Shown here piece after piece: positions 1 to 64,000 of a stretch of DNA of 64,000 nucleotides (position 1 is its first letter; every line of letters begins with the position of its first letter). This DNA comes from an uncultured Chloroflexia bacterium (GTDB taxonomy: Bacteria; Chloroflexota; Limnocylindria; Limnocylindrales; CSP1-4). The position numbers and the translations under genes were made by a program. The notes below the pieces were generated by a model. That model saw only the letters and a list, made by a program, of their open reading frames with translations. It had not been told where the DNA came from and searched no databases. The DNA lies in the NCBI GenBank assembly GCA_963748625.1, contig CAVVJT010000007.1, forward strand, positions 1,271,170 through 1,335,169, given 5' to 3'.

Positions 1-300
1 TCGTGGCGAACCGAAGGACGTACCACAGGGGTCCTGGGCCGTAGACGGAGCGCCCGATCTGTGACAGAACGGACTCGCCGCTCATCGCGGGCATCGCCCC
101 CGTGACCTGAGCGAGAAACGACGTGCCAAGGAAGAGGCTGGCGAGCAGGATCGTCACGATGAACATGGTCGTTCGCGCGTTCCGCCACTCGGGGGGCCTG
201 AACACGGGAACGCCGTTCGCGACAGCCTCGGTTCCCGTCATGGCCGTACACCCGTCCGCGAAGGCGCGCATGAGGAACAACAGGCCGAACGTCTCGACGG
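1..300 (-). pseudogene. APC-family (KimA/YdaO-like) permease fragment, 5'-truncated, runs off the window edge
   Basis: Manual minus-strand translation LFLMRAFADGCTAMTGTEAVANGVPVFRPPEWRNARTTM...SVLSQIGRSVYG resembles TM6-8 of this family; no N-terminal TM segments are seen upstream of ~300. Confidence 0.7.
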
Positions 301-416
301 GGGTGCGCCGACCGCGCCCGGGATCGCCGGGCTGCGGCAGCGCCCGGCACGGTGGAGACGACCGCTGGCGTCGTCACGGTCACGGTCGCCCGGCATGGCG
401 GCTGCCGGCCGGGTCG

Positions 417-694
417 CACAACCCGCTTGCGCGGGCACCTCCCGCGGCGCATCGTGTCCCACTTCGGGTCCACCCTCAACGGGGCAGTCGAGCAGTCCGA
501 GAAGGGAGGCGACGGCAAGGGCGGGAGCCCGGAGCGGGGCTGGTTCACTCCACGTCGGGGCGACGGAGCCCAGGCACGGGAGACAGGCGAGCACACCTCG
601 GCAAGGGCGGGGCGGTTTGGCGCGCCCGACAGGATTCGAACCTGCAGATGCCACCATTATCGTGCGGGTCCCGATCGCGCCGCGGCCGTGGTGA
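417..694. repeat. att-like repeat unit, copy 1 (diverged direct repeat of 2700-2981)
   Basis: Block 417-469 matches 2700-2752 at 44/53 nt; 617-694 matches 2904-2981 with 7 substitutions. Confidence 0.9.
618..645 (-). other. tRNA 3'-end fragment (T-arm, acceptor 3' strand, CCA), tRNA-Arg-like att core
   Basis: Reverse complement GCAGGTTCGAATCCTGTCGGGCGCGCCA; no D-arm or anticodon arm upstream. Confidence 0.85.
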
Positions 695-729
695 CCGGAC
701 CAGACCCAGGCGATGACGACCCTCCCGGA

Positions 730-1995
730 TCAGGCTCCTAGGGCGCCGACCGCCACCTGGAGGACGCCGTCGGGCCGTGTGAACGAGTACCCAGTCCCCG
801 TGATGACGACGAGCGCAACCGGCGGCCGCCCTGCCACCCGGTCGCGCAGGCGCAAGAGGCCTGCTGCCGCGGGATCGACGACGGAGGCGTGGGACCCGAG
901 CTTGACCTCGAAGGCGGCCCAGTCGCCGCCGGGCAGCTCGATCACGGCGTCCGCCTCGAGGCCCGCAGCGTCCCGGTAGTGGTAGATCCGGCCCCTGAGC
1001 GGCCCGGCGAGGACCCGCAGGTCGCGTACGACCAGGGATTCGAACAGCAGGCCCATCAGGTTGAGGTCGGCCAGCAGGGCGTCTGGGCCAGCCCCGAGGG
1101 CCGCCACCGCTAGTGACGGGTCGGCCAGGTGGCGGACGGGCGAGGCTCGCAGGCGGGTCCTGCTCCGCAGGCTGGGGCTCCATGCGGGGAGGTCATCGGT
1201 CAGCAGCAGGCGGTCGAGCGCCCCGAGGTAGGCACGGGCGGTCTCCACCTTCATCGAGCGGTCGGCGCCGGTGTCTGCCGCGAGGCCCTCCGCGCTCACA
1301 GGGCAGGCCGTGTTGCGGGCCAGCGAGGTCAGGAGCGCACGCACGCCCGCGGGATCCCGCCGCACACCATCGACACGCGGCACGTCGAGCCGGCAGACAT
1401 CCTCGAGATAGCCCTCGTTGAGGAGGGAGGCCTGCGCCGGAGTCAGGCCCAGGTTGCCCGGCCATCCGCCGACCACCAGCCGCTCCGCGAGGTCGCCGAC
1501 CCGGAGCCCGGGATCCGGCGCGCTCACCGGCTCGCCTGCGAGCACCCGTGCCAGCGAGACCGACCTCGTCGAGTGGCCACTCTCCACGAGTGCCATCGGG
1601 CGCATCCGGAGGCGGATGAAGCGGCCCGCACCCGAATGCCGCCGCGCGTCGTCCCGGGGCACCGACGAGCCGGTGAGCACGAACTGGCCCGGCGCCCGGC
1701 GATCGTCGACCTCGTGGCGCACCAGGTTCCAGAGGTCCGGCACCTCCTGCCACTCGTCGATGAGGCGCGGCGTCGCGCCGGCGAGCACGAGGGCTGGGTC
1801 GACGGCGAACGCCTGTTGGGCGGCGGGCGTGTCCATGCGGATCTCGCTGGTCGCCGCCTGGCGGGCGGTCTCCGTCTTCCCGCAGGCCCGGGGTCCCTCG
1901 ATGACGACGGCTCCAGCCGCTCCGAGTGTCTCGTGGAGCTGGGCGTCTATCACCCGCTGCCGGTACTCGTGGAGGGGCGGATCAGGGGTCGTCAC
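730..1995 (-). CDS. AAA_14 ATPase with C-terminal DUF4143 / PD-(D/E)XK-like domain
   Basis: Walker A GPRACGKT, Walker B LIDEWQ, LTGSS, GGWP, FESLV, EADAVIE...AFEVK; GTG start at 1995 chosen by family N-terminus. Confidence 0.85.
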   Translation of the reverse strand: MTTPDPPLHEYRQRVIDAQLHETLGAAGAVVIEGPRACGKTETARQAATSEIRMDTPAAQQAFAVDPALVLAGATPRLIDEWQEVPDLWNLVRHEVDDRRAPGQFVLTGSSVPRDDARRHSGAGRFIRLRMRPMALVESGHSTRSVSLARVLAGEPVSAPDPGLRVGDLAERLVVGGWPGNLGLTPAQASLLNEGYLEDVCRLDVPRVDGVRRDPAGVRALLTSLARNTACPVSAEGLAADTGADRSMKVETARAYLGALDRLLLTDDLPAWSPSLRSRTRLRASPVRHLADPSLAVAALGAGPDALLADLNLMGLLFESLVVRDLRVLAGPLRGRIYHYRDAAGLEADAVIELPGGDWAAFEVKLGSHASVVDPAAAGLLRLRDRVAGRPPVALVVITGTGYSFTRPDGVLQVAVGALGA

Positions 1996-2371
1996 GTGCC
2001 CATTGTCGAGGCCAGCCGCCGTTGCGTCAATCCCAAGGGATCGGCTTGCAGATCCAACGGGGGGTTGCCTTGCAGTGTTGACAGGGGGTTGCGGGCCCAC
2101 GTTCGCGCGGGCTTGCGCTGGCCGCGGAGGTGCGACAACCGGTCGGCAAGGCGGGCCAGCCGGAGGCATCGGGCTCGTAATGAACAAATCTGCGCGAATC
2201 CGTTAGCAGCGATCTCCCTAATGAACGGTCTTGACGACGGGACCCCTGCGAGATGGCGGGAGCGGGACCTGCCCGTTCGCCGCCGACGCGGTGCCCTTCG
2301 CGCATCGTGATCGAGGCCTGCATGGCACCGCACCCCAGCGGCTGCCCGTCGGTCCGCACGAGGAGCGACAG

Positions 2372-2542
2372 ATGCAGGAAGACCGCATCGAGGCCGACCC
2401 GCCGACGGGCGACCAGCCTGCCACTCCGGGCGGCAGCGACCGGCTCATCGCCGCCCCTGCGGCCGTGATCCATGACGCGATGGCAGCCGACGATGCCGCC
2501 GGGCGGGACCTGCCGCTGTCGGGCGAGGAGGACGAGGACTGA
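2372..2542 (+). CDS. small acidic hypothetical protein (56 aa)
   Basis: GAGGAG RBS before ATG 2372; composition unlike shadow ORFs. Confidence 0.35.
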   Translation: MQEDRIEADPPTGDQPATPGGSDRLIAAPAAVIHDAMAADDAAGRDLPLSGEEDED

Positions 2543-2699
2543 CGCCACGACGACCACGCCTCGGATCAGGGGAGCGCCCGGCTCGCCTCAGTCGTCTGAA
2601 GACTGCGCAATGCGCCCGCGATCACGCTCGTCCGCGACGACCAGCGGCCAGTCCCAGAGTCCCGCCTCGGCGATACGGGCCTTGTCGCCCACAACGACA

Positions 2700-2981
2700 C
2701 ACAACTCGCTTGCTCGGACATTCCCCGCAGCGCATCGTGTCTCACGTCGGGTGACACCGGCAGGGAAGTCAAGCACAGGGAGTAGGGAGGCAACCGAAGA
2801 GCAGGTGCCCGGGCCAGGGATGGTCGCCACTGCTGGACGCCAACGGGCTACAGAGCCGGGACGGTAAGAGAGCACACGAGACCGAGGGGAGAGGCGGGGT
2901 GGTTTGGCGCGCCCGACAGGAGTCGAACCTGCAGATGCCACTATTTTCGTGAAGGTCCCGATTGCGCCGCGCCCGTGGTGA
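2700..2981. repeat. att-like repeat unit, copy 2
   Basis: Homologous to 417-694; similarity ends at the TGA at 2979-2981. Confidence 0.9.
2905..2932 (-). other. tRNA 3'-end fragment, tRNA-Arg-like att core (second copy)
   Basis: Reverse complement GCAGGTTCGACTCCTGTCGGGCGCGCCA. Confidence 0.85.
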
Positions 2982-3452
2982 TCATCCTCGTGATGGATCC
3001 CACGGAGCGCGGCACTCCTGTGTGCGGGCTTCGCGATGCTCAAGACCGGTCGCAGCCCTGACTGACCAACGGCCCCCCACTCGAGCGACTTCCGAGGCGC
3101 GGCACCTTGCCTTCAATCGCGCGCGCAGCCTTGTGGCGAGCGCGGCCCGTCGCCCTGTGGGTCAGGAGAGTGGATCGCGATTGAGTGGTCGTCATCGCAC
3201 AGACGGTGGCAGGCGCTTCGCCGATGGACAACCGCGATGCGTGCCGAGGTGTGCGAGATACAGCGAGAACCCCGCTGGCCGGCTTGCGGTCCAGTTCGCG
3301 CCTTCCTGCCGCGGGTAATCCCAGTAGGGCGCTAGCCTCGCCTCGGTCCCGACCGCTATCCCCCCAGCGGCCGGGAACGTTGCGTATCGCTCAGAGCTCC
3401 AGGCCGAGAGCCCGTTGCCGGTCGGTGCCAAGGTCTCGGGTCTGAGGTCCGG

Positions 3453-4256
3453 TCACCACCTGCGGTCAGGGTAGCCGCGTCGCTTCTTCTGAGCAGGGAT
3501 GGCAGCCGCGTATGCGCGAATGCCGCTCCATGCAGCGTGATACCTGTCAGCGTCCTCGGCGAGCCGCCCCTCGATCCACTCCTCAAGCGCTTTGACGGGC
3601 AGGAGGACCCGCTTGCCGATGCGCAGGCTCGGGATCGTGCCCGCAGCAGCAAGCGACCCGACGGTGGAGGTGGAGAGCCCGAGCACTCGGGAGGCGTCGG
3701 CGACCGAGATCAGCAGTGGCTCCATACCTACGGCGAAGCGCTCTTCTGCTGGCGCCACCACTTCAGGGCCCTCCCTTGACTTCGCTTGCGGCTCAGCCGG
3801 TGCGGACGGCGGTGGCTGTGCCCAAGGGTCGTCCAACTCGCGATGTTCTGGCCGCGAGACGTGGTAGCTCATCGCGACGGGGTCGATGAGCAGGGCGCAC
3901 CTCAGGCAGATCCGCTTCGGGGACGGAGCGTCCTCAGGCAACTGGCGGACGAGCCTCTCGATAGCGATGCCGACCTGGCGGGCCTCCACGCGGAGTGACG
4001 CGCCTCCCCCAAGGTTCGCGATCCCCACCCATACGTTGTCCGGACGCCGGAAGACACCGCTCTCGCCGTGCGCGAGGCCGAAGTGACGGCCCTCCGGATC
4101 GATTGGCCGGATCCGATCCGGCGAGATCGCCCGGGGTGCGATCACGCACTCCCTGTGCGCCTGGGAGTTGAGGTGCCGATCCCAGTCGCGCCACAGCCTC
4201 CACGTCACGACCACATCGCAAACGGCACAGAAACTCACGCGCTCGACCGCCGCCAT
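3453..4256 (-). CDS. excisionase-type HTH (HTH_17) protein with two N-terminal C2H2 zinc-finger-like motifs
   Basis: C-terminal PLLISVADASRVLGLSTSTVGSLAAAGTIPSLRIGKRVLLP; CAVC-x12-HLNSQAH and CLRC-x11-HVSRPEH; GAGGG RBS before ATG 4256. Confidence 0.75.
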   Translation of the reverse strand: MAAVERVSFCAVCDVVVTWRLWRDWDRHLNSQAHRECVIAPRAISPDRIRPIDPEGRHFGLAHGESGVFRRPDNVWVGIANLGGGASLRVEARQVGIAIERLVRQLPEDAPSPKRICLRCALLIDPVAMSYHVSRPEHRELDDPWAQPPPSAPAEPQAKSREGPEVVAPAEERFAVGMEPLLISVADASRVLGLSTSTVGSLAAAGTIPSLRIGKRVLLPVKALEEWIEGRLAEDADRYHAAWSGIRAYAAAIPAQKKRRGYPDRRW

Positions 4257-4391
4257 ACCCTCGATTGTGGAGCCAGTGGGGGTCGATGTAACGGCGATTC
4301 CGCGGCTGTTCATCGTGGTGACGGTGACGATGCCCTCCTGCCGCCTGCCCGCCGGTCGATCGCGTGGAGGGCAGCATGGCAACCTTGCGTT

Positions 4392-4913
4392 GTGAAGTGG
4401 CGACGTTCGATTACCGGCCCTCGGCTGCCTGAGCAAGTGCGCCAGCACGCCCCCATCCCGGAGGTCGTCGCTGCTCGACTGCTCCGGTATGACGGCGACC
4501 GGCCCCTATACCTGGATCTGCTCCAGTTTGGGAGCGGGCCTGTGGGAGTCATGGAGGAGGACTACCCATACTGGGTCATCCGGGATGCCGAAGGTCGCGT
4601 GGTGGGTGGCGCGAAGGTGATGCGCATGCCGGCTGGTCACCCGGTGTCGCTCGACGTCGCCATCGCGCCGGACCGTCAAGGCCTTGGGTGGGCGACCGCC
4701 CTCTACGATGCGTTGACGGCGCGTGGGATCGACGTCGAGGCAGGCTCATCAGCTTCGCTCGCCCACGGGACGATGACCCTCGACGGCTACCTCTTCATGC
4801 GAGCTCGGCGTCTGCGGACCGACCCGGACGCCGAGGCCCAGATGGTCGCCGAGGCCAACGTTTGCCCGATGTGCGGTCCCTTGGACGAGCCCAGGGCCCA
4901 GGCGGACGAGTAG
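4392..4913 (+). CDS. GNAT-family acetyltransferase-like protein
   Basis: Motif A VAIAPDRQGLGWATALY; start uncertain. Confidence 0.6.
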   Translation: MKWRRSITGPRLPEQVRQHAPIPEVVAARLLRYDGDRPLYLDLLQFGSGPVGVMEEDYPYWVIRDAEGRVVGGAKVMRMPAGHPVSLDVAIAPDRQGLGWATALYDALTARGIDVEAGSSASLAHGTMTLDGYLFMRARRLRTDPDAEAQMVAEANVCPMCGPLDEPRAQADE

Positions 4914-4947
4914 CGGGCTGGGCGAAGGGGCGTTGACCCGCCGGGCG

Positions 4948-6180
4948 TCAGTAGTCCTCCGCGAGTCGATCCAGGTCGGCGACGCTCAGGATCTCCGAGT
5001 GCAGGACGCTTCGCGGATCGTCCGACAGCGGGAGGCCGAAATACAGCACGCCGATGTTCCGCGTCACCATCTTCCGGAGGCGGCTCGCCGCGATGCTGGC
5101 GCCGAAGGGACCTTTCGCGTTCATTCGCGCGGTGGACACCACGGAGAGATGGCCTGCGGCGCGATTGCTGAACGCCCACCGCCACTCGGGGATGCCTCGG
5201 ATGTAGATGTCCCCGGGCAGCACGCCGATGACGACGCTGTTCGGGTCGGCGGCTTCCAGATAGAGGGATGGCAGCAGCCCGATCAGGTCTTCGGCAGCCA
5301 TCTGGCGGCGCACCGGGTCCACCAGGCTCGCCGGGACGGGAGCGGGCGGGAGGATAGCGACATCGAGGTCGTACCGGACCTTGTAGAAGTCGGCCAGGTC
5401 CTGCAGGTCCGCTGCGGCAAGCCCACCGAGCGGGGCGAGGTAGACGGTCCTGCCCGGCGGGTGGATCGGGACGACCGCTGCGCGACCTCCCGGCGGCAGA
5501 CTCGTGATGCCTGTCGCGACACCGCCGATGCCGATCACGATGCACGCTGCTGCCGCGACGACCCCAACCCAGAATCCGCCTCGGACGATCGCTGCGCGCT
5601 TCTTCCGGCGCTCAGCAGCCGGCCCTCGGAGGGTGTCCCAGTTGGCGGCGAGTAGGGCGACTCGTTCCTGCCAGGGCTGCCAGTCATCGGCCACAGCCCC
5701 GGATCGCTGGCGGTCCGCCCACTCGACATCACCTTCCGCGAGCCCATCTGCAAGCGAGGCCCAGGCGCTACTGGGCGCTGGGGCCGTTACCGTATGGCGC
5801 CAGCGAGCCTTGCCGGCAGCGGACTCTTCACTGCCCCAGGCGGCAGCAATGAAGGGCTGACGCGCCAGGATGATGGCCTCATCGAATGTCCACGCCGGCA
5901 GCCTGTCGCCGAGAAGCAGGCGATCCTCCAGCGACTTCGGGAGACCCAGCCCGAACGTCACCGCGCCGGCGATGAGAAACGCGCCGACGATGATGGCCAC
6001 GTCGTCGGCGTCCGTGATGAACGTCGAGTCGAGGCCGGACCTCGCGATCGTCACGGGGACGAGCAGCACTAGGAGCCCTGCGAAGACCGCCCATAGGGCG
6101 TCACGCCTGCGGACCGCAGCGGCCGCGAACGCCCCGGCAAGCGCCAAGACGCCAACGATCCCGCCGAGCGTCATGAGCAC
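4948..6180 (-). CDS. membrane protein with C-terminal archaemetzincin (M54)-like domain, zinc motif degenerate
   Basis: Four hydrophobic segments; VYLAPLG, RRQMAAEDL, VVSTARM, RLRKMVTRNIGVLYFGL, SVADLD resemble the M54 fold. Confidence 0.6.
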   Translation of the reverse strand: MLMTLGGIVGVLALAGAFAAAAVRRRDALWAVFAGLLVLLVPVTIARSGLDSTFITDADDVAIIVGAFLIAGAVTFGLGLPKSLEDRLLLGDRLPAWTFDEAIILARQPFIAAAWGSEESAAGKARWRHTVTAPAPSSAWASLADGLAEGDVEWADRQRSGAVADDWQPWQERVALLAANWDTLRGPAAERRKKRAAIVRGGFWVGVVAAAACIVIGIGGVATGITSLPPGGRAAVVPIHPPGRTVYLAPLGGLAAADLQDLADFYKVRYDLDVAILPPAPVPASLVDPVRRQMAAEDLIGLLPSLYLEAADPNSVVIGVLPGDIYIRGIPEWRWAFSNRAAGHLSVVSTARMNAKGPFGASIAASRLRKMVTRNIGVLYFGLPLSDDPRSVLHSEILSVADLDRLAEDY

Positions 6181-6275
6181 GTCCCGAAGCTGACGACGCC
6201 GAACACGACCGCCGCCGTCGCGTGGTGCATCACGACGTGAGCGAGTTGATCGCTGAACAATCAGCCCTGACGCCG

Positions 6276-7271
6276 CTACTCAGCACGCGCCTGCGCCAAG
6301 GCGGCCGCTTGGGCATCACCCGGACGAAGTGATCCGATCTCCCACAGTCGGAACACGACGCGGGCGAGGGTGGCGAGAGCCCAGGACAGATCAATCGCGA
6401 CGGGAGTCGCGACCTCAGGCGACACCTGCCATCTCCCGCCGATCGAGCGGGTAGCTTCTCCGAGGGTGTCGGTCAGCCGAGCAAAGTCGGCCGGTGGTAG
6501 TCCGAGGGCGATTGGCGTGACCCATGCCGACAGGACCTTCAGGCGACGGCCCGTCACGTCGAACTGCTCGGCGAGTGCGCGATCGTTGGCGACGATCGCC
6601 CGATGGTCCGTCGATCCCGTCCCGGCCCCGCGGTATGGGGGCCGGTATGAGGCTGGTCGAGGGTCCTGCAAGCGGGGAGTCACTCGCCCGAGCATTATCC
6701 CTAGCGCGATCGAGGCGGCTTCCCTCGCCTCGGAGAGCTTTCCATCCGACATGCACCCCTCTGCTTCGATCATCTTGGCGGCGAGGTCCGGCGCGTCGAC
6801 CTGGGACGCGACGGCGCGGAGGAGGCCTGCTCCGCTGGGAAGCACCGACAGGGCCGGCAGCGCTCGGCTCAGGATCTCCAGGAGCCCGGAGACTGCCAGC
6901 TGGGCCTCTTCGACGTCGCGTTGAGTGGCGTCATCGCCGTTGTGGACGACACCGTTCCGCCGCGTGTGTGTAAGGCGGATGACGCGGGCCAGGGTGCTTG
7001 GGATCGGGGTACCGGCCGAGGCGGACATCCTGGTCGCCAGTGCCAGCAAGTCTTCGTGGTGCGCCTTGGCCTTGACCGGTTCGCCGACCTGATCGGCAAG
7101 GATGCCCAGGATGGCCTCTGCTGCGGTATCGGCCGAGACGAGTGCCGCGCCCGCGCTCACTGGAGACAGGCTGGTGGCGAGCTCGCTAGAGGAGGACGCC
7201 AGCGACACGGCGATGAGCCAGCGTCGAACGATGATCGCGTCAAGACGTGTAGCTTGCGGGTCTGTGACCAT
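6276..7271 (-). CDS. HEPN-like domain protein
   Basis: Helical N-terminal domain with DTAAE and an Rx4H motif RNGVVH. Confidence 0.5.
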
Positions 7272-7355
7272 CTCGCTGCAAGTGTAGATGCGACCCCTCG
7301 GTGTGGGCGTGAGCGCTACCCTGCGATAACGCGTGACATCGGGAGGAGCGGACGC

Positions 7356-9358
7356 TTGGGGGACTCAGGACTCAACAACCACGCAGGGCTGATCTGGTCG
7401 ATCGCCGACCTGCTCCGCGGTGACTACAAGCAGTCCGAGTACGGCCGCGTCATCCTGCCGCTCGTCGTGCTGCGCCGGCTCGACTGCGTGCTCGAGCCCA
7501 CCAAGGCCCAGGTCCAGAAGCGCCTGGAGACCGCGATCGGTCGAGAACGTCGGCGTCCTGCTCCGCGCGATCACCGGGCTCGATGTCTACAACACGAGCC
7601 GCCTCACCCTGCGGACGATCCTCGCCGACCCGGCCCAGGTCGCCGGCAACCTGCGCGCCTGGATCGCGGGCTTCGACCCCGACACCCGCGACGTCATCGA
7701 GAAGTTCGACTTCGACGCCCAGATCGGGCGGCTCGACCGGGCCAAGATCCTGTACCTCGTGCTGTCGCAAGGTGACCGAGGTCGACCTCCACCCGGACAC
7801 CGTCAGCAACACCGAGATGGGCTACCTCTACGAGGAGCTCGTCCGCCGCTTCTCCGAGCTCTCCAACGAGACCGCGGGCGAGCACTTCACGCCGCGCGAG
7901 GTCATCCGCCTGATGGTGGACCTCCTGTTCATCGAGGACGACGAGGCCCTGCGCACCCCGGGCATCGTGCGCACCCTGCTCGACCCCGCGTGCGGCACGG
8001 GCGGCATGCTCTCGGTGGCGGCCGACCACCTGCATGCGCTCAACCCGGGCGCCCACCTCGAGGCGTACGGCCAGGAGCTCAACGCCGAGACGTACGCCGT
8101 CGGCCGCTCGGACATGATGCTCAAGGGCCAGGACGGCGCGGAACATCCGCCTCGGCAACAGCTTCAGCGAGGACCAGCTTCAAGGGCGAGCGCTTCGACT
8201 ACTGCCTCGCCAATCCGCCGTTCGGGGTGGAGTGGAAGAAGGTCGAGCGCGAGGTCCGCGACGAGGCCGACAAGCTCGGCTTCAAGGGCCGCTTCGGCGC
8301 CGGCACTCCCGCGCATCAACGACGGCTCGTTCCTGTTCCTCCAGCACATGATCAGCAAGCTGAAGGCACCGGCCGAGGGCGGTGGCCGCCTGGCCATCGT
8401 CTTCAACGGCTCGCCGCTGTTCACCGGCGGCGCGGGCAGCGGCGAGAGCGAGATCCGGCGCTGGATCATCGAGAACGACTGGCTCGAGGGCATCGTCGCC
8501 CTGCCCGACCAGCTCTTCTACAACACCGGCATCAGCACCTACTTCTGGATCGTCACCAACCGCAAGCGCCCCGAGCGCCGGGGCCTTGTCCAGCTGGTGG
8601 ACGCGCGCGAGCTCTTCACCAAGATGCGCAAGTCCCTGGGCGAGAAGCGCAAGGCGATCAGCGACGACCAGATCGGCGAGATCGCGCGCCTCTACGGCGA
8701 CTTCACCGAGGGCGAGCGCGTCAAGATCCTGCCCAACGAGGCCTTCGGCTTCCAGCGGATCACGGTCGAGCGGCCGCTGCGCAAGCGCTACTCCGTGCCG
8801 GCCGACTTCAGGACTGTCGCGACGCAGGCACCCGGGTGGGCGGAGCTCAACTGGCACGACCAGCAGACCCTGCTGATGGCGCTGCACACGATCAACGGTA
8901 TCGAGACCTCCGACCGCGGCGAGGTCGCGACGGCAACCGAGATGATCGAGATGTTCTCCGGTGAGGCTGCCGATGTCATGTGGCAGGTGATCACCCGACC
9001 GGACAATGAGGCGCCGATCATCACCGACCGCAAGGGCACGCCGAAGGCTGATGCGAGCCTCCGTGACAACGAGAACGTGCAGCTGCCGTGCCCGGTCGAG
9101 GCGTTCGACGCCGACCCGACCGAACGGCTGGCATCCCGTTCGTATCGGGATGCCGTCGACGCCTACGTGACGGCAGAGGTCCACCCGTACGTGCCAGATG
9201 CCTGGGTGGATCACGCCAAGACGAAGGTCGGCTACGAGATCGCGCTCACCCGCCAGTTCTACCGCTACATGCCGCCTCGCCCCCTCGAGGAGATCGACGC
9301 CGAGATCCGCGCACTCGAGGAGGAGATCCAGCGACTCCTACGCGAGGTCACGACGTGA
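7356..9358 (+). CDS. hsdM: type I R-M methyltransferase subunit (several frameshifts)
   Basis: [56 protein letters not shown] spread over three frames; GGAGG RBS plus TTG start. Confidence 0.92.
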
Positions 9359-10593
9359 GGTGGGTGCGACTTCGTCACGTGGCTCGCGTCAATCCACCAT
9401 CTCCCGCCTTCGACAGGCTCGAGGCAGACCGCGCTGTCACGTTCCTGCCTCTGGAAGCGGTATGGCCCGGCGGCCGACTGGATACATCAAGAACTCGCCT
9501 GAAGAGCGAGGTTGTAACCGGGTTCACTCGATTCGAGCCCGGCGACATCTTGGTTCCCAAGATCACTCCCACATTCCAGGCCGATCGAACCGCGGTCGCT
9601 ATCGGGCTGTTGGGGCCTGCCGGAGCTGGAACCACCGAGTTGCACGTGGTTCGCCCGGGAGGCGAGATCGACCCCAAGTACCTTCTGTACTCGCTGTCTT
9701 CACGACACTTCCTGCGTGATGGCGAGGCAGCGATGTACGGGGTTGCGGGACAGCGGCGGGTGCCCGACGACTACATCCGAGACTTCCGCCTTGCGCTGCC
9801 TTCTCTCGCAACGCAACGGAATGTCGTTGCGTACTTGGACGCTGAGACCACGCGCCTCGACGGTCTAGTCACGGCCGAGCGCATGCGGATCGCGCTCTCC
9901 ATCGATCGAGTTCAGACCGTTCGCGAGTCGCTGGTACTGGGGCGCACCCCGCGGGAGGTGCTCAACGACCCAGACGGCCCATTGGGGCCCGCTCCCGCTG
10001 GCTGGTCCATGCTTCGGAACAAGATCTTCCTCCGGGAGGTCGCACAGTTGTCCAGCACTGGCCTCGAGGAGCTCCTCTCGGTGTCACATCTGACGGGAGT
10101 GACTCCCCGGTCGGAGAAGGACGTCACCATGTTTCTCGCGGAGAGCAACGCTGGATACAAGCTCGTTGAGCCGACGGATCTCGTCGTGAACACGATGTGG
10201 GCTTGGATGGGAGCCCTTGGCGTGTCGGCCTATGCCGGGATCGTGAGTCCTGCTTATGCGGTATATCGCTTCTTCGGACATGCGGTGCTGCCGCAGTACT
10301 TCGACGCTCTCGCCCGGTCCAGGGCCTACGTGGCTGAGATGACACGCTATTCGTCTGGCGTGTGGACGTCGCGATTGCGGATCTATCCAGATGCATTCCT
10401 CGCTCTGAGGAGCTTGGTTCCGCCCGTCCACGAACAGCGCCGAATTATCCACGCCCTTGATGAGCTCAGCGTGGAGCAGGAGCGACTGATCTCGCTCTTG
10501 ACACGTGCCGTCGACCTCCTCCTCGAGCGCCGCCAGGCGCTCATCACCGCCGCCGTGACAGGCCAGCTCGACATCCCAGGAGTCGCCGCGTGA
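9355..10593 (+). CDS. hsdS: type I R-M specificity subunit
   Basis: Two TRDs with conserved LPSLATQ..VVAYLD and PPVHEQRRI, terminal ERRQALITAAVTGQLD; GTGA overlap with hsdM. Confidence 0.92.
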   Translation: MRWVRLRHVARVNPPSPAFDRLEADRAVTFLPLEAVWPGGRLDTSRTRLKSEVVTGFTRFEPGDILVPKITPTFQADRTAVAIGLLGPAGAGTTELHVVRPGGEIDPKYLLYSLSSRHFLRDGEAAMYGVAGQRRVPDDYIRDFRLALPSLATQRNVVAYLDAETTRLDGLVTAERMRIALSIDRVQTVRESLVLGRTPREVLNDPDGPLGPAPAGWSMLRNKIFLREVAQLSSTGLEELLSVSHLTGVTPRSEKDVTMFLAESNAGYKLVEPTDLVVNTMWAWMGALGVSAYAGIVSPAYAVYRFFGHAVLPQYFDALARSRAYVAEMTRYSSGVWTSRLRIYPDAFLALRSLVPPVHEQRRIIHALDELSVEQERLISLLTRAVDLLLERRQALITAAVTGQLDIPGVAA

Positions 10594-13578
10594 AGGCAGA
10601 CGAGCGCGGGTTCGAGGACGCCATCACGGCGTCGCTCGTCGAGGCCGGTGGGTACAGTGTTTGCAAGTGGGGCACCAGGGCCGAGTGGGCGGCCGACTTC
10701 GACCGCGCTCGCGCGCTCGACACCGCCGAGCTGTTCGTGTTCCTTGCCGAGACGCAACCCAAGGCATGGGAGCGCCTGGTGGCCGTCCACGGCGGCGAGG
10801 CCGGTGCACGGGCCCAGTTCGCAGACCGCCTCGCGAAGCAGATCGACGAGCGCGGCACGGTCGACGTCCTGCGCCACGGCGTCAACGACCACGGGATCGA
10901 GGTGCGCCTCGCGTACTTCCGGCCGGCGCACGGCCTGACCCCCGAGCTCACGCACCTGTACGAGGCCAACCGGCTCACCGTCACCCGCCAGCTGCCCGTA
11001 CGAGCCCGCCGGCACCAAGACCCTCGATCTCGCCCTGTTCGTCAACGGCATCCCGGTCGCCACGGCCGAGCTCAAGAACCCACTCACCCACCAGACCGTC
11101 GAGCACGCGAAGCACCAGTACCGGACCGACCGCAACCCCGCGAACCGGACCTTCCGCAATGCCCTCGTCCACTTCGCGGTCGACCCCGACACCGTCGAGA
11201 TGACGACGCGGCTGGATGGGCCCAAGACCCGGTTCCTGCCCTTCAACCGGGGCAACGCCGGCGGACGGGGCAACCCGCCCGACCCGACGGGGCACCGCAC
11301 CCGGTACCTGTGGGAGGAGCTCTGGGCGCGCGACGCCTGGCTCGACATCCTCGCCCGCTTCATCCACGTCATCCCGGGCGAAGGCGCCACCAAGCAGGCG
11401 AAGCTGCGCGCGGGCACGGTCATCTTCCCCCGCTACCACCAGTGGGACGCCGTCCGCCGGCTGGAGGCCACGGCGCGCGCCGAGGGTCCGGGCCACAGCT
11501 ACCTCGTCCAGCACTCCGCGGGCTCGGGCAAGAGCAACACGATCGCCTGGCTCGCGCACCGCCTGATGAGCCTCCACGGCGCCGATGACAGGCCCGTGTT
11601 CGACAAGGTGGTCGTCATCACTGACCGGGTGATCCTCGACCGCCAGCTCCAGGAGACGATCTACCAGTTCGAGCACGCGACGGGCGTCGTCGCCCGGATC
11701 GACCAGGACTCGGGCCAGCTCGCGGACATGCTCAAGGGCGAGCAGGGCCGGATCGTCATCACGACGCTCCAGAAGTTCCCGTTCATCCTCGACAAGGTCG
11801 CAGAGCTCGGGAAGCGGCGGTTCGCTGTCATCGTCGACGAGGCGCACTCCTCCCAGACCGGCGAGGCCGCCAAGGGCCTGCGTGAGGCGCTCGGGTCCGC
11901 GTCGGCGGAGGCCGCGCTCGCCGCCGCGGAGGTCGCTGACGCGAAGGACGCCCCGGCCGACCCGCAGGACGCGCTCGCAGCCTCGGTCGCCGCGCGCGGC
12001 CGCCAGCCCAACATGAGCTTCTTCGCCTTCACCGCGACCCCCAAGGCCCGCACCCTCGAGCTGTTCGGGCGCACCGACGCCGACGGCAACTACGCCCCCT
12101 TCCACCTCTACTCGATGCGCCAGGCGATCGAGGAGGGCTTCATCCTCGACGTGCTCGCCAACTACACGACGTACGCCGTGTACTGGAAGGTGGGCAAGGC
12201 GGTCGAGACGGACCCCGAGTACGACAGCCGGCGCGCGAAGGTCTCGATCGCGCGCTGGGCCTCGCTCCACCCGCACAACCTCGCCCAGAAGGCCGAGCTC
12301 GTCGTCGAGCACTCCCGCGACCACACCCGCCACAAGATCGGCGGGAAGGGCAAGGCGATGGTCGTGACGTCCTCGCGCCTCCACGCCGTCCGCTACAAGC
12401 AGGCGATCGACACCTACATCGCGTCGAAGGGGTACGCGGACACGAAGGCGCTGGTCGCCTTCTCGGGCACCGTCGGCGACGGCGGGCTCGACTGGACCGA
12501 GGCGTCCATGAACGGCGTCCCCGAGAGCCAGACCGCCGAGACGTTCGCCGGCCCCGACTACGGCGTGCTCGTGGTCGCCGAGAAGTTCCAGACCGGCTAC
12601 GACCAGCCGCTCCTGCACACGATGTTCGTGGACAAGGTGCTCACCGGCCTCAACGCCGTCCAGACCCTGTCGCGGCTCAATCGGATCCACCCCGACAAGA
12701 CCGACACGTTCGTCCTCGACTTCCGCAACGAGGCGGAGGCGATCACCGAGGCCTTCGAGCCCTGGTGCGAGGCGACGGTCGCGGTCCCCACCGACCCCAA
12801 CACCCTCCACGACATGGCGGACCGGCTCCTCGGGCTCCAGGTCATCGACATGACCGAGGCGAAGGCGATCGCGGCACTCATCGCGGACCGCACCGTCAAG
12901 GCGGGCGACCACGGCACGATCTACGCGCTGCTGGCGGCACCCGTCGAGCGGTTCAAGGCCATGGAGCCCGCGGACCAGCACGAGGTCCGCGATGCGCTCG
13001 ACGCCTACGTGCGCGCCTACGCGTTCCTCAGCCAGGTGGTCGAGTTCGGCGACGTCGGCCTCGAGGCGGTCTACCTTGCCTCACGCGCTCTCGCGGCGGA
13101 GCTGCCGTCCGACGGCGGCGGGGTGCTCGACCTCGGTGCCGAGGTGCAGCTCACGCACCTGCGCATCGAGAAGACCTCGGAGGGCTCGATCACCCCCGAC
13201 GGCGGCTACGGCCCGATCGAGTCGCTGTACTCAGGGCAGGGCAGGCAGGTCGCCGAGGAGAAGGCGCACCTGTCCACGATCATCGAGGTCCTCAACGAGC
13301 GCTTCGGCACCGTGCTGGGCACCGCGGACCAGCTCTTCTTCGACCAGCTCGAGGAGACCTGGATGGCCGACGACCACCTGGTCGCCCAGGCGCAGGCCAA
13401 CCCGATCGAGAACTTCCGCCTCGTGTTCCAGCCCCAGTTCCTGAAGAGCATCGTGGGCCGGATGGACGACAACGAGGACATCTTCAAGCGCGTCGTGGAC
13501 GACCCGGACTTCCAGACCGCGGTGATGAACCACTACTTGGCCCGGGTCTTCGAGCGGGCACGTGCCAACGTCGGTTGA
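10590..13578 (+). CDS. hsdR: type I R-M restriction subunit (frameshift near 11,000)
   Basis: LFVNGIPVATAELKN, QHSAGSGKS, IVDEAHSSQ, FTATPK, KFQTGYDQP, QTLSRLNR. Confidence 0.93.
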
Positions 13579-13677
13579 GGCCTGCATGAGCACCGAGTTC
13601 GCGCGACTAGCTGAGCGCCCTTCTGGGGCCAGTGGCGAGTCACCTAGCGAGCGCAGGAACAGCGCCGGCGGAGGGTC

Positions 13678-14898
13678 ATGGTGAGCACGCCGCCCCATCT
13701 CTTGGCGCAGGAGCACGGAGTGCTCGGGGAGGCTCGTGTTCGCGCCTTCCTGCTGGAACGCTTCTGGGTGCACACGCGATCCATCGACCTTGATGGCGCT
13801 GACTTCCTCATCCAGGCCCGAGAACCAGCCGAACGTGACCCGAATGCACGCGTTCGCCTCGGTCGGGTGCAGGTGAAATTCGTTCAGAACGATCGAACGC
13901 CTATCTACATCCCCAAAGCCTACGTCTTCGACCGGCTCGGCCTCCCCAGCAAGCTGTTCTTCTTGGTGATCTCAACTGGGACAGGAAGGAGCGCTCAACT
14001 CTTCCTGCTCGACGGCGAGCAGATAGCGCGGTGCTCTGCGCCGAAGACCCCTCCACCGGACCGGATCCGGATCGGGATGCGAGCGGTCTTGGAGAGTCAG
14101 GAGTTCGTGGTCACGGACTCCCGCGTGGCCCTTGAGCGCATGGAACAGGCTCTGCGGACGGTCGATCGCGACCGGTACGCGGCGTTCCTCGGCGCCTCAT
14201 TCCCGGAGCGGGGGCGCCTCAAGCCTGAGTATCTCCACCCGCTCCATGTAGACGAGGATCGGCTCGACAGGGCACTGGCCCGAATCCAGCGCGAGTTCGG
14301 CTCCATGGCGTGGGAGCTTGAGGCGGCTGCCGAGCTCCTCAGGCGCGCTGAGGCATCAGGCGACCTCCTCGAGATCGAGTCGATCTTGGACCAGGCAGAA
14401 GTCGCCGACCACATCTTGCCGGTTGGCTACGGAGACTTTCGGGTTGGGTTCAGCTCGAATCCTGGCAGGCTGGACGATCTGTTCGATGAGGTGCGCCGAT
14501 ATCGAGCTCGCGTCGAGCGGCTGGCAGGAGCCCACCTCCTGGCGCCGTTCGCAACCCTCGTTGGCGAGATCGAGGCCTCGCTCATCCGGGAGTTGCGCCG
14601 CTGCGGGAGCGCAGCGGCCGGCGAGGCTCTCGGCTGCAAGATCGAGTTCGACGGACAGACGTTCACCTTTCGATCGATGTCCTTCCATGAGGAGGTCACG
14701 GCACCGCTTGGTGGATCCTTCACCCTAAGCTCGCCCGGCCTAGTAGTGGGCCGCTTCCGAGTACCCGAGTACCCGCAGGCATCTCGGCCCAATCAGATCT
14801 CGAAGGAGACCACCTGGGAGGAATTCCTGGCCGTTGAGGCAGGCGAACTCGCGATCTGGATCGGTAAGGTCGTGGAAACAGCGCGGTTCGGCGACTAG
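13678..14898 (+). CDS. DUF4365-like PD-(D/E)XK nuclease domain protein
   Basis: GEARVRAFL...DLDGADFLIQ...VQVK N-terminal nuclease motif. Confidence 0.65.
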   Translation: MVSTPPHLLAQEHGVLGEARVRAFLLERFWVHTRSIDLDGADFLIQAREPAERDPNARVRLGRVQVKFVQNDRTPIYIPKAYVFDRLGLPSKLFFLVISTGTGRSAQLFLLDGEQIARCSAPKTPPPDRIRIGMRAVLESQEFVVTDSRVALERMEQALRTVDRDRYAAFLGASFPERGRLKPEYLHPLHVDEDRLDRALARIQREFGSMAWELEAAAELLRRAEASGDLLEIESILDQAEVADHILPVGYGDFRVGFSSNPGRLDDLFDEVRRYRARVERLAGAHLLAPFATLVGEIEASLIRELRRCGSAAAGEALGCKIEFDGQTFTFRSMSFHEEVTAPLGGSFTLSSPGLVVGRFRVPEYPQASRPNQISKETTWEEFLAVEAGELAIWIGKVVETARFGD

Positions 14899-14973
14899 CC
14901 AGCGGACGCCCCCGAAGGGTCGCTCGGTGTCTATCTTTGCCGCAATGCCACCTGCGTCATAGACTGAAGATAG

Positions 14974-16659
14974 ATGGCCCAGAAGCTACCGACTCCCGGA
15001 ACTCTGACCGCCGCCCGACTTCGGCGGCTGATCCGCGCGGGCGAGAACGACCTTGTCGAGTTCAAGGGCGAGCGCGCCTCCATCGCTGACATCGTCGATG
15101 CTGTCGTGTGCTTTGCGAACGGTGACGGCGGCCTCGTCCTCTGGGGCGTTGGCGACGACGGGGCGATCGAGGGCACCAACCTGCGCGATCCGCAGGCGCT
15201 CCGCAAGGGCGTGTTCAACGGGACGTCGCCGTCCCAGCTTGTGGAGGTCCAGGAACTCCTCGTCGATGCCAAGAAGGTCATCGGCGCCTGGGTCGAGCAC
15301 TCGCCGGTCCTCGTGTCCACCACGAGAGGCTCGTACACGCAGCGCGTCGGTGCCGACTGTCTGCCGATGACGCCAGACCGGCTTGTGGTTCGCCAGATCG
15401 ACACGCGTGCGCTGGATGTCTCGTCGGCCGTAACGCCTGTCGATCTGGACGGGATCGATCTTGTCGAGGTCGAGAGGTTTCGCCGGCTGCTGCCGTCGGA
15501 CGAGGCCGGAGAAGGACTGCGCCGACTGGAGATGCCGGCCCTGCTTGCCGCGATCGGGGCCACCGCGAAGGTTCGCGGCCGGACGGATGCCGTAACTGTT
15601 GCCGGACTCCTCATCTTCGGTCGCGAGGAGGAAATCCGAGCGGTCATCCCTCAGCACCAAGTGGTCTACGTTCGCTCGCCCGAGGGAACAACGGACTACG
15701 AGCGTCGCGTGGTTTCCTCCCAGCCGATCCTGCGGCTCCTCGAGCAGCTGAGTCTGGAGATTTCGGCCGCTGGCAAGTCCCGCACACTGCGCGTGGGTCC
15801 TCGCGACCTGGAACTCCCGGACTACCCAGAGCGGGTCCTGCGCGAAGCGATCATCAATGCAGTGGCGCACCGGCACTACACGCTTCCCGGCGACATCGTC
15901 ATCCGCCAGACGTCCGTTTCGCTCGAGATCGAGAATCCCGGAGGCTTCCCGGAGGGTATTGACCCCGACAGCGTCATCCAGCACGCTCCCGTACATCGGA
16001 ATCGCCTGCTCTGCGAGCTGCTGGATCGCGTCCGCGTCATGGAGCGCTCTGGCCTCGGCGTGGATCGCATCTTCGAGGATCAGCTCAAGTTCGGCAAGGT
16101 TCCTCCGACGTATGAAGCCGACCGCAACTCCGTCCGGCTGCGTCTTGATGCACGCGAGTTCGACGAGTCGTTCGCACGCATGGTGTTCAACGAGGAGCAG
16201 GCAGGAAGGCGATGGCGCGTCGAAGACCTCCTTGTCCTCTCGCACCTGCGGCGCATGGGACCATCAGATCGGGCGGTTCTCGCGAGGGTAATGCAGCGAC
16301 CGGAGCGCGATGCGCAGGACATCCTCACGAGTTTGCTGGGCGAGCTTGTCGTCCGATTTGGCGCCGGGCCGGGCACCAAGTACGTGCTCAGCGCCCAAGC
16401 CCAGGCGAGCCTCGGCGCGGAGGGTGCGTATACGCGCGAGCGCGGGCTCGCGAAGGAGACGCAGCGGCGCCTAGTGCTTCAACATGCCATCGAGTTCGGC
16501 CGTGTGGACAACAAGGCGGTCAGGGAGATGCTCCAGATATCGGCCCGCGACGCGACGCAGCTCCTCCTCGCGCTCGAGGCACGCGGCCAGTTAGTGATGC
16601 GCGGAGCGAGGCGATGGGCCTACTACGAGCCCGTGGACCAGCAGACGCTTCCTCTATGA
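14974..16659 (+). CDS. AlbA_2/Schlafen + HATPase_c_4 + wHTH protein
   Basis: GENDLVEFK, FANGDGGLVLWGVGD, LREAIINAVAHRHY, IENPGG, RNRLL, MERSGLG. Confidence 0.88.
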   Translation: MAQKLPTPGTLTAARLRRLIRAGENDLVEFKGERASIADIVDAVVCFANGDGGLVLWGVGDDGAIEGTNLRDPQALRKGVFNGTSPSQLVEVQELLVDAKKVIGAWVEHSPVLVSTTRGSYTQRVGADCLPMTPDRLVVRQIDTRALDVSSAVTPVDLDGIDLVEVERFRRLLPSDEAGEGLRRLEMPALLAAIGATAKVRGRTDAVTVAGLLIFGREEEIRAVIPQHQVVYVRSPEGTTDYERRVVSSQPILRLLEQLSLEISAAGKSRTLRVGPRDLELPDYPERVLREAIINAVAHRHYTLPGDIVIRQTSVSLEIENPGGFPEGIDPDSVIQHAPVHRNRLLCELLDRVRVMERSGLGVDRIFEDQLKFGKVPPTYEADRNSVRLRLDAREFDESFARMVFNEEQAGRRWRVEDLLVLSHLRRMGPSDRAVLARVMQRPERDAQDILTSLLGELVVRFGAGPGTKYVLSAQAQASLGAEGAYTRERGLAKETQRRLVLQHAIEFGRVDNKAVREMLQISARDATQLLLALEARGQLVMRGARRWAYYEPVDQQTLPL

Positions 16660-17084
16660 CATGGCTCTAACTTGGCGCGACATAGACCGAAGATAGGCTC
16701 GAGTCGCGGTACGGCCGACACTCGAGGTACAGATCGCGGTCCGGGGAACTCGTATGCCAGGCGACGCGCCAAATTGGGGGATCCTGTGTATGGACCTCCT
16801 TGGTTCGATGTGGCACGATGCGGTCCGCTAGGGAGTCTGGCCATGGCTCTGAGCGCTGAGCCCCATCCCGGCGCACCAGGGGACACACATCGGATGTCCA
16901 CGGAACATCGTCCGATCACAGCGACGACGCGGGTGTCGATCCTTCCGTTCGGCCGGAGTGAACTACGGATCACCGAGAGTCCGATGGCTCCCGTCAAGGA
17001 CTCCCCCGAGATGATCCGCCGCCTCCCTGAGGTGACGTTGAAGACACATTTGGTGCGGCCGGCCGTGCGGGCAATCCGACAGGG

Positions 17085-18269
17085 CTAGATTCCGGACCAG
17101 CCCTCGACGGCAGACCAGCCCTGACTATTGACGCGCCCCACGATGCCGCTCGTTGGCGCTTGTTTTCGGATCTCCTCGTTCACGAGACCCGGGATTGCCT
17201 GCTGAGCCTGGCCTAGTAGCGCCTGAAGAATCTCGCCAGTCTGAGCCGGGATCGACGCTGGGTCCAGTCCGGGCGGGAGGTTCAAGCTCAGCTGCAGATT
17301 GAGATTCAGCGACGGCATGGACCGGGTTCGCGAGACAGTCATCTGCCCACCGATCCTGTGTGCCATGTTGACGGACTCGATTGCCCCAAGGATCACGTCG
17401 GCCCTCGCCTCATCGCCGTCCCCGAGAAGGGCCAGAGGGTCGAGCGGCTCGCGAGTAGAACACAGCTCCTCGTAAGCCTCCAGCAGCGACCAGACAATTG
17501 TCTCGGTCTCGTCGTCGGGCCGAACGATCTTCAGGCCGATCGCCTCGGCCTCACGGCGGCCGATTGCGTGCCCGTGCTGATAGGTCTTCTCCGCAAGCAT
17601 CTCGATCACGGATGCAATCGTCTGCTCTTCAAGCCGCTCGCCCTCGGCGCGCGACGTGAGGAGTTTCCTGGCGACATCTCGGATATGCGAGTGCGCGCGA
17701 TTGATCTGACCGAGGATCACCGGGTCGACGCGCTGGGCAAGGGCTGCGAATGGAGCGGCGAGGGCCGCCTGGTCCGAGAGGCCGACACGCTCCCGGATCA
17801 ATCGGAGGTAGGACATGATGTCCTCTACCGCGACCTGATCCTGGACTGGCGTCTCGCCTTCCCGGCCACGTTGAATGCCGAGTTGCGGATCGATTGGGCC
17901 AAGTTCGCCCTTCGGCCCCATGACTATCTCGTCAGCCCCGATAGCGATCATGGTCGCTGCGCTCATCGCTTTGTACGGCACGATCACCGAGAACCTCTTC
18001 GCGTACTCTCGGATCATGGTGACCATCCGCCACGGGACGTCCGTGAGTCCGCCGGTGGAGTACAGGAAGAGGTCAACCGCCTCGCACTGGCCCACGGTGC
18101 GCAGGTGGTCGTACAGCGGACGGACGGCGTCCTCGGCGACCTGCGCCTGCGCGCCCTGCCGGTCACTGAGCACGTAGGTGACGACGTGACTGCCCCGACG
18201 CGCCCCAAGTTCCCGCAGCAGACGGCGACGATTCGCGGCCCCTGCATCGACCGGTACCAAAGCCCGCAT
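17085..18269 (-). CDS. ClpP-class (SDH/SppA-like) serine protease
   Basis: DLFLYSTGG, AMSAATMIAIGADEIVMG, LGPIDPQ, HGHAIGRREA. Confidence 0.85.
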   Translation of the reverse strand: MRALVPVDAGAANRRRLLRELGARRGSHVVTYVLSDRQGAQAQVAEDAVRPLYDHLRTVGQCEAVDLFLYSTGGLTDVPWRMVTMIREYAKRFSVIVPYKAMSAATMIAIGADEIVMGPKGELGPIDPQLGIQRGREGETPVQDQVAVEDIMSYLRLIRERVGLSDQAALAAPFAALAQRVDPVILGQINRAHSHIRDVARKLLTSRAEGERLEEQTIASVIEMLAEKTYQHGHAIGRREAEAIGLKIVRPDDETETIVWSLLEAYEELCSTREPLDPLALLGDGDEARADVILGAIESVNMAHRIGGQMTVSRTRSMPSLNLNLQLSLNLPPGLDPASIPAQTGEILQALLGQAQQAIPGLVNEEIRKQAPTSGIVGRVNSQGWSAVEGWSGI

Positions 18270-18398
18270 ATCCCCACCTACTAACACTGAGTGACCGTCA
18301 GGTCGCGGATCACCACGACCCGCAGCTCGCTCAGTCTCACCCACGATGATGGCATACGTAGGCGAGCCTTATCCGCAAGGAAACGTACACAATTCATC

Positions 18399-18427
18399 TT
18401 GACGGACGTCCACAGTCGGCGCAGATT
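18399..18427 (+). promoter_or_regulatory. putative sigma70 promoter for a leaderless transcript, palindrome GGACGTCC at 18404-18411
   Basis: TTGACG-N17-CAGATT, 6 nt before ATG 18434, no RBS. Confidence 0.45.
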
Positions 18428-18433
18428 CCCGGC

Positions 18434-18739
18434 ATGCAGAACGTGATTGGCATCCGGACTCTTCGGCGGGGCGTCAACGAGGCGCTCCTGCGCGTGGTGC
18501 GTGGCGAGACGATCGTCCTCGTGCGGCACGGGCGCCCGGTCGCCATCCTCCGGCCGCTCGCCGAGGGTGAGACCCACCGGCGCATCTCCGTGACCACCTT
18601 CCGCCGCAACCTGCGCCGCGCGGTCATCGTGTCCCACCGCCGACCCCTCATGCTCACCTGGTACGGCGACGGGGCCGCGGTGCTCGCACCGGTCCCGCGC
18701 GACCTTGAACTCGAGTACGAAGAGGACGACCTCCTGTGA
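18434..18739 (+). CDS. tandem Phd/YefM-domain protein
   Basis: IGIRTLR...GETIVLVRHGRPVAILRP and ISVTTFRRNL...PLMLTWYGDGAAVLAP. Confidence 0.75.
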   Translation: MQNVIGIRTLRRGVNEALLRVVRGETIVLVRHGRPVAILRPLAEGETHRRISVTTFRRNLRRAVIVSHRRPLMLTWYGDGAAVLAPVPRDLELEYEEDDLL

Positions 18740-19335
18740 CAGCCGGCGGAATGATCCAGGCGCTGGGGATGCGCGAGGTCCGCGCGAACATCCGCGCGGT
18801 GGTGGCACGCGTGGAGGCGGGCGAGGCGCTCGTCGTCCTGCGCGACGGCCAGCCGACCGCGGTGATGCTCGCGTTCGACGAGGCGCAGCGCTGGCAGCAG
18901 ATCGAGCGCGGCCTCGCCGCCCTCCACGGCCTGGAGCTGTACCCGGAGCTCGCGCGGGACACCGCAGAGCTCGCCCGCCTGGTGCGCCGCGAGGTGCGGC
19001 CGAAGGCAGCCGACGTGCGCCGCCTGGCCGAGCTGCCGCGGGACATCCTGGCGCCGCTGCGGACGATGGGCGTCACGGATGCGCGGACGGGCTTCGCCGG
19101 GATGCTCGACGAGATCACGGCCGGGCGGACCATGACGATCGTCTCGGGCGGCCGCTTTGCGGTGACCCTCGTGGCGCCGCGCGAGTTTGACCGCCTGCGC
19201 GCGCTCGACCGCACGGTCGGCTGGTTCCGCTCCGCCGGCCTGGACCTCGCCACTGCCGACGACCAGGCTGTGAGCGCGTTCGTACACGACTTCGCCGCGC
19301 GACCCGCGGCATCCGACATCGCGGCCGCCGGGTAG
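18736..19335 (+). CDS. tandem Phd/YefM-domain protein
   Basis: LGMREVRANI...GEALVVLRDGQPTAVM and MGVTDARTGF...GRTMTIVSGGRFAVTLV. Confidence 0.75.
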   Translation: MTAGGMIQALGMREVRANIRAVVARVEAGEALVVLRDGQPTAVMLAFDEAQRWQQIERGLAALHGLELYPELARDTAELARLVRREVRPKAADVRRLAELPRDILAPLRTMGVTDARTGFAGMLDEITAGRTMTIVSGGRFAVTLVAPREFDRLRALDRTVGWFRSAGLDLATADDQAVSAFVHDFAARPAASDIAAAG

Positions 19336-19343
19336 GGCTGGCC

Positions 19344-19742
19344 ATGCAACGGGGGACCCGCACCATGCCGCATCTGCCGCGCATTCCACGGACACTCGCG
19401 ATCCTCGGCGCCGTGGGACTGCTCTGGCTCGTCGGGGCCTCGCCGAGCCTCGCCGCCTCGGTGCCGGCCGGCGCCCGGGAGGCGCTCGCGCCGGTGACCA
19501 AGATGATCGCGACGCTGGTGGCGATCGCCATCGGCCTCGGGATCGCGGTCTGCGGGGCGGTGATCGTGTGGGGCGGGATCGAGAAGACGCTCGCAGGCGC
19601 GAACCAGGACGCGGAGCACCGCGCGGCGAGACGGATCCAGAACGGAATCCACGGCCTCGTCTGGATGATCCTGGCGTCCGTGATCGTGACGACGATCACC
19701 GCGATCGCCGTCGCCTACGGGCTCATCGACAAGCCCTTCTGA
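19344..19742 (+). CDS. TrbC/VirB2-like conjugative pilin
   Basis: Signal-like N-terminus, two TM helices separated by a charged AARRIQNGIHGL loop. Confidence 0.65.
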   Translation: MQRGTRTMPHLPRIPRTLAILGAVGLLWLVGASPSLAASVPAGAREALAPVTKMIATLVAIAIGLGIAVCGAVIVWGGIEKTLAGANQDAEHRAARRIQNGIHGLVWMILASVIVTTITAIAVAYGLIDKPF

Positions 19743-19754
19743 CCCACCAGACCC

Positions 19755-20888
19755 ATGCTGACGACCGGGGGCCTGGTTCCCCCTACCCTCCGAACTCCCG
19801 AATCGGGCGCGCGCACCCCCTGGCGTCTCCCGCGTGCGGGCCTCGCGCTCGTCCTGCTGACGCTCCTGGGCCTCGGGCTCGCCCTCGTGGCCGAGGCGAC
19901 CCCGGCGCACCCCGACACCTCGCCATCGCCAGCCGCGCCGTCGATCTCGGGGCCGCCGGTCGGGGACATCCCGATCCTGGGCGACCCGATCCGCGACCTC
20001 ACGGTCTGGTACTCGGACCGGGTGCGGGACGCGAACCGCGCCGCGCTCGACAACCTTCGAGGCCAGCTGCTCACGCCGGTCGACCCCCTCACCGACAGCG
20101 TCACGCGCGCCCTGTACGGGCCGATGGTGCTGATCACGATCCCGATCCTCACCTTCGGCGGCCTGATCCTCGGCTACCTGATCATGGTCAGCAGCACCTC
20201 GGGCGCCACCGCCTACGAGGCCCGCTCGGTCGCGCCGCGCTTCGTCGTCGGGGCGGCGCTCGCGATCCTGGGCATCTTCCTTGTCTCGGTGATCACGGCG
20301 TTCGTTGCGGCCCTGGATGAAGCGATGGTGCGCGTGGCGCTGCCGGCCTCGGCGGTCGGCGGGCCCGCGGGCTGGCCGTCCACTGGCGGCGTGTTCGCCG
20401 TGCTCCAGCAGGGCGGCTTCGACCCCCGCGTGCCCCAGGGCCCTGACAACTGGAACAGCGGGGCGTGGATCTCTGCGGGCCTGCTCGCGGGCGTCCTGAC
20501 CACCTGCCTCGCGATGCTCAACTGGTTCCTGACGGGCCTCGAGAAGCTCCTCGTGATCGTGGGGCCGCTGTGCCTCGCGGCGTACGCGATCCCGGCGACC
20601 GAGCGCGTGACCAGGCTCTGGTTCAAGGTCCTGCTCGTCGTGCTTGCCATGCGCTTCGCCTGGGCGATCACGTTCGTCGTGTTCAGCCTGACGGCAGCGC
20701 CGTACGTCGGCCCGTCGGGGGCGCCCGCGACGGTGCAGGACATGAACATCCTGCTCGGCCTGGCTGCGGGAGCCGCCGCGATGATGCTCGGCCTCCCGCT
20801 GGTCCTGATCCCGCTCGCGCTCGCTGGCCCCCAGATCCTGGACAAGGAGAACGTGGTGCGCCTCGTCCGCGTGCTGCCGTACATCTGA
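19755..20888 (+). CDS. TrbL/VirB6-like polytopic membrane protein
   Basis: 6-7 TM segments; LLVIVGPLCLAAYAIPATERVTRLW is typical of monoderm VirB6-like proteins; position between pilin and PrgI. Confidence 0.65.
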   Translation: MLTTGGLVPPTLRTPESGARTPWRLPRAGLALVLLTLLGLGLALVAEATPAHPDTSPSPAAPSISGPPVGDIPILGDPIRDLTVWYSDRVRDANRAALDNLRGQLLTPVDPLTDSVTRALYGPMVLITIPILTFGGLILGYLIMVSSTSGATAYEARSVAPRFVVGAALAILGIFLVSVITAFVAALDEAMVRVALPASAVGGPAGWPSTGGVFAVLQQGGFDPRVPQGPDNWNSGAWISAGLLAGVLTTCLAMLNWFLTGLEKLLVIVGPLCLAAYAIPATERVTRLWFKVLLVVLAMRFAWAITFVVFSLTAAPYVGPSGAPATVQDMNILLGLAAGAAAMMLGLPLVLIPLALAGPQILDKENVVRLVRVLPYI

Positions 20889-22321
20889 TGGGCAAGCTCG
20901 TCGACGTGCCCGAGAACGCGGTCCGCGAGGAGCCGCTCGCATTCGGCCTGACGGCACCGCAGCTGCTGGTGTGCGGGATCGCCGTGGGGATCGGCGCCGT
21001 CATCCAGCTGATCCCTGTCTGGGTCGCGCTCCAGGTCGTGCTCACGGTGCTGCTCGCGGGCCCGGTCCTGCTGTCGGCCATCCTCCCGGTCCGGGGCGAG
21101 CCCGCCTACCGCTGGCTCATCCGCTGGATCCGGTACCTGAGGGGTCCACGGACCCTCGAGATGAGCGCCAGCAACGTCCCATATAAGCCGGAGATAAGTG
21201 GCGAGGTCCAGGATCGGACTGTCGCGGTCGATGCCGCGGTGGACGGGGATCGGGCGATCGACCCGATTGCCGCCCTGGAGGGCCGGGGGGACCCTCCCGC
21301 CATCGTCACGGATCTGCCGGGGGAGGCGCAGACGCCGATGGGGGAGCGTGCCGTGCGGCTCAAGGTCGTCGAGGCCGACGACCGGGAGCCCGAGGTGGAG
21401 GAACGGGAGGTCGCGGGGGACCCGCTCGACCGCCCGTGGGTCGTGCCGCATGCCCTGCCGACCATGCGCGTGGTCGCGGTCGCGGGGTTCGCGGGTGGCA
21501 CCGGCCGGACGACGCTCGCGGCCGAGATCGCGACGCTCGTCGCCTCGGGCGCCCGCATCCGCGGGCTCGATGGCGTGGACATGGCCGTGCGCGTCCTCGT
21601 ACTCGATGCGGCGCGGCTCGCGGGTGCTGTCGGCCTCCGCCTGGGACTCGCGCCTGCCGCGCTCGCGCGCGCCCGCGGCCACCGCCTGTGGCGCGATCCG
21701 GGTGCCATCGCCGACCTCGCGGTGGCGACGCGCTGGGGTGCCGACGTCCTGACCCTGCCGCCGCACCCGGAGTTGGGCGAGCACGACGGCGCGGGCGGCG
21801 ACGCGGCTCTCGGGCTGTTCGGCGCGGCCGAGGCGGGCGAGCTCGTCGAGGGGGCGCAGCGCGCGGGGTACCACCTGCTCGTCGTCGACCTCGGGAGTCT
21901 CCTCGAGGAGGGGCACCGCGAGTTCATCGACCAGGCGGACCTGGTCCTGGGCGTCGTGCGCCCGACGCTCGAATCCCTGCCGGACGTCTTCCGTCTGGCC
22001 ACGGTCACGCGCGCCCAGGGCATGGGCCGCAAGCTCACGCTCGTCGCGAGCGGCGCCGACGACGACACCGAGATCCGCAGGCTCGCGCGCGAGGCAGACG
22101 TCCCGGTCACGGGCTGCATCCGGCCCGATCCCCTGTTCACGACGGCCGCGGACCGGGGTGAGCCCGCGTGGGTGACCGCCCCGCACCTGCGGGCCGACCT
22201 CGTGCGGGTGGCGCGCGCCGCCTGGCCGCTCCTCGCGGATACGGAGCCGCAGTCCTCCCGCCGGCGCTCCGTGCTCGGCGTCGTCCGCGCCACGATCCCC
22301 ACCCCTGGAGGCACCCGATGA
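20888..22321 (+). CDS. PrgI/VirB3-like domain fused to CpaE/TadZ (MinD-like) ATPase
   Basis: N-terminal VPENAVREEPLAFGLTAPQL, two TMs, GEPAYRWLIRWIRYLRGPR; C-terminal VVAVAGFAGGTGRTT, LLVVDLG, ADLVLGVVRP. Confidence 0.75.
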   Translation: MGKLVDVPENAVREEPLAFGLTAPQLLVCGIAVGIGAVIQLIPVWVALQVVLTVLLAGPVLLSAILPVRGEPAYRWLIRWIRYLRGPRTLEMSASNVPYKPEISGEVQDRTVAVDAAVDGDRAIDPIAALEGRGDPPAIVTDLPGEAQTPMGERAVRLKVVEADDREPEVEEREVAGDPLDRPWVVPHALPTMRVVAVAGFAGGTGRTTLAAEIATLVASGARIRGLDGVDMAVRVLVLDAARLAGAVGLRLGLAPAALARARGHRLWRDPGAIADLAVATRWGADVLTLPPHPELGEHDGAGGDAALGLFGAAEAGELVEGAQRAGYHLLVVDLGSLLEEGHREFIDQADLVLGVVRPTLESLPDVFRLATVTRAQGMGRKLTLVASGADDDTEIRRLAREADVPVTGCIRPDPLFTTAADRGEPAWVTAPHLRADLVRVARAAWPLLADTEPQSSRRRSVLGVVRATIPTPGGTR

Positions 22322-23622
22322 CGATGGGCGTCCGTACCGGCTTCGATGGCGCGCCGATTCCCGCCGCGACACTCGGGACCGTCCGCCGCCAGCTCGTGGC
22401 GCGCCTGTCGCCCGAGGACCTCAACCCGTTCGGGCGCACGCCGGAGCAGGAGTCGAGGCTCCGTCGCACGATCGGCGACATCCTCGCCGAACCCGAGCTC
22501 GAACTTGCGCCGACCCCCGCACTCGTCGCCGCGGTCGAGGCAGCCGTGTGCGGCCTGGGTCCCCTGCAGCCGCTCGTCGACGACCCGCTGGTCGGCGACA
22601 TCCTCGTCAACGGGCCGAATGAGATCTTCGTCGAGCGCTCGGGCCGCCTCGAGCAGACGCCGGTGACGCTCGGCTCCGCGCGCGAGGTCGTCGAGATCTC
22701 CGAGCGCATCGCCGCGCTCGCCGGGCGCGAGCTCTCGGTGGCGCACCCGGTCGTGGACGCCCGGATGCCGGACGGGTCACGCGTGAACGCGGTCATCCCG
22801 CCGGTGGGCGGGCCCTACCTCTCGATCCGCAAGTTCAACCGCCTCCGCCTCGACCTGTACCCGGGCGGAAGGCACGGGCGCAGCTGGATCGAGGAGGGCG
22901 GGCTCGACGCCGCGATGGCGGACGTCGTCACCCGCCTCGTGCGTGCGCGCGCGAACATCCTTGTCGCAGGCGAGACGGGCGCCGGCAAGACGACCTTCCT
23001 GCGCACGGTCACGGACCTGTTCGACCAGACGGAGCGGATCGGCGTCGTCGAGGACACAGCCGAGCTCGCGCTCGAGAACCCCGACCGGTTCTGCCTCGAG
23101 ACGCTGCATCCGCACGACCTCGCGGTCGGCGAGGCGGACACCCGGCTGCTCGACGTCGGCGACCTCGTGGCGAACGCCCTCCGGATGCGCCCGGACCGCC
23201 TGATCGTGGGCGAGATCCGGCTGCCGAAGGAGGCGTTCTACACGCTCCAGGCGCTCCACACGGGGCACGACGGATCGGCCACGACCATCCACGCGAGCAG
23301 CGCCGAGGACGCGCTCTTCCGCCTCGAGCTGCTCGCCCGCCAGACCATGCGGGACCTCACGGTGACCGACCTGCGCGGCTACATCGCGCGCGTGTTCGAC
23401 CTGGTCGTCGTGCTGCGCCGTCTCCGCTCGGGGCGCCGCATCGTCCGCCAGCTCACCGCGGTGGACGGCCTGACCGAGGCCGGCGGGTACCGGATGACCG
23501 ACGTGTTCCGGGCTGAGGCGGTCCCAGGCTCGGACGAGATCCGGTTCACCGCCGCAGCTGCGTGGACGCCGTCGCCGCGCCTCCTCGCGCGCCTCGAGCT
23601 GGAGGGCGACCAGTGGAGCTGA
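22318..23622 (+). CDS. cpaF: Tad pilus ATPase CpaF/TadA
   Basis: DILVNGP, DARMPDGSRVNA, GETGAGKTT, LRMRPDRLIVGEIR, TGHDGSATTIHA. Confidence 0.92.
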   Translation: MTMGVRTGFDGAPIPAATLGTVRRQLVARLSPEDLNPFGRTPEQESRLRRTIGDILAEPELELAPTPALVAAVEAAVCGLGPLQPLVDDPLVGDILVNGPNEIFVERSGRLEQTPVTLGSAREVVEISERIAALAGRELSVAHPVVDARMPDGSRVNAVIPPVGGPYLSIRKFNRLRLDLYPGGRHGRSWIEEGGLDAAMADVVTRLVRARANILVAGETGAGKTTFLRTVTDLFDQTERIGVVEDTAELALENPDRFCLETLHPHDLAVGEADTRLLDVGDLVANALRMRPDRLIVGEIRLPKEAFYTLQALHTGHDGSATTIHASSAEDALFRLELLARQTMRDLTVTDLRGYIARVFDLVVVLRRLRSGRRIVRQLTAVDGLTEAGGYRMTDVFRAEAVPGSDEIRFTAAAAWTPSPRLLARLELEGDQWS

Positions 23623-24488
23623 TCGGCGCGCTCGCCGCCGGAGTCGCCGTCATGGCGCTGATCCTCGCGCTCGCGCCCGCCCGGGTGCAGCCGGCGTCGT
23701 CGCTGCGGACCAGAGTCCGGGTCCTCCAGGCGGAGCGGGTGGGCAAGGCGCGTTCGCTCCTCGAGCAGGCACGCCTCGACGTGGCTCCGCGCACGTACCT
23801 CGCGCTCGAGATCGCCTCGCCGCTGGTGCTCGCGTGGCTCGGGCTGCTCATGTCCGTGCCGATGGCGGTCCTCGGGCTCATCGTGGGCGCCCTCGTGCCG
23901 CGCTGGTACGTGCGGTACCTCGTGTCATCGGAGGCGCGGGCGGCGGCCGACGACGCTCCCCGGGTGCTGCGTGCCATGGTCAACCGCGCGGCCTCGGGCG
24001 GCACCTACCCGGACCTCTACGCCGCGGCTGCCGAGGCGGCGCGCCACCGCTGGGTGAAGGCCGACTTCGAGGAGATCCTCTCGCGCTACTACGCCGCCGA
24101 GGCCCCGGCGGACGCGCTCGTCGAGGTTCGCCGCCGGCAGGCGGGCCGGAACCTCGCGCTCGTGTACGACGCGCTCATCACGCTCGCGCGCACGCACCAG
24201 CCCGTGTCGGCCGCCGCGCAGGTGCTGGGCTCGCTGGGCGACGCGGCGCGGGCCAACGCCTCGATCGCGAAGGCGGCGGTCGCCGAGAGCAAGGGCCTCC
24301 GGCTCCAGGCGACGATCCTCGCGATCGTCATCCCGGGCATGTTCCTGTACCTGCTCCTCGCGAACGGCGAGCTCATCGCCCCGGTCCTCGGCACGCCGCT
24401 CGGGCGGTACGTGCTGCTGCCCGCCGCCGCACTTCTCGAGGTCACCGGCATCGCGCTCTCGTGGCGCATCACGCGGCTGGAGGCCTAG
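23613..24488 (+). CDS. tadB: TadB-like platform protein
   Basis: T2SSF-like topology, follows cpaF, GGAGGG RBS. Confidence 0.75.
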   Translation: MELIGALAAGVAVMALILALAPARVQPASSLRTRVRVLQAERVGKARSLLEQARLDVAPRTYLALEIASPLVLAWLGLLMSVPMAVLGLIVGALVPRWYVRYLVSSEARAAADDAPRVLRAMVNRAASGGTYPDLYAAAAEAARHRWVKADFEEILSRYYAAEAPADALVEVRRRQAGRNLALVYDALITLARTHQPVSAAAQVLGSLGDAARANASIAKAAVAESKGLRLQATILAIVIPGMFLYLLLANGELIAPVLGTPLGRYVLLPAAALLEVTGIALSWRITRLEA

Positions 24489-24490
24489 GG

Positions 24491-25396
24491 ATGGAGCTGG
24501 TCGGCACGATCGCGGTCGCGATCGCCGTGTTCTCGCTATGCGTGGCAGTGCTGGGCTCGTCCCTGCTCGTCCCGCGCCGGCTCGACGCGATCCGCGCGGT
24601 CGCGATCCCCCGCCACCAGTACGAGCGCCTGGTCAGCGCGGAGGTGCCGCTCTGGGAGCGCATCGTCGCGCCGGTCGCGGTCCGCCTCGCCGCCCGGGCC
24701 CCGGCCTTCGCCTCGCAGGTGAGCGAGCGCGACCTCATCCGCGCGGGCTTCGACCCCGCGGTCATCACGCCGGCCGAGGTGTACGCGGCCAAGCTCGTGC
24801 TCGCCGCAGGGATCCTTGCCGTGGGTGCCGCGCTGAGCCCGCTGGTGCCCGTCGCCCTGCTGGTCGCGCTGCCGGTCGCCTTCGTCGGGTACCTGTTCCC
24901 GACCGAGTACCTCGCGTCGCGCGGCAAGGCGCGCACGGCCCAGCTCGCGCGGGAGCTGCCCGACTTCCTCGCCCTCGTGCGACCACTCGCGGCGAAGCAC
25001 GGCCTCGAGCACGCCGTCGCCGATGTGGCGGACGCGCTGCACGACGCGTCGGGCGGGCAGAACCTGCTTGCGCGCCAGATCCGGAGTGCCGTCGCCGCCT
25101 ATGGCACGGGCACCGACCTCTTCGGGGCGCTCCGCGACATCGCGATGGCGGCAGAGCTCGAGGAGCTCGACGAGCTCGCGGCAGCCCTGTCCCAGTCCCG
25201 CCGCCTCGGCAAGGGCATCAACGAGACCCTCGCCGAGCACGAGCGATCCCTCCGCGATACCGAGCGCAACCGGCTTGCCGGTGCCGCCTCGTCGGTTCAG
25301 CCGAAGCTCGCGGCGATCCTCGCCGGGATCTACCTGCCCGAGTTCGTGCTGCTTGTCGTCGCTCCCCTGTTCATCTCGACCCTGGGTCGAATCTAG
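24491..25396 (+). CDS. tadC: TadC-like platform protein
   Basis: LARELPDFL, ALSQSRRLGKGINETL, terminal YLPEFVLLVVAP. Confidence 0.8.
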   Translation: MELVGTIAVAIAVFSLCVAVLGSSLLVPRRLDAIRAVAIPRHQYERLVSAEVPLWERIVAPVAVRLAARAPAFASQVSERDLIRAGFDPAVITPAEVYAAKLVLAAGILAVGAALSPLVPVALLVALPVAFVGYLFPTEYLASRGKARTAQLARELPDFLALVRPLAAKHGLEHAVADVADALHDASGGQNLLARQIRSAVAAYGTGTDLFGALRDIAMAAELEELDELAAALSQSRRLGKGINETLAEHERSLRDTERNRLAGAASSVQPKLAAILAGIYLPEFVLLVVAPLFISTLGRI

Positions 25397-25413
25397 CCAC
25401 GAGGAGGTGGACC

Positions 25414-25614
25414 ATGACCATCAAGCACCCCCGAGCCCGGAGGGCCTCGCGAACGTTGGCGGCCGTGCTGCGCGACGAGCGCGGCGTGACGACCCTCGAG
25501 TACATCATCGCCGCGGCGATCGTCCTCGTCGTGCTCAGTGCCGCGATCCTCGCCTGGAACAACGGGCTCGCCGACAAGATCGGCGATCTCATCCGCCTGC
25601 TGGCCGGCACGTGA
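25414..25614 (+). CDS. flp: Flp (type IVb) prepilin
   Basis: RDERG|VTTLEY motif plus hydrophobic helix; GAGGAGG RBS. Confidence 0.88.
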   Translation: MTIKHPRARRASRTLAAVLRDERGVTTLEYIIAAAIVLVVLSAAILAWNNGLADKIGDLIRLLAGT

Positions 25615-26033
25615 GCGGGCCACTGGCGGCCGCTGCCCGGCGGCGGCGGCGCGGTGAGGCCGGGTCGACCGTCGTGGAGGCGGTGCTCGTCGTGCCGCTC
25701 GTCCTTGTCCCGGTGCTCGCGGCGACCGTGATCCTCGGGCATCTCGCCCACACCCGGATCGTGCTCGACGCGGCCGCTGCCGCCGGTGCCCGCCAGGCCG
25801 CGGTCATCGGCGCCGATGGGCCGTCGGTCCGGAGCCGCATCCGGGCCGAGCTTGCGGACGGCGGGCTCGACCCGGGCACGGTCGGGGTCTCGGTGACGCC
25901 GGCCTCGGCGGGCTGGGGACAGCCGATCCGGGTGCGGCTGACGGCCACGAGCAGGGCAGCCGTCCCGTTCCTGGGCACCTGGACGCTGCCGCTCGCGGCG
26001 GAGTTCGTGACCCGCAGCGAGGTGACCCACTGA
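25611..26033 (+). CDS. tadE: TadE-like minor pilin
   Basis: GEAG|STVVEAVLVVP, AAAAGARQAA. Confidence 0.8.
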   Translation: MSGPLAAAARRRRRGEAGSTVVEAVLVVPLVLVPVLAATVILGHLAHTRIVLDAAAAAGARQAAVIGADGPSVRSRIRAELADGGLDPGTVGVSVTPASAGWGQPIRVRLTATSRAAVPFLGTWTLPLAAEFVTRSEVTH

Positions 26034-26528
26034 TGGCCTGGTCACGGGACGGGGAGCGCGGGCAGGTCGCGGTGTACGCCGTGCTGCTGTTCCCCACGCT
26101 GATGCTCGTCGTCGCATTCGTGCTCGCGATCGGCAGCGTCGAGATGCTGCGCTCGCGCCTGCGTGCGCAGCTGGACATGGCGGCGCTCACGGCCACCCAG
26201 GCGATCGATCTCGGCGCACTCGCGAGCGGCGGACGCCCCGTCCTCGTCCGCGACAAGGCCGACGGGCTCGCCCGCCAGTACCTCGCGGTCAACGTGGCGG
26301 TGCTCGGCGACCAGCTGCTCGTCACGCCGGAGGCCGTCGCCGGTGCCGCGCAGGTCGCGGTGACGAACCGGGTGGGCACCGTCGACCCGATCACGGGGCT
26401 GCCGGTGACCGCCCCGACCGTGAGCATCCGCGTGGTCGTCCCGGTCGACCGTGCCGGTGCTGGCCGTCGCGGGCCTCCGGACCAGGGTGGACCTCGAGCT
26501 CACGGGCTCGGCCGCCGCGAGGAGCTGA
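26033..26528 (+). CDS. TadG-like minor pilin (frameshift near 3' end)
   Basis: GERG|QVAVYAVLLFP, LRAQLDMAALTATQ. Confidence 0.7.
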
Positions 26529-26532
26529 CGCC

Positions 26533-27096
26533 ATGCCGACCCAGCCACGCCTGTCCCTCCCGGTCCTCGCCGGCGCCGCCATCGCCATCGGCCTGCTCGT
26601 CGTCGGCGGGATCCTGCTCCTCGGCCAGCTCGGCACCCCGGGTGCCAAACCCACCCCGTCGTCTCCGGTCGCGTTGACGGCCTCGCCCGCGGCCACCCCG
26701 TCCGACCCTGGATCGACACCCGAAGCCGCGGTCGGCGCGTTCTTCACCAGGCCTTCGCCGACGCCCGCCGCACCGGGGATCCGGCGCCGATCGAGGCCCT
26801 CACCACGGGGCCCGAAGTCGTCGGCCTACCTCACCGTCGCGGGCTTCCTCGAGGGCCAGACGGCCGCAGAGAAGGCGTCGATCGTGACCGTCCAGGAGTT
26901 CGGGGACCTCACGACTACGATCGAGGGCAGCACCGCGATCGTCGTCTTCGACCTCACCGAGGGCGGCTACGACATCAGGCTCGCGGACGCCTCGCCGCTC
27001 GAGTCGCCGCAGGTCCTGCCCCCGAGCAGGGTCACCGTGCAGCTCGTCCAGGCCGATGGCCGATGGCTGGTCGACGCGTTCGAGGCGGCGCGGTGA
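26533..27096 (+). CDS. membrane-anchored hypothetical protein, NTF2-like C-terminus
   Basis: N-terminal TM, Pro/Ser/Thr linker, TPEAAVGAFF...VQLVQADGRWLVD; probable compensating indels. Confidence 0.55.
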   Translation: MPTQPRLSLPVLAGAAIAIGLLVVGGILLLGQLGTPGAKPTPSSPVALTASPAATPSDPGSTPEAAVGAFFTRPSPTPAAPGIRRRSRPSPRGPKSSAYLTVAGFLEGQTAAEKASIVTVQEFGDLTTTIEGSTAIVVFDLTEGGYDIRLADASPLESPQVLPPSRVTVQLVQADGRWLVDAFEAAR

Positions 27097-28303
27097 AGCG
27101 CCTCGGGGATCGCTGTCGTCCTGGGCGCGGTCCTCGCGATCGCGCTCGCCGGAAACGCGTCAGCCTTCGACTCCGGTGTTGCGCGTCACCGTCGACACGT
27201 GGGAGGCGGGTGGCGGCCGGGCCTACGTGGGCGTCCAGGCGCAGGGCCGCTGGGCACGCCCGGGCACGCGGTCGTGCATCGCGCTACTACTCGGTCTGGG
27301 ACCATCGGGCGACGATCCTCACGGATCCCGTGCGAGACCAGTGGTCGGTCAAGGTCCATCACGTGCACGGGCAGCACCGTCAATCCACTGAGCCCGACGA
27401 TGGTGCTCACGAGCCGGACCACGCCCGGGATCGGCGTCCGCCCGTCAACGTCGGGCGTGCTGAGCCTCGACCTCGGCGTCGCGGTCGATCCCGGAGACCG
27501 CGCCCGCCGGCAGGACCCGCACGATCACGGCCGCGCTCACCAGCGGCTGGCTCGGCGCCGTCGGGAACCACATCCGCGCGTCCGATCGTGCCCGGGTCGG
27601 TGCGGATCCGGCGCTGGACCGTGGACTTCGGCGACGGCACGACCAGCACGATCGCCCCGTCATCGACGAGCCCGCAACCACCTCTCGACCACGCACGCGT
27701 ACGGCGCGGGCACGTTCACGGTCACGGTCACCGCGCGGGTCACCGGGTCGCGCCTACGCCGCGTTCTTCGCCCCCAATGGCACGCCGTACGAGTCCACCG
27801 TCGGGATGGAGCCTCGACATCACCAACGCGGCCTCGGGTGTGTCGGGCCTGCCGGTCGAGTACGTCACCCCGGTCGCGACGGCGGCGGCGAGCCCGTCAG
27901 GGACCCTGCCCGACGGCACCACCGCCGCGGCCGACCCCGACGGACTCACCGAGATCTGGTGGCCGCGCGGGCTGCCGTGCGACCTGTTCGTGCGCGCGGT
28001 CATCGAGCGCGAGGGGTTCATGCGCTCGGGCGGCGTGGTCATCGGCGCAGGGCCGGACGCGCCTCGTCCGGTACCGCTACATCCGGGGCACCAACGACGC
28101 CCCGGACGCGACGCGCACCGGGCACGTACCGGGCCGCCGCGCCGATCCGGATCCAGTGGAACACGCCGCTGCCCGGGACCAGGTCCTACCCGGTCCGCCT
28201 CGAGCTCATCCTCGAGACCACCTACGACGACGGCACCGTCCGGACCACCCGCGTGGCGGGCGAGGTCTCGGTGACCGTCGTCTACTCCGCGGCTGCCCAG
28301 TAA
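27093..28303 (+). CDS. secreted PKD/Ig-like domain protein (multiple frameshifts)
   Basis: WTVDFGDGTT and HAYGAGTFTVTVTA PKD motifs in different frames. Confidence 0.6.
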
Positions 28304-28310
28304 GGAGGGG

Positions 28311-29014
28311 ATGCCCATGCGTGTCCGCCGGACCGTCTACCTCGCCATCTTCGTCATCGCGAGCCTCGTCGCCGCCGGGCGCCTACTGGCTCGCCCAGCC
28401 CCGGACCGAGGTCGTCCGCGCCACCGTCGACATCCCCGTGCTCGACCCAGGTCACGGCCGACATGGTCGAGCTCGTGCGGGTCAGCCCGCTCGGGGTGCC
28501 GCCGAACGCCGCTCGGTCGCTCGATGCCGTCGTCGGGCAGCACGCCTCGCTGCCGATCCTCGCGGGGCAGGATGTCGACACCCGGGCGCTCGAGGCCATC
28601 CCGGGCTCGCAGGCGTTCGGGTTCGGGGCGCCGCTGGCACCGGGCGAGGTGGCATTCGCGCTCCCGGTGACCGCCGAGCAGGCGGTCGGCGGTGCGCTGA
28701 CGGCCGGCTCCCACGTGGACGTGATCGCGGTGCCGAACGACGTCAGGCAGGCGGGCGTGACATCAACGGGGGATGCCCCGTCCACCGTCGCCCTCGGCCA
28801 GGGCCTGACGATCCTCGCCCTGCGGACGGACGACGGCCGGGACCTCGCCGCGGGCGACCCGGAGGACACGACGAGCACGATCCCGCCGAAGCTCGCCTCC
28901 GTGGTCGTCGCGATCCCGGCGGCACGCCTGACGGAGTTCGCGACCGCCGCGATGACCTCGACGTTCTACTTGGGACTGGAGACGGTGCCGCCACCGGTGG
29001 CGACGGTGCCCTGA
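28311..29014 (+). CDS. cpaB: CpaB/RcpC (SAF-domain) pilus assembly protein (frameshifted)
   Basis: N-terminal TM, VVRATVDIP, AFALPVTAEQAVGGALTAGSHVDVIA; TAAGGAGG RBS. Confidence 0.8.
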
Positions 29015-29056
29015 GGCGATCTCGTCGTCAAGTGGGCCGACGTACCCAACCGGTGC

Positions 29057-30073
29057 TCAGGGTCGATCCGGAACGCCGACCGCCGATAAGCGGAAGTCGA
29101 GTTCGTCAAGGTCGCGAACAGCGCGAGCGAGCGACGCCCGGGCGAAGAACGGAATGTCGTGCGGCACGCGCCCGTGTGCGGCATCCACGATGACGTAGAC
29201 AACCTCGAGGGCCCCGGGAGCGGGCTTCGCACTGGCATCGATCACCGCCCCGAGATACGGAGCGTCCGCCTGGACCAGGTCCCGGAACCGCTCGCGGACC
29301 TTCACCTCGTGGCGCAAGCCCTCAGCCGAGGTCACACCCTGCGTGAACAGGTACGAGAGCTCCTGGGAGCCGATGCCCCGCTTGACATGGATCAGCTTGT
29401 CCGGCGCCACGAAGACATCACAGAGCTCGAAGCGGCCGCGCTCTGTCCCCACCTGGGCCAGCTTCTTGTCGAGCAGCACACCGCCGAGCGCCGCGGCAAG
29501 GTCCGCGTTGTAGAGGTCCTCGGGCATCGCGACCCGTGCGGGCGTGGGAATGGCCAGCGTCGGCGGCCGTACTCGCCGCGCCGCGGAGTCGACGCTTGCC
29601 AGGTACTCGCCGCTGACCTTGAACCAACGGCCCTCGGAGAGCACGTACGCGTCGTCGCCGTCCTGCAACTCCCAGACCAGCCAGCGGTAGATCGGCCAGC
29701 GGTCGAGCGCACGCATGGAGTTGCGGTCGACCACACGCAGGTCGTCGGCCATGAGGTCGTCGAGAGTGGGGTCCGGACGGAGCAGCCGGTAGTCGTCGAG
29801 GCTCGCCTCCTCGCGCCGGATGGTGCTCGCCTCGCCGCCAAAGCGGAACGCGGCCACCGTCTCCCAGTCGAGGATCCCCGGCGGCGCGAAGTAGGCTCCG
29901 CCAGCATCGGGGTCCTGCAGCACCCGGACCAGCTGCGCGTCGAGCCGCCGCGCCAGCGGCGAGCCCTTGGGCTCGGCCTGGAGGCGCTCCAGCGTCGGGA
30001 ACCCGTCGAGGAAGTCACGCCCGGCGTAGTCGGCCAGGAGCTGCCTTCCCAGGCGGTCAAGGTCACGCAGGTC
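29057..30073 (-). pseudogene. C-terminal part of a TIGR04141/DUF6119-like protein, N-terminus missing
   Basis: YVLSEGRWF, EDLYNADL, LLDKK, FELCDVF, LIHVKR, LSYLFTQGVTSA. Confidence 0.7.
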
Positions 30074-31056
30074 ATTGAACTTGATGGCGGTGCGCGGGTG
30101 CTGGTTGAGCAGGCCGGTGATCAGGTAGGGCAGGTCGAAGCCCCAGCCGAGTTTGGCGCGCATCGGCTCGATGTGGTTCTGGACGCAGCGCAGCACCGGG
30201 CGCAGCTGGTACTTCGGGTTGTGCAGAAAGCCGATGAGCAGTTCCATGGGGCAGTTGCCCGCGCCGCGGCCGAGGCCGGCCATGGTGGCGTCGACCATGT
30301 TCGCGCCCAGCACGATGGCCTCGATGGTGTTGGCGAAGGCGAGCTGCAGGTTGTTGTGCGCGTGGATGCCGACCTCCTTGCCGGCGGGCTTGCAGTAGCT
30401 GCAGGTATTTCTTGACCGAGGTAGCGGATCTGCTCGCTGTAGAAGCGCGCCGAAGCTGTCCACCAGGTAGATGGCCTTGGTCTCCGACTTCGCGAGCAGG
30501 GCCAGGGCCTCGTCCAGTTCGCGCTCTGGCACCGTCGAGACGGCCATCAGGTTGACGGTGGTCTCGTAGCCCTTGTCGTGGGCGTCCTTGACCATGTCCA
30601 GCGCGATGCGGGATCTGGTGGATGTAGCAGGCCACGCGGATCAGGTCGACGACGCTCTCCTTCTTGGGCAGGATGTCCTCGCGGTAATCGCATCGTCTCG
30701 GCGTCGGCCATGACCGCCAGTCTTCAGGTCCGGTCGGGTTGTCGCCCACGATGCGGCGGATGTCGTCCTCGTGCGCAGTATTTCCAGGCGCCGTACTCGC
30801 CCGGCCGATGATGTCTCTTGCGGGAGGCCTTGTAGCCGATCTCCATGTAGTCGATGCCGGCGGCCACGCAGGCGTCGTAGACGGCCCTGACGATGCCGTC
30901 GTCGAACTGGTGGTTGTTCATCAGGCCGCCGTCGCGGATGGTGCAGTCCAGGACCTTGATTTCCGGCCGATACGAAATCCACCGGCTGGTGGCGGATTCC
31001 TTTTCCGGTGTCGCTTTCTTCGCCTTGGCGGCGGACTCGGGCTGGCGGTTGGGCAT
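30074..31056 (-). CDS. DRE-TIM/HMGL-like aldolase-family protein, frameshifted and cut just before its C-terminus
   Basis: VLDCTIRDGG, YLVDSFG, GIHAHNNLQLAFANT, GLGRGAGNCPME, NQHPR. Confidence 0.85.
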
Positions 31057-31231
31057 GCCAGCTGCCTAAACCGAAACGAGGAACAATGCAATGCCGGATT
31101 GCGCCCCCGAGCTTCGCCAGCTCCATTTGCGAATAAACGGATCTGACCCCTCGGGCGGGACAACTCTTGCCGAAGGACGCCATGGGGGTGCAGGATGTGT
31201 CCTCGGAACGACGCATATCCACGCGCTTTTT

Positions 31232-33025
31232 ATGCCGAACCTGCCACGACTGATGATGCCTGCAATGCTGATGATCTCCATGGTGGAGCTGACCCACGGC
31301 GCCGACGCGGTCGACGTGGCGCAGGCACAAGCCGACGCCTGGCGCGCGGGTCATCGATTGATCGATCTGCACCAACACGTCAACCTTTCGCCCGAGCACG
31401 TGGAACGCGCGGTCAGGATCATGGACCGCGCCGGCATCGGCCTGGCCGTCAACCTCGGCAGCGGCACGGTCACTCGCGCGAGCGACGGCGCCCCTTCCGA
31501 GTTCGAACGCGGCAAAGCCCTGACGGATCGCCTGCACCCCGGGCGCTTTCTCCATTACCTGACGCTGGATTATGAAGGCTGGGACACGCCGGATTGGTCG
31601 CAACGCGCAGTGCGACAGATCGAGGAGGGACATCGCCTCGGGGCGGCGGGCCTGAAGGAATTCAAGCGACTCGGCTTATCATTGCGCGACGGGGCCGGTC
31701 AGTTGATCCGGGTGGACGATCCGAAGCTTGATCCCGTGTGGGCGCGCTGCGGCGAACTGAATCTGCCGGTTTCCATTCATGTGGCGGATCCGAAGGCGTT
31801 CTGGGAACCCTACGACGAATCCAATGAACGCTGGAACGAGCTCCGGGATCATAAGAACTGGTGGTTTGGCGATCCCGCGGTTCATCCGGCGCGGCTGGAT
31901 CTACTGCAGGCCTTGAACCGGGTCATCGAGCGCCATCCGAAGACCACCTTCGTCTCTGTCCATTTCGCGAATAACGCGGAGGACCTCGAGTGGGTGGAAG
32001 CGTCGCTCGACCGTTATCCCAACCTGATGGCCGATCTTGCCGCCCGGATCCCCGAGATCGGCCGGCACGATCCCGCGGCGGTGCGCCGCCTGTTCATGAA
32101 GCATCAGGACCGGATCCTGTTCGGCACCGATTTCATGGTCTACGACCGCCTGATCCTGGGTTCGAGCGGCAATGAACCGCCGCCCACGGACGACGATGCC
32201 CAAGTGTTCTTTGATAAACACTGGCGCTGGCTCGAAACCAACGACCGCGACTGGCCCCATATGACCCCCATCCAGGGCGACTGGACCATCAGCGGCATCG
32301 GCCTCCCCGCCACTGTTCTGCGCAAGATCTATTTCGATAACGCGCGACAGTTGCTCGCCCGGTCCCTGCCCTTGCCGACGTTCCGCGCAGCCCGGATCGA
32401 GCGGGATTTCGCGCCTGCCGGCGCCATGACCGAACCCGAATGGCAATCCGCCGAGCCGGTTTGGATCGAATGCGCCACGCAGGACGGAAGGGCGCGACCC
32501 GCGTTGTCGACGAGCGTCCGCGCCCTATGGTCGGAGCGTTACCTCTACCTGGGGTTCATCGCGCCATACACCACGTTGACCGTGTTCGAACCGCCGCTGA
32601 CGGCAGGGAAACGTTTCGGCGACAAACCGGGAGAGAGCCTGTGGGATCGTGATGTGGTCGAAGCCTTCATTAACGCCGACCCGTCAGACCTCCGCCATTA
32701 CACGGAATACCAGGTGGCCCCCACCAACGAACGGCTCGACCTGCGGTTGCGCCTGCCCGACCGGGATTTCGAATGGCAAAGCGGCTTCGAGTCCGCCGTC
32801 GACCTCGACGAGCCGGCCAAGGTCTGGCGCTGCGTCATGCGCATTCCCATGTCCGCCCTCAGCCTCACCGGTCCGCAAGCGGGAACGCGTTGGCGACTGA
32901 ACCTCTTCCGGTGTGACCGCGCCCATAACGCGTTTCTCACCTGGAACCCGACCCTGAGCGCGACCTTTCACACGCCGGAGAAATTCGGCGTGCTCGAGTT
33001 TGTGGCGGCGGTGCCGCGCCGTTGA
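31232..33025 (+). CDS. amidohydrolase_2 fused to CBM9-like domain
   Basis: IDLHQH, GLKEFK, IHVAD, VHF, LFGTD; C-terminal LWDRDVVEAFI, WRLNLFR, FHTPEKFG. Confidence 0.82.
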   Translation: MPNLPRLMMPAMLMISMVELTHGADAVDVAQAQADAWRAGHRLIDLHQHVNLSPEHVERAVRIMDRAGIGLAVNLGSGTVTRASDGAPSEFERGKALTDRLHPGRFLHYLTLDYEGWDTPDWSQRAVRQIEEGHRLGAAGLKEFKRLGLSLRDGAGQLIRVDDPKLDPVWARCGELNLPVSIHVADPKAFWEPYDESNERWNELRDHKNWWFGDPAVHPARLDLLQALNRVIERHPKTTFVSVHFANNAEDLEWVEASLDRYPNLMADLAARIPEIGRHDPAAVRRLFMKHQDRILFGTDFMVYDRLILGSSGNEPPPTDDDAQVFFDKHWRWLETNDRDWPHMTPIQGDWTISGIGLPATVLRKIYFDNARQLLARSLPLPTFRAARIERDFAPAGAMTEPEWQSAEPVWIECATQDGRARPALSTSVRALWSERYLYLGFIAPYTTLTVFEPPLTAGKRFGDKPGESLWDRDVVEAFINADPSDLRHYTEYQVAPTNERLDLRLRLPDRDFEWQSGFESAVDLDEPAKVWRCVMRIPMSALSLTGPQAGTRWRLNLFRCDRAHNAFLTWNPTLSATFHTPEKFGVLEFVAAVPRR

Positions 33026-33128
33026 TTACGCCGCTTTTCGTTCGGTCCACGTCATCGTGCACGGAATTCGACACGGAAGTTACAAAGCGGTAACAACTCG
33101 TGCGGAGCGTTTTGGGATTCTGCCACCC

Positions 33129-34745
33129 ATGAACAGGACCTTACCAGCCATGAAAACAATGCTGTCCATCGCCGGGGTTCTGGTGACCCTGGTCGCCGCG
33201 CAGCCCCAGGGCTTTGGGGGAGGTGCCCCCGCCCCGAGCGTCACCGCTCAACAACCCGGCGCACCTGCCCCGCCCGCGGCTGGCGGTTCCTACGCCACCG
33301 GATTGCTCCGCGAGGAAGGTGAAAATGATCTCCTCGCCGCCGCCGCCGCGTATCGCCAGGCCATCCAGGCCTTCGATCGCCAACGCGCCGAAGCCGCCAA
33401 CGCCATCTTCCGGCTCGGCGAGGTCTACCGCAAGCTCGGCCGAATGGAGGAAGCCAAGGTTCAATACGCGCGGATTCTGCGTGAGTTTCCCGACATGGTC
33501 CGGTTGACGGAGATCAGCCATAGCTTGTTGTTCAGTGACGAGCCGAAATCCGTGGAATCGACTGGCGGTGGTTTCGGCAGCAGTGGCGGCGGGACGCCGG
33601 GGGTCGGCACGGGGGCGCAGATCGAGGTTTCCTCCAACCAGGTTGATTGGATTCCCCTGAACCAGGTGACCAATCTGGACGGAATGGTACTGCGGATGCA
33701 ACGGCCGAAGTCGCCCTCCAGGGAATCAGGTGAAATCGGGACGACGGGTGGCGGCGATCCCGCTCACCCCGCGTATTACGAACGACTCATGATGCAACGT
33801 TACGGGATTGTGCCGGGGCGAATACCGGCACCCGCGCAGCCGACGGGGAGCCCCACGGTTCCCGAGGCGATGGGAGACAAGGCGAAGCGGACCGCGTGTG
33901 TCAGCAATCTCAGGCAGCTCAGTTTGGCCGCGCGCGCCTACGCGACGGACCACGAAGGTGTCTTTCCGTCCAGGATCGGTCTGATGAGCAACGAGATCTC
34001 AGAGACGAAGGTGTTGGTATGTCCCTCGGAATCGAGCCATCAACCGGCAGAATCGTGGGATGCATTCGACCCGGCTCTTCACCTGACCTACCAATATCTC
34101 GGGGCCTCGGCCCGGGAAGACGATCCGCAACGGGTGCTCTTTCGTTGTCCGATTCATGGGAACGTCGCGCTGGGGGACGGCAGTGTGCAACTGGGACGGG
34201 GTGAGTCGTCGTCGGTCACACCCCAGCTCGATGAGATCCTAAGGCGACGGTACGGGCTGGTGGGCGAACTGCGGACCACGGGCACGCCGGGGGCCAACGC
34301 AACTCAACCGGCAACCCTCACGATCGCCATAAATCGAGACGGCAATCTCACGGTGAATGGCGGGCCGATGGATCTGGCTGGAGTGACCCAGCTCATCCAA
34401 CAGATGCCGGACGAAATGCGGGCCAATACAATCATTGAGTTGCAAGCCGAACCGGAAACCGATTTCAGTCGTATTGGCGCTGTATTGGACGTCTGCCAGG
34501 AGGTTGGTGTTACGCACATAAAGCTGGGGACTGAACCCAGCGCGGCAATTCGCCGGGAAATCGAGCGGTTGAAGGGCGAGGCCGTATCGCACTCCCAAGA
34601 TGGGACAAAAACGGCGTTGGATATTCTGCGGCTAGAAGCGGAAGCGGAGGACCAGCAGAGCAAGTTCCGCACGGCCGTTGATCGCATGAAGCAGATGCAA
34701 TCATCGCTGAGCCCGGCTCCGGATGCGACGCGGGGAGAACGGTAA
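33129..34745 (+). CDS. secreted multidomain protein: TPR + DUF1559-like + ExbD-like
   Basis: Signal peptide; AIFRLGEVYRKLG TPR; CVSNLRQL...CPS...HGNVALGDGSV; LTIAINRDG...VLDVCQEVGVTHI. Confidence 0.65.
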   Translation: MNRTLPAMKTMLSIAGVLVTLVAAQPQGFGGGAPAPSVTAQQPGAPAPPAAGGSYATGLLREEGENDLLAAAAAYRQAIQAFDRQRAEAANAIFRLGEVYRKLGRMEEAKVQYARILREFPDMVRLTEISHSLLFSDEPKSVESTGGGFGSSGGGTPGVGTGAQIEVSSNQVDWIPLNQVTNLDGMVLRMQRPKSPSRESGEIGTTGGGDPAHPAYYERLMMQRYGIVPGRIPAPAQPTGSPTVPEAMGDKAKRTACVSNLRQLSLAARAYATDHEGVFPSRIGLMSNEISETKVLVCPSESSHQPAESWDAFDPALHLTYQYLGASAREDDPQRVLFRCPIHGNVALGDGSVQLGRGESSSVTPQLDEILRRRYGLVGELRTTGTPGANATQPATLTIAINRDGNLTVNGGPMDLAGVTQLIQQMPDEMRANTIIELQAEPETDFSRIGAVLDVCQEVGVTHIKLGTEPSAAIRREIERLKGEAVSHSQDGTKTALDILRLEAEAEDQQSKFRTAVDRMKQMQSSLSPAPDATRGER

Positions 34746-34893
34746 AAGATCTGGGGTAAAAGATGGGGTGTGGCAAGACTTCGGATCGCATGCCCTCGTT
34801 TGAGCTACGGTGGGTAAGATGGTCGCTCGAATGGGTCCAACCGCGGTTTAGGACAAAGTTTAAGACAAAGTTTCCGGCCCGACGCAGTCTACT

Positions 34894-37020
34894 ATGATGA
34901 CGCGCAAGCCAATGCCGTCGCCCGCACCGTCGCGACCGCGCTTTCTCTGGCGCGGCTTGTTGATCGTGCTTCCCGCCCTCGCCATGGCGGCGTTCGGGTT
35001 CGTGTCGTTGCGCCAGGATCGGTTGCTGGTTCGACACCAGGCGGCGGAACAGGCCGAGAAGATTGCGGAGGAACTGGTCCAGTCGATCCTCCCGGCGGGC
35101 TTCACTCTGAATCTGCAGATGCCCGACCCGCCGGCTCCTCCGATCCTCTCGCCGCAAAACGATCCGGTTCTCGGCGCCGCGATCCATGGGATCATCGCGA
35201 TGCTGTTCGACGAGACCGGCCAACTCGTCTTTCCACAGCCCCCGCACTGGCCGTTGCCCGAACCGCTTGAACTCGACCGGCTCGATCCGGAACAGTTGGA
35301 GTTGTGGACGACGGCGCGCCGCGAACTCTTTGCGAACGGCGACCCGGCGGTGGCCAGGCTGCAGTTCGAAGCATTCCTCGAGCGCCGGCCACCCGAACGC
35401 TTCGAGGCGCTGGCCCGCTTTCATCTGTTCGAGTTGGCCTTGCGCGCGGGGCAGCGGGATCCAGCGACCGAACACCTGGACCAGATCCGTCAGAAGTTTG
35501 GGCAAATCAAAGCCGAGTCCGGTTTGTCCTTGCGCCTCCTGGCGGAATGGCGCGCGCTGCGCCTGATGGATGCCCAGTCCACGCCCTCCGCCGATTCCGA
35601 GCAACATCTGAGATGGCTCTGCGAGCAGGCGCTGCTCGATCCCGGTCCGGTCTCGGAGTCGATCTTCGAGTAGGTTCGACAGTTCGGGAATCAAGCACTG
35701 CAAGCCGGCATCAGCACGAGTCGAACCAATCGCCGCCGCCTGCGGCTCATGGATGAGATTGCACGGCATGGCGCGCGCATGGACGAATTACTGGGATGCC
35801 CACCAGCAAGCCCGTGGGCTCTTCGAACTCTTGCGTGGGGCGTGGTTCGATTTGCCCGCGGACGACCGTGGTCCGACACCGGCTGGGTCAAGTTCAACGG
35901 CCGCGACTTCCTGATTCTGCGCCAGCCATCCGCCACCGGCACCTGGTGGCTGGCCTGGCCGGAGGAAGCCTTGCGCAGGCAGGTGCGCGTGGCACTCGAA
36001 GCGGTCGCCCTTCCGGCGGAGTTCGCCTGCGGGATCGACGTGGGCGGCCGAAAGATGGCTTCGTCCGGTCCGGCGCAAACCCGGCTCGCGTCCCGCACGG
36101 TTCCGCTCGATGACGGCCTCGAGCTGACGGCGACGATCTGGCTTTTCGATCCGGATCTGCTCTACGCGCGGCAGCGCAAGCGCACGTGGTGGTTTGGCAC
36201 ATTGATCGCCGTGTCGGTGGCGTCGGTGCTTGGCGGTGCGCTGGCGGCGTGGCGCGGATTCAGCGAGCAACAACGGCTGACCGAACTGAAGAGCAATTTT
36301 GTTTCGAGCGTATCCCACGAGATGCGGGCGCCGATCGCCTCGGTCCGGCTCATGGCGGAAGAACTGGTGGACCGCGGCCCGGCTGATCCGGCGAAAGCCG
36401 GCGAGTATCATGGCTACATTCTGCAGGAATGCCGCCGGCTCTCGGCCTTGATCGAGAACGTCCTCGATTTCTCGCGGCACGAGCAGGGCCGCAAACAATA
36501 CCGGTTCGAACCGGCGGACTTGGGACGAATCGTGGAGGAGACGATCCACGTCATGCGCAGTTATGCGGTGGACCGTCAGGTCACGCTCGAACACCGGGTC
36601 GAGGGTGTGCCGTTCGAGCTCGTGCTGGATGCCGCCGCGATCCAGCAGGTGCTCGTTAACCTGATTGACAACGCGATCAAACATTCCCCGGCCGGGGCTT
36701 CGGTGGAGGTCGCGCTGGCCTATCCTGAAACCGCACCCGCGTCGATCCCGGCTGCACAATCTAACGGCACGCCGCCGGTCCGGCTCACGGTGCGTGACCA
36801 TGGCCCGGGCATTCCCGAAGCGGAACAGCGGTTGATCTTCCAACGGTTTTATCGGCGCGGCACCGAGTTGCGCCGGGAGACCCAGGGCATCGGGTTGGGC
36901 CTGGCCATTGTGCAATACATCGCGGAAGCGCACGGCGGCAGCGTCCGGGTCGAAAGCCAGCCGGGAAACGGCAGCCAGTTCATCGTGGAACTGCCGACGG
37001 CGGGAAGGGACCAGTCATGA
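34894..37020 (+). CDS. sensor histidine kinase with one in-frame TAG (35671-35673)
   Basis: Two same-frame ORFs; TM1 in the first, TM2, VSHEMRAP, NLIDNAIK, DHGPGI and GIGLGL in the second. Confidence 0.85.
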
Positions 37021-37778
37021 CGGACATCCTTCATACGGACGACGAGCATCGACCGCTGCCCCGGATCCTGGTGGTCGAGGATGAACGCCCGATGCGCACC
37101 GTGCTCCACGATTGTCTCGAACGCCAGGGCTATCGCGTGTTGCTCGCGGAAGACGGCGCGGTGGCGCTCGAGCTGGCGTTGCGCGAGAAGCCCGACCTGA
37201 TCGTGCTCGACATCATGATGCCGCGGCTCGATGGACTGGCGGTCTGCGCTGAACTGCGTCGCCTGGCGCGGCGGGTGCCGGTCTTGATGCTCACGGCCAA
37301 AGGCACGGTCGAGGATCGGGTGCGCGGACTTGATGCGGGCGCCGACGATTACCTGGTCAAACCGTTCAGTCGCGAGGAACTGCTCGCGCGCGTGCGGGCG
37401 TTGCTCCGTCGGACTGCGCGGAATGGTGCGTCACTTGGGTGCGTTGCTTTCGGGAATATTCGAATCGACTTTGCGCAACGCCAGGCGTGGCGCGGGACGG
37501 AGCCGGTTGCCCTTACGGCGAAGGAATTCGAGATCTTGCGGCTGTTGCTGGAGCGTCCGGGCGAGGTGATTTCGCGCGAGCGTTTCCTCGATGCGGTCTG
37601 GGGTTACACCGCGTTCCCCACGACCCGGACCGTAGACCGGCACATCGCAACGCTCCGCACCAAGCTCGGCGATGACGCGGAGGAACCGCGCTGGATTCGC
37701 ACGGTGCATCGGGGTGGTTATCGATTCGAGGGGTCAATGGTGCGGCCGGGCGAGGGCGAGGACACCGCTGAATCCTGA
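37017..37778 (+). CDS. OmpR-family response regulator
   Basis: LVVEDE, LDIMMP, MLTAK, DYLVKPF, RTVDRHI. Confidence 0.95.
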   Translation: MTDILHTDDEHRPLPRILVVEDERPMRTVLHDCLERQGYRVLLAEDGAVALELALREKPDLIVLDIMMPRLDGLAVCAELRRLARRVPVLMLTAKGTVEDRVRGLDAGADDYLVKPFSREELLARVRALLRRTARNGASLGCVAFGNIRIDFAQRQAWRGTEPVALTAKEFEILRLLLERPGEVISRERFLDAVWGYTAFPTTRTVDRHIATLRTKLGDDAEEPRWIRTVHRGGYRFEGSMVRPGEGEDTAES

Positions 37779-37807
37779 GATTCGTTTTGCGGAGGGACAT
37801 TCACAGA

Positions 37808-38130
37808 GGGATTTCAGGGAACGCGCAGGAGCGCGTCCCTACCGGGTTGGAAAGCGCCGTTGGATGGGGCTTCGCGGGAAGGACGCAGAGCATGGCGCAT
37901 TGCATGGATGTGTTTGCTCAAGGGCCAGTCAGCACGCGCGGCAGCGCGTTCGCACCTGATGGGGAGGGAAGCCGCTCCCGCGGGTCCCTGACATTCGTGG
38001 TGGAACCGGTACGCGGTTGCGGTGGGAGATGCGCACCTCATTACGCTCGGAGTGTTCGGTCACTCTGGACAGGGCGTACGTCGCTGCGGCTGATCTGCGA
38101 CACAGCCGCGGTCCGGTCGCGTCCCTACCG
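37808..38130. repeat. cluster of GTAG-type REP-like palindromes
   Basis: GGGAACGCGCAGGAGCGCGTCCCTACCGGGTTGGAAAGCG (37817-37856) plus degenerate copies; related copies at 46891-46940 and 50573-50704. Confidence 0.75.
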
Positions 38131-39462
38131 GTTGAATGCGCCCTGAGGATCCATCGGCAGCAGGCGCTGCAGTTCCGCCATCAGTCCGCCCCGGTAGATG
38201 CGGGGTCGATGTTCGCCCGAGACGAACATGGCCGATGGAGGCGGACCCGATTTTCGCCAGGCCACGAATCGCCGCAACAGCATGGCTTCCTCCTTCAATT
38301 CCCAAATGAACCGGTAAAAGGTGTGCAAGAGCTCGCGGTCAGCCAGCGTGGTCATCGTTTCGTACAGGGCCTCGAGTTGCTCGCAGCCCTTCAGGAACCG
38401 AGGTTCAACCCGGCTCCAATGTGCCGGAGGTTGCTCGAGCAGCCTCTGGAAATCCTCGAGCCAACGCCGCGCCCGATCTCCATGGCGGTGCGGCAAATAC
38501 AGGCAGTCCCCCAGCAACTCGAGGTCGGCCAGAGTGATCTTCCGTTTGCCATGGGTATTCCATTGTCTGAGCCACTCCCGCAGCGCATCCAGATAAGCCT
38601 GCCGCGGTTGCCAGGGTCCGCGTGCCCGCGCGTAAGCCGCGAGGGTATGGATGGGGACATAGTTGGCCTCGAACTCGCAGTTCGGATTGGTCAGGATCCC
38701 GGCCACTTCCTTCCTGAGGGCCGGGGATCGGCCAGAGTAAGGGCCGCAGTAAATCCGGCGCAGATCGTAATCGTTGGCGTGCAGGTTATCCCAGAGGATG
38801 GGCTTGCGCCGAAGGACCTTGCGCAGCTCCCGGATTCCGGCAACGGTGATCTCTTCGGAGATGATTTCCGGACCGGTCCAGAGTATGTCGATCGATTCAT
38901 CCAGGCGTGTCCCCAGTTCCTTGAGGTACTCGGACTCGGACACCGCCCCGCCCGCCATTCGCCCGCAGTAAACGGTGGGACAAAAGAGCAATTCGTCACC
39001 GCGCGCGACCGTGCGATGCAAATGATTGGCCACCTCGGCCTGGGCGCAGGCGGGAGTTTGGAACTTCCTTGCGTCAGCCGAACTCAACCTCAGCGGGAGA
39101 TCGTCAAACAACAGCGCGAAACCGCGGCAACCGGCCGAGCGCAATTGGCGGAGCCTGGCTTGCAGGGCGTCCGCGTCCGCGTCCGAGGCGAAGCGCAGGT
39201 CCAGCCCGGGGCCGATTCCGTAGATGAAAGTGACGCCGTGTCGTCGCGCTTCCCGGATGAGGCGAGTCAACTCCTGGATTTCCGTGGGATCATAGAGTTG
39301 CCGCCAGCAGGCCCGGTGTTTGAGATCGTCTTTGGGCGCGTACAGATACCGGTTCATGCCCCATTGCCGCATCCAGCCGAACAACCGGTGGCGTTGTTCC
39401 GCGGACCACGGCCGCCCATAGAACCCTTCCACCACGCCGCAACGAAATCCGGGTGTATTCAC
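38125..39462 (-). CDS. GH84 O-GlcNAcase
   Basis: GVVEGFYGRPW, YLYAPKDD, ALLFDD, WTGP, LWDNLHANDYD. Confidence 0.93.
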   Translation of the reverse strand: MNTPGFRCGVVEGFYGRPWSAEQRHRLFGWMRQWGMNRYLYAPKDDLKHRACWRQLYDPTEIQELTRLIREARRHGVTFIYGIGPGLDLRFASDADADALQARLRQLRSAGCRGFALLFDDLPLRLSSADARKFQTPACAQAEVANHLHRTVARGDELLFCPTVYCGRMAGGAVSESEYLKELGTRLDESIDILWTGPEIISEEITVAGIRELRKVLRRKPILWDNLHANDYDLRRIYCGPYSGRSPALRKEVAGILTNPNCEFEANYVPIHTLAAYARARGPWQPRQAYLDALREWLRQWNTHGKRKITLADLELLGDCLYLPHRHGDRARRWLEDFQRLLEQPPAHWSRVEPRFLKGCEQLEALYETMTTLADRELLHTFYRFIWELKEEAMLLRRFVAWRKSGPPPSAMFVSGEHRPRIYRGGLMAELQRLLPMDPQGAFNR

Positions 39463-39755
39463 ACTTTTTCTTTGGGGTCAGATCTCAATATTTGACAATT
39501 GCCGGGTGAATCACCGTGCCGTTTCGGTGGCGGACCGAGCAACACCCGGCCCAGTTGCCAGAGAAAGCTGCCCGCGAGGCCGGTGAGCAGGACGATCAGG
39601 ATCGCCCAGGGCACGTCCCGCCGGGTGCCGCCGCCGGAGTACTTGAAGAGCTTGATGGTGACGAAAGCCATTCCGGACAGCGCGCCATAGAGGAAGCCGG
39701 CATTCAAGCACCAGGATCGGCGTCGGCGAGGGCGCGATCGGAAGAACTGTCTCAT
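39459..39755 (-). CDS. small two-TM hypothetical protein
   Basis: Two hydrophobic helices; packed between lptE and GH84. Confidence 0.5.
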   Translation of the reverse strand: MRQFFRSRPRRRRSWCLNAGFLYGALSGMAFVTIKLFKYSGGGTRRDVPWAILIVLLTGLAGSFLWQLGRVLLGPPPKRHGDSPGNCQILRSDPKEKV

Positions 39756-39756
39756 T

Positions 39757-40357
39757 TCACCAACTGCCTTCGGTGAGCGCGGCGGCGGCCTGCCGGGCCC
39801 AGTCCTCGGCGAGCAGGGGCAGGGCCTGGCGTTCGGCGCTCGGGAGATCATTGCCGACGCGGATGCTGGTTCGCCCGGTCAGTGGACGGTCGACGAGCGT
39901 CCGACCGCTGAGTGCGATCCACGGCGGTTAGTTGGACGGTGAGGCGGAGTTCATAGTCCGTCACCGTGATCACGTCGGTGGGTTGAAAGGCGAGCGGGCG
40001 GCGTTCAAAACGGGTGATCACGCCGCCGACGTGCACATCGCTGTCGCCGGTGGTGCGGAGGCGGTAGGAACCGTCGCGCTGCAGTTCCTGGCGCAAGGCA
40101 TGACTCAGGGCCTCGGGCAAGCCCGGTTCGATCGTGCGGTTCTCGAAATACCGCACCTGGATGGATCGTCCCGCGGTCAACTCCGGGTTGGTCGGGCCGA
40201 GGCGATACCCGCGACAACCCGTGACCCACAACAGGACGAGGACCAAGCCGCTCCAAAGGGCAGGCTCGTGCCGAAATCGCGAGCCGACGCCGGGGCACCC
40301 TCGCCGTCGGTTTGGGCGAAGGCTATGAAACCAACGGCTGTTCGCGGTCAGAGACAT
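39757..40357 (-). CDS. lptE: LptE-family lipoprotein (frameshifted)
   Basis: Lipobox VTGC, GYRLGP, FENRTIEPGL, terminal ERQALPLLAED. Confidence 0.8.
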
Positions 40358-40379
40358 GGCGGGCGCGGGTTCGAGTCCG

Positions 40380-41395
40380 CTAACGTTGGGCGGTCTGCTG
40401 GGTGTGTCGGCTGCGGATCTCTTCGATCTTGAGTTTGGCTTCTTGCGCGTAAGGTGAATTGGGATCCTTGACCAGCACTTCGTTGTAGTAGATGAGGGCG
40501 CCGTTCCAGCGTTTTTTCTTTTCGTAATAGCGTGCGGTGACGAAGGAGCCGCGGGCCTGCTCGGTTTTGAGTTCGGCAGATCATGGCCTGGGCTTCGGCC
40601 GTTCGCGGATCAGTGGGATAGAGCGCCAGGAAATCGGTGAAGGTCGCAATCGCCTGGGCCGCCACGCTTTGATCGTAATCCGCTTTCTTCGCCTGCTTGA
40701 AGTAGGCACGCCCGGCCTTGAACAGGGCTTCGGCGGCCACCGTCGCGGTTGTCGAAGTACCGGTCCGCCGCCGTGGTATACGCCGTGACCGCCTCCCGGA
40801 AAGGATCCGTCTTGTTGAAGAACGAGGATTGATTTTCGCGCGCGGCGCCGATGTTGAGCTGTGCCTGCGGCGCGATGGGGCTGTACGGGCCGTTTTCGAT
40901 CACCGACGTGTACATTTTCACGGTCCGCTCCATCGACGGGAATGCGGGGATGACGCCCCACAGCTTGAACCATTTCCCGGCGAGGTAATGGTTGGCGATC
41001 TGGTACTGCCGTTCGAGCACCTCCTGGTACATCTCCACTTTGGGGTATTGTTCGAGCAGCGTCTGGTACGCCTTGAAGGCTTTCTCCTCTTTGCCCTTGG
41101 CCTCGAGGGAACGTGCCGCCAAATACTGCGCCCGAGGCGCGTAATCCGACAAGGGCCAGACTTTAACCGTCCGCTGTGCGGCTTTGAGCGCCAGGTCGTA
41201 TTGCTTCTCCGCAAACGCGGTTTCCGCCAGGTCCAATTGGTCTTTGGCGCGTGTCCGCGTCCATTTGCCTTCCGTGCCAGGTGTTTCGTAGGTCCAACCC
41301 TCGCCTGGCCGGAAAACCAGCGGCGCCGGACACTCGGAAGGAAATAGAAAGAGCACGGCCGAAATCACGGCCATGCGCCAACCCCAGCTGTTCAT
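40380..41395 (-). CDS. bamD: outer-membrane assembly factor BamD-like TPR protein (frameshifted)
   Basis: PLVFRPGEGWTYE, TPR repeats, YDQSVAAQAIATFTDFLALYP, ALIYYNEV; upstream of lptE. Confidence 0.82.
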
Positions 41396-41502
41396 GAGTG
41401 AAGACCGTAATGGAGGGTCGGGACACCGTCAAGGCACCCGAAGCGGCGGCCACGGACGAACCGCGGACTCGCGGTCGCACGCGAGGGAACCCCCGGCCCC
41501 GG

Positions 41503-42163
41503 TCAAACCAGCCGCAACCGCGCGCCGCTCGAGTCGGCCAACAGACGCTCGACCGCGGGAGGCAGCAGGAGACTCAATTCAGTCTCGAGCTCCTGACATC
41601 CGGCGGTGTCCAAGGTCAGCCGGCTACGCGCGGAATGAATGAAGCCGCGAACCGTCTGGCCTCCGAAGCTGAGCAGGCCCTGGCGCAAGGGCATGCCATA
41701 TACGGCCAGGACCAGGCCAAAGACGATCGTGTGCCAGCCATGCGCCTCGCCGCGTTGCACCGCCCGCCAGTACCGTTGAACCCGGCGTTCGCCGCGCAAT
41801 GGTCGCATCCGGCGCAGATGGGTGCGGCCGACTTTTTGGCTCGATTCCGCGAGTTGCTCCGGCGACACCGCTGGGGACATGCGCCTTATCCAGGGCGATC
41901 AACTCCGAGAGGGCGCCACGGGACGCGTGGGTAAACCCCTGGAAGACCAGGGGCAATTCCACCGGAATCAACACCGCCTCCACATAGGTCGAGAGAAATC
42001 CGCGCAGCGATCCCAGGTCAATCACCGCCGCCGACCCCGGTACAACCAGGGCGGAGCCCAACCCCTCCAGGTCCTCGGGAGAACCCAGCCTTTGCGCCAG
42101 CTCGCGCGCGTCGCCCGCCAGACCTTTGCCGGGTCGGGCTGCAGTATTTGACGAAATGGCCAT
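41503..42163 (-). CDS. UreF-like helical protein (frameshifted)
   Basis: LIALD, ESSQKVGRTHL, HGWHTIVFGLVLAVYGMP resemble the UreF fold; start uncertain. Confidence 0.5.
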
Positions 42164-42277
42164 CCCGCTTCATCCACCGTCCCTCCCCGAATAGCCGGGG
42201 TATGGGCAGGGACACTACGCCTTCCCGCAGTGGTGCGCCAAATCGAAAACAGTGGGACCGCATGTTTTTTTCGGTCG

Positions 42278-43094
42278 TCAAAGCTCCTTTTTTTCTTGCG
42301 CGCGAGGGCGGGTGCCGCCACCGCGCGTCAGCAACCGTTCGACGCAATCACGGTGACTGCGGCTCAACGTCAGGCGCGCCCCATTTTTGAGCCGGACCGC
42401 GTAATCGCCGTAGAAGAGCGGCTCGAGCTCCAGCACGGCGTCCAGATTCACGACCACCGACCGGCTAATCCGCATGAACTGCCGGGAGGGCAACTGGGCT
42501 TCCAGCGCGCTGAGGGTCTCTCGCACCATGTGCGACTTACTGCCCGCATGCACCTGCACGTAGTTCCCGTCCGCCTCGAGCCAATCGATATCGGCCGTGG
42601 CACAGCAGGATCACCTTGCCATCGATCTTGAATCCCAGACGCTCCTGGCCTTGGGCGGACGACCGGAGCTCGGTCAACAGGGCGGTGATGCGGGGATCGG
42701 GCAGTCCGTGCTTCGGCTCGCCCAATCGCGCGCGGATATGCTGGAGCGTGAGGTGCAGACGGTCGATGGCCACCGGTTTAAGCAGGTAATCGACCGCATG
42801 AACTTCGAAGGCCTTCAGGGCGTATTGATCGTAGGCGGTAACGAAGATGACGAGCGGCAGGTTTTCCAGGCCCACGTTGGCGCAGACCTCGAAGCCATTC
42901 ACGCGCGGCATCTGGATGTCCAGGAACACCACGTCGACCGACCCGCGCTGGAGCAGGACAATGGCTTCCTGGCCGCTGCCGCACTCGCCCACGATGCGCA
43001 CATCGGGTTCCTGCTGGAGCAGGTGCCGAAACCGGGAGCGCGCCGGCGCCTCGTCATCGACCAGGAGGGCTCGGATGGATTCGGGCGCATTCAT
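42278..43094 (-). CDS. LytTR response regulator (frameshift ~42,600)
   Basis: LVDDEAPAR, FLDIQMP, FVTAYDQYA, DYLLKP, FMRISRSVVVN, LSRS. Confidence 0.9.
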
Positions 43095-44216
43095 GGTCGA
43101 TTCGTTTCGCCAGTCTGGAGGTGGTAAGGGATCCTCAACCGGACCTCGAGTCCACCGCCTGGGGCCGGAGCCAGGTCGAGACGTTGCTGCGCGCCGTAAA
43201 GATGCGCGAGCCGCGACCGGGTATTGGTAAGCCCGATTCCCTCCCGCATCCGGCCCTGGTCGGCTTGGGGCAACCCCGGGCCGTTGTCCCGCACGGTCAG
43301 CTCCAGGTCGCTGCCCAGTCGGCGTGCGGTCACGTAGATCTCCGCCCCGGCATCGCGTGCCTCGACCCCGTGCCGGACGGCGTTCTCGACCAGCGGCTGC
43401 AAGATCAACGAAGGAACCAGCGCCTGGGTCACACCGTCGGTCCGCCTGAACCTGCACTTGCAAGCGTTCGCCGAAGCGGGCGCGCTCGAGTTCGAGGTAG
43501 CGCTCGACGATGCCCAGCTCACGTTCGAGGGGGATCTCCTGGGCATCGGTGTTATCGAGGCTCACCCGCAGCAACTCGCCCAACTGGGTGATCATCCGGT
43601 CCGCGGCTTCCGGCTGTTCGTGCACCAGAGCCGCGATCGTGTTCAGCGCGTTAAAGAGGAAGTGCGGGTTCACCTGCATCCGCAGGGCGTCCAGCCGGGC
43701 GCGCGTCAGCTTGGCCTCCAGCTCGGCCTCGAATCGGTCGCGTTCGCGCAGGCGCCGGTTGTACAGCCAGGCGTGATAGGCGAGCACGATCAAGGCATAC
43801 ATCACCGCGTGGTTGAACGGGTAAAGCACCATCATCTTGCGCAGTGCCTCCCCAAACACAAAGGTCGATCCATCCTTTAAGGACGGCTGACCATGCAACC
43901 ACGCCGAGTAAACCACGCTGTAAATGGCGAAGGTGACCACACATCCCGCCGCGTGAACGCTCAGGCATCGGCCCAGCCGCCCACGCTCAAAGGGAAATCG
44001 CTCGGCAAAACCTAATACTCCCAGTCCCACCGCGGCCCACAGCAGATTGCTCTCGATCCCGCGTCGCAAAACCGCAAACCAGTCCACCGCCCGCCCTTCC
44101 AGCTCCAAACCCGCGTACATCTGCACGCCGTCGATCAACCCCAGGGCAATCCAGAAGGCCAACCACCCTGCCAGCCACCGACAATTTCCCGGAGACAGAT
44201 TTCGCATGAGGCTCAT
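43091..44216 (-). CDS. LytS-type histidine kinase (frameshift ~43,450)
   Basis: TM region, LRMQVNPHFLFNALN, LQPLVENAVRHG, GIGLTN. Confidence 0.9.
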
Positions 44217-44253
44217 GGGGACGCCGCTTCTATAAACCCCACCGTCGGCCTTG

Positions 44254-44487
44254 TCACGCCCGCACGTGAAATGGCGCCGCCATCGTTCCAGCCCCGCCGC
44301 CCGCGCGGTAAAGCGTCCGCGCCAATCCGTATCGCCGGCGCCGGTTGTTCTTGGGTGCCACCATCACGGGACTTGACGTTACGGCCGGAGGCATGGCGAT
44401 CGGTTCGGCGCACGTTTCCTCCAACAGCTGCTCCCAGGGCTGCAGTTGAATCGACTCTGAAGGTTTCCTCTCCAAGGTCGCTTTCAT
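44254..44487 (-). CDS. small hypothetical protein
   Basis: Fills an intergenic gap; ATG start; no motif. Confidence 0.25.
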   Translation of the reverse strand: MKATLERKPSESIQLQPWEQLLEETCAEPIAMPPAVTSSPVMVAPKNNRRRRYGLARTLYRAGGGAGTMAAPFHVRA

Positions 44488-44704
44488 AACGACCTTAAAT
44501 TGCCTGAGGATCCGCCCAGATCAGAACTCATAGTGATGGACTGCAATCGCCACGGGTCGGATTGCTTAAGCCCGAGGACGAACCGCAGCTCGATGATTGG
44601 GATGATCCAGGTCCGGTTGAAGCCGGGGCGCGGCGTTTTCGTGCGGCGTTTTCCTGTTGGAATGTCCCCGACCCGCGGGCACATTCACGGCCAGCACGTC
44701 GCGC

Positions 44705-45443
44705 ATGGCCAACCGCTATTTCCAACTGGGCGAACAGCGCGCCTCCCGCGTCGAAGCGTTGTTCAATGCCATAGCGCCCCGCTACGACCTGATCAACGAC
44801 CTGCAGAGCCTCGGATTGCATCGGCGCTGGAAACGGCAACTGGTGCGCCGCGCCGCGATCGCCCCGGGCCAAACCGCGCTCGACGTCTGCTGCGGCACCG
44901 GGGACATCGCGTTCGCCTTGAACCGCGCCGGTGCCCGGGTGTTAGCGGTGGATTTCAGCGCGCCGATGCTGGCCGGAGCCACCCGCAGGAAGGCGGCGGC
45001 TGGCGGAACGCGCGACGACCCGGCGGCCCTCGCTTTCGCCCGCGGCGACGCGCTGCGGCTGCCGGTTCGGGAAGCCACGGTGGACGTGGTCACCATCGCG
45101 TATGGTTTGCGCAACCTCGCGGATCTGGACCTGGCTTTGCGCGAGTTCCATCGCGTCACGCGGCCCGGGGGCAGACTGCTGGTCCTGGATTTCGGGAAGC
45201 CCGCCGCGGCGGCATGGCGGGCCCTTTACTTCGCTTACTTGCGGCTCGTGGTCCCACTTTTCGGCAAGACTCTTTTGCGGCGATGCCGAGAGCTACCGTT
45301 ACATCCTCGATTCACTCGAACAATACCCGGCCCAGGCCGGGCTCGGCGGACTGCTGACCCGCGCCGGCTGGACGGATCCGGAGACCACGAACATCCTCGG
45401 GGGGATCATGAGTCTCAGCAGCGCCCGCAAACCGGGAGGGTGA
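44705..45443 (+). CDS. ubiE: UbiE/MenG methyltransferase (frameshift ~45,270)
   Basis: FNAIAPRYDLIND, LDVCCGTGD, YGLRN, SYRYILDS. Confidence 0.9.
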
Positions 45444-45481
45444 AGCTCCGCCGAGCCCGGACGCGCCACGCGGGTTCGGGA

Positions 45482-46369
45482 TCATTCCGGTTTCTGGAAG
45501 TCATCCGCGTGATACGAACTTCGCACCTTCGGGCCGCTCGCCACATGGACAAAACCCATCTCCCGCGCCGCCGCCGCGTATTCGTCGAAGCGCGACGGCG
45601 GGACAAACTCGACCACCGGCAAATGCCTGGGCGTGGGCTGCAGGTATTGGCCTAACGTGAGAATATCGCACCCGCTTCCCCGCAAGTCCCCCATGGCGGT
45701 CAGCACTTCTTCGCGGTGTTCGCCCAGGCCGAGCATCAATCCGGATTTCGTAAAGGTCCGCGCGGGGGCGCGCAGCTTGACCTTGGCCAATACACTGAGC
45801 GAGCGGTCGTAGGTTGCCCGATGCCGCACCGTCGGCGTCAGGCGCCGGACGGTTTCGAGGTTGTGATTGAAGATGTCCGGCCGGGCGGCCAGGACGGCCG
45901 CGATCGCGTCGTCGCCGTCCCCAAAATCCGGCGTCAACACCTCGATCACGATGCCCGGACAAGCCTGGCGCACGGCCTCGATCGACCGTCCGAAATGCGC
46001 GGCGCCGCCATCGGCCAGGTCGTCGCGCGCCACCGCCGTGATCACCACATGTTTCAACCGCATTCGGCGCGTGGCCTCGGCCACTCGTCGTGGTTCGTCC
46101 TCGTCCAGGGGCAGCGGTTTGGCGGTGGTGACCGCGCAAAAGCCGCAGGCCCGGGTGCAGCGATCCCCGGCGATCATGAAGGTTGCCGTGCCTTTGCTCC
46201 AACACTCCCAATGATTCGGACAACGGGCGCTCTCGCAGACGGTGTGCAGCTTCAGCGAGTCGAGCAGGGTGCGGGTCTGCGCGTAAGAATCGGAAGTGGG
46301 CAGCGGCATCCGGAGCCAATCCGGCAAACGCGGACGGCCGGGAGCGATCGTGGTGGGTGTCGGTGGCAT
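45482..46369 (-). CDS. lipA: lipoyl synthase
   Basis: [33 protein letters not shown]. Confidence 0.97.
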
Positions 46370-46396
46370 GAGCGGCAGGTTGATGCCAGTAACGCC

Positions 46397-46654
46397 TCAA
46401 TCCTCGGAATCGAGGCTGCGCCAGAAGTTAGCCAGTTCGCGGGACCCGAAATCGGCCAGGACCCTCCCATCCACGTCGATCACCGGGGCGAGCGTTTGTC
46501 CCGAGAGACGGTACATTTCGTCGTAGGCCCGTGAATCGCGGATCACATCGAGCACCTGGTAGGCGATCTTCCGTTGATCCAGCCAATCCATGGCCTGCGA
46601 ACACCAACCGCAATACGGTTTGATGAATAGTCGAACTTGCCCAGCCTGATACAT
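46397..46654 (-). CDS. glutaredoxin-family protein
   Basis: CGWC, SGQTLAPVI. Confidence 0.85.
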   Translation of the reverse strand: MYQAGQVRLFIKPYCGWCSQAMDWLDQRKIAYQVLDVIRDSRAYDEMYRLSGQTLAPVIDVDGRVLADFGSRELANFWRSLDSED

Positions 46655-46733
46655 AAGTCGTCTTTCGAACCCTTTCAGCGCGGGCAATCTGCCTCAGGTC
46701 CGGCGAACTGACAACCGGGAATCCTGGGGAGAA

Positions 46734-46773
46734 GGGACCATGAGACCATGGGACCACGGGACCATGGGACCGT
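46734..46773. repeat. 5x 8-bp tandem repeat, consensus GGGACCAT
   Basis: gggaccat gagaccat gggaccac gggaccat gggaccgt. Confidence 0.85.
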
Positions 46774-46890
46774 GGAACTCCGATTGGGGGCAGGGACGCG
46801 CCGGACGCGTGCTGAGCGAGGGATGATCAAGCGCATCCATACAACGCTCTGTCAAGGTATGCGTCCTACCCGCGAAGCCCCGTCCGAGCC

Positions 46891-46940
46891 GCGCTTTCCA
46901 ATCCGGTAGGGACGCGCTGCCGCGCGTTCCCTGACATCCC
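46891..46940. repeat. GTAG-type REP-like palindrome
   Basis: Near-perfect reverse complement of 37808-37857. Confidence 0.8.
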
Positions 46941-46954
46941 GTCGAGTTCTTTGC

Positions 46955-47063
46955 GGTCAGATCTCAATATTTTACATTTCAGAGTCCCGGCTGTGACTCC
47001 TGATCGAGGCAAGCGACGTTCAGTCTCGAACACGTGGCAAATGTCAAATACTGAGATCTGACC
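46955..47063. repeat. 109-bp MITE/REPIN-like element with 25-bp terminal inverted repeats
   Basis: GGTCAGATCTCAATATTTTACATTT...AAATGTCAAATACTGAGATCTGACC (23/25); solo arm at 39476-39500. Confidence 0.75.
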
Positions 47064-47134
47064 CTACGGGGAAGAGGCGCGGACGTCCGGACGCGGGCTT
47101 GTCGATGGACGCGGGCCGGCGCATGCTCGCGGGC

Positions 47135-50100
47135 ATGAAGCTGCTTACGGTCGGCTGGTGCCTGCTCGCGTCGGCATGGGTGATGACCGCGCGGTCGGCC
47201 ACCGTTGCGGTCCACGAACTCCGTTGCGAATACCGGGTCGACCCCGCAGGCATGGACGTTCGGCATCCACGCCTTGGCTGGACGCTCACAGCCGAGGAAC
47301 GCGGTCAACGTCAGACGGCCTACCAGGTTCTGGTGGCGTCGAGCGCGGATCGACTCGAGCCCGACCGGGTCGACTTGTGGGACAGTGGCAAAGTGGCCTC
47401 GGACGAGTCGGTGCAGGTCGAATACGGCGGGAAAGCCCTCGCGAGCCGGATGCGGTGTCACTGGAAGGTTCGCGTTTGGGATGCGCAGGATCAAGTGTCG
47501 GCCTGGAGCCCACCGGCGGCATGGACGATGGGATTGCTGGACGCGTCGGATTGGCACGCGCACTGGATTGCGGATGCGGGAACCAACGCGATCGTGCGGG
47601 TCGCGCGTGCGGCCAACGGTTACCATAGTCAAATCGCGGGTTCGGCCGATACGGAGAAATGGGCGGTCGTGGATCTCGGCGCGCCGCGATTCATCGATGG
47701 CATCCGGCTGTTCCCGGCCCGGCCCTTCGACTGGCAACCCGACACTCCGGGATTTCTCTTTCCCCTGCGATTCCAGGTGGAGCTGGCGGATCAACCGGAC
47801 TTCGCGGATGGCCGAATCGTGATCGATCACACCGGCGCGGACGTGCCTAACCCGGGCACCAACGCACCCAGTTACCCGTTCACCGCCACGCGTGCCCAGT
47901 TCGTCCGATTGCGGGTGACGCAACTGCCCCGGCGCGATGGCACGAACTTCGCCTTCGCCCTGGCCGAACTGCAGGTGCTGTCCGGGGGACAACCGGTTTC
48001 GCCGGGGGCCAAGGCGACGGCGCTGGATACGATCGAGAGCGGCGGTTGGTCGTTGACGCATCTGACCGATGACGTGCTGACGACGGTCAACCCGCCGCCG
48101 GGCGAAGGCGCGCTGCCGGCCACCCTGCTGCGGCGCGCTTTCGAGGTAACTACGCCAATCCGACGGGCCACGGTGTATGCCACCGCGCTGGGTCTTTACG
48201 AATTGCGCATCAATGGCCGGCGCGTTGGAGATCAACTCCTGGCCCCGGAGTGGACCAATTATCGGAAGCGGGTGCAGGTGCAGAGCCAGGATGTCACCGG
48301 GCTCTTGCGCGACGGCGAGAACACGCCTGGCCGCCATGGTCGGCGAAGGATGGTATGCCGGGAGACTCATGCTGGTGGGCCGCGGGGCCTACGGACCGCA
48401 GCCAGCCTTTCTGCTACAACTTGAGATCGAGCAAGTCGACGGGAGCCGACGAACGATCGTCACCGACCAGTCCTGGGAGAGCACCACGGACGGGCCGATC
48501 CGATCCTCAGGGATCTACGACGGCGAAGTGTATGACGCGCGCAAGGAACGACCGGGATGGGACATGGGTGGCGATTCCTCGAACGATTGGCACCCGGTGC
48601 GGGTGGTCGGGCTCGCAGTAGCTCGCCCCTCCAAGAGTGTGGCGCTGGAGGGCCGAGTTACCACGAGGCCGATGGCGGAACCGGACGCGGAAGTCGCCGG
48701 ACTCGCGGGAGCTCGCCCCTCCAAGAGTGTGGCGCTGGAGGGGGAATTAGGACTCAACCCGAGGTTGGTCTGGCAACCCAACGAGCCGATCCGGGTCGTG
48801 CTCGAGCTCAAACCACGATTGGTCACCGAGCCCAAACCAGGTGTCTACGTATTCGATCTGGGGCAGAATATGGTGGGGTGGTGTCGACTGAGCGGTGAAG
48901 GCCGTGCGGGTGTGCCGGTGACGATCCGGCACGCCGAAATGCTCGAGGAAGATGGCATGCTTTACACCGCGAACCTGCGGGCGGCACCGCAGGTCAACCG
49001 TTACATTCCACGACAAGACGGTCCGTTCCATTTCGAACCGCACTTCACCTATCAAGGGTTTCGGTATGTCGAGGTGAGCGGCCTGGCAGCGGCACCGTCA
49101 GCCGACGCGGTGTTGGGACGCGTGTTCCATTCGTCGGCGCCGGACACGGGCACGTTCGAATGCTCGGAGCCAATGCTGAATCAACTGATGCGGAACATTG
49201 TCTGGACGCAGCGGGGCAACCTGATGAGTTCACCCAATGATTGCCCGCAACGGGACGAGCGCTTTGGGTGGATGGGCGATATCCAGGTGTTCGGCCAGAC
49301 CGCCATGTTCAACTTGAACCTCGCCGCCTTCTTCACCAAATGGCTCCGCGACGTTCGCGATGACCAGGCCGACGACGGCCGGTTCCCCGATTTCGCGCCA
49401 CATCCCGGCAACCCGAACCTGATGTTTTCCGGCGCGCCCGCCTGGGCGGACGCCGGCGTCATCGTTCCGTGGCACGCTTACGTGAACTACGGTGACGTGC
49501 GACTGCTCGGGGAGCAGTTCGAGGCCGCGCGCCGCTGGGTGGATTATGTCCAGGGGCAGAACCCGGATCTCCTTTGGCGCAAGAGCCGGCACAACGATTA
49601 CAACGACTGGCTCAACGGGGATTGGATCAAACAAACGGACTGGCCCGCCCAGGGCGCCTCCGTTACCAACGAAGTCCTGGCCACCGCGTTTTTCGCGCAT
49701 TCGACCGAGCTGGTTTCGCGCATGGCCCGCGTGCTCGGTCGTGAGGCCGAAGTCGGCAACCTACGCGGAGCGGGCGCGGGAGATCCGAGAGGCTTTCAAC
49801 CGGGCCTTTGTCGACCGAGACGGTCGCATTGTGGGAGACACCCAGGCTGGCTATGCGCTGGCCCTGAACTTCGACCTGCTGCCGGAGGAGCAGCGGCCGC
49901 GCGCGGTGAGGCATCTCGTCGCGGGGATTCGTCGTTACCAGGGTCATCTCTCGACCGGCATCCAGTCCACCCATCGGTTGATGCTCGAGCTCACGCGGGG
50001 GGGTCAGCACACCCTCGCCTGGCAACTCGCCACCAACCGCACCTTCCCCTCCTGGGGCTACATGATCGAGAACGGCGCCACCACCATCTGGGAACGCTGG

Positions 50101-50538
50101 GACGGCTACGTGCGCGGGCGTGGATTTCAGGATGCCGGGATGAACTCCTTCAACCATTGGGCGCTCGGCGCGGTCGGCGAATGGCTCTGGCGCCACGTCG
50201 CCGGCATTCAACCGGATGAGACTCAACCCGGCTACCGCCGCGTGGTCATTGCGCCACACCCGGGTGGCGGAGTGACCTGGGCTCGGGCGGAGCATCGCTC
50301 GATCCGCGGTCCCATCTCGACCTACTGGAAGCTGGCGCCGGATCAGTTCGTGCTGGAAATCAACCTGCCGCCCAACTCGACCGCCACCGTCCGGGTTCCA
50401 ACGTCCGACTCCGGACAGGTCCGTGAAAGCGGCCGACCGGCGGCCGAGTCGGTCGGCGTCCGCCGGTTGCGAACGGAGCCGGACGCGGTGTGGTTTGAGG
50501 TTGGCTCAGGGCATTATGTGTTTGAAGCGTCCCAATAG
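47135..50538 (+). CDS. GH78 alpha-L-rhamnosidase with inserted F5/8-like domain (two frameshifts)
   Basis: QTAYQVLVAS, WDSGKV, TALGLYE, DLGQNMVG, DCPQRDERFGWMGD, TTIWERW, SFNHWALG. Confidence 0.92.
48620..48742. repeat. two 33-bp identical hairpin repeats, 90 bp apart, inside the GH78 CDS
   Basis: AGCTCGCCCCTCCAAGAGTGTGGCGCTGGAGGG at 48620 and 48710. Confidence 0.9.
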
Positions 50539-50572
50539 CGACTCGCTCCGACCGCGAAGCCACCCTATGGGA

Positions 50573-50704
50573 GGTAGGGACGCGCTCCGCGCGCTCCCTG
50601 GAATGTGATTGCGGACAGGGATCAGCAAAGGGGCGCCTTGGATGAGTTTCACAGCGAATGATGGGGACCCGCAGGAGCGGTTCCCTACCGGGTTGGGAAG
50701 CGCG
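50573..50704. repeat. inverted pair of GTAG-type REP-like units
   Basis: GGTAGGGACGCGCTCCGCGCGCTCCC ... GGGACCCGCAGGAGCGGTTCCCTACC. Confidence 0.75.
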
Positions 50705-50934
50705 GCGGAATGGCGTTCCCTCAAAGACGCAGGCAATGGGACTCGGCTTGCCACGAACTGCTGGTAGCGCCCATCCGGGCAATCGCGGTCCGACCCACCG
50801 GCGCATCACATCGCCTCATCAATCCGGTTGCTCCGCCATTCGCGAAATGATATGCAAGGCGCGTCTCCCGGGGAAAATCAGGCGGAAACGGGTCCGTCCC
50901 GGGCAGTGGTCAGCACGCGCGTCGGAATGAAGCC

Positions 50935-52378
50935 ATGAACAACGAACAACTTTACCAGCAGCGCCTCAGCCGTTACGTCGCCGCCATGCGCAATGAGAAA
51001 CCGGACTGCGTGCCGGTGCGGCCTTTTGTGGCGGAGTTCACCGCCCGCTACGCCGGCTACACGTCCCAGGAAGTCGCGCACGATTACCATAAGGCGTTCG
51101 AGGCCGCGGTCCGTTGCGCCAAGGACTACGACTGGGACGCGGTCGTGCCGAACATGGTTTATGTCTGGACCGGGCTCACCCAGGCGATGGGGCTCCGCTA
51201 CTACGGCGTGCCGGGCATCGGAATTCCCGCCGATGTCGGTTTCAATTACATCGAACCGCCGGAAGGCCAGGCCTGGATGCGCGAGGACGAATACGACGCG
51301 TTGATCGACGATCCGACCGGTTTTCTTTACGAGGTCTGGTTCCCGCGGGTGTGCGCCGACGCCGCGCCCATGGGCGGCCCGTGCACGTTCCGCAACAACC
51401 TCGCCTTCGTGAAAGGCGGGATGGCCATGCTCCAGTACTTCTACGCGTTCGGTCCGCAGATCCAGCGGCTGCGCACCGAATGCGGCACCGCGTCCGCCAT
51501 TGCCGGCATCTTCAAGGCCCCGTTCGACATTCTCGCGGACAAACTGCGCGGTTATGTGGGCCTGACCATGGACATGCACACCCAGCCGGACAAGGTGCTC
51601 AAAGCCTGTGAAGCGCTCATGCCCCACCTGTGTCATGTCGGCCTGACCACCGCCGATCCGGCAAAACAGGTGCCGATCGGGTTCTGGATGCATCGCGGTT
51701 GCGTGCCATTCGTCAATCCCCGCCAGTTCGCCTCCCATTACTGGCCCACGCTCAAGCCCATCATCGAAGAGTTCTACAAGCATGGGCACCAAACCCTGTT
51801 TTACGCCGAAGGCAAATGGGCATCATCACTACGACGCCTTCCGTGAACTGCCTGATCGCAGCATCGTCTATCACTGCGACCGCGATGATATCTTCGAGGC
51901 GCATCGGCGGCTGCACGACAAGTTCGCCCTGAGCGGCGGCGTGCCGAATGTCCTGCTCAGCTACGGCAGCACCGACGAAGTCCGCGCGTTTTGCGAGCGC
52001 GTGATCCGCGAGGTCGCCTGCGACGGCGGCTACATCATGGACGCCGGCGCCATCATGCAGAACGATACTTCGCCGGAGAACCTGCGCGATCATGACCCAG
52101 GTCGCCCGTGAACTGGGCGGTGTACGACGGCAGCGGTTACCAGGTCACGTCCCCGGATCAGACGCGTGGTCCGCAACCGACGCCAGCCGATCTGCAGCGT
52201 CCCGGATTGGCCAATCCGCGGCCGACCCTGTCGGGCGCCCGGCGTTTGCGTGCCCTGGGCGGAGAAACAGAAAGAACTGCCGGAGATCACCGGCGACGTC
52301 GACCTGGTTCGGCGGGTGTGGGAAGCCAATGACGCCCTCGGGAATGTTTTCATCTGGCAGTGTCTGCTGAGCTTTTAG
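50935..52378 (+). CDS. uroporphyrinogen decarboxylase / MtaA-CmuA family protein (frameshifted)
   Basis: EKPDCVP, APFDILADKLRG, YWPTLK, LSGGVP, GGYIMDAG. Confidence 0.82.
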
Positions 52379-52620
52379 GATTCTTCTTTCAGGCGGGCAC
52401 GACGTCGCCAATACGAATTGCCGCATCAGCCCGGAACGAGTTCAGCCACGGGACGGAGGGTGCAAGGTTTCACCATGCGCGCTGCGGGCTTCGAGTTGGT
52501 CGGCGGCGGTTTCGAGGTCGAACTGGGTTTGCAGGTCGAGCTACCCGGCGGGCCGGGCGCCTGCGCCAGCGCGTGGGTCTCACTGCGAGCTCTCCTCCAT
52601 CCGGGAACCTCGGCCAATGA

Positions 52621-52650
52621 TTGACAATAGATATTTCCAGCCGATACGTT
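52621..52650 (+). promoter_or_regulatory. sigma70 promoter, probably leaderless
   Basis: TTGACA-N18-TACGTT, 6 nt before ATG 52657. Confidence 0.55.
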
Positions 52651-52656
52651 GTGGGC

Positions 52657-52923
52657 ATGAAGATGGGCACCATGAACATCTCCCTGACGCCCGAGCAGGC
52701 CGAATACGTCCGGAGTACGGTGGCCCGTGACTTCGGTAACGCCAGCGAGTTCTTCCGCGACCTCCTCCGGGACCGGATGAAGCGCGAGATCGAGGCCGAC
52801 CTGGCCCTGCTCCAGTCCACCACACCGGGTGCGCCCGCCGGGCCGAGCGAGGATGAAATCGCGGGCGTCCTGAAAACCCAGAAGGAAGTTCGCCAAAAGC
52901 TCAGGCATGCGCGTCGTGTTTGA
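52657..52923 (+). CDS. ParD-like RHH antitoxin
   Basis: TMNISLTPEQAEYV...FGNASEFFRDLLR. Confidence 0.8.
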   Translation: MKMGTMNISLTPEQAEYVRSTVARDFGNASEFFRDLLRDRMKREIEADLALLQSTTPGAPAGPSEDEIAGVLKTQKEVRQKLRHARRV

Positions 52924-53107
52924 TGCCAACGTGATCGTGGCCGGGGTTTGTTGGCAGGGCGAAGGTTGGCGCTGCCTGATCCGCATGGCGCGCCGCCACA
53001 CCTTCGTCTACGGCACCGTGGTAACCCTCGAGGAAACCCGCGAAACTGCGGTGCGTGTCATCCGCGAGCGAAAGCCCGCCCACCATGCCGCCGCCCGACT
53101 TGGTTGA
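52907..53107 (+). pseudogene. truncated PIN-domain toxin
   Basis: MRVVFDANVIVAG; only 66 aa. Confidence 0.7.
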
Positions 53108-53379
53108 ACCGTCACGGTTTTCTTGCTCGCTCAAGTCTTCTTCAGCCGGAAGAATCTCGCGTCCCCGCCACCGATCGCGAAACCAGAACCAGCCTTGTCA
53201 CCCGCTCCATCGAGCATCGTGTCGCCAACCAAGAGGTGGACCGCGGTTGGTGCAGCGGTCCCGCGCGCGGGGGCTACGACTCGGGCCGTGGCTCCGGGCG
53301 TTCGCGCGAGACCGCCGTGGCTGGAGCCGGGCCAGATCCACCAACAGTTCAACCACGCCCGGGGATGAACCGGACGCGG

Positions 53380-53442
53380 ATTCGCATCCGGCCGCGGTTT
53401 CGAGGCCTGCGACGCGACGTCCGTGTCGAGCAGCCAGTTCAT
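53380..53442 (-). pseudogene. VapC PIN toxin N-terminal remnant
   Basis: MNWLLDTDVASQASKPRPD, then PIN similarity is lost. Confidence 0.6.
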
Positions 53443-53684
53443 TTGAAAGGCAGGTGATGTTTGGGTACCGGCGGCAGACCCTTCGGCATCCCAAGCAGGG
53501 ATCGACCCAGCCCAGAGTTGGCCCGCTCCGGGCGAGGCAACGGAGAGATCTTGAGGCTACCTTCCTCATCTTCCAGCCAGGTGAGGCGGACGGGGCCGCC
53601 GCGCAGTACGCCCGCGCGTTCGCGCCAACGCTTGGGTACCGTCAACTGGCCCTGGCTGGTAATGGTCGCCGTGTCAGTCTTCAT
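53439..53684 (-). CDS. AbrB/MazE/SpoVT-family antitoxin
   Basis: ATITSQGQLTVPKRWRERAG. Confidence 0.82.
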   Translation of the reverse strand: MKTDTATITSQGQLTVPKRWRERAGVLRGGPVRLTWLEDEEGSLKISPLPRPERANSGLGRSLLGMPKGLPPVPKHHLPFK

Positions 53685-53764
53685 CGTGAAAGTGATGAAA
53701 CATTAGACGCACCTCAAGTCAACCTGACCCATTCTTCCCGTGACATCTGCGTGTAAAGCGCAGA

Positions 53765-54663
53765 TCACCGAGGCGGTCCGATAACCCGCAAGCGGCGGGG
53801 TTCGAATTCGAACTCGGCGGGTAGCTCGCCGACAAATTCCCCGTCGATTTGGAGGGGAACACGGGAAGCCGCGGAGAGCCGCAACCGGGTGGTCGTCAGG
53901 TCGAGCGAACGACCCACGTGTCCGATGCGACCGGTGCAAATGCCAACGAGACAAGCGAGGGCAAGGCGGAGGTTGGCCTGGGGAAAGACGCGCACGTTGA
54001 GCCGGCCATCGGCCATCGAGGCGGAAGGAAAGAGGGCGAAAGGCCCGCCATAGAGCCTGCCGTTGCCCATCAGCACGAGTTCACCGGCCACGGTTCGCTC
54101 GTCGGTTTGGACGGTGATGGGGACCTGGGGTTCGCGCAGGGCGCGCAGACCGGCCGTGATATAGGCGAGGTAGCTCACCCGTTTTTTCCAATGCCAATCG
54201 ACCACCTCGGTGGCGCGGGCATCGAGTCCCGCGCCGGCCACTTGCACGAAAAGTCGGCGGTGAGTTTCTCCTCCCGCAACGTAACGTAACCCGGACCAGA
54301 TCGACCGTCCGTTCAGATCCCGCCTGAATGGCGCGCCACGCCCGACGCCATGGCAGCGGCAGCCGAAGCTCGCGCGCAAAGACATTGGCGGTTCCCAAGG
54401 GCAGCACGCCGAGCCGGGTTTGATCGAGTCCGCCGGGCACATCCGCAATGCCATTGAGCACTTCGTTGATCGTGCCATCGCCTCCGGCGGCGACGACGGT
54501 GCCGGCGCCATCCCGGACCGCTTCCGCGGCGAGTCGGCGGCCGTCGCCGGCGCAGGTGGTGGGGCGTGAGCACGCAACTGGCGCCCAACTCCGTGAGTTG
54601 CTTTCGGAAACGGCGGGCTTTGTCGCCTCGAGCGGCCGGGTTGAAGACGACGCAGATGCGCAC
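53765..54663 (-). CDS. YegS/BmrU diacylglycerol-kinase-family lipid kinase (frameshifted)
   Basis: FNPAARG, AAGGDGTINEV, PLGTANVFA, GAGLDA, QIDGE. Confidence 0.9.
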
Positions 54664-54700
54664 GGGGGTTCCCTAGCCAAAACCGCGCGGGAAAGCAGCA

Positions 54701-55480
54701 CTATTCTGGTGGAACAGGACGGTGCCGGACAAGCTGGCGCAGGCGCAACAGGATCCCGAGCATGAGGATTAGGCCAGCGAGAACCACGAGATACATAGCC
54801 ATCGTATCGTGAACGAAATGCTGGATCCGGTGCCGCCAGGGCCAGTGGCGGACCGAGTTCCCGGTCCCGAAAGTGATGACCAGGAGCGGAACCAGGACGA
54901 AAGCGATCCAGGCGGCGTAACGCGCCGATTCCGTTGCGATCGAACCAGGACCAGCGTCCGGTCCGCTTTCGGATCAGCCAGGCGTAAGTCATGACCAGGG
55001 CCACCAGGCCGGCACCCGAAAGGGCGAACCAAAGCAAACGCGAGAACCGAATCCCCACGCGTTCGATGGCGGCGATCTCGTTGCGCATGCCGACGAGATG
55101 CGGCACCAGCATTTGTGATTCATGGGTCAGGGCATCCAGGAGGACGTGGCTGCACGCGCCGATCCAGACCGAGATGGCAATGGCAAACCAGGAATATTCG
55201 CGCCCCGGCAAAGCGGCATCAGCACCTCTCGATGCGGCGCGGGCAACCGGGTGGCCAGGGGCTCGCCAATCGCGCGAAACAAAATATAGGCGAGAAGTCC
55301 CACCGGCAGACAAAACCAGATGGTGCCCGGGAACGAATGGGCCAGGCCGGTCCACCCGCGGCCGGGGAGCGCGTAGCTCACGTCCGGCGTGAGGCAGCCC
55401 AGCATCAGGGCCGATAGACTCAGCCACCGGATCTTCCACAACGGCAACACCACCGCCGGATGGGCTAGAGGGAAAGGCAT
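54701..55480 (-). CDS. DUF4184-family membrane protein (frameshifted)
   Basis: MPFPLAHPAVVLP, GCLTPD, SHVLLDALTH. Confidence 0.8.
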
Positions 55481-55753
55481 GGTCAGGACGGTGAGGCTGC
55501 GAATGGCCGCCAAAGCGGGTCCCGCCACATCACCAAGTCGGAGCCGGGCGATCGGCGGATTTTGTTGTGGTTCCGTTTCATCGACTGTGGCAAGGGCAAT
55601 TTCGTTGCCAACTTTGCGGCGCATAACATGCCACACGACCGACCGACCGGAAAGGGGTTTCGACATCGGGCAAAGCGCCGAAGCCTTGAAAGAGTCCGCC
55701 GCGCTGTTGTTGGGCGCAGTGGTGCGGTTGCACGCGGGAGGGTTTGGCCTGGG

Positions 55754-57708
55754 CTATTTGTTCGCGCGATCGCCCAGCACTTGGTAGACGGCCACTTTGG
55801 TGACCTTACCTTTGACTTCGAGCAGGCCGATTTCGCGGGTTTGAAAGGCGTGATCGAGCAGTTCATGCGTTGGCGCGCCGATGAGGATGCGGCAGCGGTT
55901 GGGGAGCGAGTCCGGATCGGCCAGCGCTTTGTCGTAGCTTTCCAGGCGTGAAGCGGTGTTGACGACATCGCCGACGACAGCGTATTCGAACCGATCATCG
56001 CTGCCGATGCTACCGGCGGCGACTTCGCCCGTGTAGATCCCCGCGCGCATGCTCACCGCCGGCAATCCGGCCTGGCGCCATTCATGGCTCGATATCGACC
56101 AGGCGCCGGCCCATGGCGAGGGCGCACCTGACGGCGGTGGCGGCATCGCCGGCCTGTTGGCCGCGGGTGGTATGCGGCACGGGGACGCCGAACAGCGCCA
56201 GGATGCCGTCGCCGGTGAACTGTTTCAGCACGCCCCCATGCTCCTGGATGACCTGAGCCATGGCCCCGAGGTATCCGTTGAGCCACGCATACAGGCGGGC
56301 CGCCTCCATCTTCTCGGACAAGGTGCTAAAGCCCTTTCAAATCGGTGAAGAGCACGGTGACGGTGAGTTTCTGGGCCAGCGGCCGGTGGCCTTCGAGAAA
56401 GGAATCGCGATTGGCCCAGATGGACTCCGCGATCTCCTTGGAGACGTGGCGCGAGTAAAGTTTCATCAGGATGGCCCGCATCTGGCGTTCCTGAGACGAG
56501 ACGTAGGAAACCACCATGCCCGTCGCGCAGATCAAGGCGATGGCAGGCGACGCGAGCGGGATCCACCACCCGGCCGCAAACGCGCCCCACGCGATTGCCG
56601 GCAAGGCCCAGCAGACCGGCCATAAGGGTGGGCACCAGTCGGAAAATCGATCTCGCCCAGTATCCGATGGCGCCTCCCGCAAAACACCACAACAGGATCC
56701 AGCCGTCTTCGATTCCATCACTCCAGCTACGCAGGGGTCGATCCCCCGCGAGCACGTGCCGCAGCAGTTGGTGGATCGTCAACGCCTGCATGCGAATGCC
56801 CCGATGATCGCGGCGGATGGGCGTCACCCGTTCGTCGGAGACGCTGGAGGCATTGATGCCGACGAGAACGATCTTGCCCCGGAAGGTATCCGGCGGCGCC
56901 TGGCCGGAGAGCACTTCGTTCACCGAGTAGGAGATGAATTCCTCCGGACACTTGAAGTCGAGGAGCATCTGCCACCCAAAGGCATCCGCCCTGACGTAGG
57001 CGCCATCGTTGGGCTGGAAGCCTCGCAGCCGGGCCTTGCCCCAGAGCAAGGTTCGCTCATCCTTCGGGTCCAGTCCCGGTTCGATACCCTTGCCCTCCAG
57101 GTAGAGCATCGCCAGGCGGAAACGGCAGCGCATAAAAGCTGCTCGCCGGAGTCTGAATCCGCAAACAACAGGCTCCGGCGCACTTTGGGGATGGTGTGAT
57201 CCACTCCGAGATCGGGGGGGAAGTTATCGTTGAACGCGATCCGCTCATGATCGGCAGCCAGGGCGGGCGGGGGTCCAATGCCGTCGAGGGTGAAGATGCC
57301 GATGATATTGGGGTGGGCCAGCAGCACCTGGTTGAGTTCCTCGAGGGATTCCCCACTTTTCGGAACCGGTATATCGCGCCACATGTCCAGCCCAATGGCC
57401 GCCGGTTGCGCCGCCGCCAGGATACTCAGCAGCTCGGCGAGTTTCCGGTCCGTCAGCGGATAATCCAGGGTGGCGCTCTGGATGTCGGCCTCGGTCATTT
57501 CGACGAGGACGAGCGGATGGCTGGTTCCCGGCCTTGGTTGTTGCCGGAGGAAAAAGTCGTAGGTCTTGAACTCGAGGAACTGGAGCCAACCCAGGTGCCG
57601 GGTGGTGAAGGTGCAGCCAAAGACGAACAAAACAATCAGCAAACCCATGACCCGGGAGGAGGGTTTCCACCGCGACCACCGGTTAAGAACGTTGGGAGCT
57701 GAACTCAT
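55754..57708 (-). CDS. CHASE2 sensor + class III adenylate/guanylate cyclase (frameshifted)
   Basis: IGLDMWRD, KIVLVG, three TMs, VLFTDLKG, QFTGDGILALFG, GDVVNTASRLES, VKGK. Confidence 0.88.
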
Positions 57709-57740
57709 AGGACCTAGTGCGGCAGGGCCTCGGACCAAAT

Positions 57741-57873
57741 CCGAAATCCGAATCTCGAAATCCGAAACAAACCCGAAATCTCAAATGGGCAAATCTCGAA
57801 ACGCCCGGGGTTTCGAGATTTTGGCTCATTCGAGATTTCGGGTTTGTTTCGGATTTCGAGATTCGGATTTCGG
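57741..57873. repeat. long hairpin built of heptamer-like units
   Basis: Perfect 42-bp arms (57741-57782, 57832-57873) with an inner stem. Confidence 0.92.
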
Positions 57874-57924
57874 GATGGTTGGCAAGTTTGACCTGACTAC
57901 ATCGCATTTCGAGTTTCAAGGACC

Positions 57925-60259
57925 CTAGAGCCAGTTCCCAATGATGAGGTAGGGCGACCAGTAGCAGGGGTGGCGATACCGGCGATCGCCCAGCAAGGAG
58001 ATCTGCGCCAACTGCAGCGCCCGCGCCTTGGAAACGGAGGGTGACCGCCGCAATTGATCGTAGAACCTCGGTGACCAGCGCCGAGGTGGATTGGTCATTC
58101 ACAAACCAGAGTGTGGCCAGAGCGCTCCGGGCCCCGGCTTTGACCGCCACGCCCGCCAGACCCAGGGCGGCCCGGTCATCGCCGGCGGCCGTCTGGCAGG
58201 CGCTCAAGACCAGGAGTTCCAGCGGCCGACCCCGGTACTGACTCGGGCGAATGAGCGCTTCGAGGTCGTTCAAGGTCAGTTTGGTGTCGTAGGTCAGCAC
58301 GAAAGTCTTGCGCACGTCGCGATCGAATTGGCCGTGCGAGGCGACGTGGATGATGGAGTATTGCTCTTCCAGTAGTTGGCGCCTGAGCGCTTCGAGGGTG
58401 AAGGCTTCGTTGTACAGGGTTTCGCTGGGGAACAGCGATCGCAGGCCATCCAACTCCCGGGTGACGAAGTTCAACGCGGGGAAACCCTGCACCGACTTCG
58501 AGAGCCCATTCAGCAGCAAACGCGCTTTGCCGCGCTCGAGGGTTTGCGGTTCAACCAGCGAGAGCCCGGGCGCCACCGCCACCGCCAGTTCCTGGATGAG
58601 AAACCGCTCGCCATCATGAAGGCTGGCAAAGGGGATCGTGCGGAGCGCGCCGTCCGGGACGAAGACCAGGGTTTCAATGCGGTGTTCGAGCAGCAATCCG
58701 CGGATCGGTCGGATGAGCCAATCGTAGAGCCGTTGCGCCTGCTCGAGGTAGGCGTAGGTGGTGCGGGTTTCGAGGTTGCGGCGAAACTGGTTCACTTCCG
58801 CCGTGAGCGCCTCGGCGCCCAGATCCAGCGTGAATCGCTTCAAGCCGGAGGTCAGGCCCACCAGCACCTCGGTGCGCGCGGGGAGCGGGATGAAATAAAC
58901 CACCGCCGTACTCTGGTCCACGGCCTCGATGGCCCGCGTTTTGGCCCGTTGGACATCCACGCAGTCGTCGCAAAAATAATCCTCGAGCTCGACCGCCTTC
59001 AGATACTCCACGGTATCCCGAGCTTCGAGGAGCAGTCGTTGCTCGGCCTGGGGATCGGAGGCGGACCCGGCGAGCCGCAGCAGCAAGTCCGCGAGTTCGA
59101 AGAAGAGCGGTCCCTCGGATTCGCGGAAGGAGCGGCGCACGCTGGCGTTGCCGTAGCCGAGCGAGAGATCGTTGCGGATGGGTCCCAGCGCCTGGACCGC
59201 CCGCCGATAGGCCGCCACCGCGGATTCCGTGTCACCCCGCGCCTGCCAGCAGCCGGCCCATCTGCCACTCCCAGCGATACAGCGCTTCGGGCATTTGCGC
59301 CTGCTGGGCGACAAACGCCGCCCGTTGGGCCAGCGCCATGGCGGCCTCGGGTTGCCCGTCCTGATCGTAAAGCTGCGCCAGATACCCCAGCGCGTAGGTT
59401 TCGATCGCGCGATCCTCCAGCCGCTCGCCCAGGTCCAGAGCCCGTTCAAAAGAACGTCGAGCCCGCTGGAGGAGCGGTTCGACGGGCGCGGATTCATGGG
59501 ATAGAATCTCGCGGTCAGTCTGGCCGGCCGTGAGAAAGAGGAACGCCTTGCCGTGCGAATCGTCGAGCCGGTCGAGCTCGAGCAATGCCTGGGCGTTGAG
59601 GTCACGAGCCTGGTCCGGGTCACCGGCGCGCGACGCGGCGGCAGCGGCGTTGCAGAGGGCCTGAGCCGTGAGCCAGGCATTGCCGGTGGCTTGAGCCAGT
59701 CCGACGCTGGCCAAATAGGCGGCTAACGCTTCCGCATGGTTTTGTTGGGTAGCAAAGAGGTTGCCCAGGTCGTTCAGGACCTCCGCTTCCGCCTCCTGAT
59801 CCTTTCCGGCCCGCGCCCCTTCCAACGCTTCGTGCAGGAGCAGGGCCGCCCGTTCCGGATCCTGCGTCATGATCAAGGCACCGCCCAGTTTGGCTTTGAC
59901 CAGTTGGATCCAGGCCGTCTCCCCGGTTTGCTCGGCCCGGATGAGCGCGGCTTCGAGCATGCCCACAGCGCGTCGGTGTTGGCCCATCGCCTGGTAAGCG
60001 GCGGCGAGGGAAACGGTGGTGCGGATCTCGCCAACCAGCGTCCGATTGACGCGCGAAATAGCGGCACGGCTTGTTCCCAGTTGGCGGCCGCCTGGCTGAA
60101 AGCGCCCCGATGAAACGCGTGCTCTCCCAGGGTCACCAGGTCGGCGGCATCCGCCATCCCTTCCCTGGGAGTCCCCACCAGTGCCAGGAGCAACAGCATC
60201 ACCCCCGGAATGGCTCCCCGACCCCAGGGGATTCCAGGCTCGGTGTGCCTCGGTTTCAT
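57925..60259 (-). CDS. TPR-CHAT caspase-like protease (frameshifted)
   Basis: Signal-like N-terminus, TPRs, VPDGALRTIPF, IHVASHG, LSACQTA, ATLWFVND, terminal WSPYLIIGNWL. Confidence 0.9.
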
Positions 60260-60486
60260 CGTGTCAGTCCGCGGGATTGGGCATTCATGTCTTTACTGAC
60301 CGCCATTTGCATTACTCACGCGTTGTGAGCATGCCGAAAGGGATCGGGCGGTTCAACCTGAAACCGGGTGCTGTGGAGTGAGCATGGCGAATGTTTGGTA
60401 TTCATCAGAATAATCTTGAAAAGAGGCTGGTGCCTGTTCACGATGCCGGCACGGTGCTTAGGACGAACCCAAACGTAGAACAACCC

Positions 60487-61261
60487 ATGACCACCAGCTT
60501 GATCCGCTGCCGGAGGCTGCTTCGGCTTGCCCCCGTGCTTTCGCTTTTTCTTTTCTTCGCGGGCGGGACTCTGGCCCAGGAGCCACTGAAGCCGGCAGCA
60601 TCCACGAATGCGCACCAACCGCGCGCTCACCAATGCGCTCACCCGCGCGACGACGAATCCTCCCGTCAAGGTGAAGTTCCGTCCACCGTCGACCGGGGCG
60701 CCTTCCGTGCGACTGACTGGAGGATCGCGGGGGAGTGGCGACTCGGCGATCACGCTGGACGTGCTGGCGCCGGACGATATTGGGATAACCACGCAGGAGC
60801 AGCCGTCGCTTTTCTGGTATCAATCCAAACCGGCGGACGCGAGGTTCGAGCTGACTTTGCTGCAGGAGAACAAGGTGAAACCGCTGGTGCAGGTGATGAT
60901 TGAACGCTCGGCGAAGGCGGGGATCCAGAGGCTCAAGCTGTCCGAACACGGCGCCAAACTGGTGCCGGGGGTGGAGTATCAGTGGGTGGTGGCACTGATC
61001 ACGGATCCGGAGAATCGCTCGACGGATTTGGTGGCCAGCGGCGTTATCCAGCGGGTCGAACCCGCGGATGCATTGAAGGAGCGGGTTCGCCAGGCCACGC
61101 CCTCGAGTCTCCCCGGCGTCTACGCGGAAGCGGGCGTTTGGTACGATGCCCTGGCGGCGTTGTCGGATCAGATTGAATCCCACCCGGACGATGCGGGCCT
61201 GAAGGCGGCCCGGGCGGATCTGCTGGAACAAGTGGGCTTGAAGTCGGCCTCGAGCCTTTGA
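60487..61261 (+). CDS. DUF928 protein (frameshift ~60,610)
   Basis: GGSRG, GITTQEQPSLFWY, YQWVVAL, YAEAGVWYDAL, LLEQVGL. Confidence 0.85.
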
Positions 61262-61273
61262 TCCCGGGCGTGG

Positions 61274-62939
61274 TCAGAAAGCCATGAAGTTGAGGCGCAG
61301 ACCTACGCCATAGCCCTGCAGACCGGTTTCGTCCGGAATTTCCAGGTCCCGGAGCCGATAACCCCAATAGATTTGCGCGGAGAAGTGTTTGCCCGGGGAG
61401 AGCAACAGCCCCACTCCGGTGCTGTAGATGGACGTCGGGCTGGGTGAGGTCTCAGCACCCCAGGCGGCGCCGAAGTCGAAAAACGGCGCCAGGTAAACGA
61501 CGCCGGCCCCGGACTTGTCGAACCACACCGGCATTCGAAACTCGACGGAACTGGCGATGCCGCGGTCGCGCACCAACTGATTCTCGAGGTAACCACGGAC
61601 GGTTTCGAAGCCGCCGACGCTGATTTGCTCGAGCGCGAGCAGTGGTTCGTCCGCCCATTGGCCGGTGACGCGCAAGACCAGTTGATTCTGGGTGTTGAAA
61701 AGCCGCTGGATGTATTGACCCTGACCCAACCACGAGAAGAACCCGGCGTCGGGATCGCCCGGGATCCCGTTGTCGGTGGCGTCGAACGCATCGAGTCCAA
61801 AGTTGAAAGTGGAGCGTAGGGCCAGCACGTGGTTTTGGCCGCGCGCCAGCCATTCCTGGGAGAACCGAAGGACGGAGACGATCATTTCACCGTCGACCGC
61901 GCCCGGGGAAACGTTGAAGGGTTCTCCGAGCAGTTCGGTCTCGTTTTGGCGATGATCGAATCCGAGCGACAGCGCCATTTCGTGGTTGGCGGATTGCAGC
62001 AGGGGTTGACGCACGACGACGCCGTAGCTGCTGGTGAGGCTCTCGATGGCGAGTGGAAGGAACGGGTCTTCCACGATGCTGGTGTTGAGTCGGCTGCCGT
62101 GCAATCCGAGGGTCGTATCGTAGGGCGTCAAGGGCAGCCGATAGCTGCCTTCCAGATTATCGACGCCCGACCATTCCAGCCCATCCGCGCCGGCGTTGGC
62201 GATGCCGTATTTCAGCTCGAGCGGATCGCTGTTCCCCGTCAGGTTCAGATCGGAAGCCAGGAGCCAGATCTGCTCCGCGCCCACGCTGGGTGGCCGCTGA
62301 TTGTCGAACTGCAGACCGAGCCGAAAAGGCTGGAGATCCTTCACCCGGACTTCGAGCAGGCTCTCACCGGGCGCGCTGCCGGGCTGCAATTCCGCGTTGA
62401 TCTGGCCCACATTCGGGTTTTGTCGGAGCAGTTGCAGTCCTTCCTGGAGTTCAATCAGGTTGAGCGGCGGCTGGGACCACCGTCGCAATCGACTCTTGAG
62501 ATAGGCATCGCTCAGCCATCGGTTGCCGCTCAACTCGATTCCCGACAGCTCACCCTCGACAATTCGAATCAGCACGACGCCGTCCACGGGATCCTGGTCC
62601 GGAATCAACGCGCCCGAATTGAGGTAGCCGTGGTTGACGTAGTGCAGCGTGACGGCGCGTCGGGCCTCCTCAATTTCCCCAAAGCTCAGCTCCCGGTTGG
62701 TGAATGGCTGGGTTACCGTCGCCAATTCCGCATCCGAGAAAGCGCGGTTGCCCTCGAACTGGTAGGCGCGCACGAACAGCGACGGTTCCGAGATCAACCG
62801 TTGCCCCTGATCGGGAGGAACCGGTGGCGGCGGGAGAACCTGCGCGGAGAGCGTGGCGGACAAAAGCACCGTCGCCAACCACACCCGCAGGCGCGCCGCC
62901 AGCAGACCGGAGACCGCGCCAAGCCCAATTGCTATTCAT
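61274..62939 (-). CDS. ShlB/FhaC (TpsB) transporter
   Basis: POTRA (FEGNRAFS, YVNHGYLNSGA), VRGY motif, terminal Phe; start uncertain (62884-62939). Confidence 0.9.
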
Positions 62940-64000
62940 CCGGTAAAGGTCGCAATCCGCTGGGCACGAACCCGCCCGGCTGCAGCGGCAGCCCGCCGCG
63001 GCCCAGCACGACGAAACTGCTGAAATCGTCGGTCACCCGAACCGCGCAATCCGGACGCAACTGGGTTTCAACACCGAGCAGAGTGCTGGGCAACCCGACC
63101 AGGCTGCCGCTCAGGTCCACTTCGGGGGCGGAGACGCTGACGGTTCCAGGCAATCCGAAGGGTGCGGAGGCGTCGATGAGGCTGGCCGACTGAAAGAAGT
63201 AATCCGACAAAATGGTGATGTTACCGCCGTTGGCGGTCGTGGACTTTGAGATCAGGGCGCTGTGGTTCAGGATGAAGAAAACCGGGTCGATGGTCAGGTT
63301 ACCGCCGTCGCCCGCCGCCTGGGCGGTGAGCGTCCCGTGAAACAGGTAGATGAGCGCCGGCGCCAGCAAGGTGATGTTGCCTCCCCCGCCCGGGCCCGCC
63401 TGGGCGCTGATGCTGCTGTGCTCGAGGCGAATCTCGTTCCCGGCTTGCACCCGCAGGTCGCCGCCGCTGCTCTCCGGTGCGGAGGTGCTGACCGTGCTTT
63501 CGCCCGTCAATTGCAGGTTCCGCGCGGATTCGAGGGAGATCGTCCCGGCGCGACCGGATTCCAGTGAGGCGGACTGAATCGAAGCCCGGCTTTCGAGATC
63601 GATGGAGCCGGCGCGAATGTTGATGCTGCCGCCGTCGCCACGGGTTCCCGTGGTGGTGGAAATGACCATGGCGTTGCGGAGAGTCAGGGAGCCGGCCTCA
63701 ATGGTGATGTCGCCGCCGCGGCCTCCGCGTCACCCCCGAAGAAAGAGGGCTGGCTCGCCGCCGTGATCCCGGGAAAGCTGTCCGGCTGAAAGGTCGCGCC
63801 ATCCAACACCACCGCATCCGCCGTGATATTGATGTTGCCTCCCTTGCCGTCGCCGAAGGTGTTGGCTGAGATCGCCGCGTCATTGAGGATCTGCAACCGA
63901 TCGACCCGGATGTCGATCACTCCACCGTCACCGGCGGGCTTCTGTTCGTTTAATCCCGTGGTGAGCGCGGTAATCGACGCAAACGGTCCGTCCATGATGA
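62932..64000 (-). CDS. filamentous-haemagglutinin-like TpsA, C-terminal part (partial, frameshift ~63,720)
   Basis: GDGG/GGNI beta-helix repeats; terminal C...SSFVVLGRGGLP. Confidence 0.85.

What the first reader, a model, noticed from the sequence alone, without database searches (positions are those of the whole stretch)
417..2981. Repeated tRNA-Arg att junctions whose antisense strand encodes a conserved 25-aa peptide
Seen: both copies read in frame across the antisense tRNA 3' end, as LARPTGFEPADATIIVRVPIAPRPW* (617-694) and LARPTGVEPADATIFVKVPIAPRPW* (2904-2981). After the tRNA core the differences are three synonymous third-position changes (acc/act, atc/att, cgg/cgc) plus I/F and R/K, and similarity stops at the TGA. 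That pattern suggests selection on protein sequence. Known: SSV1-type integrases and some mycobacteriophage repressors have attP inside the ORF, so integration swaps the C-terminus. Inference: this is the detached C-terminal tail of an integrase split by integration (an integration-state switch), or an independently translated TTG-start peptide. The evidence rests on only two copies.
Basis: partly seen in the sequence, partly recalled or inferred. Interest (0 to 1): 0.78.

Follow-up and report, generated by a model that had tools for sequence, protein, structure and literature searches.

The report
Leftover integrase tails at tRNA-Arg junctions
The two repeats are worn-out scars of mobile elements that inserted into a tRNA-Arg gene using a serine integrase whose own last codons span the insertion site, so each insertion cuts off and swaps the enzyme's tail.

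Summary
Units 417-694 and 2700-2981 are real repeats (89 nt at 91%), and both read in frame as the quoted peptides.

Only 28-30 nt of each is tRNA. It is the antisense 3' end of tRNA-Arg(CCG), whose intact gene lies on another contig.

At that intact gene a 515-aa large serine integrase reads through the antisense tRNA in the same frame as the window peptides. In 54 of 80 related genome loci the integrase ORF likewise ends inside an antisense tRNA.

Free-form copies carry no tRNA there. They read on into a conserved 22-35-aa tail (…RIPIEGRDEWLAAAR.SA*). It is under purifying selection (pN/pS 0.20) and is predicted to be structured.

The enzyme is serine-type, not SSV1-type.

The window's short "…VPIAPRPW*" variant looks like a relic:
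- No full integrase was found upstream of any of 33 copies.
- pN/pS is 0.71.
- The start codon is not conserved.
- It always sits beside a DUF4143 ATPase gene.

The switch function itself is inferred, not shown.

The parts
417..616 (+). Copy A, left flank ('flank iii'): a ~200-nt conserved non-coding stretch that precedes the core
   Evidence: About 72-83% identical to 2700-2903. About 71% identical to the same position in four metagenome contigs, L183, L184, L186 and L187. A related stretch lies directly downstream of the intact tRNA-Arg in relative G028. No integrase homology was found by HMM over the six frames.
616..645 (-). Copy A core: the last 28-30 nt of tRNA-Arg(CCG) (T-arm 3' half, acceptor 3' strand, CCA), sense on the minus strand. 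The inferred crossover dinucleotide GG is at 632-633.
   Evidence: 100% identical over 30 nt to C8:28849-28878. The attP/attB/attL comparison shows a shared block TGGCGCGCCCGACAGGA and the dyad CCGAC-AGGA-GTCGG. The crossover position is inference.
646..694 (+). Copy A tail: 16 codons plus TGA (DATIIVRVPIAPRPW*), a relic of the integrase C-terminal coding tail on the P' side of attP ('type 1')
   Evidence: In frame with the integrase frame across the core. Homologous to the tails of free-form integrases, sharing the R[VI]PI block and W. 18 copies passed the type-1 filter in the genus and 13 metagenome contigs match.
730..2187 (-). AAA_14 + DUF4143 ATPase gene, convergent with the tail; the single gene between copies A and B
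   Evidence: Pfam DUF4143 4.9e-30 and AAA_14 5.6e-12. Homologues of 34-90% identity lie next to tail copies in 14 of the 16 loci that tblastn hit.
2700..2903 (+). Copy B, left flank ('flank iii')
2903..2932 (-). Copy B core: tRNA-Arg(CCG) 3' fragment with one mismatch (G for T at 2922). The inferred crossover GG is at 2919-2920.
   Evidence: 96.7% identical over 30 nt to C8:28849-28878.
2933..2981 (+). Copy B tail: DATIFVKVPIAPRPW* (type 1 relic)
3453..4448 (-). Context gene right of copy B: a 331-aa protein with a C-terminal HTH_17 (excisionase/MerR-type) domain
   Evidence: Pfam HTH_17 3.3e-10. Its relation to the repeats was not established.

Best explanation
Copies A and B are relic distal junctions (attR-type, or junctions between tandem insertions). 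They were left by mobile elements that integrated into tRNA-Arg(CCG) using a clade of large serine integrases.

In this clade attP sits inside the last ~30-40 codons of the integrase gene. The codons ...ARPTG(F/V).. are the antisense of the tRNA acceptor/T-arm and contain the crossover, probably the GG at window 632-633.

In the free, circular element the ORF continues past the core into a structured, selected 22-35-aa tail. Its stop codon overlaps the start of the next gene.

Integration joins the integrase body to the tRNA, giving the new C-terminus ...ATFGSGGRRSIH*. The old tail and the downstream genes are left at the far end of the element.

The window holds two such left-behind 'core + tail' pieces. 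They belong to a short tail lineage (...VPIAPRPW*) that travels with a DUF4143 ATPase gene. They are now separated from any integrase and are most likely not translated.

Shown: the homology, the shared frame, selection on intact tails, and the tRNA overlap. Inferred: the crossover position, relic status, and any regulatory role of the tail swap.
For: 1. On contig C8 a 515-aa Resolvase+Recombinase protein reads through antisense tRNA-Arg(CCG) as ...KSMALARPTGFEPATFGSGGRRSIH*. This is the same frame as LARPTGFEP in the window.
2. 49 of 70 genomes of the genus have a match to this integrase at E<=1e-10.
3. Of 80 genome loci, 54 have an ARAGORN tRNA overlapping the ORF end: 36 Arg-CCG, 7 Arg-TCG, 4 Arg-TCT, 1 Arg-CCT, 3 Pro-CGG, and 1 each of Asp, Lys and Val. 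Of 24 viral-contig loci only 2 do.
4. 41 loci had neither an overlapping tRNA nor an ORF running off the contig. I picked 22 of them by eye, and all 22 gave intact 505-533-aa ORFs with a tail beyond the core. The tail aligns as protein (...RIPIEGR.EW..AAR..SA).
5. In four close free-form genes, the last 22 codons give pN/pS 0.20 in frame 0. Four other frames give 1.4-1.7 and the wobble-sharing antisense frame 0.29. The gene body gives 0.14.
6. Relic copies in relatives carry integrase C-terminal remnants fused in frame to core and tail, e.g. ...HGFALALPEKVELARPTGFEPADATSFVKVPIAPRPW*. L185 has about 130 aa of integrase homology.
7. The AF2 model of a free-form integrase has mean pLDDT 83.8, and gives the tail pLDDT 88 and 79 as a strand plus a helix. 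The tRNA-encoded tail of an integrated form scores below 50.
8. 22 of 23 integrated-form genes tested are intact.
9. No full integrase lies upstream of any type-1 copy: 0 of the 18 genus and window rows that passed the type-1 filter, 2 further type-1 copies listed, and 13 metagenome contigs.
Against: 1. The window's type-1 tail was never seen on an intact integrase, so its translation as an integrase end is inferred from homology only.
2. Type-1 copies keep an invariant 10-mer (GTCCCGATCG in 22 of 23) and a nearly invariant ...CCGTGGTGA. A and B are 91% alike in core plus tail but only about 72% alike in the flank. This is more conservation than plain decay predicts, and it is not of a protein kind.
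3. The relics are not contiguous with the tRNA. In this assembly the tRNA and integrase sit mid-contig on C8. In the one-contig relative G006 the tail copies lie about 960 kb from the tRNA.
4. The left flanks of A and B are neither integrase remnants nor the flank found at empty tRNA sites.
5. The integrated-form structure model is weak overall (mean pLDDT 67.3). Its tail is invariant in the alignment, so the contrast with the free form is soft evidence.
Confidence: 0.8

Rival explanations
1. The type-1 units are not dead scars. They are working recombination sites of small integrase-less cassettes (DUF4143 ATPase, Fic and the like) that are moved in trans by resident serine integrases. The 'tail' is kept as DNA, as an extended attP arm or an accessory-protein site, and not as protein.
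For: 1. The type-1 tail sits 28-160 nt from a DUF4143 ATPase gene in the window, in G028, G030, G031 and G006, and in five metagenome contigs. The ATPases range from 45 to 90% identity.
2. The same layout, copy-ATPase-copy, is seen in the window (2.29 kb) and in G028 (1.95 kb).
3. G028 has an array of integrase remnant+tail, ATPase, flank+tail, Fic gene, flank iii and intact tRNA-Arg.
4. The 10-mer is invariant and codon position does not matter. pN/pS is 0.71.
5. No ATPase lies beside the tail in the 24 viral loci.
6. One metagenome contig joins 2105 back to 647. This is a weak hint of a circle or a tandem.
Against: 1. The right ends of the ATPase cassettes are not conserved: flank class ii in G028, class iii in the window. 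A defined mobile unit should have both ends fixed.
2. In G031 a type-1 tail plus ATPase bounds a 24.8-kb element that carries an integrase pseudogene and a Prim-Pol gene at the tRNA end. This fits decay of larger elements.
3. The conserved motif lies 35-60 nt from the inferred crossover, outside the roughly 25-bp half-site usual for serine integrases (recalled knowledge).
4. No excision product was seen.
Confidence: 0.3
2. A or B is the live distal junction of the element whose integrase sits on contig C8. On excision the window tail would rejoin that integrase.
For: The window ends at a contig end, so the far side of the array is not assembled. A and B are the only core+tail copies in this genome. 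The C8 integrase ORF is intact.
Against: 1. The C8 integrase lies mid-contig, with 27 kb of normal-GC genes (a two-component system and a CAP-like protein) to its left.
2. Its closest free-form relative (L017/L090, 69% identity) has a different tail...SGTQSGFQSILIEGAEEWEAGHLQSA*.
3. The window to the right of B holds defence-type and ordinary genes, then a low-GC block without phage genes.
Confidence: 0.07
3. The 25-codon frames are independent small genes (TTG start), or the unit is a tRNA-like structured RNA.
For: The frame is open in 18 rows of the genus/window set. The minus strand carries a T-arm and a CCA end.
Against: 1. The first codon is not conserved (TTG in 6 of 18).
2. pN/pS is 0.71, with other frames similar.
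3. ARAGORN and Rfam find nothing.
4. RNAalifold on 23 copies gives -4 kcal/mol and 0 compensatory pairs, and the T-stem decays in the copies.
Confidence: 0.03

Closest known systems
SSV1-type integrases of Sulfolobus spindle-shaped viruses (tyrosine recombinases with attP inside int; recalled knowledge. Review PMC8371274 was seen only in a search listing)
   Same: attP lies inside the integrase ORF. The target is a tRNA gene. Integration leaves the C-terminal coding part of int at the far junction.
   Different: Here the enzyme is a large serine recombinase in bacteria (Chloroflexota-type genomes and viral contigs). attP lies at the extreme 3' end, so only 22-35 codons are exchanged. The integrated gene stays full length, with a tRNA-antisense-encoded end (22 of 23 intact).
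Integration-dependent immunity of mycobacteriophages such as BPs (Broussard and Hatfull, PMC3694055; passages read)
   Same: attP lies inside the 3' end of a phage gene. Viral and prophage forms of the protein therefore differ at the C-terminus, and integration acts as a switch. In that system Int is also C-terminally tagged.
   Different: There the split gene is the repressor, the integrase is tyrosine-type, and the removed piece is a degradation tag shown by experiment. Here the split gene is the serine integrase itself, the removed piece is predicted to be structured, and no function has been tested.
Classical large serine integrases (phiC31, Bxb1, A118/LI, SPbeta)
   Same: Resolvase plus Recombinase domains, conserved Cys/His of the zinc ribbon, a long coiled-coil region, and top fold matches to their DNA complexes. 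The inferred core is short and dyad-symmetric.
   Different: As far as I recall, their attP sites are intergenic and their attB sites lie in protein genes. Integration of serine recombinases into tRNA genes is called rare in PMC3218068 (passage read). Overlap of the int ORF with attP and with the tRNA did not turn up in my four searches.
Tandem accretion of integrative elements at tRNA genes (e.g. tandem AICEs at tRNA-Arg and tRNA-Lys, PMC3218068)
   Same: Arrays of direct repeats of a tRNA 3' end, separated by element remnants and defence-type cargo.
   Different: The repeats here extend 49 nt beyond the tRNA part into former integrase coding sequence. The units are linked to one cargo gene family (DUF4143 ATPase).

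Membership tests
Large serine recombinase (integrase) - the enzyme behind the junctions | N-terminal resolvase catalytic domain with serine nucleophile | tested here: met
   PF00239 scores 6.1e-11 on the C8 protein and hits 22 of 22 free-form members. R-E-S-T..Q is invariant in alignments A2-A4.
Large serine recombinase (integrase) - the enzyme behind the junctions | Recombinase domain, zinc ribbon and coiled coil C-terminal to the catalytic domain | tested here: met
   PF07508 hits 16 of 22 members at E<=0.01. On the C8 protein it scores 19.3 bits, below the 21.1 cut-off. Zn_ribbon_recom hits only 1 of 22. Invariant C292, C294 and C317 and nearly invariant H313. Foldseek's top nine PDB hits are SPbeta, phiC31 and Bxb1 integrase-DNA complexes, E 6e-14 to 4e-11.
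Large serine recombinase (integrase) - the enzyme behind the junctions | Short attP/attB with a central crossover dinucleotide; excision needs a directionality factor | not testable with these tools
   Only inferred. attP and attB share the block TGGCGCGCCCGACAGGA, and the dyad is CCGAC-AGGA-GTCGG.
SSV1-type integrase with attP in its ORF | Tyrosine recombinase catalytic domain | tested here: not met
   PF00589 has 4 hits in the genome, none in or near the window or at the C8 tRNA. The ORF entering the tRNA is Resolvase-type.
SSV1-type integrase with attP in its ORF | attP inside the integrase ORF, so that integration detaches a C-terminal coding piece | tested here: met
Integration-dependent immunity (mycobacteriophage type) | attP inside the repressor gene; integration removes a C-terminal degradation tag | tested here: not met
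   The gene spanning attP is the integrase. Whether the tail affects stability cannot be tested here.
tRNA gene / tRNA-like RNA | Cloverleaf recognised by ARAGORN or the Rfam tRNA model; conserved pairing | tested here: not met
   0 genes in the window. No Rfam match. 0 compensatory pairs in 23 copies.
Independent small protein gene | Conserved start codon and purifying selection in that frame | tested here: not met
   The start codon varies. pN/pS is 0.71, with two other frames similar.

The most novel reading that the evidence does not exclude
A widespread clade of large serine integrases, found in Chloroflexota genomes and in viral-contig records, places attP inside the last codons of an int-regulator operon.

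Integration into a tRNA would then do three things at once:
- It swaps a structured, selected 22-35-aa C-terminal module for a disordered tail encoded by the tRNA antisense.
- It breaks the 4-nt stop/start coupling to the downstream HTH, ParB-methylase or excisionase-like gene.
- It moves that gene to the other end of the prophage.

The two integrase isoforms would differ in directionality or stability. That would give a serine integrase a built-in sensor of its own integration state.

In addition, the short-tail units seen in the window may be att sites of integrase-less defence-gene cassettes that ride on these enzymes.
Probability: 0.3. Interest if true: 0.8.

Novelty: new variant of a known kind. 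Interest (0 to 1): 0.6.

Why it matters
Large serine integrases are the main tools for one-way insertion of large DNA, and how their direction is controlled is an active question.

A natural clade whose own C-terminus and downstream operon are rewired by the recombination it catalyses would give a directly testable case of state-dependent control. Two natural isoforms could be compared on attP x attB and on attL x attR.

It also shows that these enzymes use tRNA genes as targets on a large scale. An earlier survey called that rare.

For annotation, it explains short conserved ORFs and tRNA fragments that recur in arrays in defence-island-like regions. It also warns that integrase C-termini differ between prophage and free forms.

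For this window alone the result is modest. The two repeats are old scars.

Tried and rejected
1. Synteny at tRNA-Arg sites without an integrase in six relatives. The flanks are not conserved enough to show where the window array once joined the tRNA. The ATPase homologue near the tRNA in G020 is in the opposite orientation.
2. Joining the C7 end to the C8 start by GC content: no support and no verdict.
3. A single-protein scan of viral contigs found nothing. The alignment query was needed.
4. The exact degenerate pattern of the type-1 tail found 0 matches in viral contigs. It matched 13 metagenome contigs, none with a full integrase.
5. An HMM search for integrase remnants in the left flanks of A and B found nothing significant.
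6. Tails of ten free-form integrases searched against the own genome gave only noise.
7. RNA readings: Rfam and RNAalifold on 23 tail units show no structure. RNAalifold on four copies of flank iii has too few sequences to judge.
8. The first dN/dS run with five sequences gave 0.64, because L064 is one codon shorter and was misaligned. It was dropped and the run repeated with four.
9. Public runs hold only parts of the stretch, with shares of 0.25 or less. The laid contigs are short and mixed and show mainly the tRNA core. They give no evidence for or against excision. One contig in X1 joins 2105 back to 647, at 85% likeness.
Paper supplements were not consulted.
11. Terminal inverted repeats of the 278-nt unit were considered by eye. 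The repeat finder does not report them.
Full report
**What is in the window**

Bases 417-694 and 2700-2981 are direct repeats 2287 nt apart.
- The right 89 nt (606-694 against 2893-2981) are 91% identical. The left 53 nt are 83% identical, and the middle is weaker.
- Both copies read in the quoted frame, LARPTGFEPADATIIVRVPIAPRPW* and LARPTGVEPADATIFVKVPIAPRPW*.
- No tRNA gene lies in the 64-kb window. No Rfam family matches 1-6000.

The window is the last 64 kb of contig C7 of a 4.6-Mb, 71% G+C assembly in 10 contigs.
- Only 616-645 (100%) and 2903-2932 (96.7%) match a tRNA. It is the 3' end of tRNA-Arg(CCG) at C8 c28851-28926.
- The 49 nt that follow are not tRNA.
- A third copy of the last 29 nt (93%, reading TRVPIAPRPR*) lies 14.6 kb upstream of the window.

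**The integrase**

At the intact tRNA on C8 a 515-aa ORF on the opposite strand runs into the tRNA. It ends ...RPRKSMALARPTGFEPATFGSGGRRSIH*.
- It has the Resolvase domain (6e-11) and a weak Recombinase domain.
- No tyrosine integrase lies near either place. PF00589 has 4 hits in the genome, all elsewhere.

In the genus, 49 of 70 genomes have a match to this protein at E<=1e-10. In the loci returned, the ORF reads ...AYAHGLALALPEKV(E/A)(L/M)ARPTGFEPATFGSGGRRSI(H/R)* through antisense tRNA-Arg.

With an alignment of 13 members (A2) I fetched 24 viral-contig loci and 80 genome loci. The 80 were the best of 231 relatives. Their record titles are mostly Chloroflexota or Candidatus Limnocylindrales MAGs.

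- Genome loci: 54 of 80 have an ARAGORN tRNA overlapping the ORF end (36 Arg-CCG, 7 Arg-TCG, 4 Arg-TCT, 1 Arg-CCT, 3 Pro-CGG, and 1 each of Asp, Lys and Val). A further 6 run off the contig, 7 have a tail and no tRNA, and 13 are other.
- Viral loci: 2 of 24 have such a tRNA.

**The tail is real protein in free-form genes**

41 loci had neither a tRNA nor an ORF running off the contig. I picked 22 of them by eye.
- All 22 gave intact ORFs of 505-533 aa that continue past the tRNA-like core for 22-35 codons.
- The tails align as protein. The Arg-targeting group reads ...ARPTGVGHALTTYRIPIEGRDEWLAAARVKSA*, and most end in (S/T)A.

Selection was measured on four close members (L134, L066, L130, L140) over the last 22 codons.
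- Frame 0 gives pN/pS 0.20.
- Four other frames give 1.4-1.7, and the wobble-sharing antisense frame gives 0.29.
- The gene body gives 0.14.
- An earlier run that included L064, which is one codon shorter and was therefore misaligned, gave 0.64. I dropped L064.

Similarity between free-form elements is about 80% in the tail. It ends at the stop codon unless the next gene is shared.

In the listing, the four letters before and through the stop read ATGA, GTGA or TTGA in 16 of the 22. Four read CTGA, and two have a TAG stop. A downstream ORF on the same strand therefore starts inside the stop. Ten of these ORFs were scanned.
- One is ParB_N plus an N6_N4 methylase.
- One is HTH_17 (excisionase type).
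- Three are GerE-type small HTH proteins.
- Two are sigma-r4-like HTH proteins.
- Three had no Pfam hit.

So attP lies inside an int-X operon.

**Structure**

An AlphaFold2 model of free-form L134 with alignment A3 has mean pLDDT 83.8.
- The tail is predicted as a strand (492-494) and a helix (500-508).
- The 10-residue blocks 491-500 and 501-510 score 88 and 79.
- The tRNA-like core stretch 483-488 scores below 50.

Its best PDB fold matches are SPbeta, phiC31 and Bxb1 integrase-DNA complexes.

The integrated-form relative L113 with alignment A4 has pLDDT below 50 for 476-500, the tRNA-encoded end. That model is weaker overall (mean 67.3), so the contrast is only suggestive.

22 of 23 integrated-form genes tested are intact.

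**Where the crossover lies (inference)**

Free-form, integrated-form and empty-site sequences share only TGGCGCGCCCGACAGGA. In free forms this block sits in a dyad (CCGAC-AGGA-GTCGG; in L064, CGCGCCCGACA-GG-TGTTGGGCGCG). This points to the central GG, which is window 632-633 and 2919-2920.

A usual serine-integrase half-site of about 25 bp (recalled) would end near window 658. Most of the tail therefore lies outside a minimal attP.

**What the window copies are**

nhmmer with the two window units found many core+tail copies in relatives. Translated in register, they fall into two types.

Type 1 is the window's type, ...ADATI(I/F)V(R/K)VPIAPRPW*.
- 18 rows passed my filter. Two of them (L061, L051) proved on inspection not to be type 1.
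- 13 further metagenome contigs match an exact degenerate pattern. No viral contig does.

Type 2 reads ...NIRIPIEGAD...A*.
- 11 distinct copies have 6 different lengths, 28-34 codons. All are in frame to a shared GCN-NTGA end.
- 5 other copies are frameshifted or diverged.

Several type-1 copies are preceded in frame by integrase C-terminal remnants (L046, L045, L006, L180, L176). L185 keeps about 130 aa of integrase homology. This is what junctions between tandem insertions should look like.

No type-1 copy has a full integrase upstream. The left flanks of A and B show no integrase homology.

Type-1 tails show no protein-type constraint.
- Column variability by codon position is 0.148, 0.226 and 0.207 (18 rows).
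- pN/pS is 0.71 over 16 copies.
- The two most variable columns are second positions (A/E/V and P/R/L).
- For A against B alone there are 3.5 synonymous and 2.5 non-synonymous changes.
- The first codon varies.

**Things that plain decay does not explain**

- In 23 type-1 copies the 10-mer GTCCCGATCG is invariant in 22, and ...CCGTGGTGA is nearly so. The T-loop part of the core varies freely.
- A and B are 91% alike in core plus tail but about 72% alike in the flank.
- The type-1 tail is regularly followed by a DUF4143/AAA_14 ATPase gene. This holds in the window (730-2187), G028 (85% identity, again flanked by two copies), G030, G031, G006 and five metagenome contigs (Pfam).
- None of the 24 viral loci has that gene beside the tail.

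In G028 the array ends at an intact tRNA-Arg. Its order is integrase remnant+tail, ATPase, flank+tail, a Fic-domain gene, flank iii, then the tRNA.

The left flank shared by A and B ('flank iii') recurs there and in four metagenome contigs.

This fits either of two readings.
- These units are repeated left-end remnants of one element lineage. G031 has a 24.8-kb element with an integrase pseudogene and Prim-Pol at the tRNA end, and ATPase plus a type-1 tail at the other.
- They are integrase-less cassettes whose att site is kept as DNA.

I could not decide between the two.

**Position in the genome**

The relics are not next to the tRNA in this assembly. In the one-contig relative G006 they lie about 960 kb from it.

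To the right of copy B the window has:
- an HTH_17 protein, type I restriction-modification genes, a Schlafen/AlbA_2 protein and an SDH-type protease;
- then normal-GC genes;
- then a 35-kb block of 63% G+C without phage genes.

**Literature**

Four full-text searches did not surface a description of a serine integrase whose ORF spans attP and overlaps a tRNA.
- PMC3218068 (passages read) calls serine-recombinase integration into tRNA genes rare. It reports eight Mycobacterium elements in tRNA-Leu.
- PMC3694055 (passages read) describes attP inside the repressor gene and C-terminal tags in mycobacteriophages.
- What I say of SSV1 is recalled.
- The library lacks most subscription journals, and supplements were closed. 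Absence in print is therefore not shown.

**Verdict**

The tail descends from an integrase C-terminus detached by integration.

The family-level arrangement is a new variant of the attP-inside-a-gene theme. Its switch function remains to be tested.

Noticed in passing
window 730-2187 (-); L045:12911-14251; L187:5846-7210 and 4129-5415: DUF4143/AAA_14 ATPase genes (34-90% identical to the window's) lie beside tail copies in 14 of the 16 loci that tblastn hit. Mostly they are convergent, with the stop 28-160 nt from the tail's TGA. The viral-contig loci lack them.
   Followed up: partly
window 668-677 and 2955-2964 (GTCCCGATCG / GTCCCGATTG): A 10-mer inside the tail is identical in 22 of 23 type-1 copies, third codon positions included. 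Neighbouring columns vary. This suggests a DNA-level site of unknown partner.
   Followed up: partly
G000:C7:1256562-1256590 (14.6 kb upstream of the window): A third, partial copy of the tail end (29 nt, 93%, reading TRVPIAPRPR*). It has no recognisable tRNA core and lies between ordinary metabolic genes.
   Followed up: partly
L134:4192-5421, L068:2449-2649, L081:2476-2694, L071:4557-4766 and others: In free-form elements the integrase stop codon overlaps the start (ATGA/GTGA) of a downstream gene: ParB_N+DNA methylase, an HTH_17 excisionase-type protein, or GerE-type small regulators. Integration would therefore split an operon.
   Followed up: partly
L045 (G028:C17) 10386-15100: An array at an intact tRNA-Arg: a Fic-domain gene cassette, a DUF4143 ATPase cassette and a PIN-like/antitoxin-like pair. 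The Fic and ATPase cassettes are separated by a core+tail unit and a second unit bounds the ATPase; the PIN-like pair lies beyond it. It looks like a cassette array of defence or addiction genes.
   Followed up: partly
window 7583-18344: A defence-island-like run: N6_Mtase (7583-9358), a type I restriction R subunit (11200-13578), a Schlafen/AlbA_2 + HATPase_c_4 protein (14974-16659) and an SDH/ClpP-like protease (17085-18344).
   Followed up: no
window 29000-64000; start of contig C7: A 35-kb block of about 63% G+C, against 71% for the genome. It holds ShlB/POTRA, ExbD, rhamnosidase and CHAT-domain genes. The first 8 kb of the contig are about 50% G+C. The assembly is rated 7.7% contaminated, so these could be foreign DNA or a chimeric join.
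   Followed up: no
window 2105 -> 647 (run X1, one contig): A metagenome contig joins the ATPase 5' region back to the start of the tail. This could be a tandem or circular form in a relative. The evidence is weak (85% likeness, a single contig).
   Followed up: no
L025, L042, L044, L129, L151, L155, L157, L164, L166: More distant members of the same integrase clade end inside other antisense tRNAs (Arg-TCG, Pro-CGG, Lys, Val, Asp). The overlap is a property of the clade, not of one target.
   Followed up: partly

Follow-up and report, generated by a model that had tools for sequence, protein, structure and literature searches.

A conserved Chloroflexota gene cassette that combines Tad pilus genes with membrane parts of a T4SS

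The window studied here, i.e., the whole 64-kb stretch of DNA, contains a 14-gene cassette on the + strand (10.6 kb, positions 18,380-29,014) in the order Phd1-Phd2, VirB2-like, VirB6-like, PrgI(VirB3)-CpaE, CpaF, TadB, TadC, Flp, TadE, TadG-like, NTF2-fold, PKD-like, and CpaB. With moderate confidence, we favor the interpretation that this cassette is a conserved Chloroflexota unit uniting a Tad pilus with membrane parts of a T4SS, that its full form is a pilus-plus-channel machine, and that the window copy has lost VirB4 and a wall hydrolase. The same gene order was found in 46 loci of public MAGs (species-representative genome set), 45 of which are labeled Chloroflexota or Chloroflexi and 1 of which is labeled Acidimicrobiia. 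No published description of such an operon was found.

Gene content and layout of the cassette

A sequence-only reading had listed the genes from G1 to G12 (numbered as below), and each is present on the + strand according to ORFs and profile searches. The span that it gave, 19344..29014, has true gene ends at both sides, but the conserved block begins approximately 0.96 kb earlier, at approximately 18,380; the two Phd/YefM-like genes located there, which are syntenic in related loci, had been missed. The limits of blastn homology to relatives are at 18378-18385 on the left (L007, L001, L003, and L040) and at 28942-29014 on the right. The features are as follows.

18380..18433, + strand: leader 5' of the first gene, left edge of the conserved block (blastn against relatives)
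18434..18739, + strand: Phd/YefM-like protein 1, 101 aa (TIGR01552, 28.5 bits; cut-off, 20.8)
18736..19335, + strand: Phd/YefM-like protein 2, 199 aa, with two Phd-like stretches (PF02604, 56.2 bits; syntenic)
19344..19742, + strand: G1, VirB2-like T4SS pilin, 132 aa (T4SS_pilin PF18895, 27.4 bits; cut-off, 26.6)
19755..20888, + strand: G2, polytopic membrane protein, putatively VirB6/TrbL-like, 377 aa (fold search, language-model neighbors)
20888..22321, + strand: G3, PrgI/VirB3-CpaE fusion (PrgI, 27.7 bits with cut-off 27.0; CbiA, 23.2; TIGR03815, 26.8)
22318..23622, + strand: G4, CpaF/TadA-type secretion ATPase, 434 aa (T2SSE, 142.1 bits)
23613..24488, + strand: G5, TadB-like platform protein (T2SSF, 19.4 bits, below the cut-off of 25.2; position; synteny)
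24491..25396, + strand: G6, TadC-like platform protein (T2SSF, 26.6 bits; cut-off, 25.2)
25414..25614, + strand: G7, Flp prepilin, 66 aa, site G/VTTLEY (Flp_Fap, 21.5 bits, below the cut-off of 32.2)
25611..26033, + strand: G8, TadE-like pseudopilin (PF07811, 35.9 bits; cut-off, 22.9)
26033..26528, + strand: G9, TadG/TadF-like pseudopilin, one frame break (Tad domain PF13400, 19.5 bits, below 22.3)
26533..27096, + strand: G10, bitopic membrane protein whose NTF2-like domain faces outward, two frame breaks (AF2 model, fold search)
27063..28303, + strand: G11, membrane-anchored protein, approximately 410 aa, PKD/Ig-like domain, 11 frame breaks (homologues)
28311..29014, + strand: G12, CpaB/RcpC, last gene of the conserved block, two frame breaks (profiles)
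29057..30595, - strand: convergent chimeric ORF outside the cassette (DUF6119/TIGR04141 and HMGL-like aldolase fragments)

The tight coupling noted in the sequence-only reading is seen in stop/start overlaps, namely TGATG at G2/G3 and G8/G9, ATGA at G3/G4, and GTGA at G7/G8 and G10/G11. No consensus promoter was found in the leader (18380..18433). Phd/YefM-like protein 1 also matches Pfam PhdYeFM (26.9 bits, under the cut-off of 29.8), and no toxin partner lies 3' of it, so it may be an operon regulator.

G1 has a signal-peptide-like N terminus followed by two hydrophobic helices (judged by eye), and PF18895 matches all 13 of its homologues; 9 of these matches reach the cut-off. G2 of the window has no Pfam match, and no profile reaches its cut-off for G2 or its homologues; TrbL matches weakly in 3 of 14 homologues (E of approximately 0.01). 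The six best PDB matches of the AF2 model of G2 are R388 VirB5-VirB6 stalk chains (E = 0.008-0.37, TM = 0.26-0.45), and its language-model atlas neighbors belong to the TrbL_3/TrbL_4 clusters (0.91-0.92). From these neighbors and the model, which is of low confidence (pLDDT 63.8), G2 looks VirB6-like.

G3 consists of a two-helix PrgI/VirB3-like membrane domain (residues 1 to approximately 90) that a variable linker connects to a CpaE/TadZ-like ParA/MinD domain (approximately 190 to 440) with the Walker A motif GGTGRTT. At least 185 homologues are of equal length, and PF12666 is found in 50 of the 120 listed. An exhaustive profile search returned 303 cluster representatives (E<=0.001) among 1.84 billion, including approximately 12 close full-length fusions and approximately 10 distant ones. 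When the PrgI part of G3 from L013, a VirB4-positive relative, was modeled with the N-domain of the VirB4 from the same locus, an ipSAE of 0.65 was obtained, and the best of three controls gave 0.00; the ipSAE mark is reached by 116 of 157 solved complexes versus 2 of 215 mismatched pairs. The runs share at least 94% of contacts, and the partner pLDDT is at least 74. The structure of a VirB3-VirB4 complex has already been solved, and the model therefore indicates likeness to that complex and is not proof of binding. Pfam, fold, and embedding evidence thus places T4SS homology in the first genes, as had been claimed.

Among the Tad genes, G4 fits the TadA family best in NCBIfam (TIGR03819, 230.4 bits, compared with 174.2 for VirB11 and 156.7 for TrbB). 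The start of G5 is either 23562 or 23613. The motif G-[LV]-T-T-[LV]-E-Y around the G/xxxxEY type site of G7 is present in 32 of 32 aligned sequences. The AF2 model of G10 (pLDDT 80.1) matches ARC6, Tim44, and NTF2-like proteins, and the PDB matches listed for it are generic NTF2 folds with no VirB8 among them. Most of 28 related loci have an intact G11 of approximately 400-417 aa; its PKD signal is weak and appears in 7 of 12 homologues, and its atlas neighbors, which serve as a lead only, reach 0.80 at most. The part of G12 at 28463-29014 scores 44.2 bits with RcpC (cut-off, 28.8) and 43.1 bits with TIGR03177. Scanning of the window ORFs revealed neither a secretin nor a prepilin peptidase, and likewise no relaxase, integrase, or coupling protein of the VirD4 or TcpA type. 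The absences of secretin, prepilin peptidase, VirD4, and relaxase that had been reported earlier hold for these ORFs, and that of VirB4 holds for the whole 64-kb window.

The cassette genes fall into two sets, interleaved in one operon. One encodes a secretin-less monoderm-type Tad/Flp machine composed of the CpaE-like protein, CpaF, TadB, TadC, Flp, TadE, the TadG-like protein, and CpaB. The other encodes the inner-membrane part of a T4SS, composed of the VirB2-like pilin, the VirB6-like protein, and the VirB3/PrgI domain.

Related loci, VirB4, and mobility

The order Phd1-Phd2-G1...G12 is kept in all 46 loci, as far as each extends, and the arrangement is thus not a one-off deletion product. 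The Chloroflexota carriers are from soil and water, and those records that are labeled below the phylum name Limnocylindria or Limnocylindrales; a genome can hold up to four copies (six MAGs have two to four each). The window copy aligns with L007, L001, L003, and L040 as a single collinear 10.6-kb block at 74-79% identity (blastn).

In 15 of the 24 loci with sequence at that position, a VirB4 ATPase gene lies directly 3' of CpaB, and in 13 of these 15 it is followed by a gene for an SLT+M23 wall hydrolase. The T4SS-Tad hybrid proposed in the sequence-only reading is therefore real, and the full form with VirB4 and the hydrolase is probably ancestral. The VirB4 of the relatives (735 aa) matches the VirB4-like PDB entry 4ag5 (E = 1e-27) and TrwK/VirB4 (E = 4e-6), and the NCBIfam model that fits it best, that of the VirB4-like CD1110 family, gives 176-187 bits, under the 325-bit cut-off. 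Every major clade of the 38-row tree contains VirB4-positive loci, always with VirB4 at the identical position, and presence or absence of VirB4 requires five changes on the tree, at least four of which are forced by well-supported branches. Neither VirB4 nor the hydrolase was detected by tblastn anywhere in the 64-kb window. VirB4 is absent at that position throughout the clade of the window, L007, L003, and L001 (SH-aLRT 100), and VirB4 and the hydrolase were lost in this sub-lineage. The suggestion that the missing genes lie beyond a 30-kb break is not supported; the region from 30 to 64 kb encodes nothing T4SS-like, homology with the relatives at the DNA level extends no further than the stop codon of CpaB, and all four clade members share the absence.

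The T4SS-derived genes of the window copy are under purifying, though relaxed, selection. The dN/dS values in the window clade are 0.15-0.23 (G1), 0.25-0.45 (G2), 0.31-0.47 (G3), and 0.12-0.23 (G4), and those in VirB4-positive pairs are 0.00-0.13, 0.04-0.18, 0.16-0.26, and 0.06-0.09, respectively; the values of G2 and G3 are about doubled where VirB4 has been lost.

In the full form, the Flp pilus assembled by CpaF, TadB, and TadC would make or tighten cell contact, the hydrolase would open the wall, and VirB4, VirB3, VirB6, and VirB2 would form a translocation channel, with the PrgI-CpaE fusion as the link between the two halves at the membrane. The window copy cannot be an autonomous T4SS. 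Most likely, it still builds an Flp pilus that includes the T4SS-derived membrane proteins, or it relies on VirB4 from elsewhere. The two options offered earlier were a mating apparatus and a T4SS remnant recruited to another machine; for this copy, the recruited remnant fits better than a working mating apparatus.

The sequence-only reading had also proposed a search for virB4, virD4, and relaxase in related loci. VirB4 was located there as described, but no coupling protein or relaxase, and likewise no integrase, was found in the flanks of the related loci examined, which for VirB4-positive loci extend to approximately 0.1-0.2 kb past the hydrolase. Since no coupling protein, relaxase, or integrase was seen, DNA is a conjectural substrate. 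Likewise, the placement on an integrative element is unproven, because neither genes for a coupling protein, a relaxase, or an integrase nor tRNA genes or boundary repeats were found in the window. Several features suggest that the cassette could be the backbone of a mobile element. Variable defense-type families lie within 7.5 kb upstream in approximately 16-18 of the 24 loci examined (the upstream flank in the window carries a candidate PDC-S01 and one type I R-M system), genomes carry multiple copies, a large serine recombinase adjoins CpaB in two loci (L003 and L027), and transposases do so in three. The short form in L001, a record titled chromosome, is located amid genes of ordinary appearance (epimerases, a GNAT, an ECF sigma factor, and a cation-efflux protein) with no mobility gene around it, and this setting is as compatible with a resident pilus locus as with a mobile one.

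It is possible, albeit rather unlikely, that the cassette encodes a specialized surface machine of the Tad type that serves adhesion, export of proteins, or contact-dependent antagonism but not DNA transfer, in which the VirB2/VirB3/VirB6-like proteins are co-opted structural parts and VirB4 and the hydrolase are optional. The lack of any relaxase or coupling protein in the window and the flanks examined and the chromosomal surroundings of L001 agree with such a machine, as does the retention of intact G1-G3 with dN/dS <1 in the 9 of 24 informative loci without VirB4; moreover, VirD4-less, non-conjugative T4SSs are known, as far as the portions of PMC12857230 and PMC12102498 (the latter on the Patescibacteria T4SS) drawn on here indicate. 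However, the constant position of VirB4 in every major clade argues against it, the copy number, variable upstream defense genes, and adjacent recombinases or transposases have the appearance of a mobile backbone, and the doubled dN/dS of G2/G3 is expected if their main partner is gone.

Frame breaks and the 30-kb join

A frameshift-aware alignment to the L007 proteins shows that G9-G12 are not open as written and contain 16 frame breaks between 26,450 and 28,444, 15 of which are 1-nt insertions. After one base is skipped at approximately 26450, 121 of 163 residues of G9 (74%) match L007. G10 has two compensating breaks (approximately 26749 and 26817), G11 matches in 305 of 409 residues (75%) after 11 one-base skips at 27102-28120, and the three frames of G12, with breaks at approximately 28377 and 28444, are continuous against L007. 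A dead, functionless remnant, with its T4SS motor deleted and its last four genes decaying, would account for these 16 breaks in 2 kb together with the lack of VirB4 and hydrolase, the truncated chimeric gene next to the cassette, and the relaxed constraint on G2 and G3. We consider it distinctly improbable. Between the breaks, the frames are conserved and require no premature stops, and the identity is in the range of intact genes; the excess of one-base insertions is an unnatural mutation spectrum, and the first ten genes (8 kb) of the cassette are intact and full length, as are the genes of the three sister loci. Furthermore, a rhamnosidase gene elsewhere in the window is split by same-direction frame breaks at continuous Pfam coordinates, and URO-D, HMGL-like, LytS/LytTR pair, and CHASE2/cyclase genes are also split. 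Because similar breaks occur in these unrelated genes, the breaks in G9-G12 suggest errors in the consensus sequence.

A convergent cargo gene had been described at the end of the operon. A convergent ORF is indeed located there, but it is a chimera of two gene fragments, in which profile positions 186-519 of DUF6119/TIGR04141 are joined at approximately 30.1 kb to positions 118-241 of an HMGL-like aldolase; the N-terminal aldolase piece is in another frame at 30724-31056(-). This ORF marks the 30-kb break mentioned above, and the G+C content falls from 0.729 to 0.636 at the join. The right half of the window encodes LptE, ShlB/Omp85-type, and ExbD proteins, and outer-membrane protein genes to the right of the cassette are odd for a monoderm host.

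This context might be an assembly artifact, in which a 73% G+C block is misjoined to foreign DNA at approximately 30.1 kb, and the right side would then be uninformative on the host or element of the cassette. The in-frame fusion of two unrelated gene fragments, the drop in G+C, the contrast of the outer-membrane genes with a phylum described as grouping with monoderms (in the part of PMC10608941 used here), and a Verrucomicrobiota MAG among the named homologues of the ShlB-like protein point in this direction. We nevertheless regard a misjoin as unlikely. According to its record, the G3 protein is encoded on one contig of 1,335,169 bases, one named ShlB homologue with 68% identity is labeled Limnocylindr*, the downstream flanks of L032 and L042 likewise have a G+C content of 0.63-0.64, and in every long locus except L020, the G+C content of the cassette exceeds that of its upstream flank.

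Comparison with known systems

Actinobacterial tad loci are an example of monoderm-type Tad/Flp (type IVc) pilus loci. The cassette resembles such loci in its CpaF/TadA ATPase, two T2SSF platform proteins, Flp prepilin with the G/xxxxEY site, TadE/TadG-like pseudopilins, CpaE/TadZ-like ParA protein, and CpaB, and in being a single locus without a secretin. It differs from them in that the CpaE-like protein bears an N-terminal PrgI/VirB3 membrane domain, the cassette begins with VirB2-/VirB6-like genes and closes in its full form with VirB4 and a wall hydrolase, and the cassette itself has no prepilin peptidase. According to the section of PMC6668835 drawn on here, no other type IV filament systems are transferred, or present on plasmids, as frequently as Tad loci.

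The PrgI/VirB3-like and PrgH/VirB6-like proteins, VirB4, and VirB1-like hydrolase are shared with MPF-FATA/FA conjugative T4SSs (e.g., pCF10 Prg/Pcf and CTn2), as these appear in the excerpt of PMC4027160, and the best fit of the relatives' VirB4 to the CD1110 family is a further likeness. The same excerpt gives no pilin homologues for MPF-FATA and describes VirB11 as rare outside MPF-T, whereas the cassette has a VirB2-like pilin, an Flp pilin, and a CpaF ATPase. In addition, prgI is not ahead of virB4 but is fused to cpaE, the virB4 of the relatives is located at a distance of 7 kb and is missing from the window, and the cassette was not seen to be accompanied by a coupling protein or relaxase.

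The archaeal DNA importers Ced/Ted (with Ups pili) and the Patescibacteria T4SS share with the cassette a minimal VirB2-/VirB6-/VirB3-/VirB4-like set, no outer membrane, no obvious relaxase, and a type IV pilus alongside, to the extent that the extracts of PMC9905601, PMC11868833, and PMC12102498 describe them; the last places Patescibacteria as a sister lineage of Chloroflexota. In those systems, unlike in the cassette, pilus and T4SS are encoded apart, and Tad genes are uninvolved.

In IncI R64, a thin pilus accompanies a Dot/Icm-like T4SS, and in PAPI-1, a type IV pilus accompanies VirB4 and VirD4, as reported in the part of PMC12857230 consulted. Like the cassette, both thus pair a type IV filament machine with T4SS ATPase or channel parts, which in R64 and PAPI-1 lie on one mobile element and act jointly in mating. 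These two, in the same account, have type IVb pili and separate gene clusters and belong to diderms, whereas the cassette interleaves Tad (type IVc) genes one by one with those for T4SS parts, links the two through a gene fusion, and occurs in a phylum that has been described as monoderm.

Composition, limits and recurrence of the cassette

The sequence-only reading described a hybrid T4SS-Tad operon here; that observation is confirmed, with corrected limits, and the list of named genes was borne out by profile searches. The unit consists of 14 genes, of which two Phd/YefM-like genes (Phd1 and Phd2) precede G1 to G12:

Genes of the cassette (window coordinates where noted, strand, assignment)
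18434-18739, +, Phd1, Phd/YefM-like gene upstream of G1
18736-19335, +, Phd2, second Phd/YefM-like gene, directly before G1
19344-19742, +, G1, VirB2-like; T4SS_pilin (PF18895), 27.4 bits (cut-off 26.6)
19755-20888, +, G2, likely VirB6-like; without Pfam family
20888-22321, +, G3, PrgI domain, 27.7 bits (cut-off 27.0), then a ParA/MinD/CpaE-like domain
22318-23622, +, G4, CpaF; T2SSE, 142.1 bits (cut-off 24.9)
+, G5, TadB-type platform protein; T2SSF, 19.4 bits, under the 25.2 cut-off, synteny kept
+, G6, TadC-type platform protein; T2SSF, 26.6 bits (cut-off 25.2)
+, G7, Flp prepilin of 66 residues; Flp_Fap, 21.5 bits, under the 32.2 cut-off
+, G8, TadE; 35.9 bits (cut-off 22.9)
+, G9, TadG-like; Tad domain, 19.5 bits (cut-off 22.3)
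+, G10, NTF2-fold protein; without family in profile searches
+, G11, PKD-like protein; without family in profile searches
+, G12, RcpC/CpaB; RcpC, 44.2 bits (cut-off 28.8)

As judged by third-position G+C, the plus-strand gene run is unbroken from 18,434 to 29,014, and stop and start codons overlap at most gene junctions. The G+C content is 72-74% in the cassette region and approximately 64-67% on either side. The DNA of four related loci in public MAGs (L007, L001, L003, and L040) aligns collinearly with the window from 18,378-18,385 to 28,942-29,014, and nothing is shared with these loci outside that block; thus, the unit is a sharply bounded 10.6-kb cassette. The operon proposed earlier is therefore present, with its 5' edge corrected, because the two Phd/YefM-like genes had been left out. 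A scan of 18.0-30.5 kb gave nothing beyond shuffled expectation for promoters (none) or for terminator-like sites (2 versus 1.4 expected).

A scan of one genome per species yielded 46 cassette loci (L001 to L046), 45 in MAGs labelled Chloroflexota or Chloroflexi and 1 in an Acidimicrobiia MAG, so the arrangement is not a one-off deletion product. The order from Phd1 through G12 is kept in every locus as far as each reaches (tblastn). Six MAGs carry two to four copies each, including one with four (L003, L018, L036, and L038) and one with three (L016, L022, and L025). The Acidimicrobiia locus, L046, contains numerous frame breaks and has the Chloroflexi locus L022 as its sister; the presence of L046 in that MAG could reflect a binning error or a recent interphylum transfer. 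The G3 fusion has at least 185 same-length relatives (43-86% identity), and those with source names are from Limnocylindria/Limnocylindrales or Chloroflexi; the record of the window's own G3 is on a contig of 1,335,169 bases. A profile search of 1.84 billion cluster representatives returned 303 matches at E ≤ 0.001, among which approximately 12 are close full-length fusions and approximately 10 are distant ones; thus, the fusion family is small. G3 had no tblastn match in 72,556 plasmid records. One locus (L032:5667-6683) has two additional genes immediately upstream of the cassette, for a T2SSE-type ATPase and a DUF6650 protein.

The Tad half comprises a CpaF/TadA ATPase, two platform proteins, an Flp prepilin, TadE/F/G pseudopilins, and CpaB/RcpC. 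The best NCBIfam model for G4 is the TadA family TIGR03819, whose score of 230 bits is under its cut-off of 373 yet exceeds those of VirB11 (174) and TrbB (157). The processing motif of G7, G-[LV]TT[LV]EY, is found in 32/32 aligned sequences and corresponds to G/xxxxEY, which we take to be the Flp prepilin processing site. The C-terminal domain of G3 is ParA/MinD-like and a candidate CpaE/TadZ component, with scores of 23.2 for CbiA (cut-off, 25.4) and 26.8 for TIGR03815 (cut-off, 154), both under the cut-off. In the 19-row G3 alignment, the window (GGTGRTT) and 8 other rows have arginine at the position of the Walker A lysine, which the remaining rows retain; this suggests a nonhydrolysing scaffold form in some lineages. 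G11 gave weak PKD signals only, with atlas leads of at most 0.80, and the N-terminus of G12 was recovered by reading across two frame breaks. The earlier statement that secretin and prepilin peptidase are lacking agrees with Pfam scans of the window ORFs and the loci. The secretin RcpA/CpaC belongs to diderm Tad forms only, and its absence from the window and the loci examined is expected because the locus is of the monoderm type. The prepilin peptidase TadV/CpaA, for which no Peptidase_A24 match was found in the window ORFs scanned or the loci flanks, may be encoded elsewhere in the genome.

The T4SS homology of the first genes, on which the hybrid interpretation depends, is supported by G1 and G3, whose PF18895 and PrgI matches pass the cut-offs. 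G1 is a VirB2-type pilin, as T4SS_pilin matches were obtained in 13/13 of its homologues, with 9 scores reaching the cut-off. The VirB3/PrgI assignment of the G3 N-terminus (27.7 bits) is accompanied by PF12666 in 50 of 120 listed homologues. G2 is likely VirB6-like, which is not proven: weak TrbL/VirB6 matches (E, ~0.01) were found in 3 of 14 homologues, with no profile at its cut-off. The AlphaFold model of G2, built from 36 sequences, is of moderate confidence only (pLDDT, 63.8); the R388 VirB5-VirB6 stalk accounts for all six of its best PDB matches (E, 0.008-0.37; TM, 0.26-0.45), the presumed VirB6 chains of the stalk being told apart by chain length only. The language-model neighbours of G2 are TrbL_3/TrbL_4 clusters (0.91-0.92), and its ten best family-bearing atlas matches are all in the TrbL clan; its family profile gave a chance-level match only (E, 0.15) against PDB sequences. 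The model of G10 takes the shape of a membrane anchor followed by an NTF2-like domain (pLDDT, 80.1), the same architecture as that of VirB8 proteins. Its structural neighbours among the PDB matches listed are ARC6, Tim44, and generic NTF2-like proteins, with no VirB8, PrgL, or TraM among them, which disfavours a specific VirB8 homology of G10.

VirB4 in the relatives and its absence from the window

When the flanking ORFs were clustered, 15 of the 24 loci that extend past CpaB proved to encode a 735-residue protein immediately after it, and in 13 of those 15 a protein of ~310 residues comes next; related contigs were covered up to 10 kb on either side of G3, and the flanks of these full-form loci reach ~0.1-0.2 kb past the second gene. 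The 735-residue protein is identified from its sequence matches as VirB4: it carries the families P-loop_TraG, AAA_10, and DUF87, matches PDB entry 4ag5 at an E of 1e-27 and TrwK/VirB4 at an E of 4e-6, and has as its best NCBIfam model the VirB4-like CD1110 family (176-187 bits, under the 325-bit cut-off). The ~310-residue protein contains SLT and Peptidase_M23 domains, and PMC4027160 describes a wall hydrolase of such a type in monoderm T4SSs. With both genes, the full form consists of VirB1-, VirB2-, VirB3-, VirB4-, and VirB6-like components around a complete secretin-less Tad set, and the hybrid interpretation gains its support through these relatives.

In the full-form locus L013, the PrgI part of G3 was modelled with the N-terminal domain of the VirB4 of the same locus, giving an ipSAE of 0.65 (best of three controls, 0.00); 116 of 157 solved complexes attain this mark, as do 2 of 215 mismatched pairs. 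At least 94% of the contacts agree between runs, and the partner pLDDT is at least 74. Because a VirB3-VirB4 complex has already been solved, this model shows that the predicted fusion N-terminus resembles VirB3 docking on VirB4, i.e., likeness to a solved pair rather than binding. Residues 1 to 14 and 71 to 99 of the L013 protein, with the motifs PENAV and GEPAYRW, form the modelled VirB4 contacts. The contact residues in these motifs are invariant in the 19-row alignment, including the VirB4-less copy of the window, which may point to a different partner or to a VirB4 from outside the locus.

The VirB4 ATPase is the signature protein of T4SSs. A tblastn search with the L013 VirB4 found no match across the 64-kb window, in accordance with the earlier reading, and the SLT-Peptidase_M23 hydrolase is also absent. 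The copy in the window is thus a short form without VirB4, i.e., motor-less; the suggestion that the missing genes lie beyond the 30-kb break is not supported, VirB4 and the hydrolase being nowhere in the 64 kb.

In a 38-row tree of CpaF, TadB, TadC, G2, and G1, from which nine short loci with <50% of the columns were excluded, the window forms a clade (SH-aLRT, 100) with L007 (86% identity), L003, and L001, and VirB4 is absent in 4/4 members. Each major clade contains VirB4-positive loci, and the sister group has one in L040. The presence or absence of VirB4 requires five changes on this tree, at least four of which are forced by well-supported branches; a smaller 23-row tree, without L040 and other loci, requires two changes only. 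Because the position of VirB4 is constant, its repeated loss is the simpler reading. Within the window's clade, the gene content 3' of CpaB is as follows:

Genes 3' of CpaB in the VirB4-less clade
L001: ECF sigma factor and cation-efflux gene
L003: large serine recombinase (likewise in L027)
L007: two unknown proteins
Window: DUF6119 fragment

Pairwise dN/dS values (Nei-Gojobori) indicate that constraint on the T4SS-derived genes persists after the loss of VirB4 and is weaker.

Pairwise dN/dS (gene: window's clade; VirB4-positive pairs)
G1: 0.15-0.23; 0.00-0.13
G2: 0.25-0.45; 0.04-0.18
G3: 0.31-0.47; 0.16-0.26
G4: 0.12-0.23; 0.06-0.09

The L003 short form, which adjoins the serine recombinase, shares its MAG with the VirB4-bearing full forms L018 and L038, and VirB4 could therefore act in trans.

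Sequence quality and genomic surroundings

As written, the sequence does not give open frames for G9 to G12. An alignment to the L007 proteins that allows for frameshifts locates 16 frame breaks between 26450 and 28444, 15 of which are one-base insertions, spaced ~60-260 bases apart; none was found in the preceding 8 kb of the cassette.

Frame breaks by gene (gene: number; positions)
G9: 1; 26450
G10: 2; 26749, 26817
G11: 11; 27102 to 28120
G12: 2; 28377, 28444

With the breaks skipped, the identity to L007 is 305/409 for G11 and 121/163 for G9. This protein-guided alignment replaced a count of non-triplet gaps by blastn, in which intact control pairs at 75-79% identity had as many gaps as the window. 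Genes are also split at several further sites, so frame breaks occur across the window. A rhamnosidase gene (47000-50535) runs over three frames with exactly continuous Pfam coordinates and both shifts in the same direction, and a URO-D gene (50935-52111) is split in at least two places. The LytS-type kinase, receiver, and LytTR pieces (42278-44216) and the CHASE2 and cyclase pieces (55757-57780) are separate or fused ORFs, and an HMGL-like gene is also split. We read the frame breaks as probable errors of the consensus that are biased towards insertions and concentrated where the cassette varies most; genuine decay of G9 to G12 is a possible alternative. Homopolymer error was rejected as the cause, as the longest homopolymers adjoining the 16 sites measure 1-4 bases, as in the background. 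A pattern of insertions only would be unusual both in natural decay and in homopolymer error of the typical kind.

The ORF at 29057-30595(-) joins, in frame, a DUF6119/TIGR04141 fragment (profile positions 186-519, the first ~185 missing) to an HMGL-like aldolase fragment (positions 118-241); the junction is at ~30.1 kb, where the G+C content falls. The N-terminal piece of the aldolase is in another frame, at 30724-31056(-). This join may be a real rearrangement or may be a chimeric assembly, and it is outside the cassette under either reading. The right half of the window carries three genes with outer-membrane functions, which are surprising given that PMC10608941 groups Chloroflexota with monoderms:

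Outer-membrane functions in the right half of the window
33000-34745, ExbD/TolR-TPR
39848-40357, LptE-like
61274-62884, ShlB/FhaC (POTRA and Omp85)

Both a Verrucomicrobiota MAG and a MAG whose name begins with Limnocylindr are among the sources of named ShlB-like homologues.

Upstream of Phd1, the gene content is wholly different between loci, and approximately 16-18 of the 24 loci examined carry defence families there, namely, type I and III R-M, DUF499, TIR/Thoeris, GmrSD, Druantia DruA, Shedu, Wadjet-like, PglZ, OLD/UvrD, and Cas1. The window has such a defence island in its left flank, at 730-2187 and 7583-18344:

Left-flank defence genes of the window
7583-9358, HsdM (type I R-M)
9088-10593, HsdS (type I R-M)
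11200-13578, HsdR (type I R-M)
14974-16659, Schlafen/AlbA_2 protein
17085-18344, SDH-type ClpP-like protease
Left flank, PDC-S01 candidate ATPase (DUF4143)

PADLOC gave no result for Phd1, Phd2, the SDH-type protease, or the DUF6119 fragment. Transposases are present in three loci, and a large serine recombinase adjoins CpaB in two only (L003 and L027). No integrase was found in the window, nor a tyrosine integrase in the loci flanks. No scanned ORF of the window, or of the loci flanks to ~0.1-0.2 kb past the hydrolase, matched a coupling protein (VirD4 or TcpA), and no relaxase family was matched in any Pfam scan of the window or the flanks; the lack of VirD4 and relaxase noted from the sequence thus holds for the window ORFs. 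The window has no tRNA, and repeats within 16.5-31.5 kb are short, imperfect, and of the chance type only. For the integrative element proposed earlier, the variable defence flanks and the occasional transposases and recombinases are indirect evidence in favour, and the lack of coupling protein, relaxase, integrase, tRNA, and boundary repeats counts against it; a cassette on an integrative element is at most plausible.

Comparison with known systems

To our knowledge, little is known of gene transfer in Chloroflexota, and conjugation in bacteria lacking an outer membrane is regarded as pilus independent. We tentatively propose, at somewhat below an even chance, an undescribed class of Chloroflexota transfer apparatus: a Tad pilus and a minimal T4SS (VirB2, VirB3, VirB4, VirB6, and a wall hydrolase) would act as one machine, its halves joined by the PrgI-CpaE fusion docking on VirB4. 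The apparatus would reside on mobile elements that shuttle defence systems, and lineages losing VirB4 would keep the T4SS-derived membrane proteins under selection. If this is true, a T4SS core would have been caught mid-takeover by a type IV filament machine. In dozens of species, the operon mixes Tad pilus and T4SS channel parts gene by gene and carries a VirB3-CpaE fusion. It would be a new way to build a mating or translocation apparatus and a natural experiment in the exchange of parts between the two major families of ATPase machines that span the envelope. Very diverse defence systems accumulate at the cassette, which is thus a useful anchor for finding defence islands and mobile elements in uncultured Chloroflexota of soil and fresh water. 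The window alone gives a more modest lesson, that of a motor-less copy in sequence of uneven quality.

The Tad half of the cassette matches monoderm Tad loci, and the T4SS half matches the MPF-FATA/FA core (PrgI, PrgH, VirB4, and a VirB1-like hydrolase). According to PMC4027160, no pilin homologues were found for MPF-FATA, and VirB11-type ATPases are rare outside MPF-T. Full-text searches within a limited literature collection, including one on pili in Limnocylindria, turned up no account of a Tad-T4SS operon. A type IV pilus is known to work together with a T4SS in IncI R64 and PAPI-1 (PMC12857230), and pilus-T4SS cooperation is also described for the Ups and Ced systems of Sulfolobales (PMC11868833). 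Patescibacteria, placed as a sister lineage of Chloroflexota, have minimal T4SSs with a VirB2-like pilin, according to PMC12102498. The cassette differs from all of these systems, including monoderm Tad loci and the MPF-FATA/FA core, in that its Tad genes are interleaved with T4SS genes and its VirB3 is fused to CpaE.
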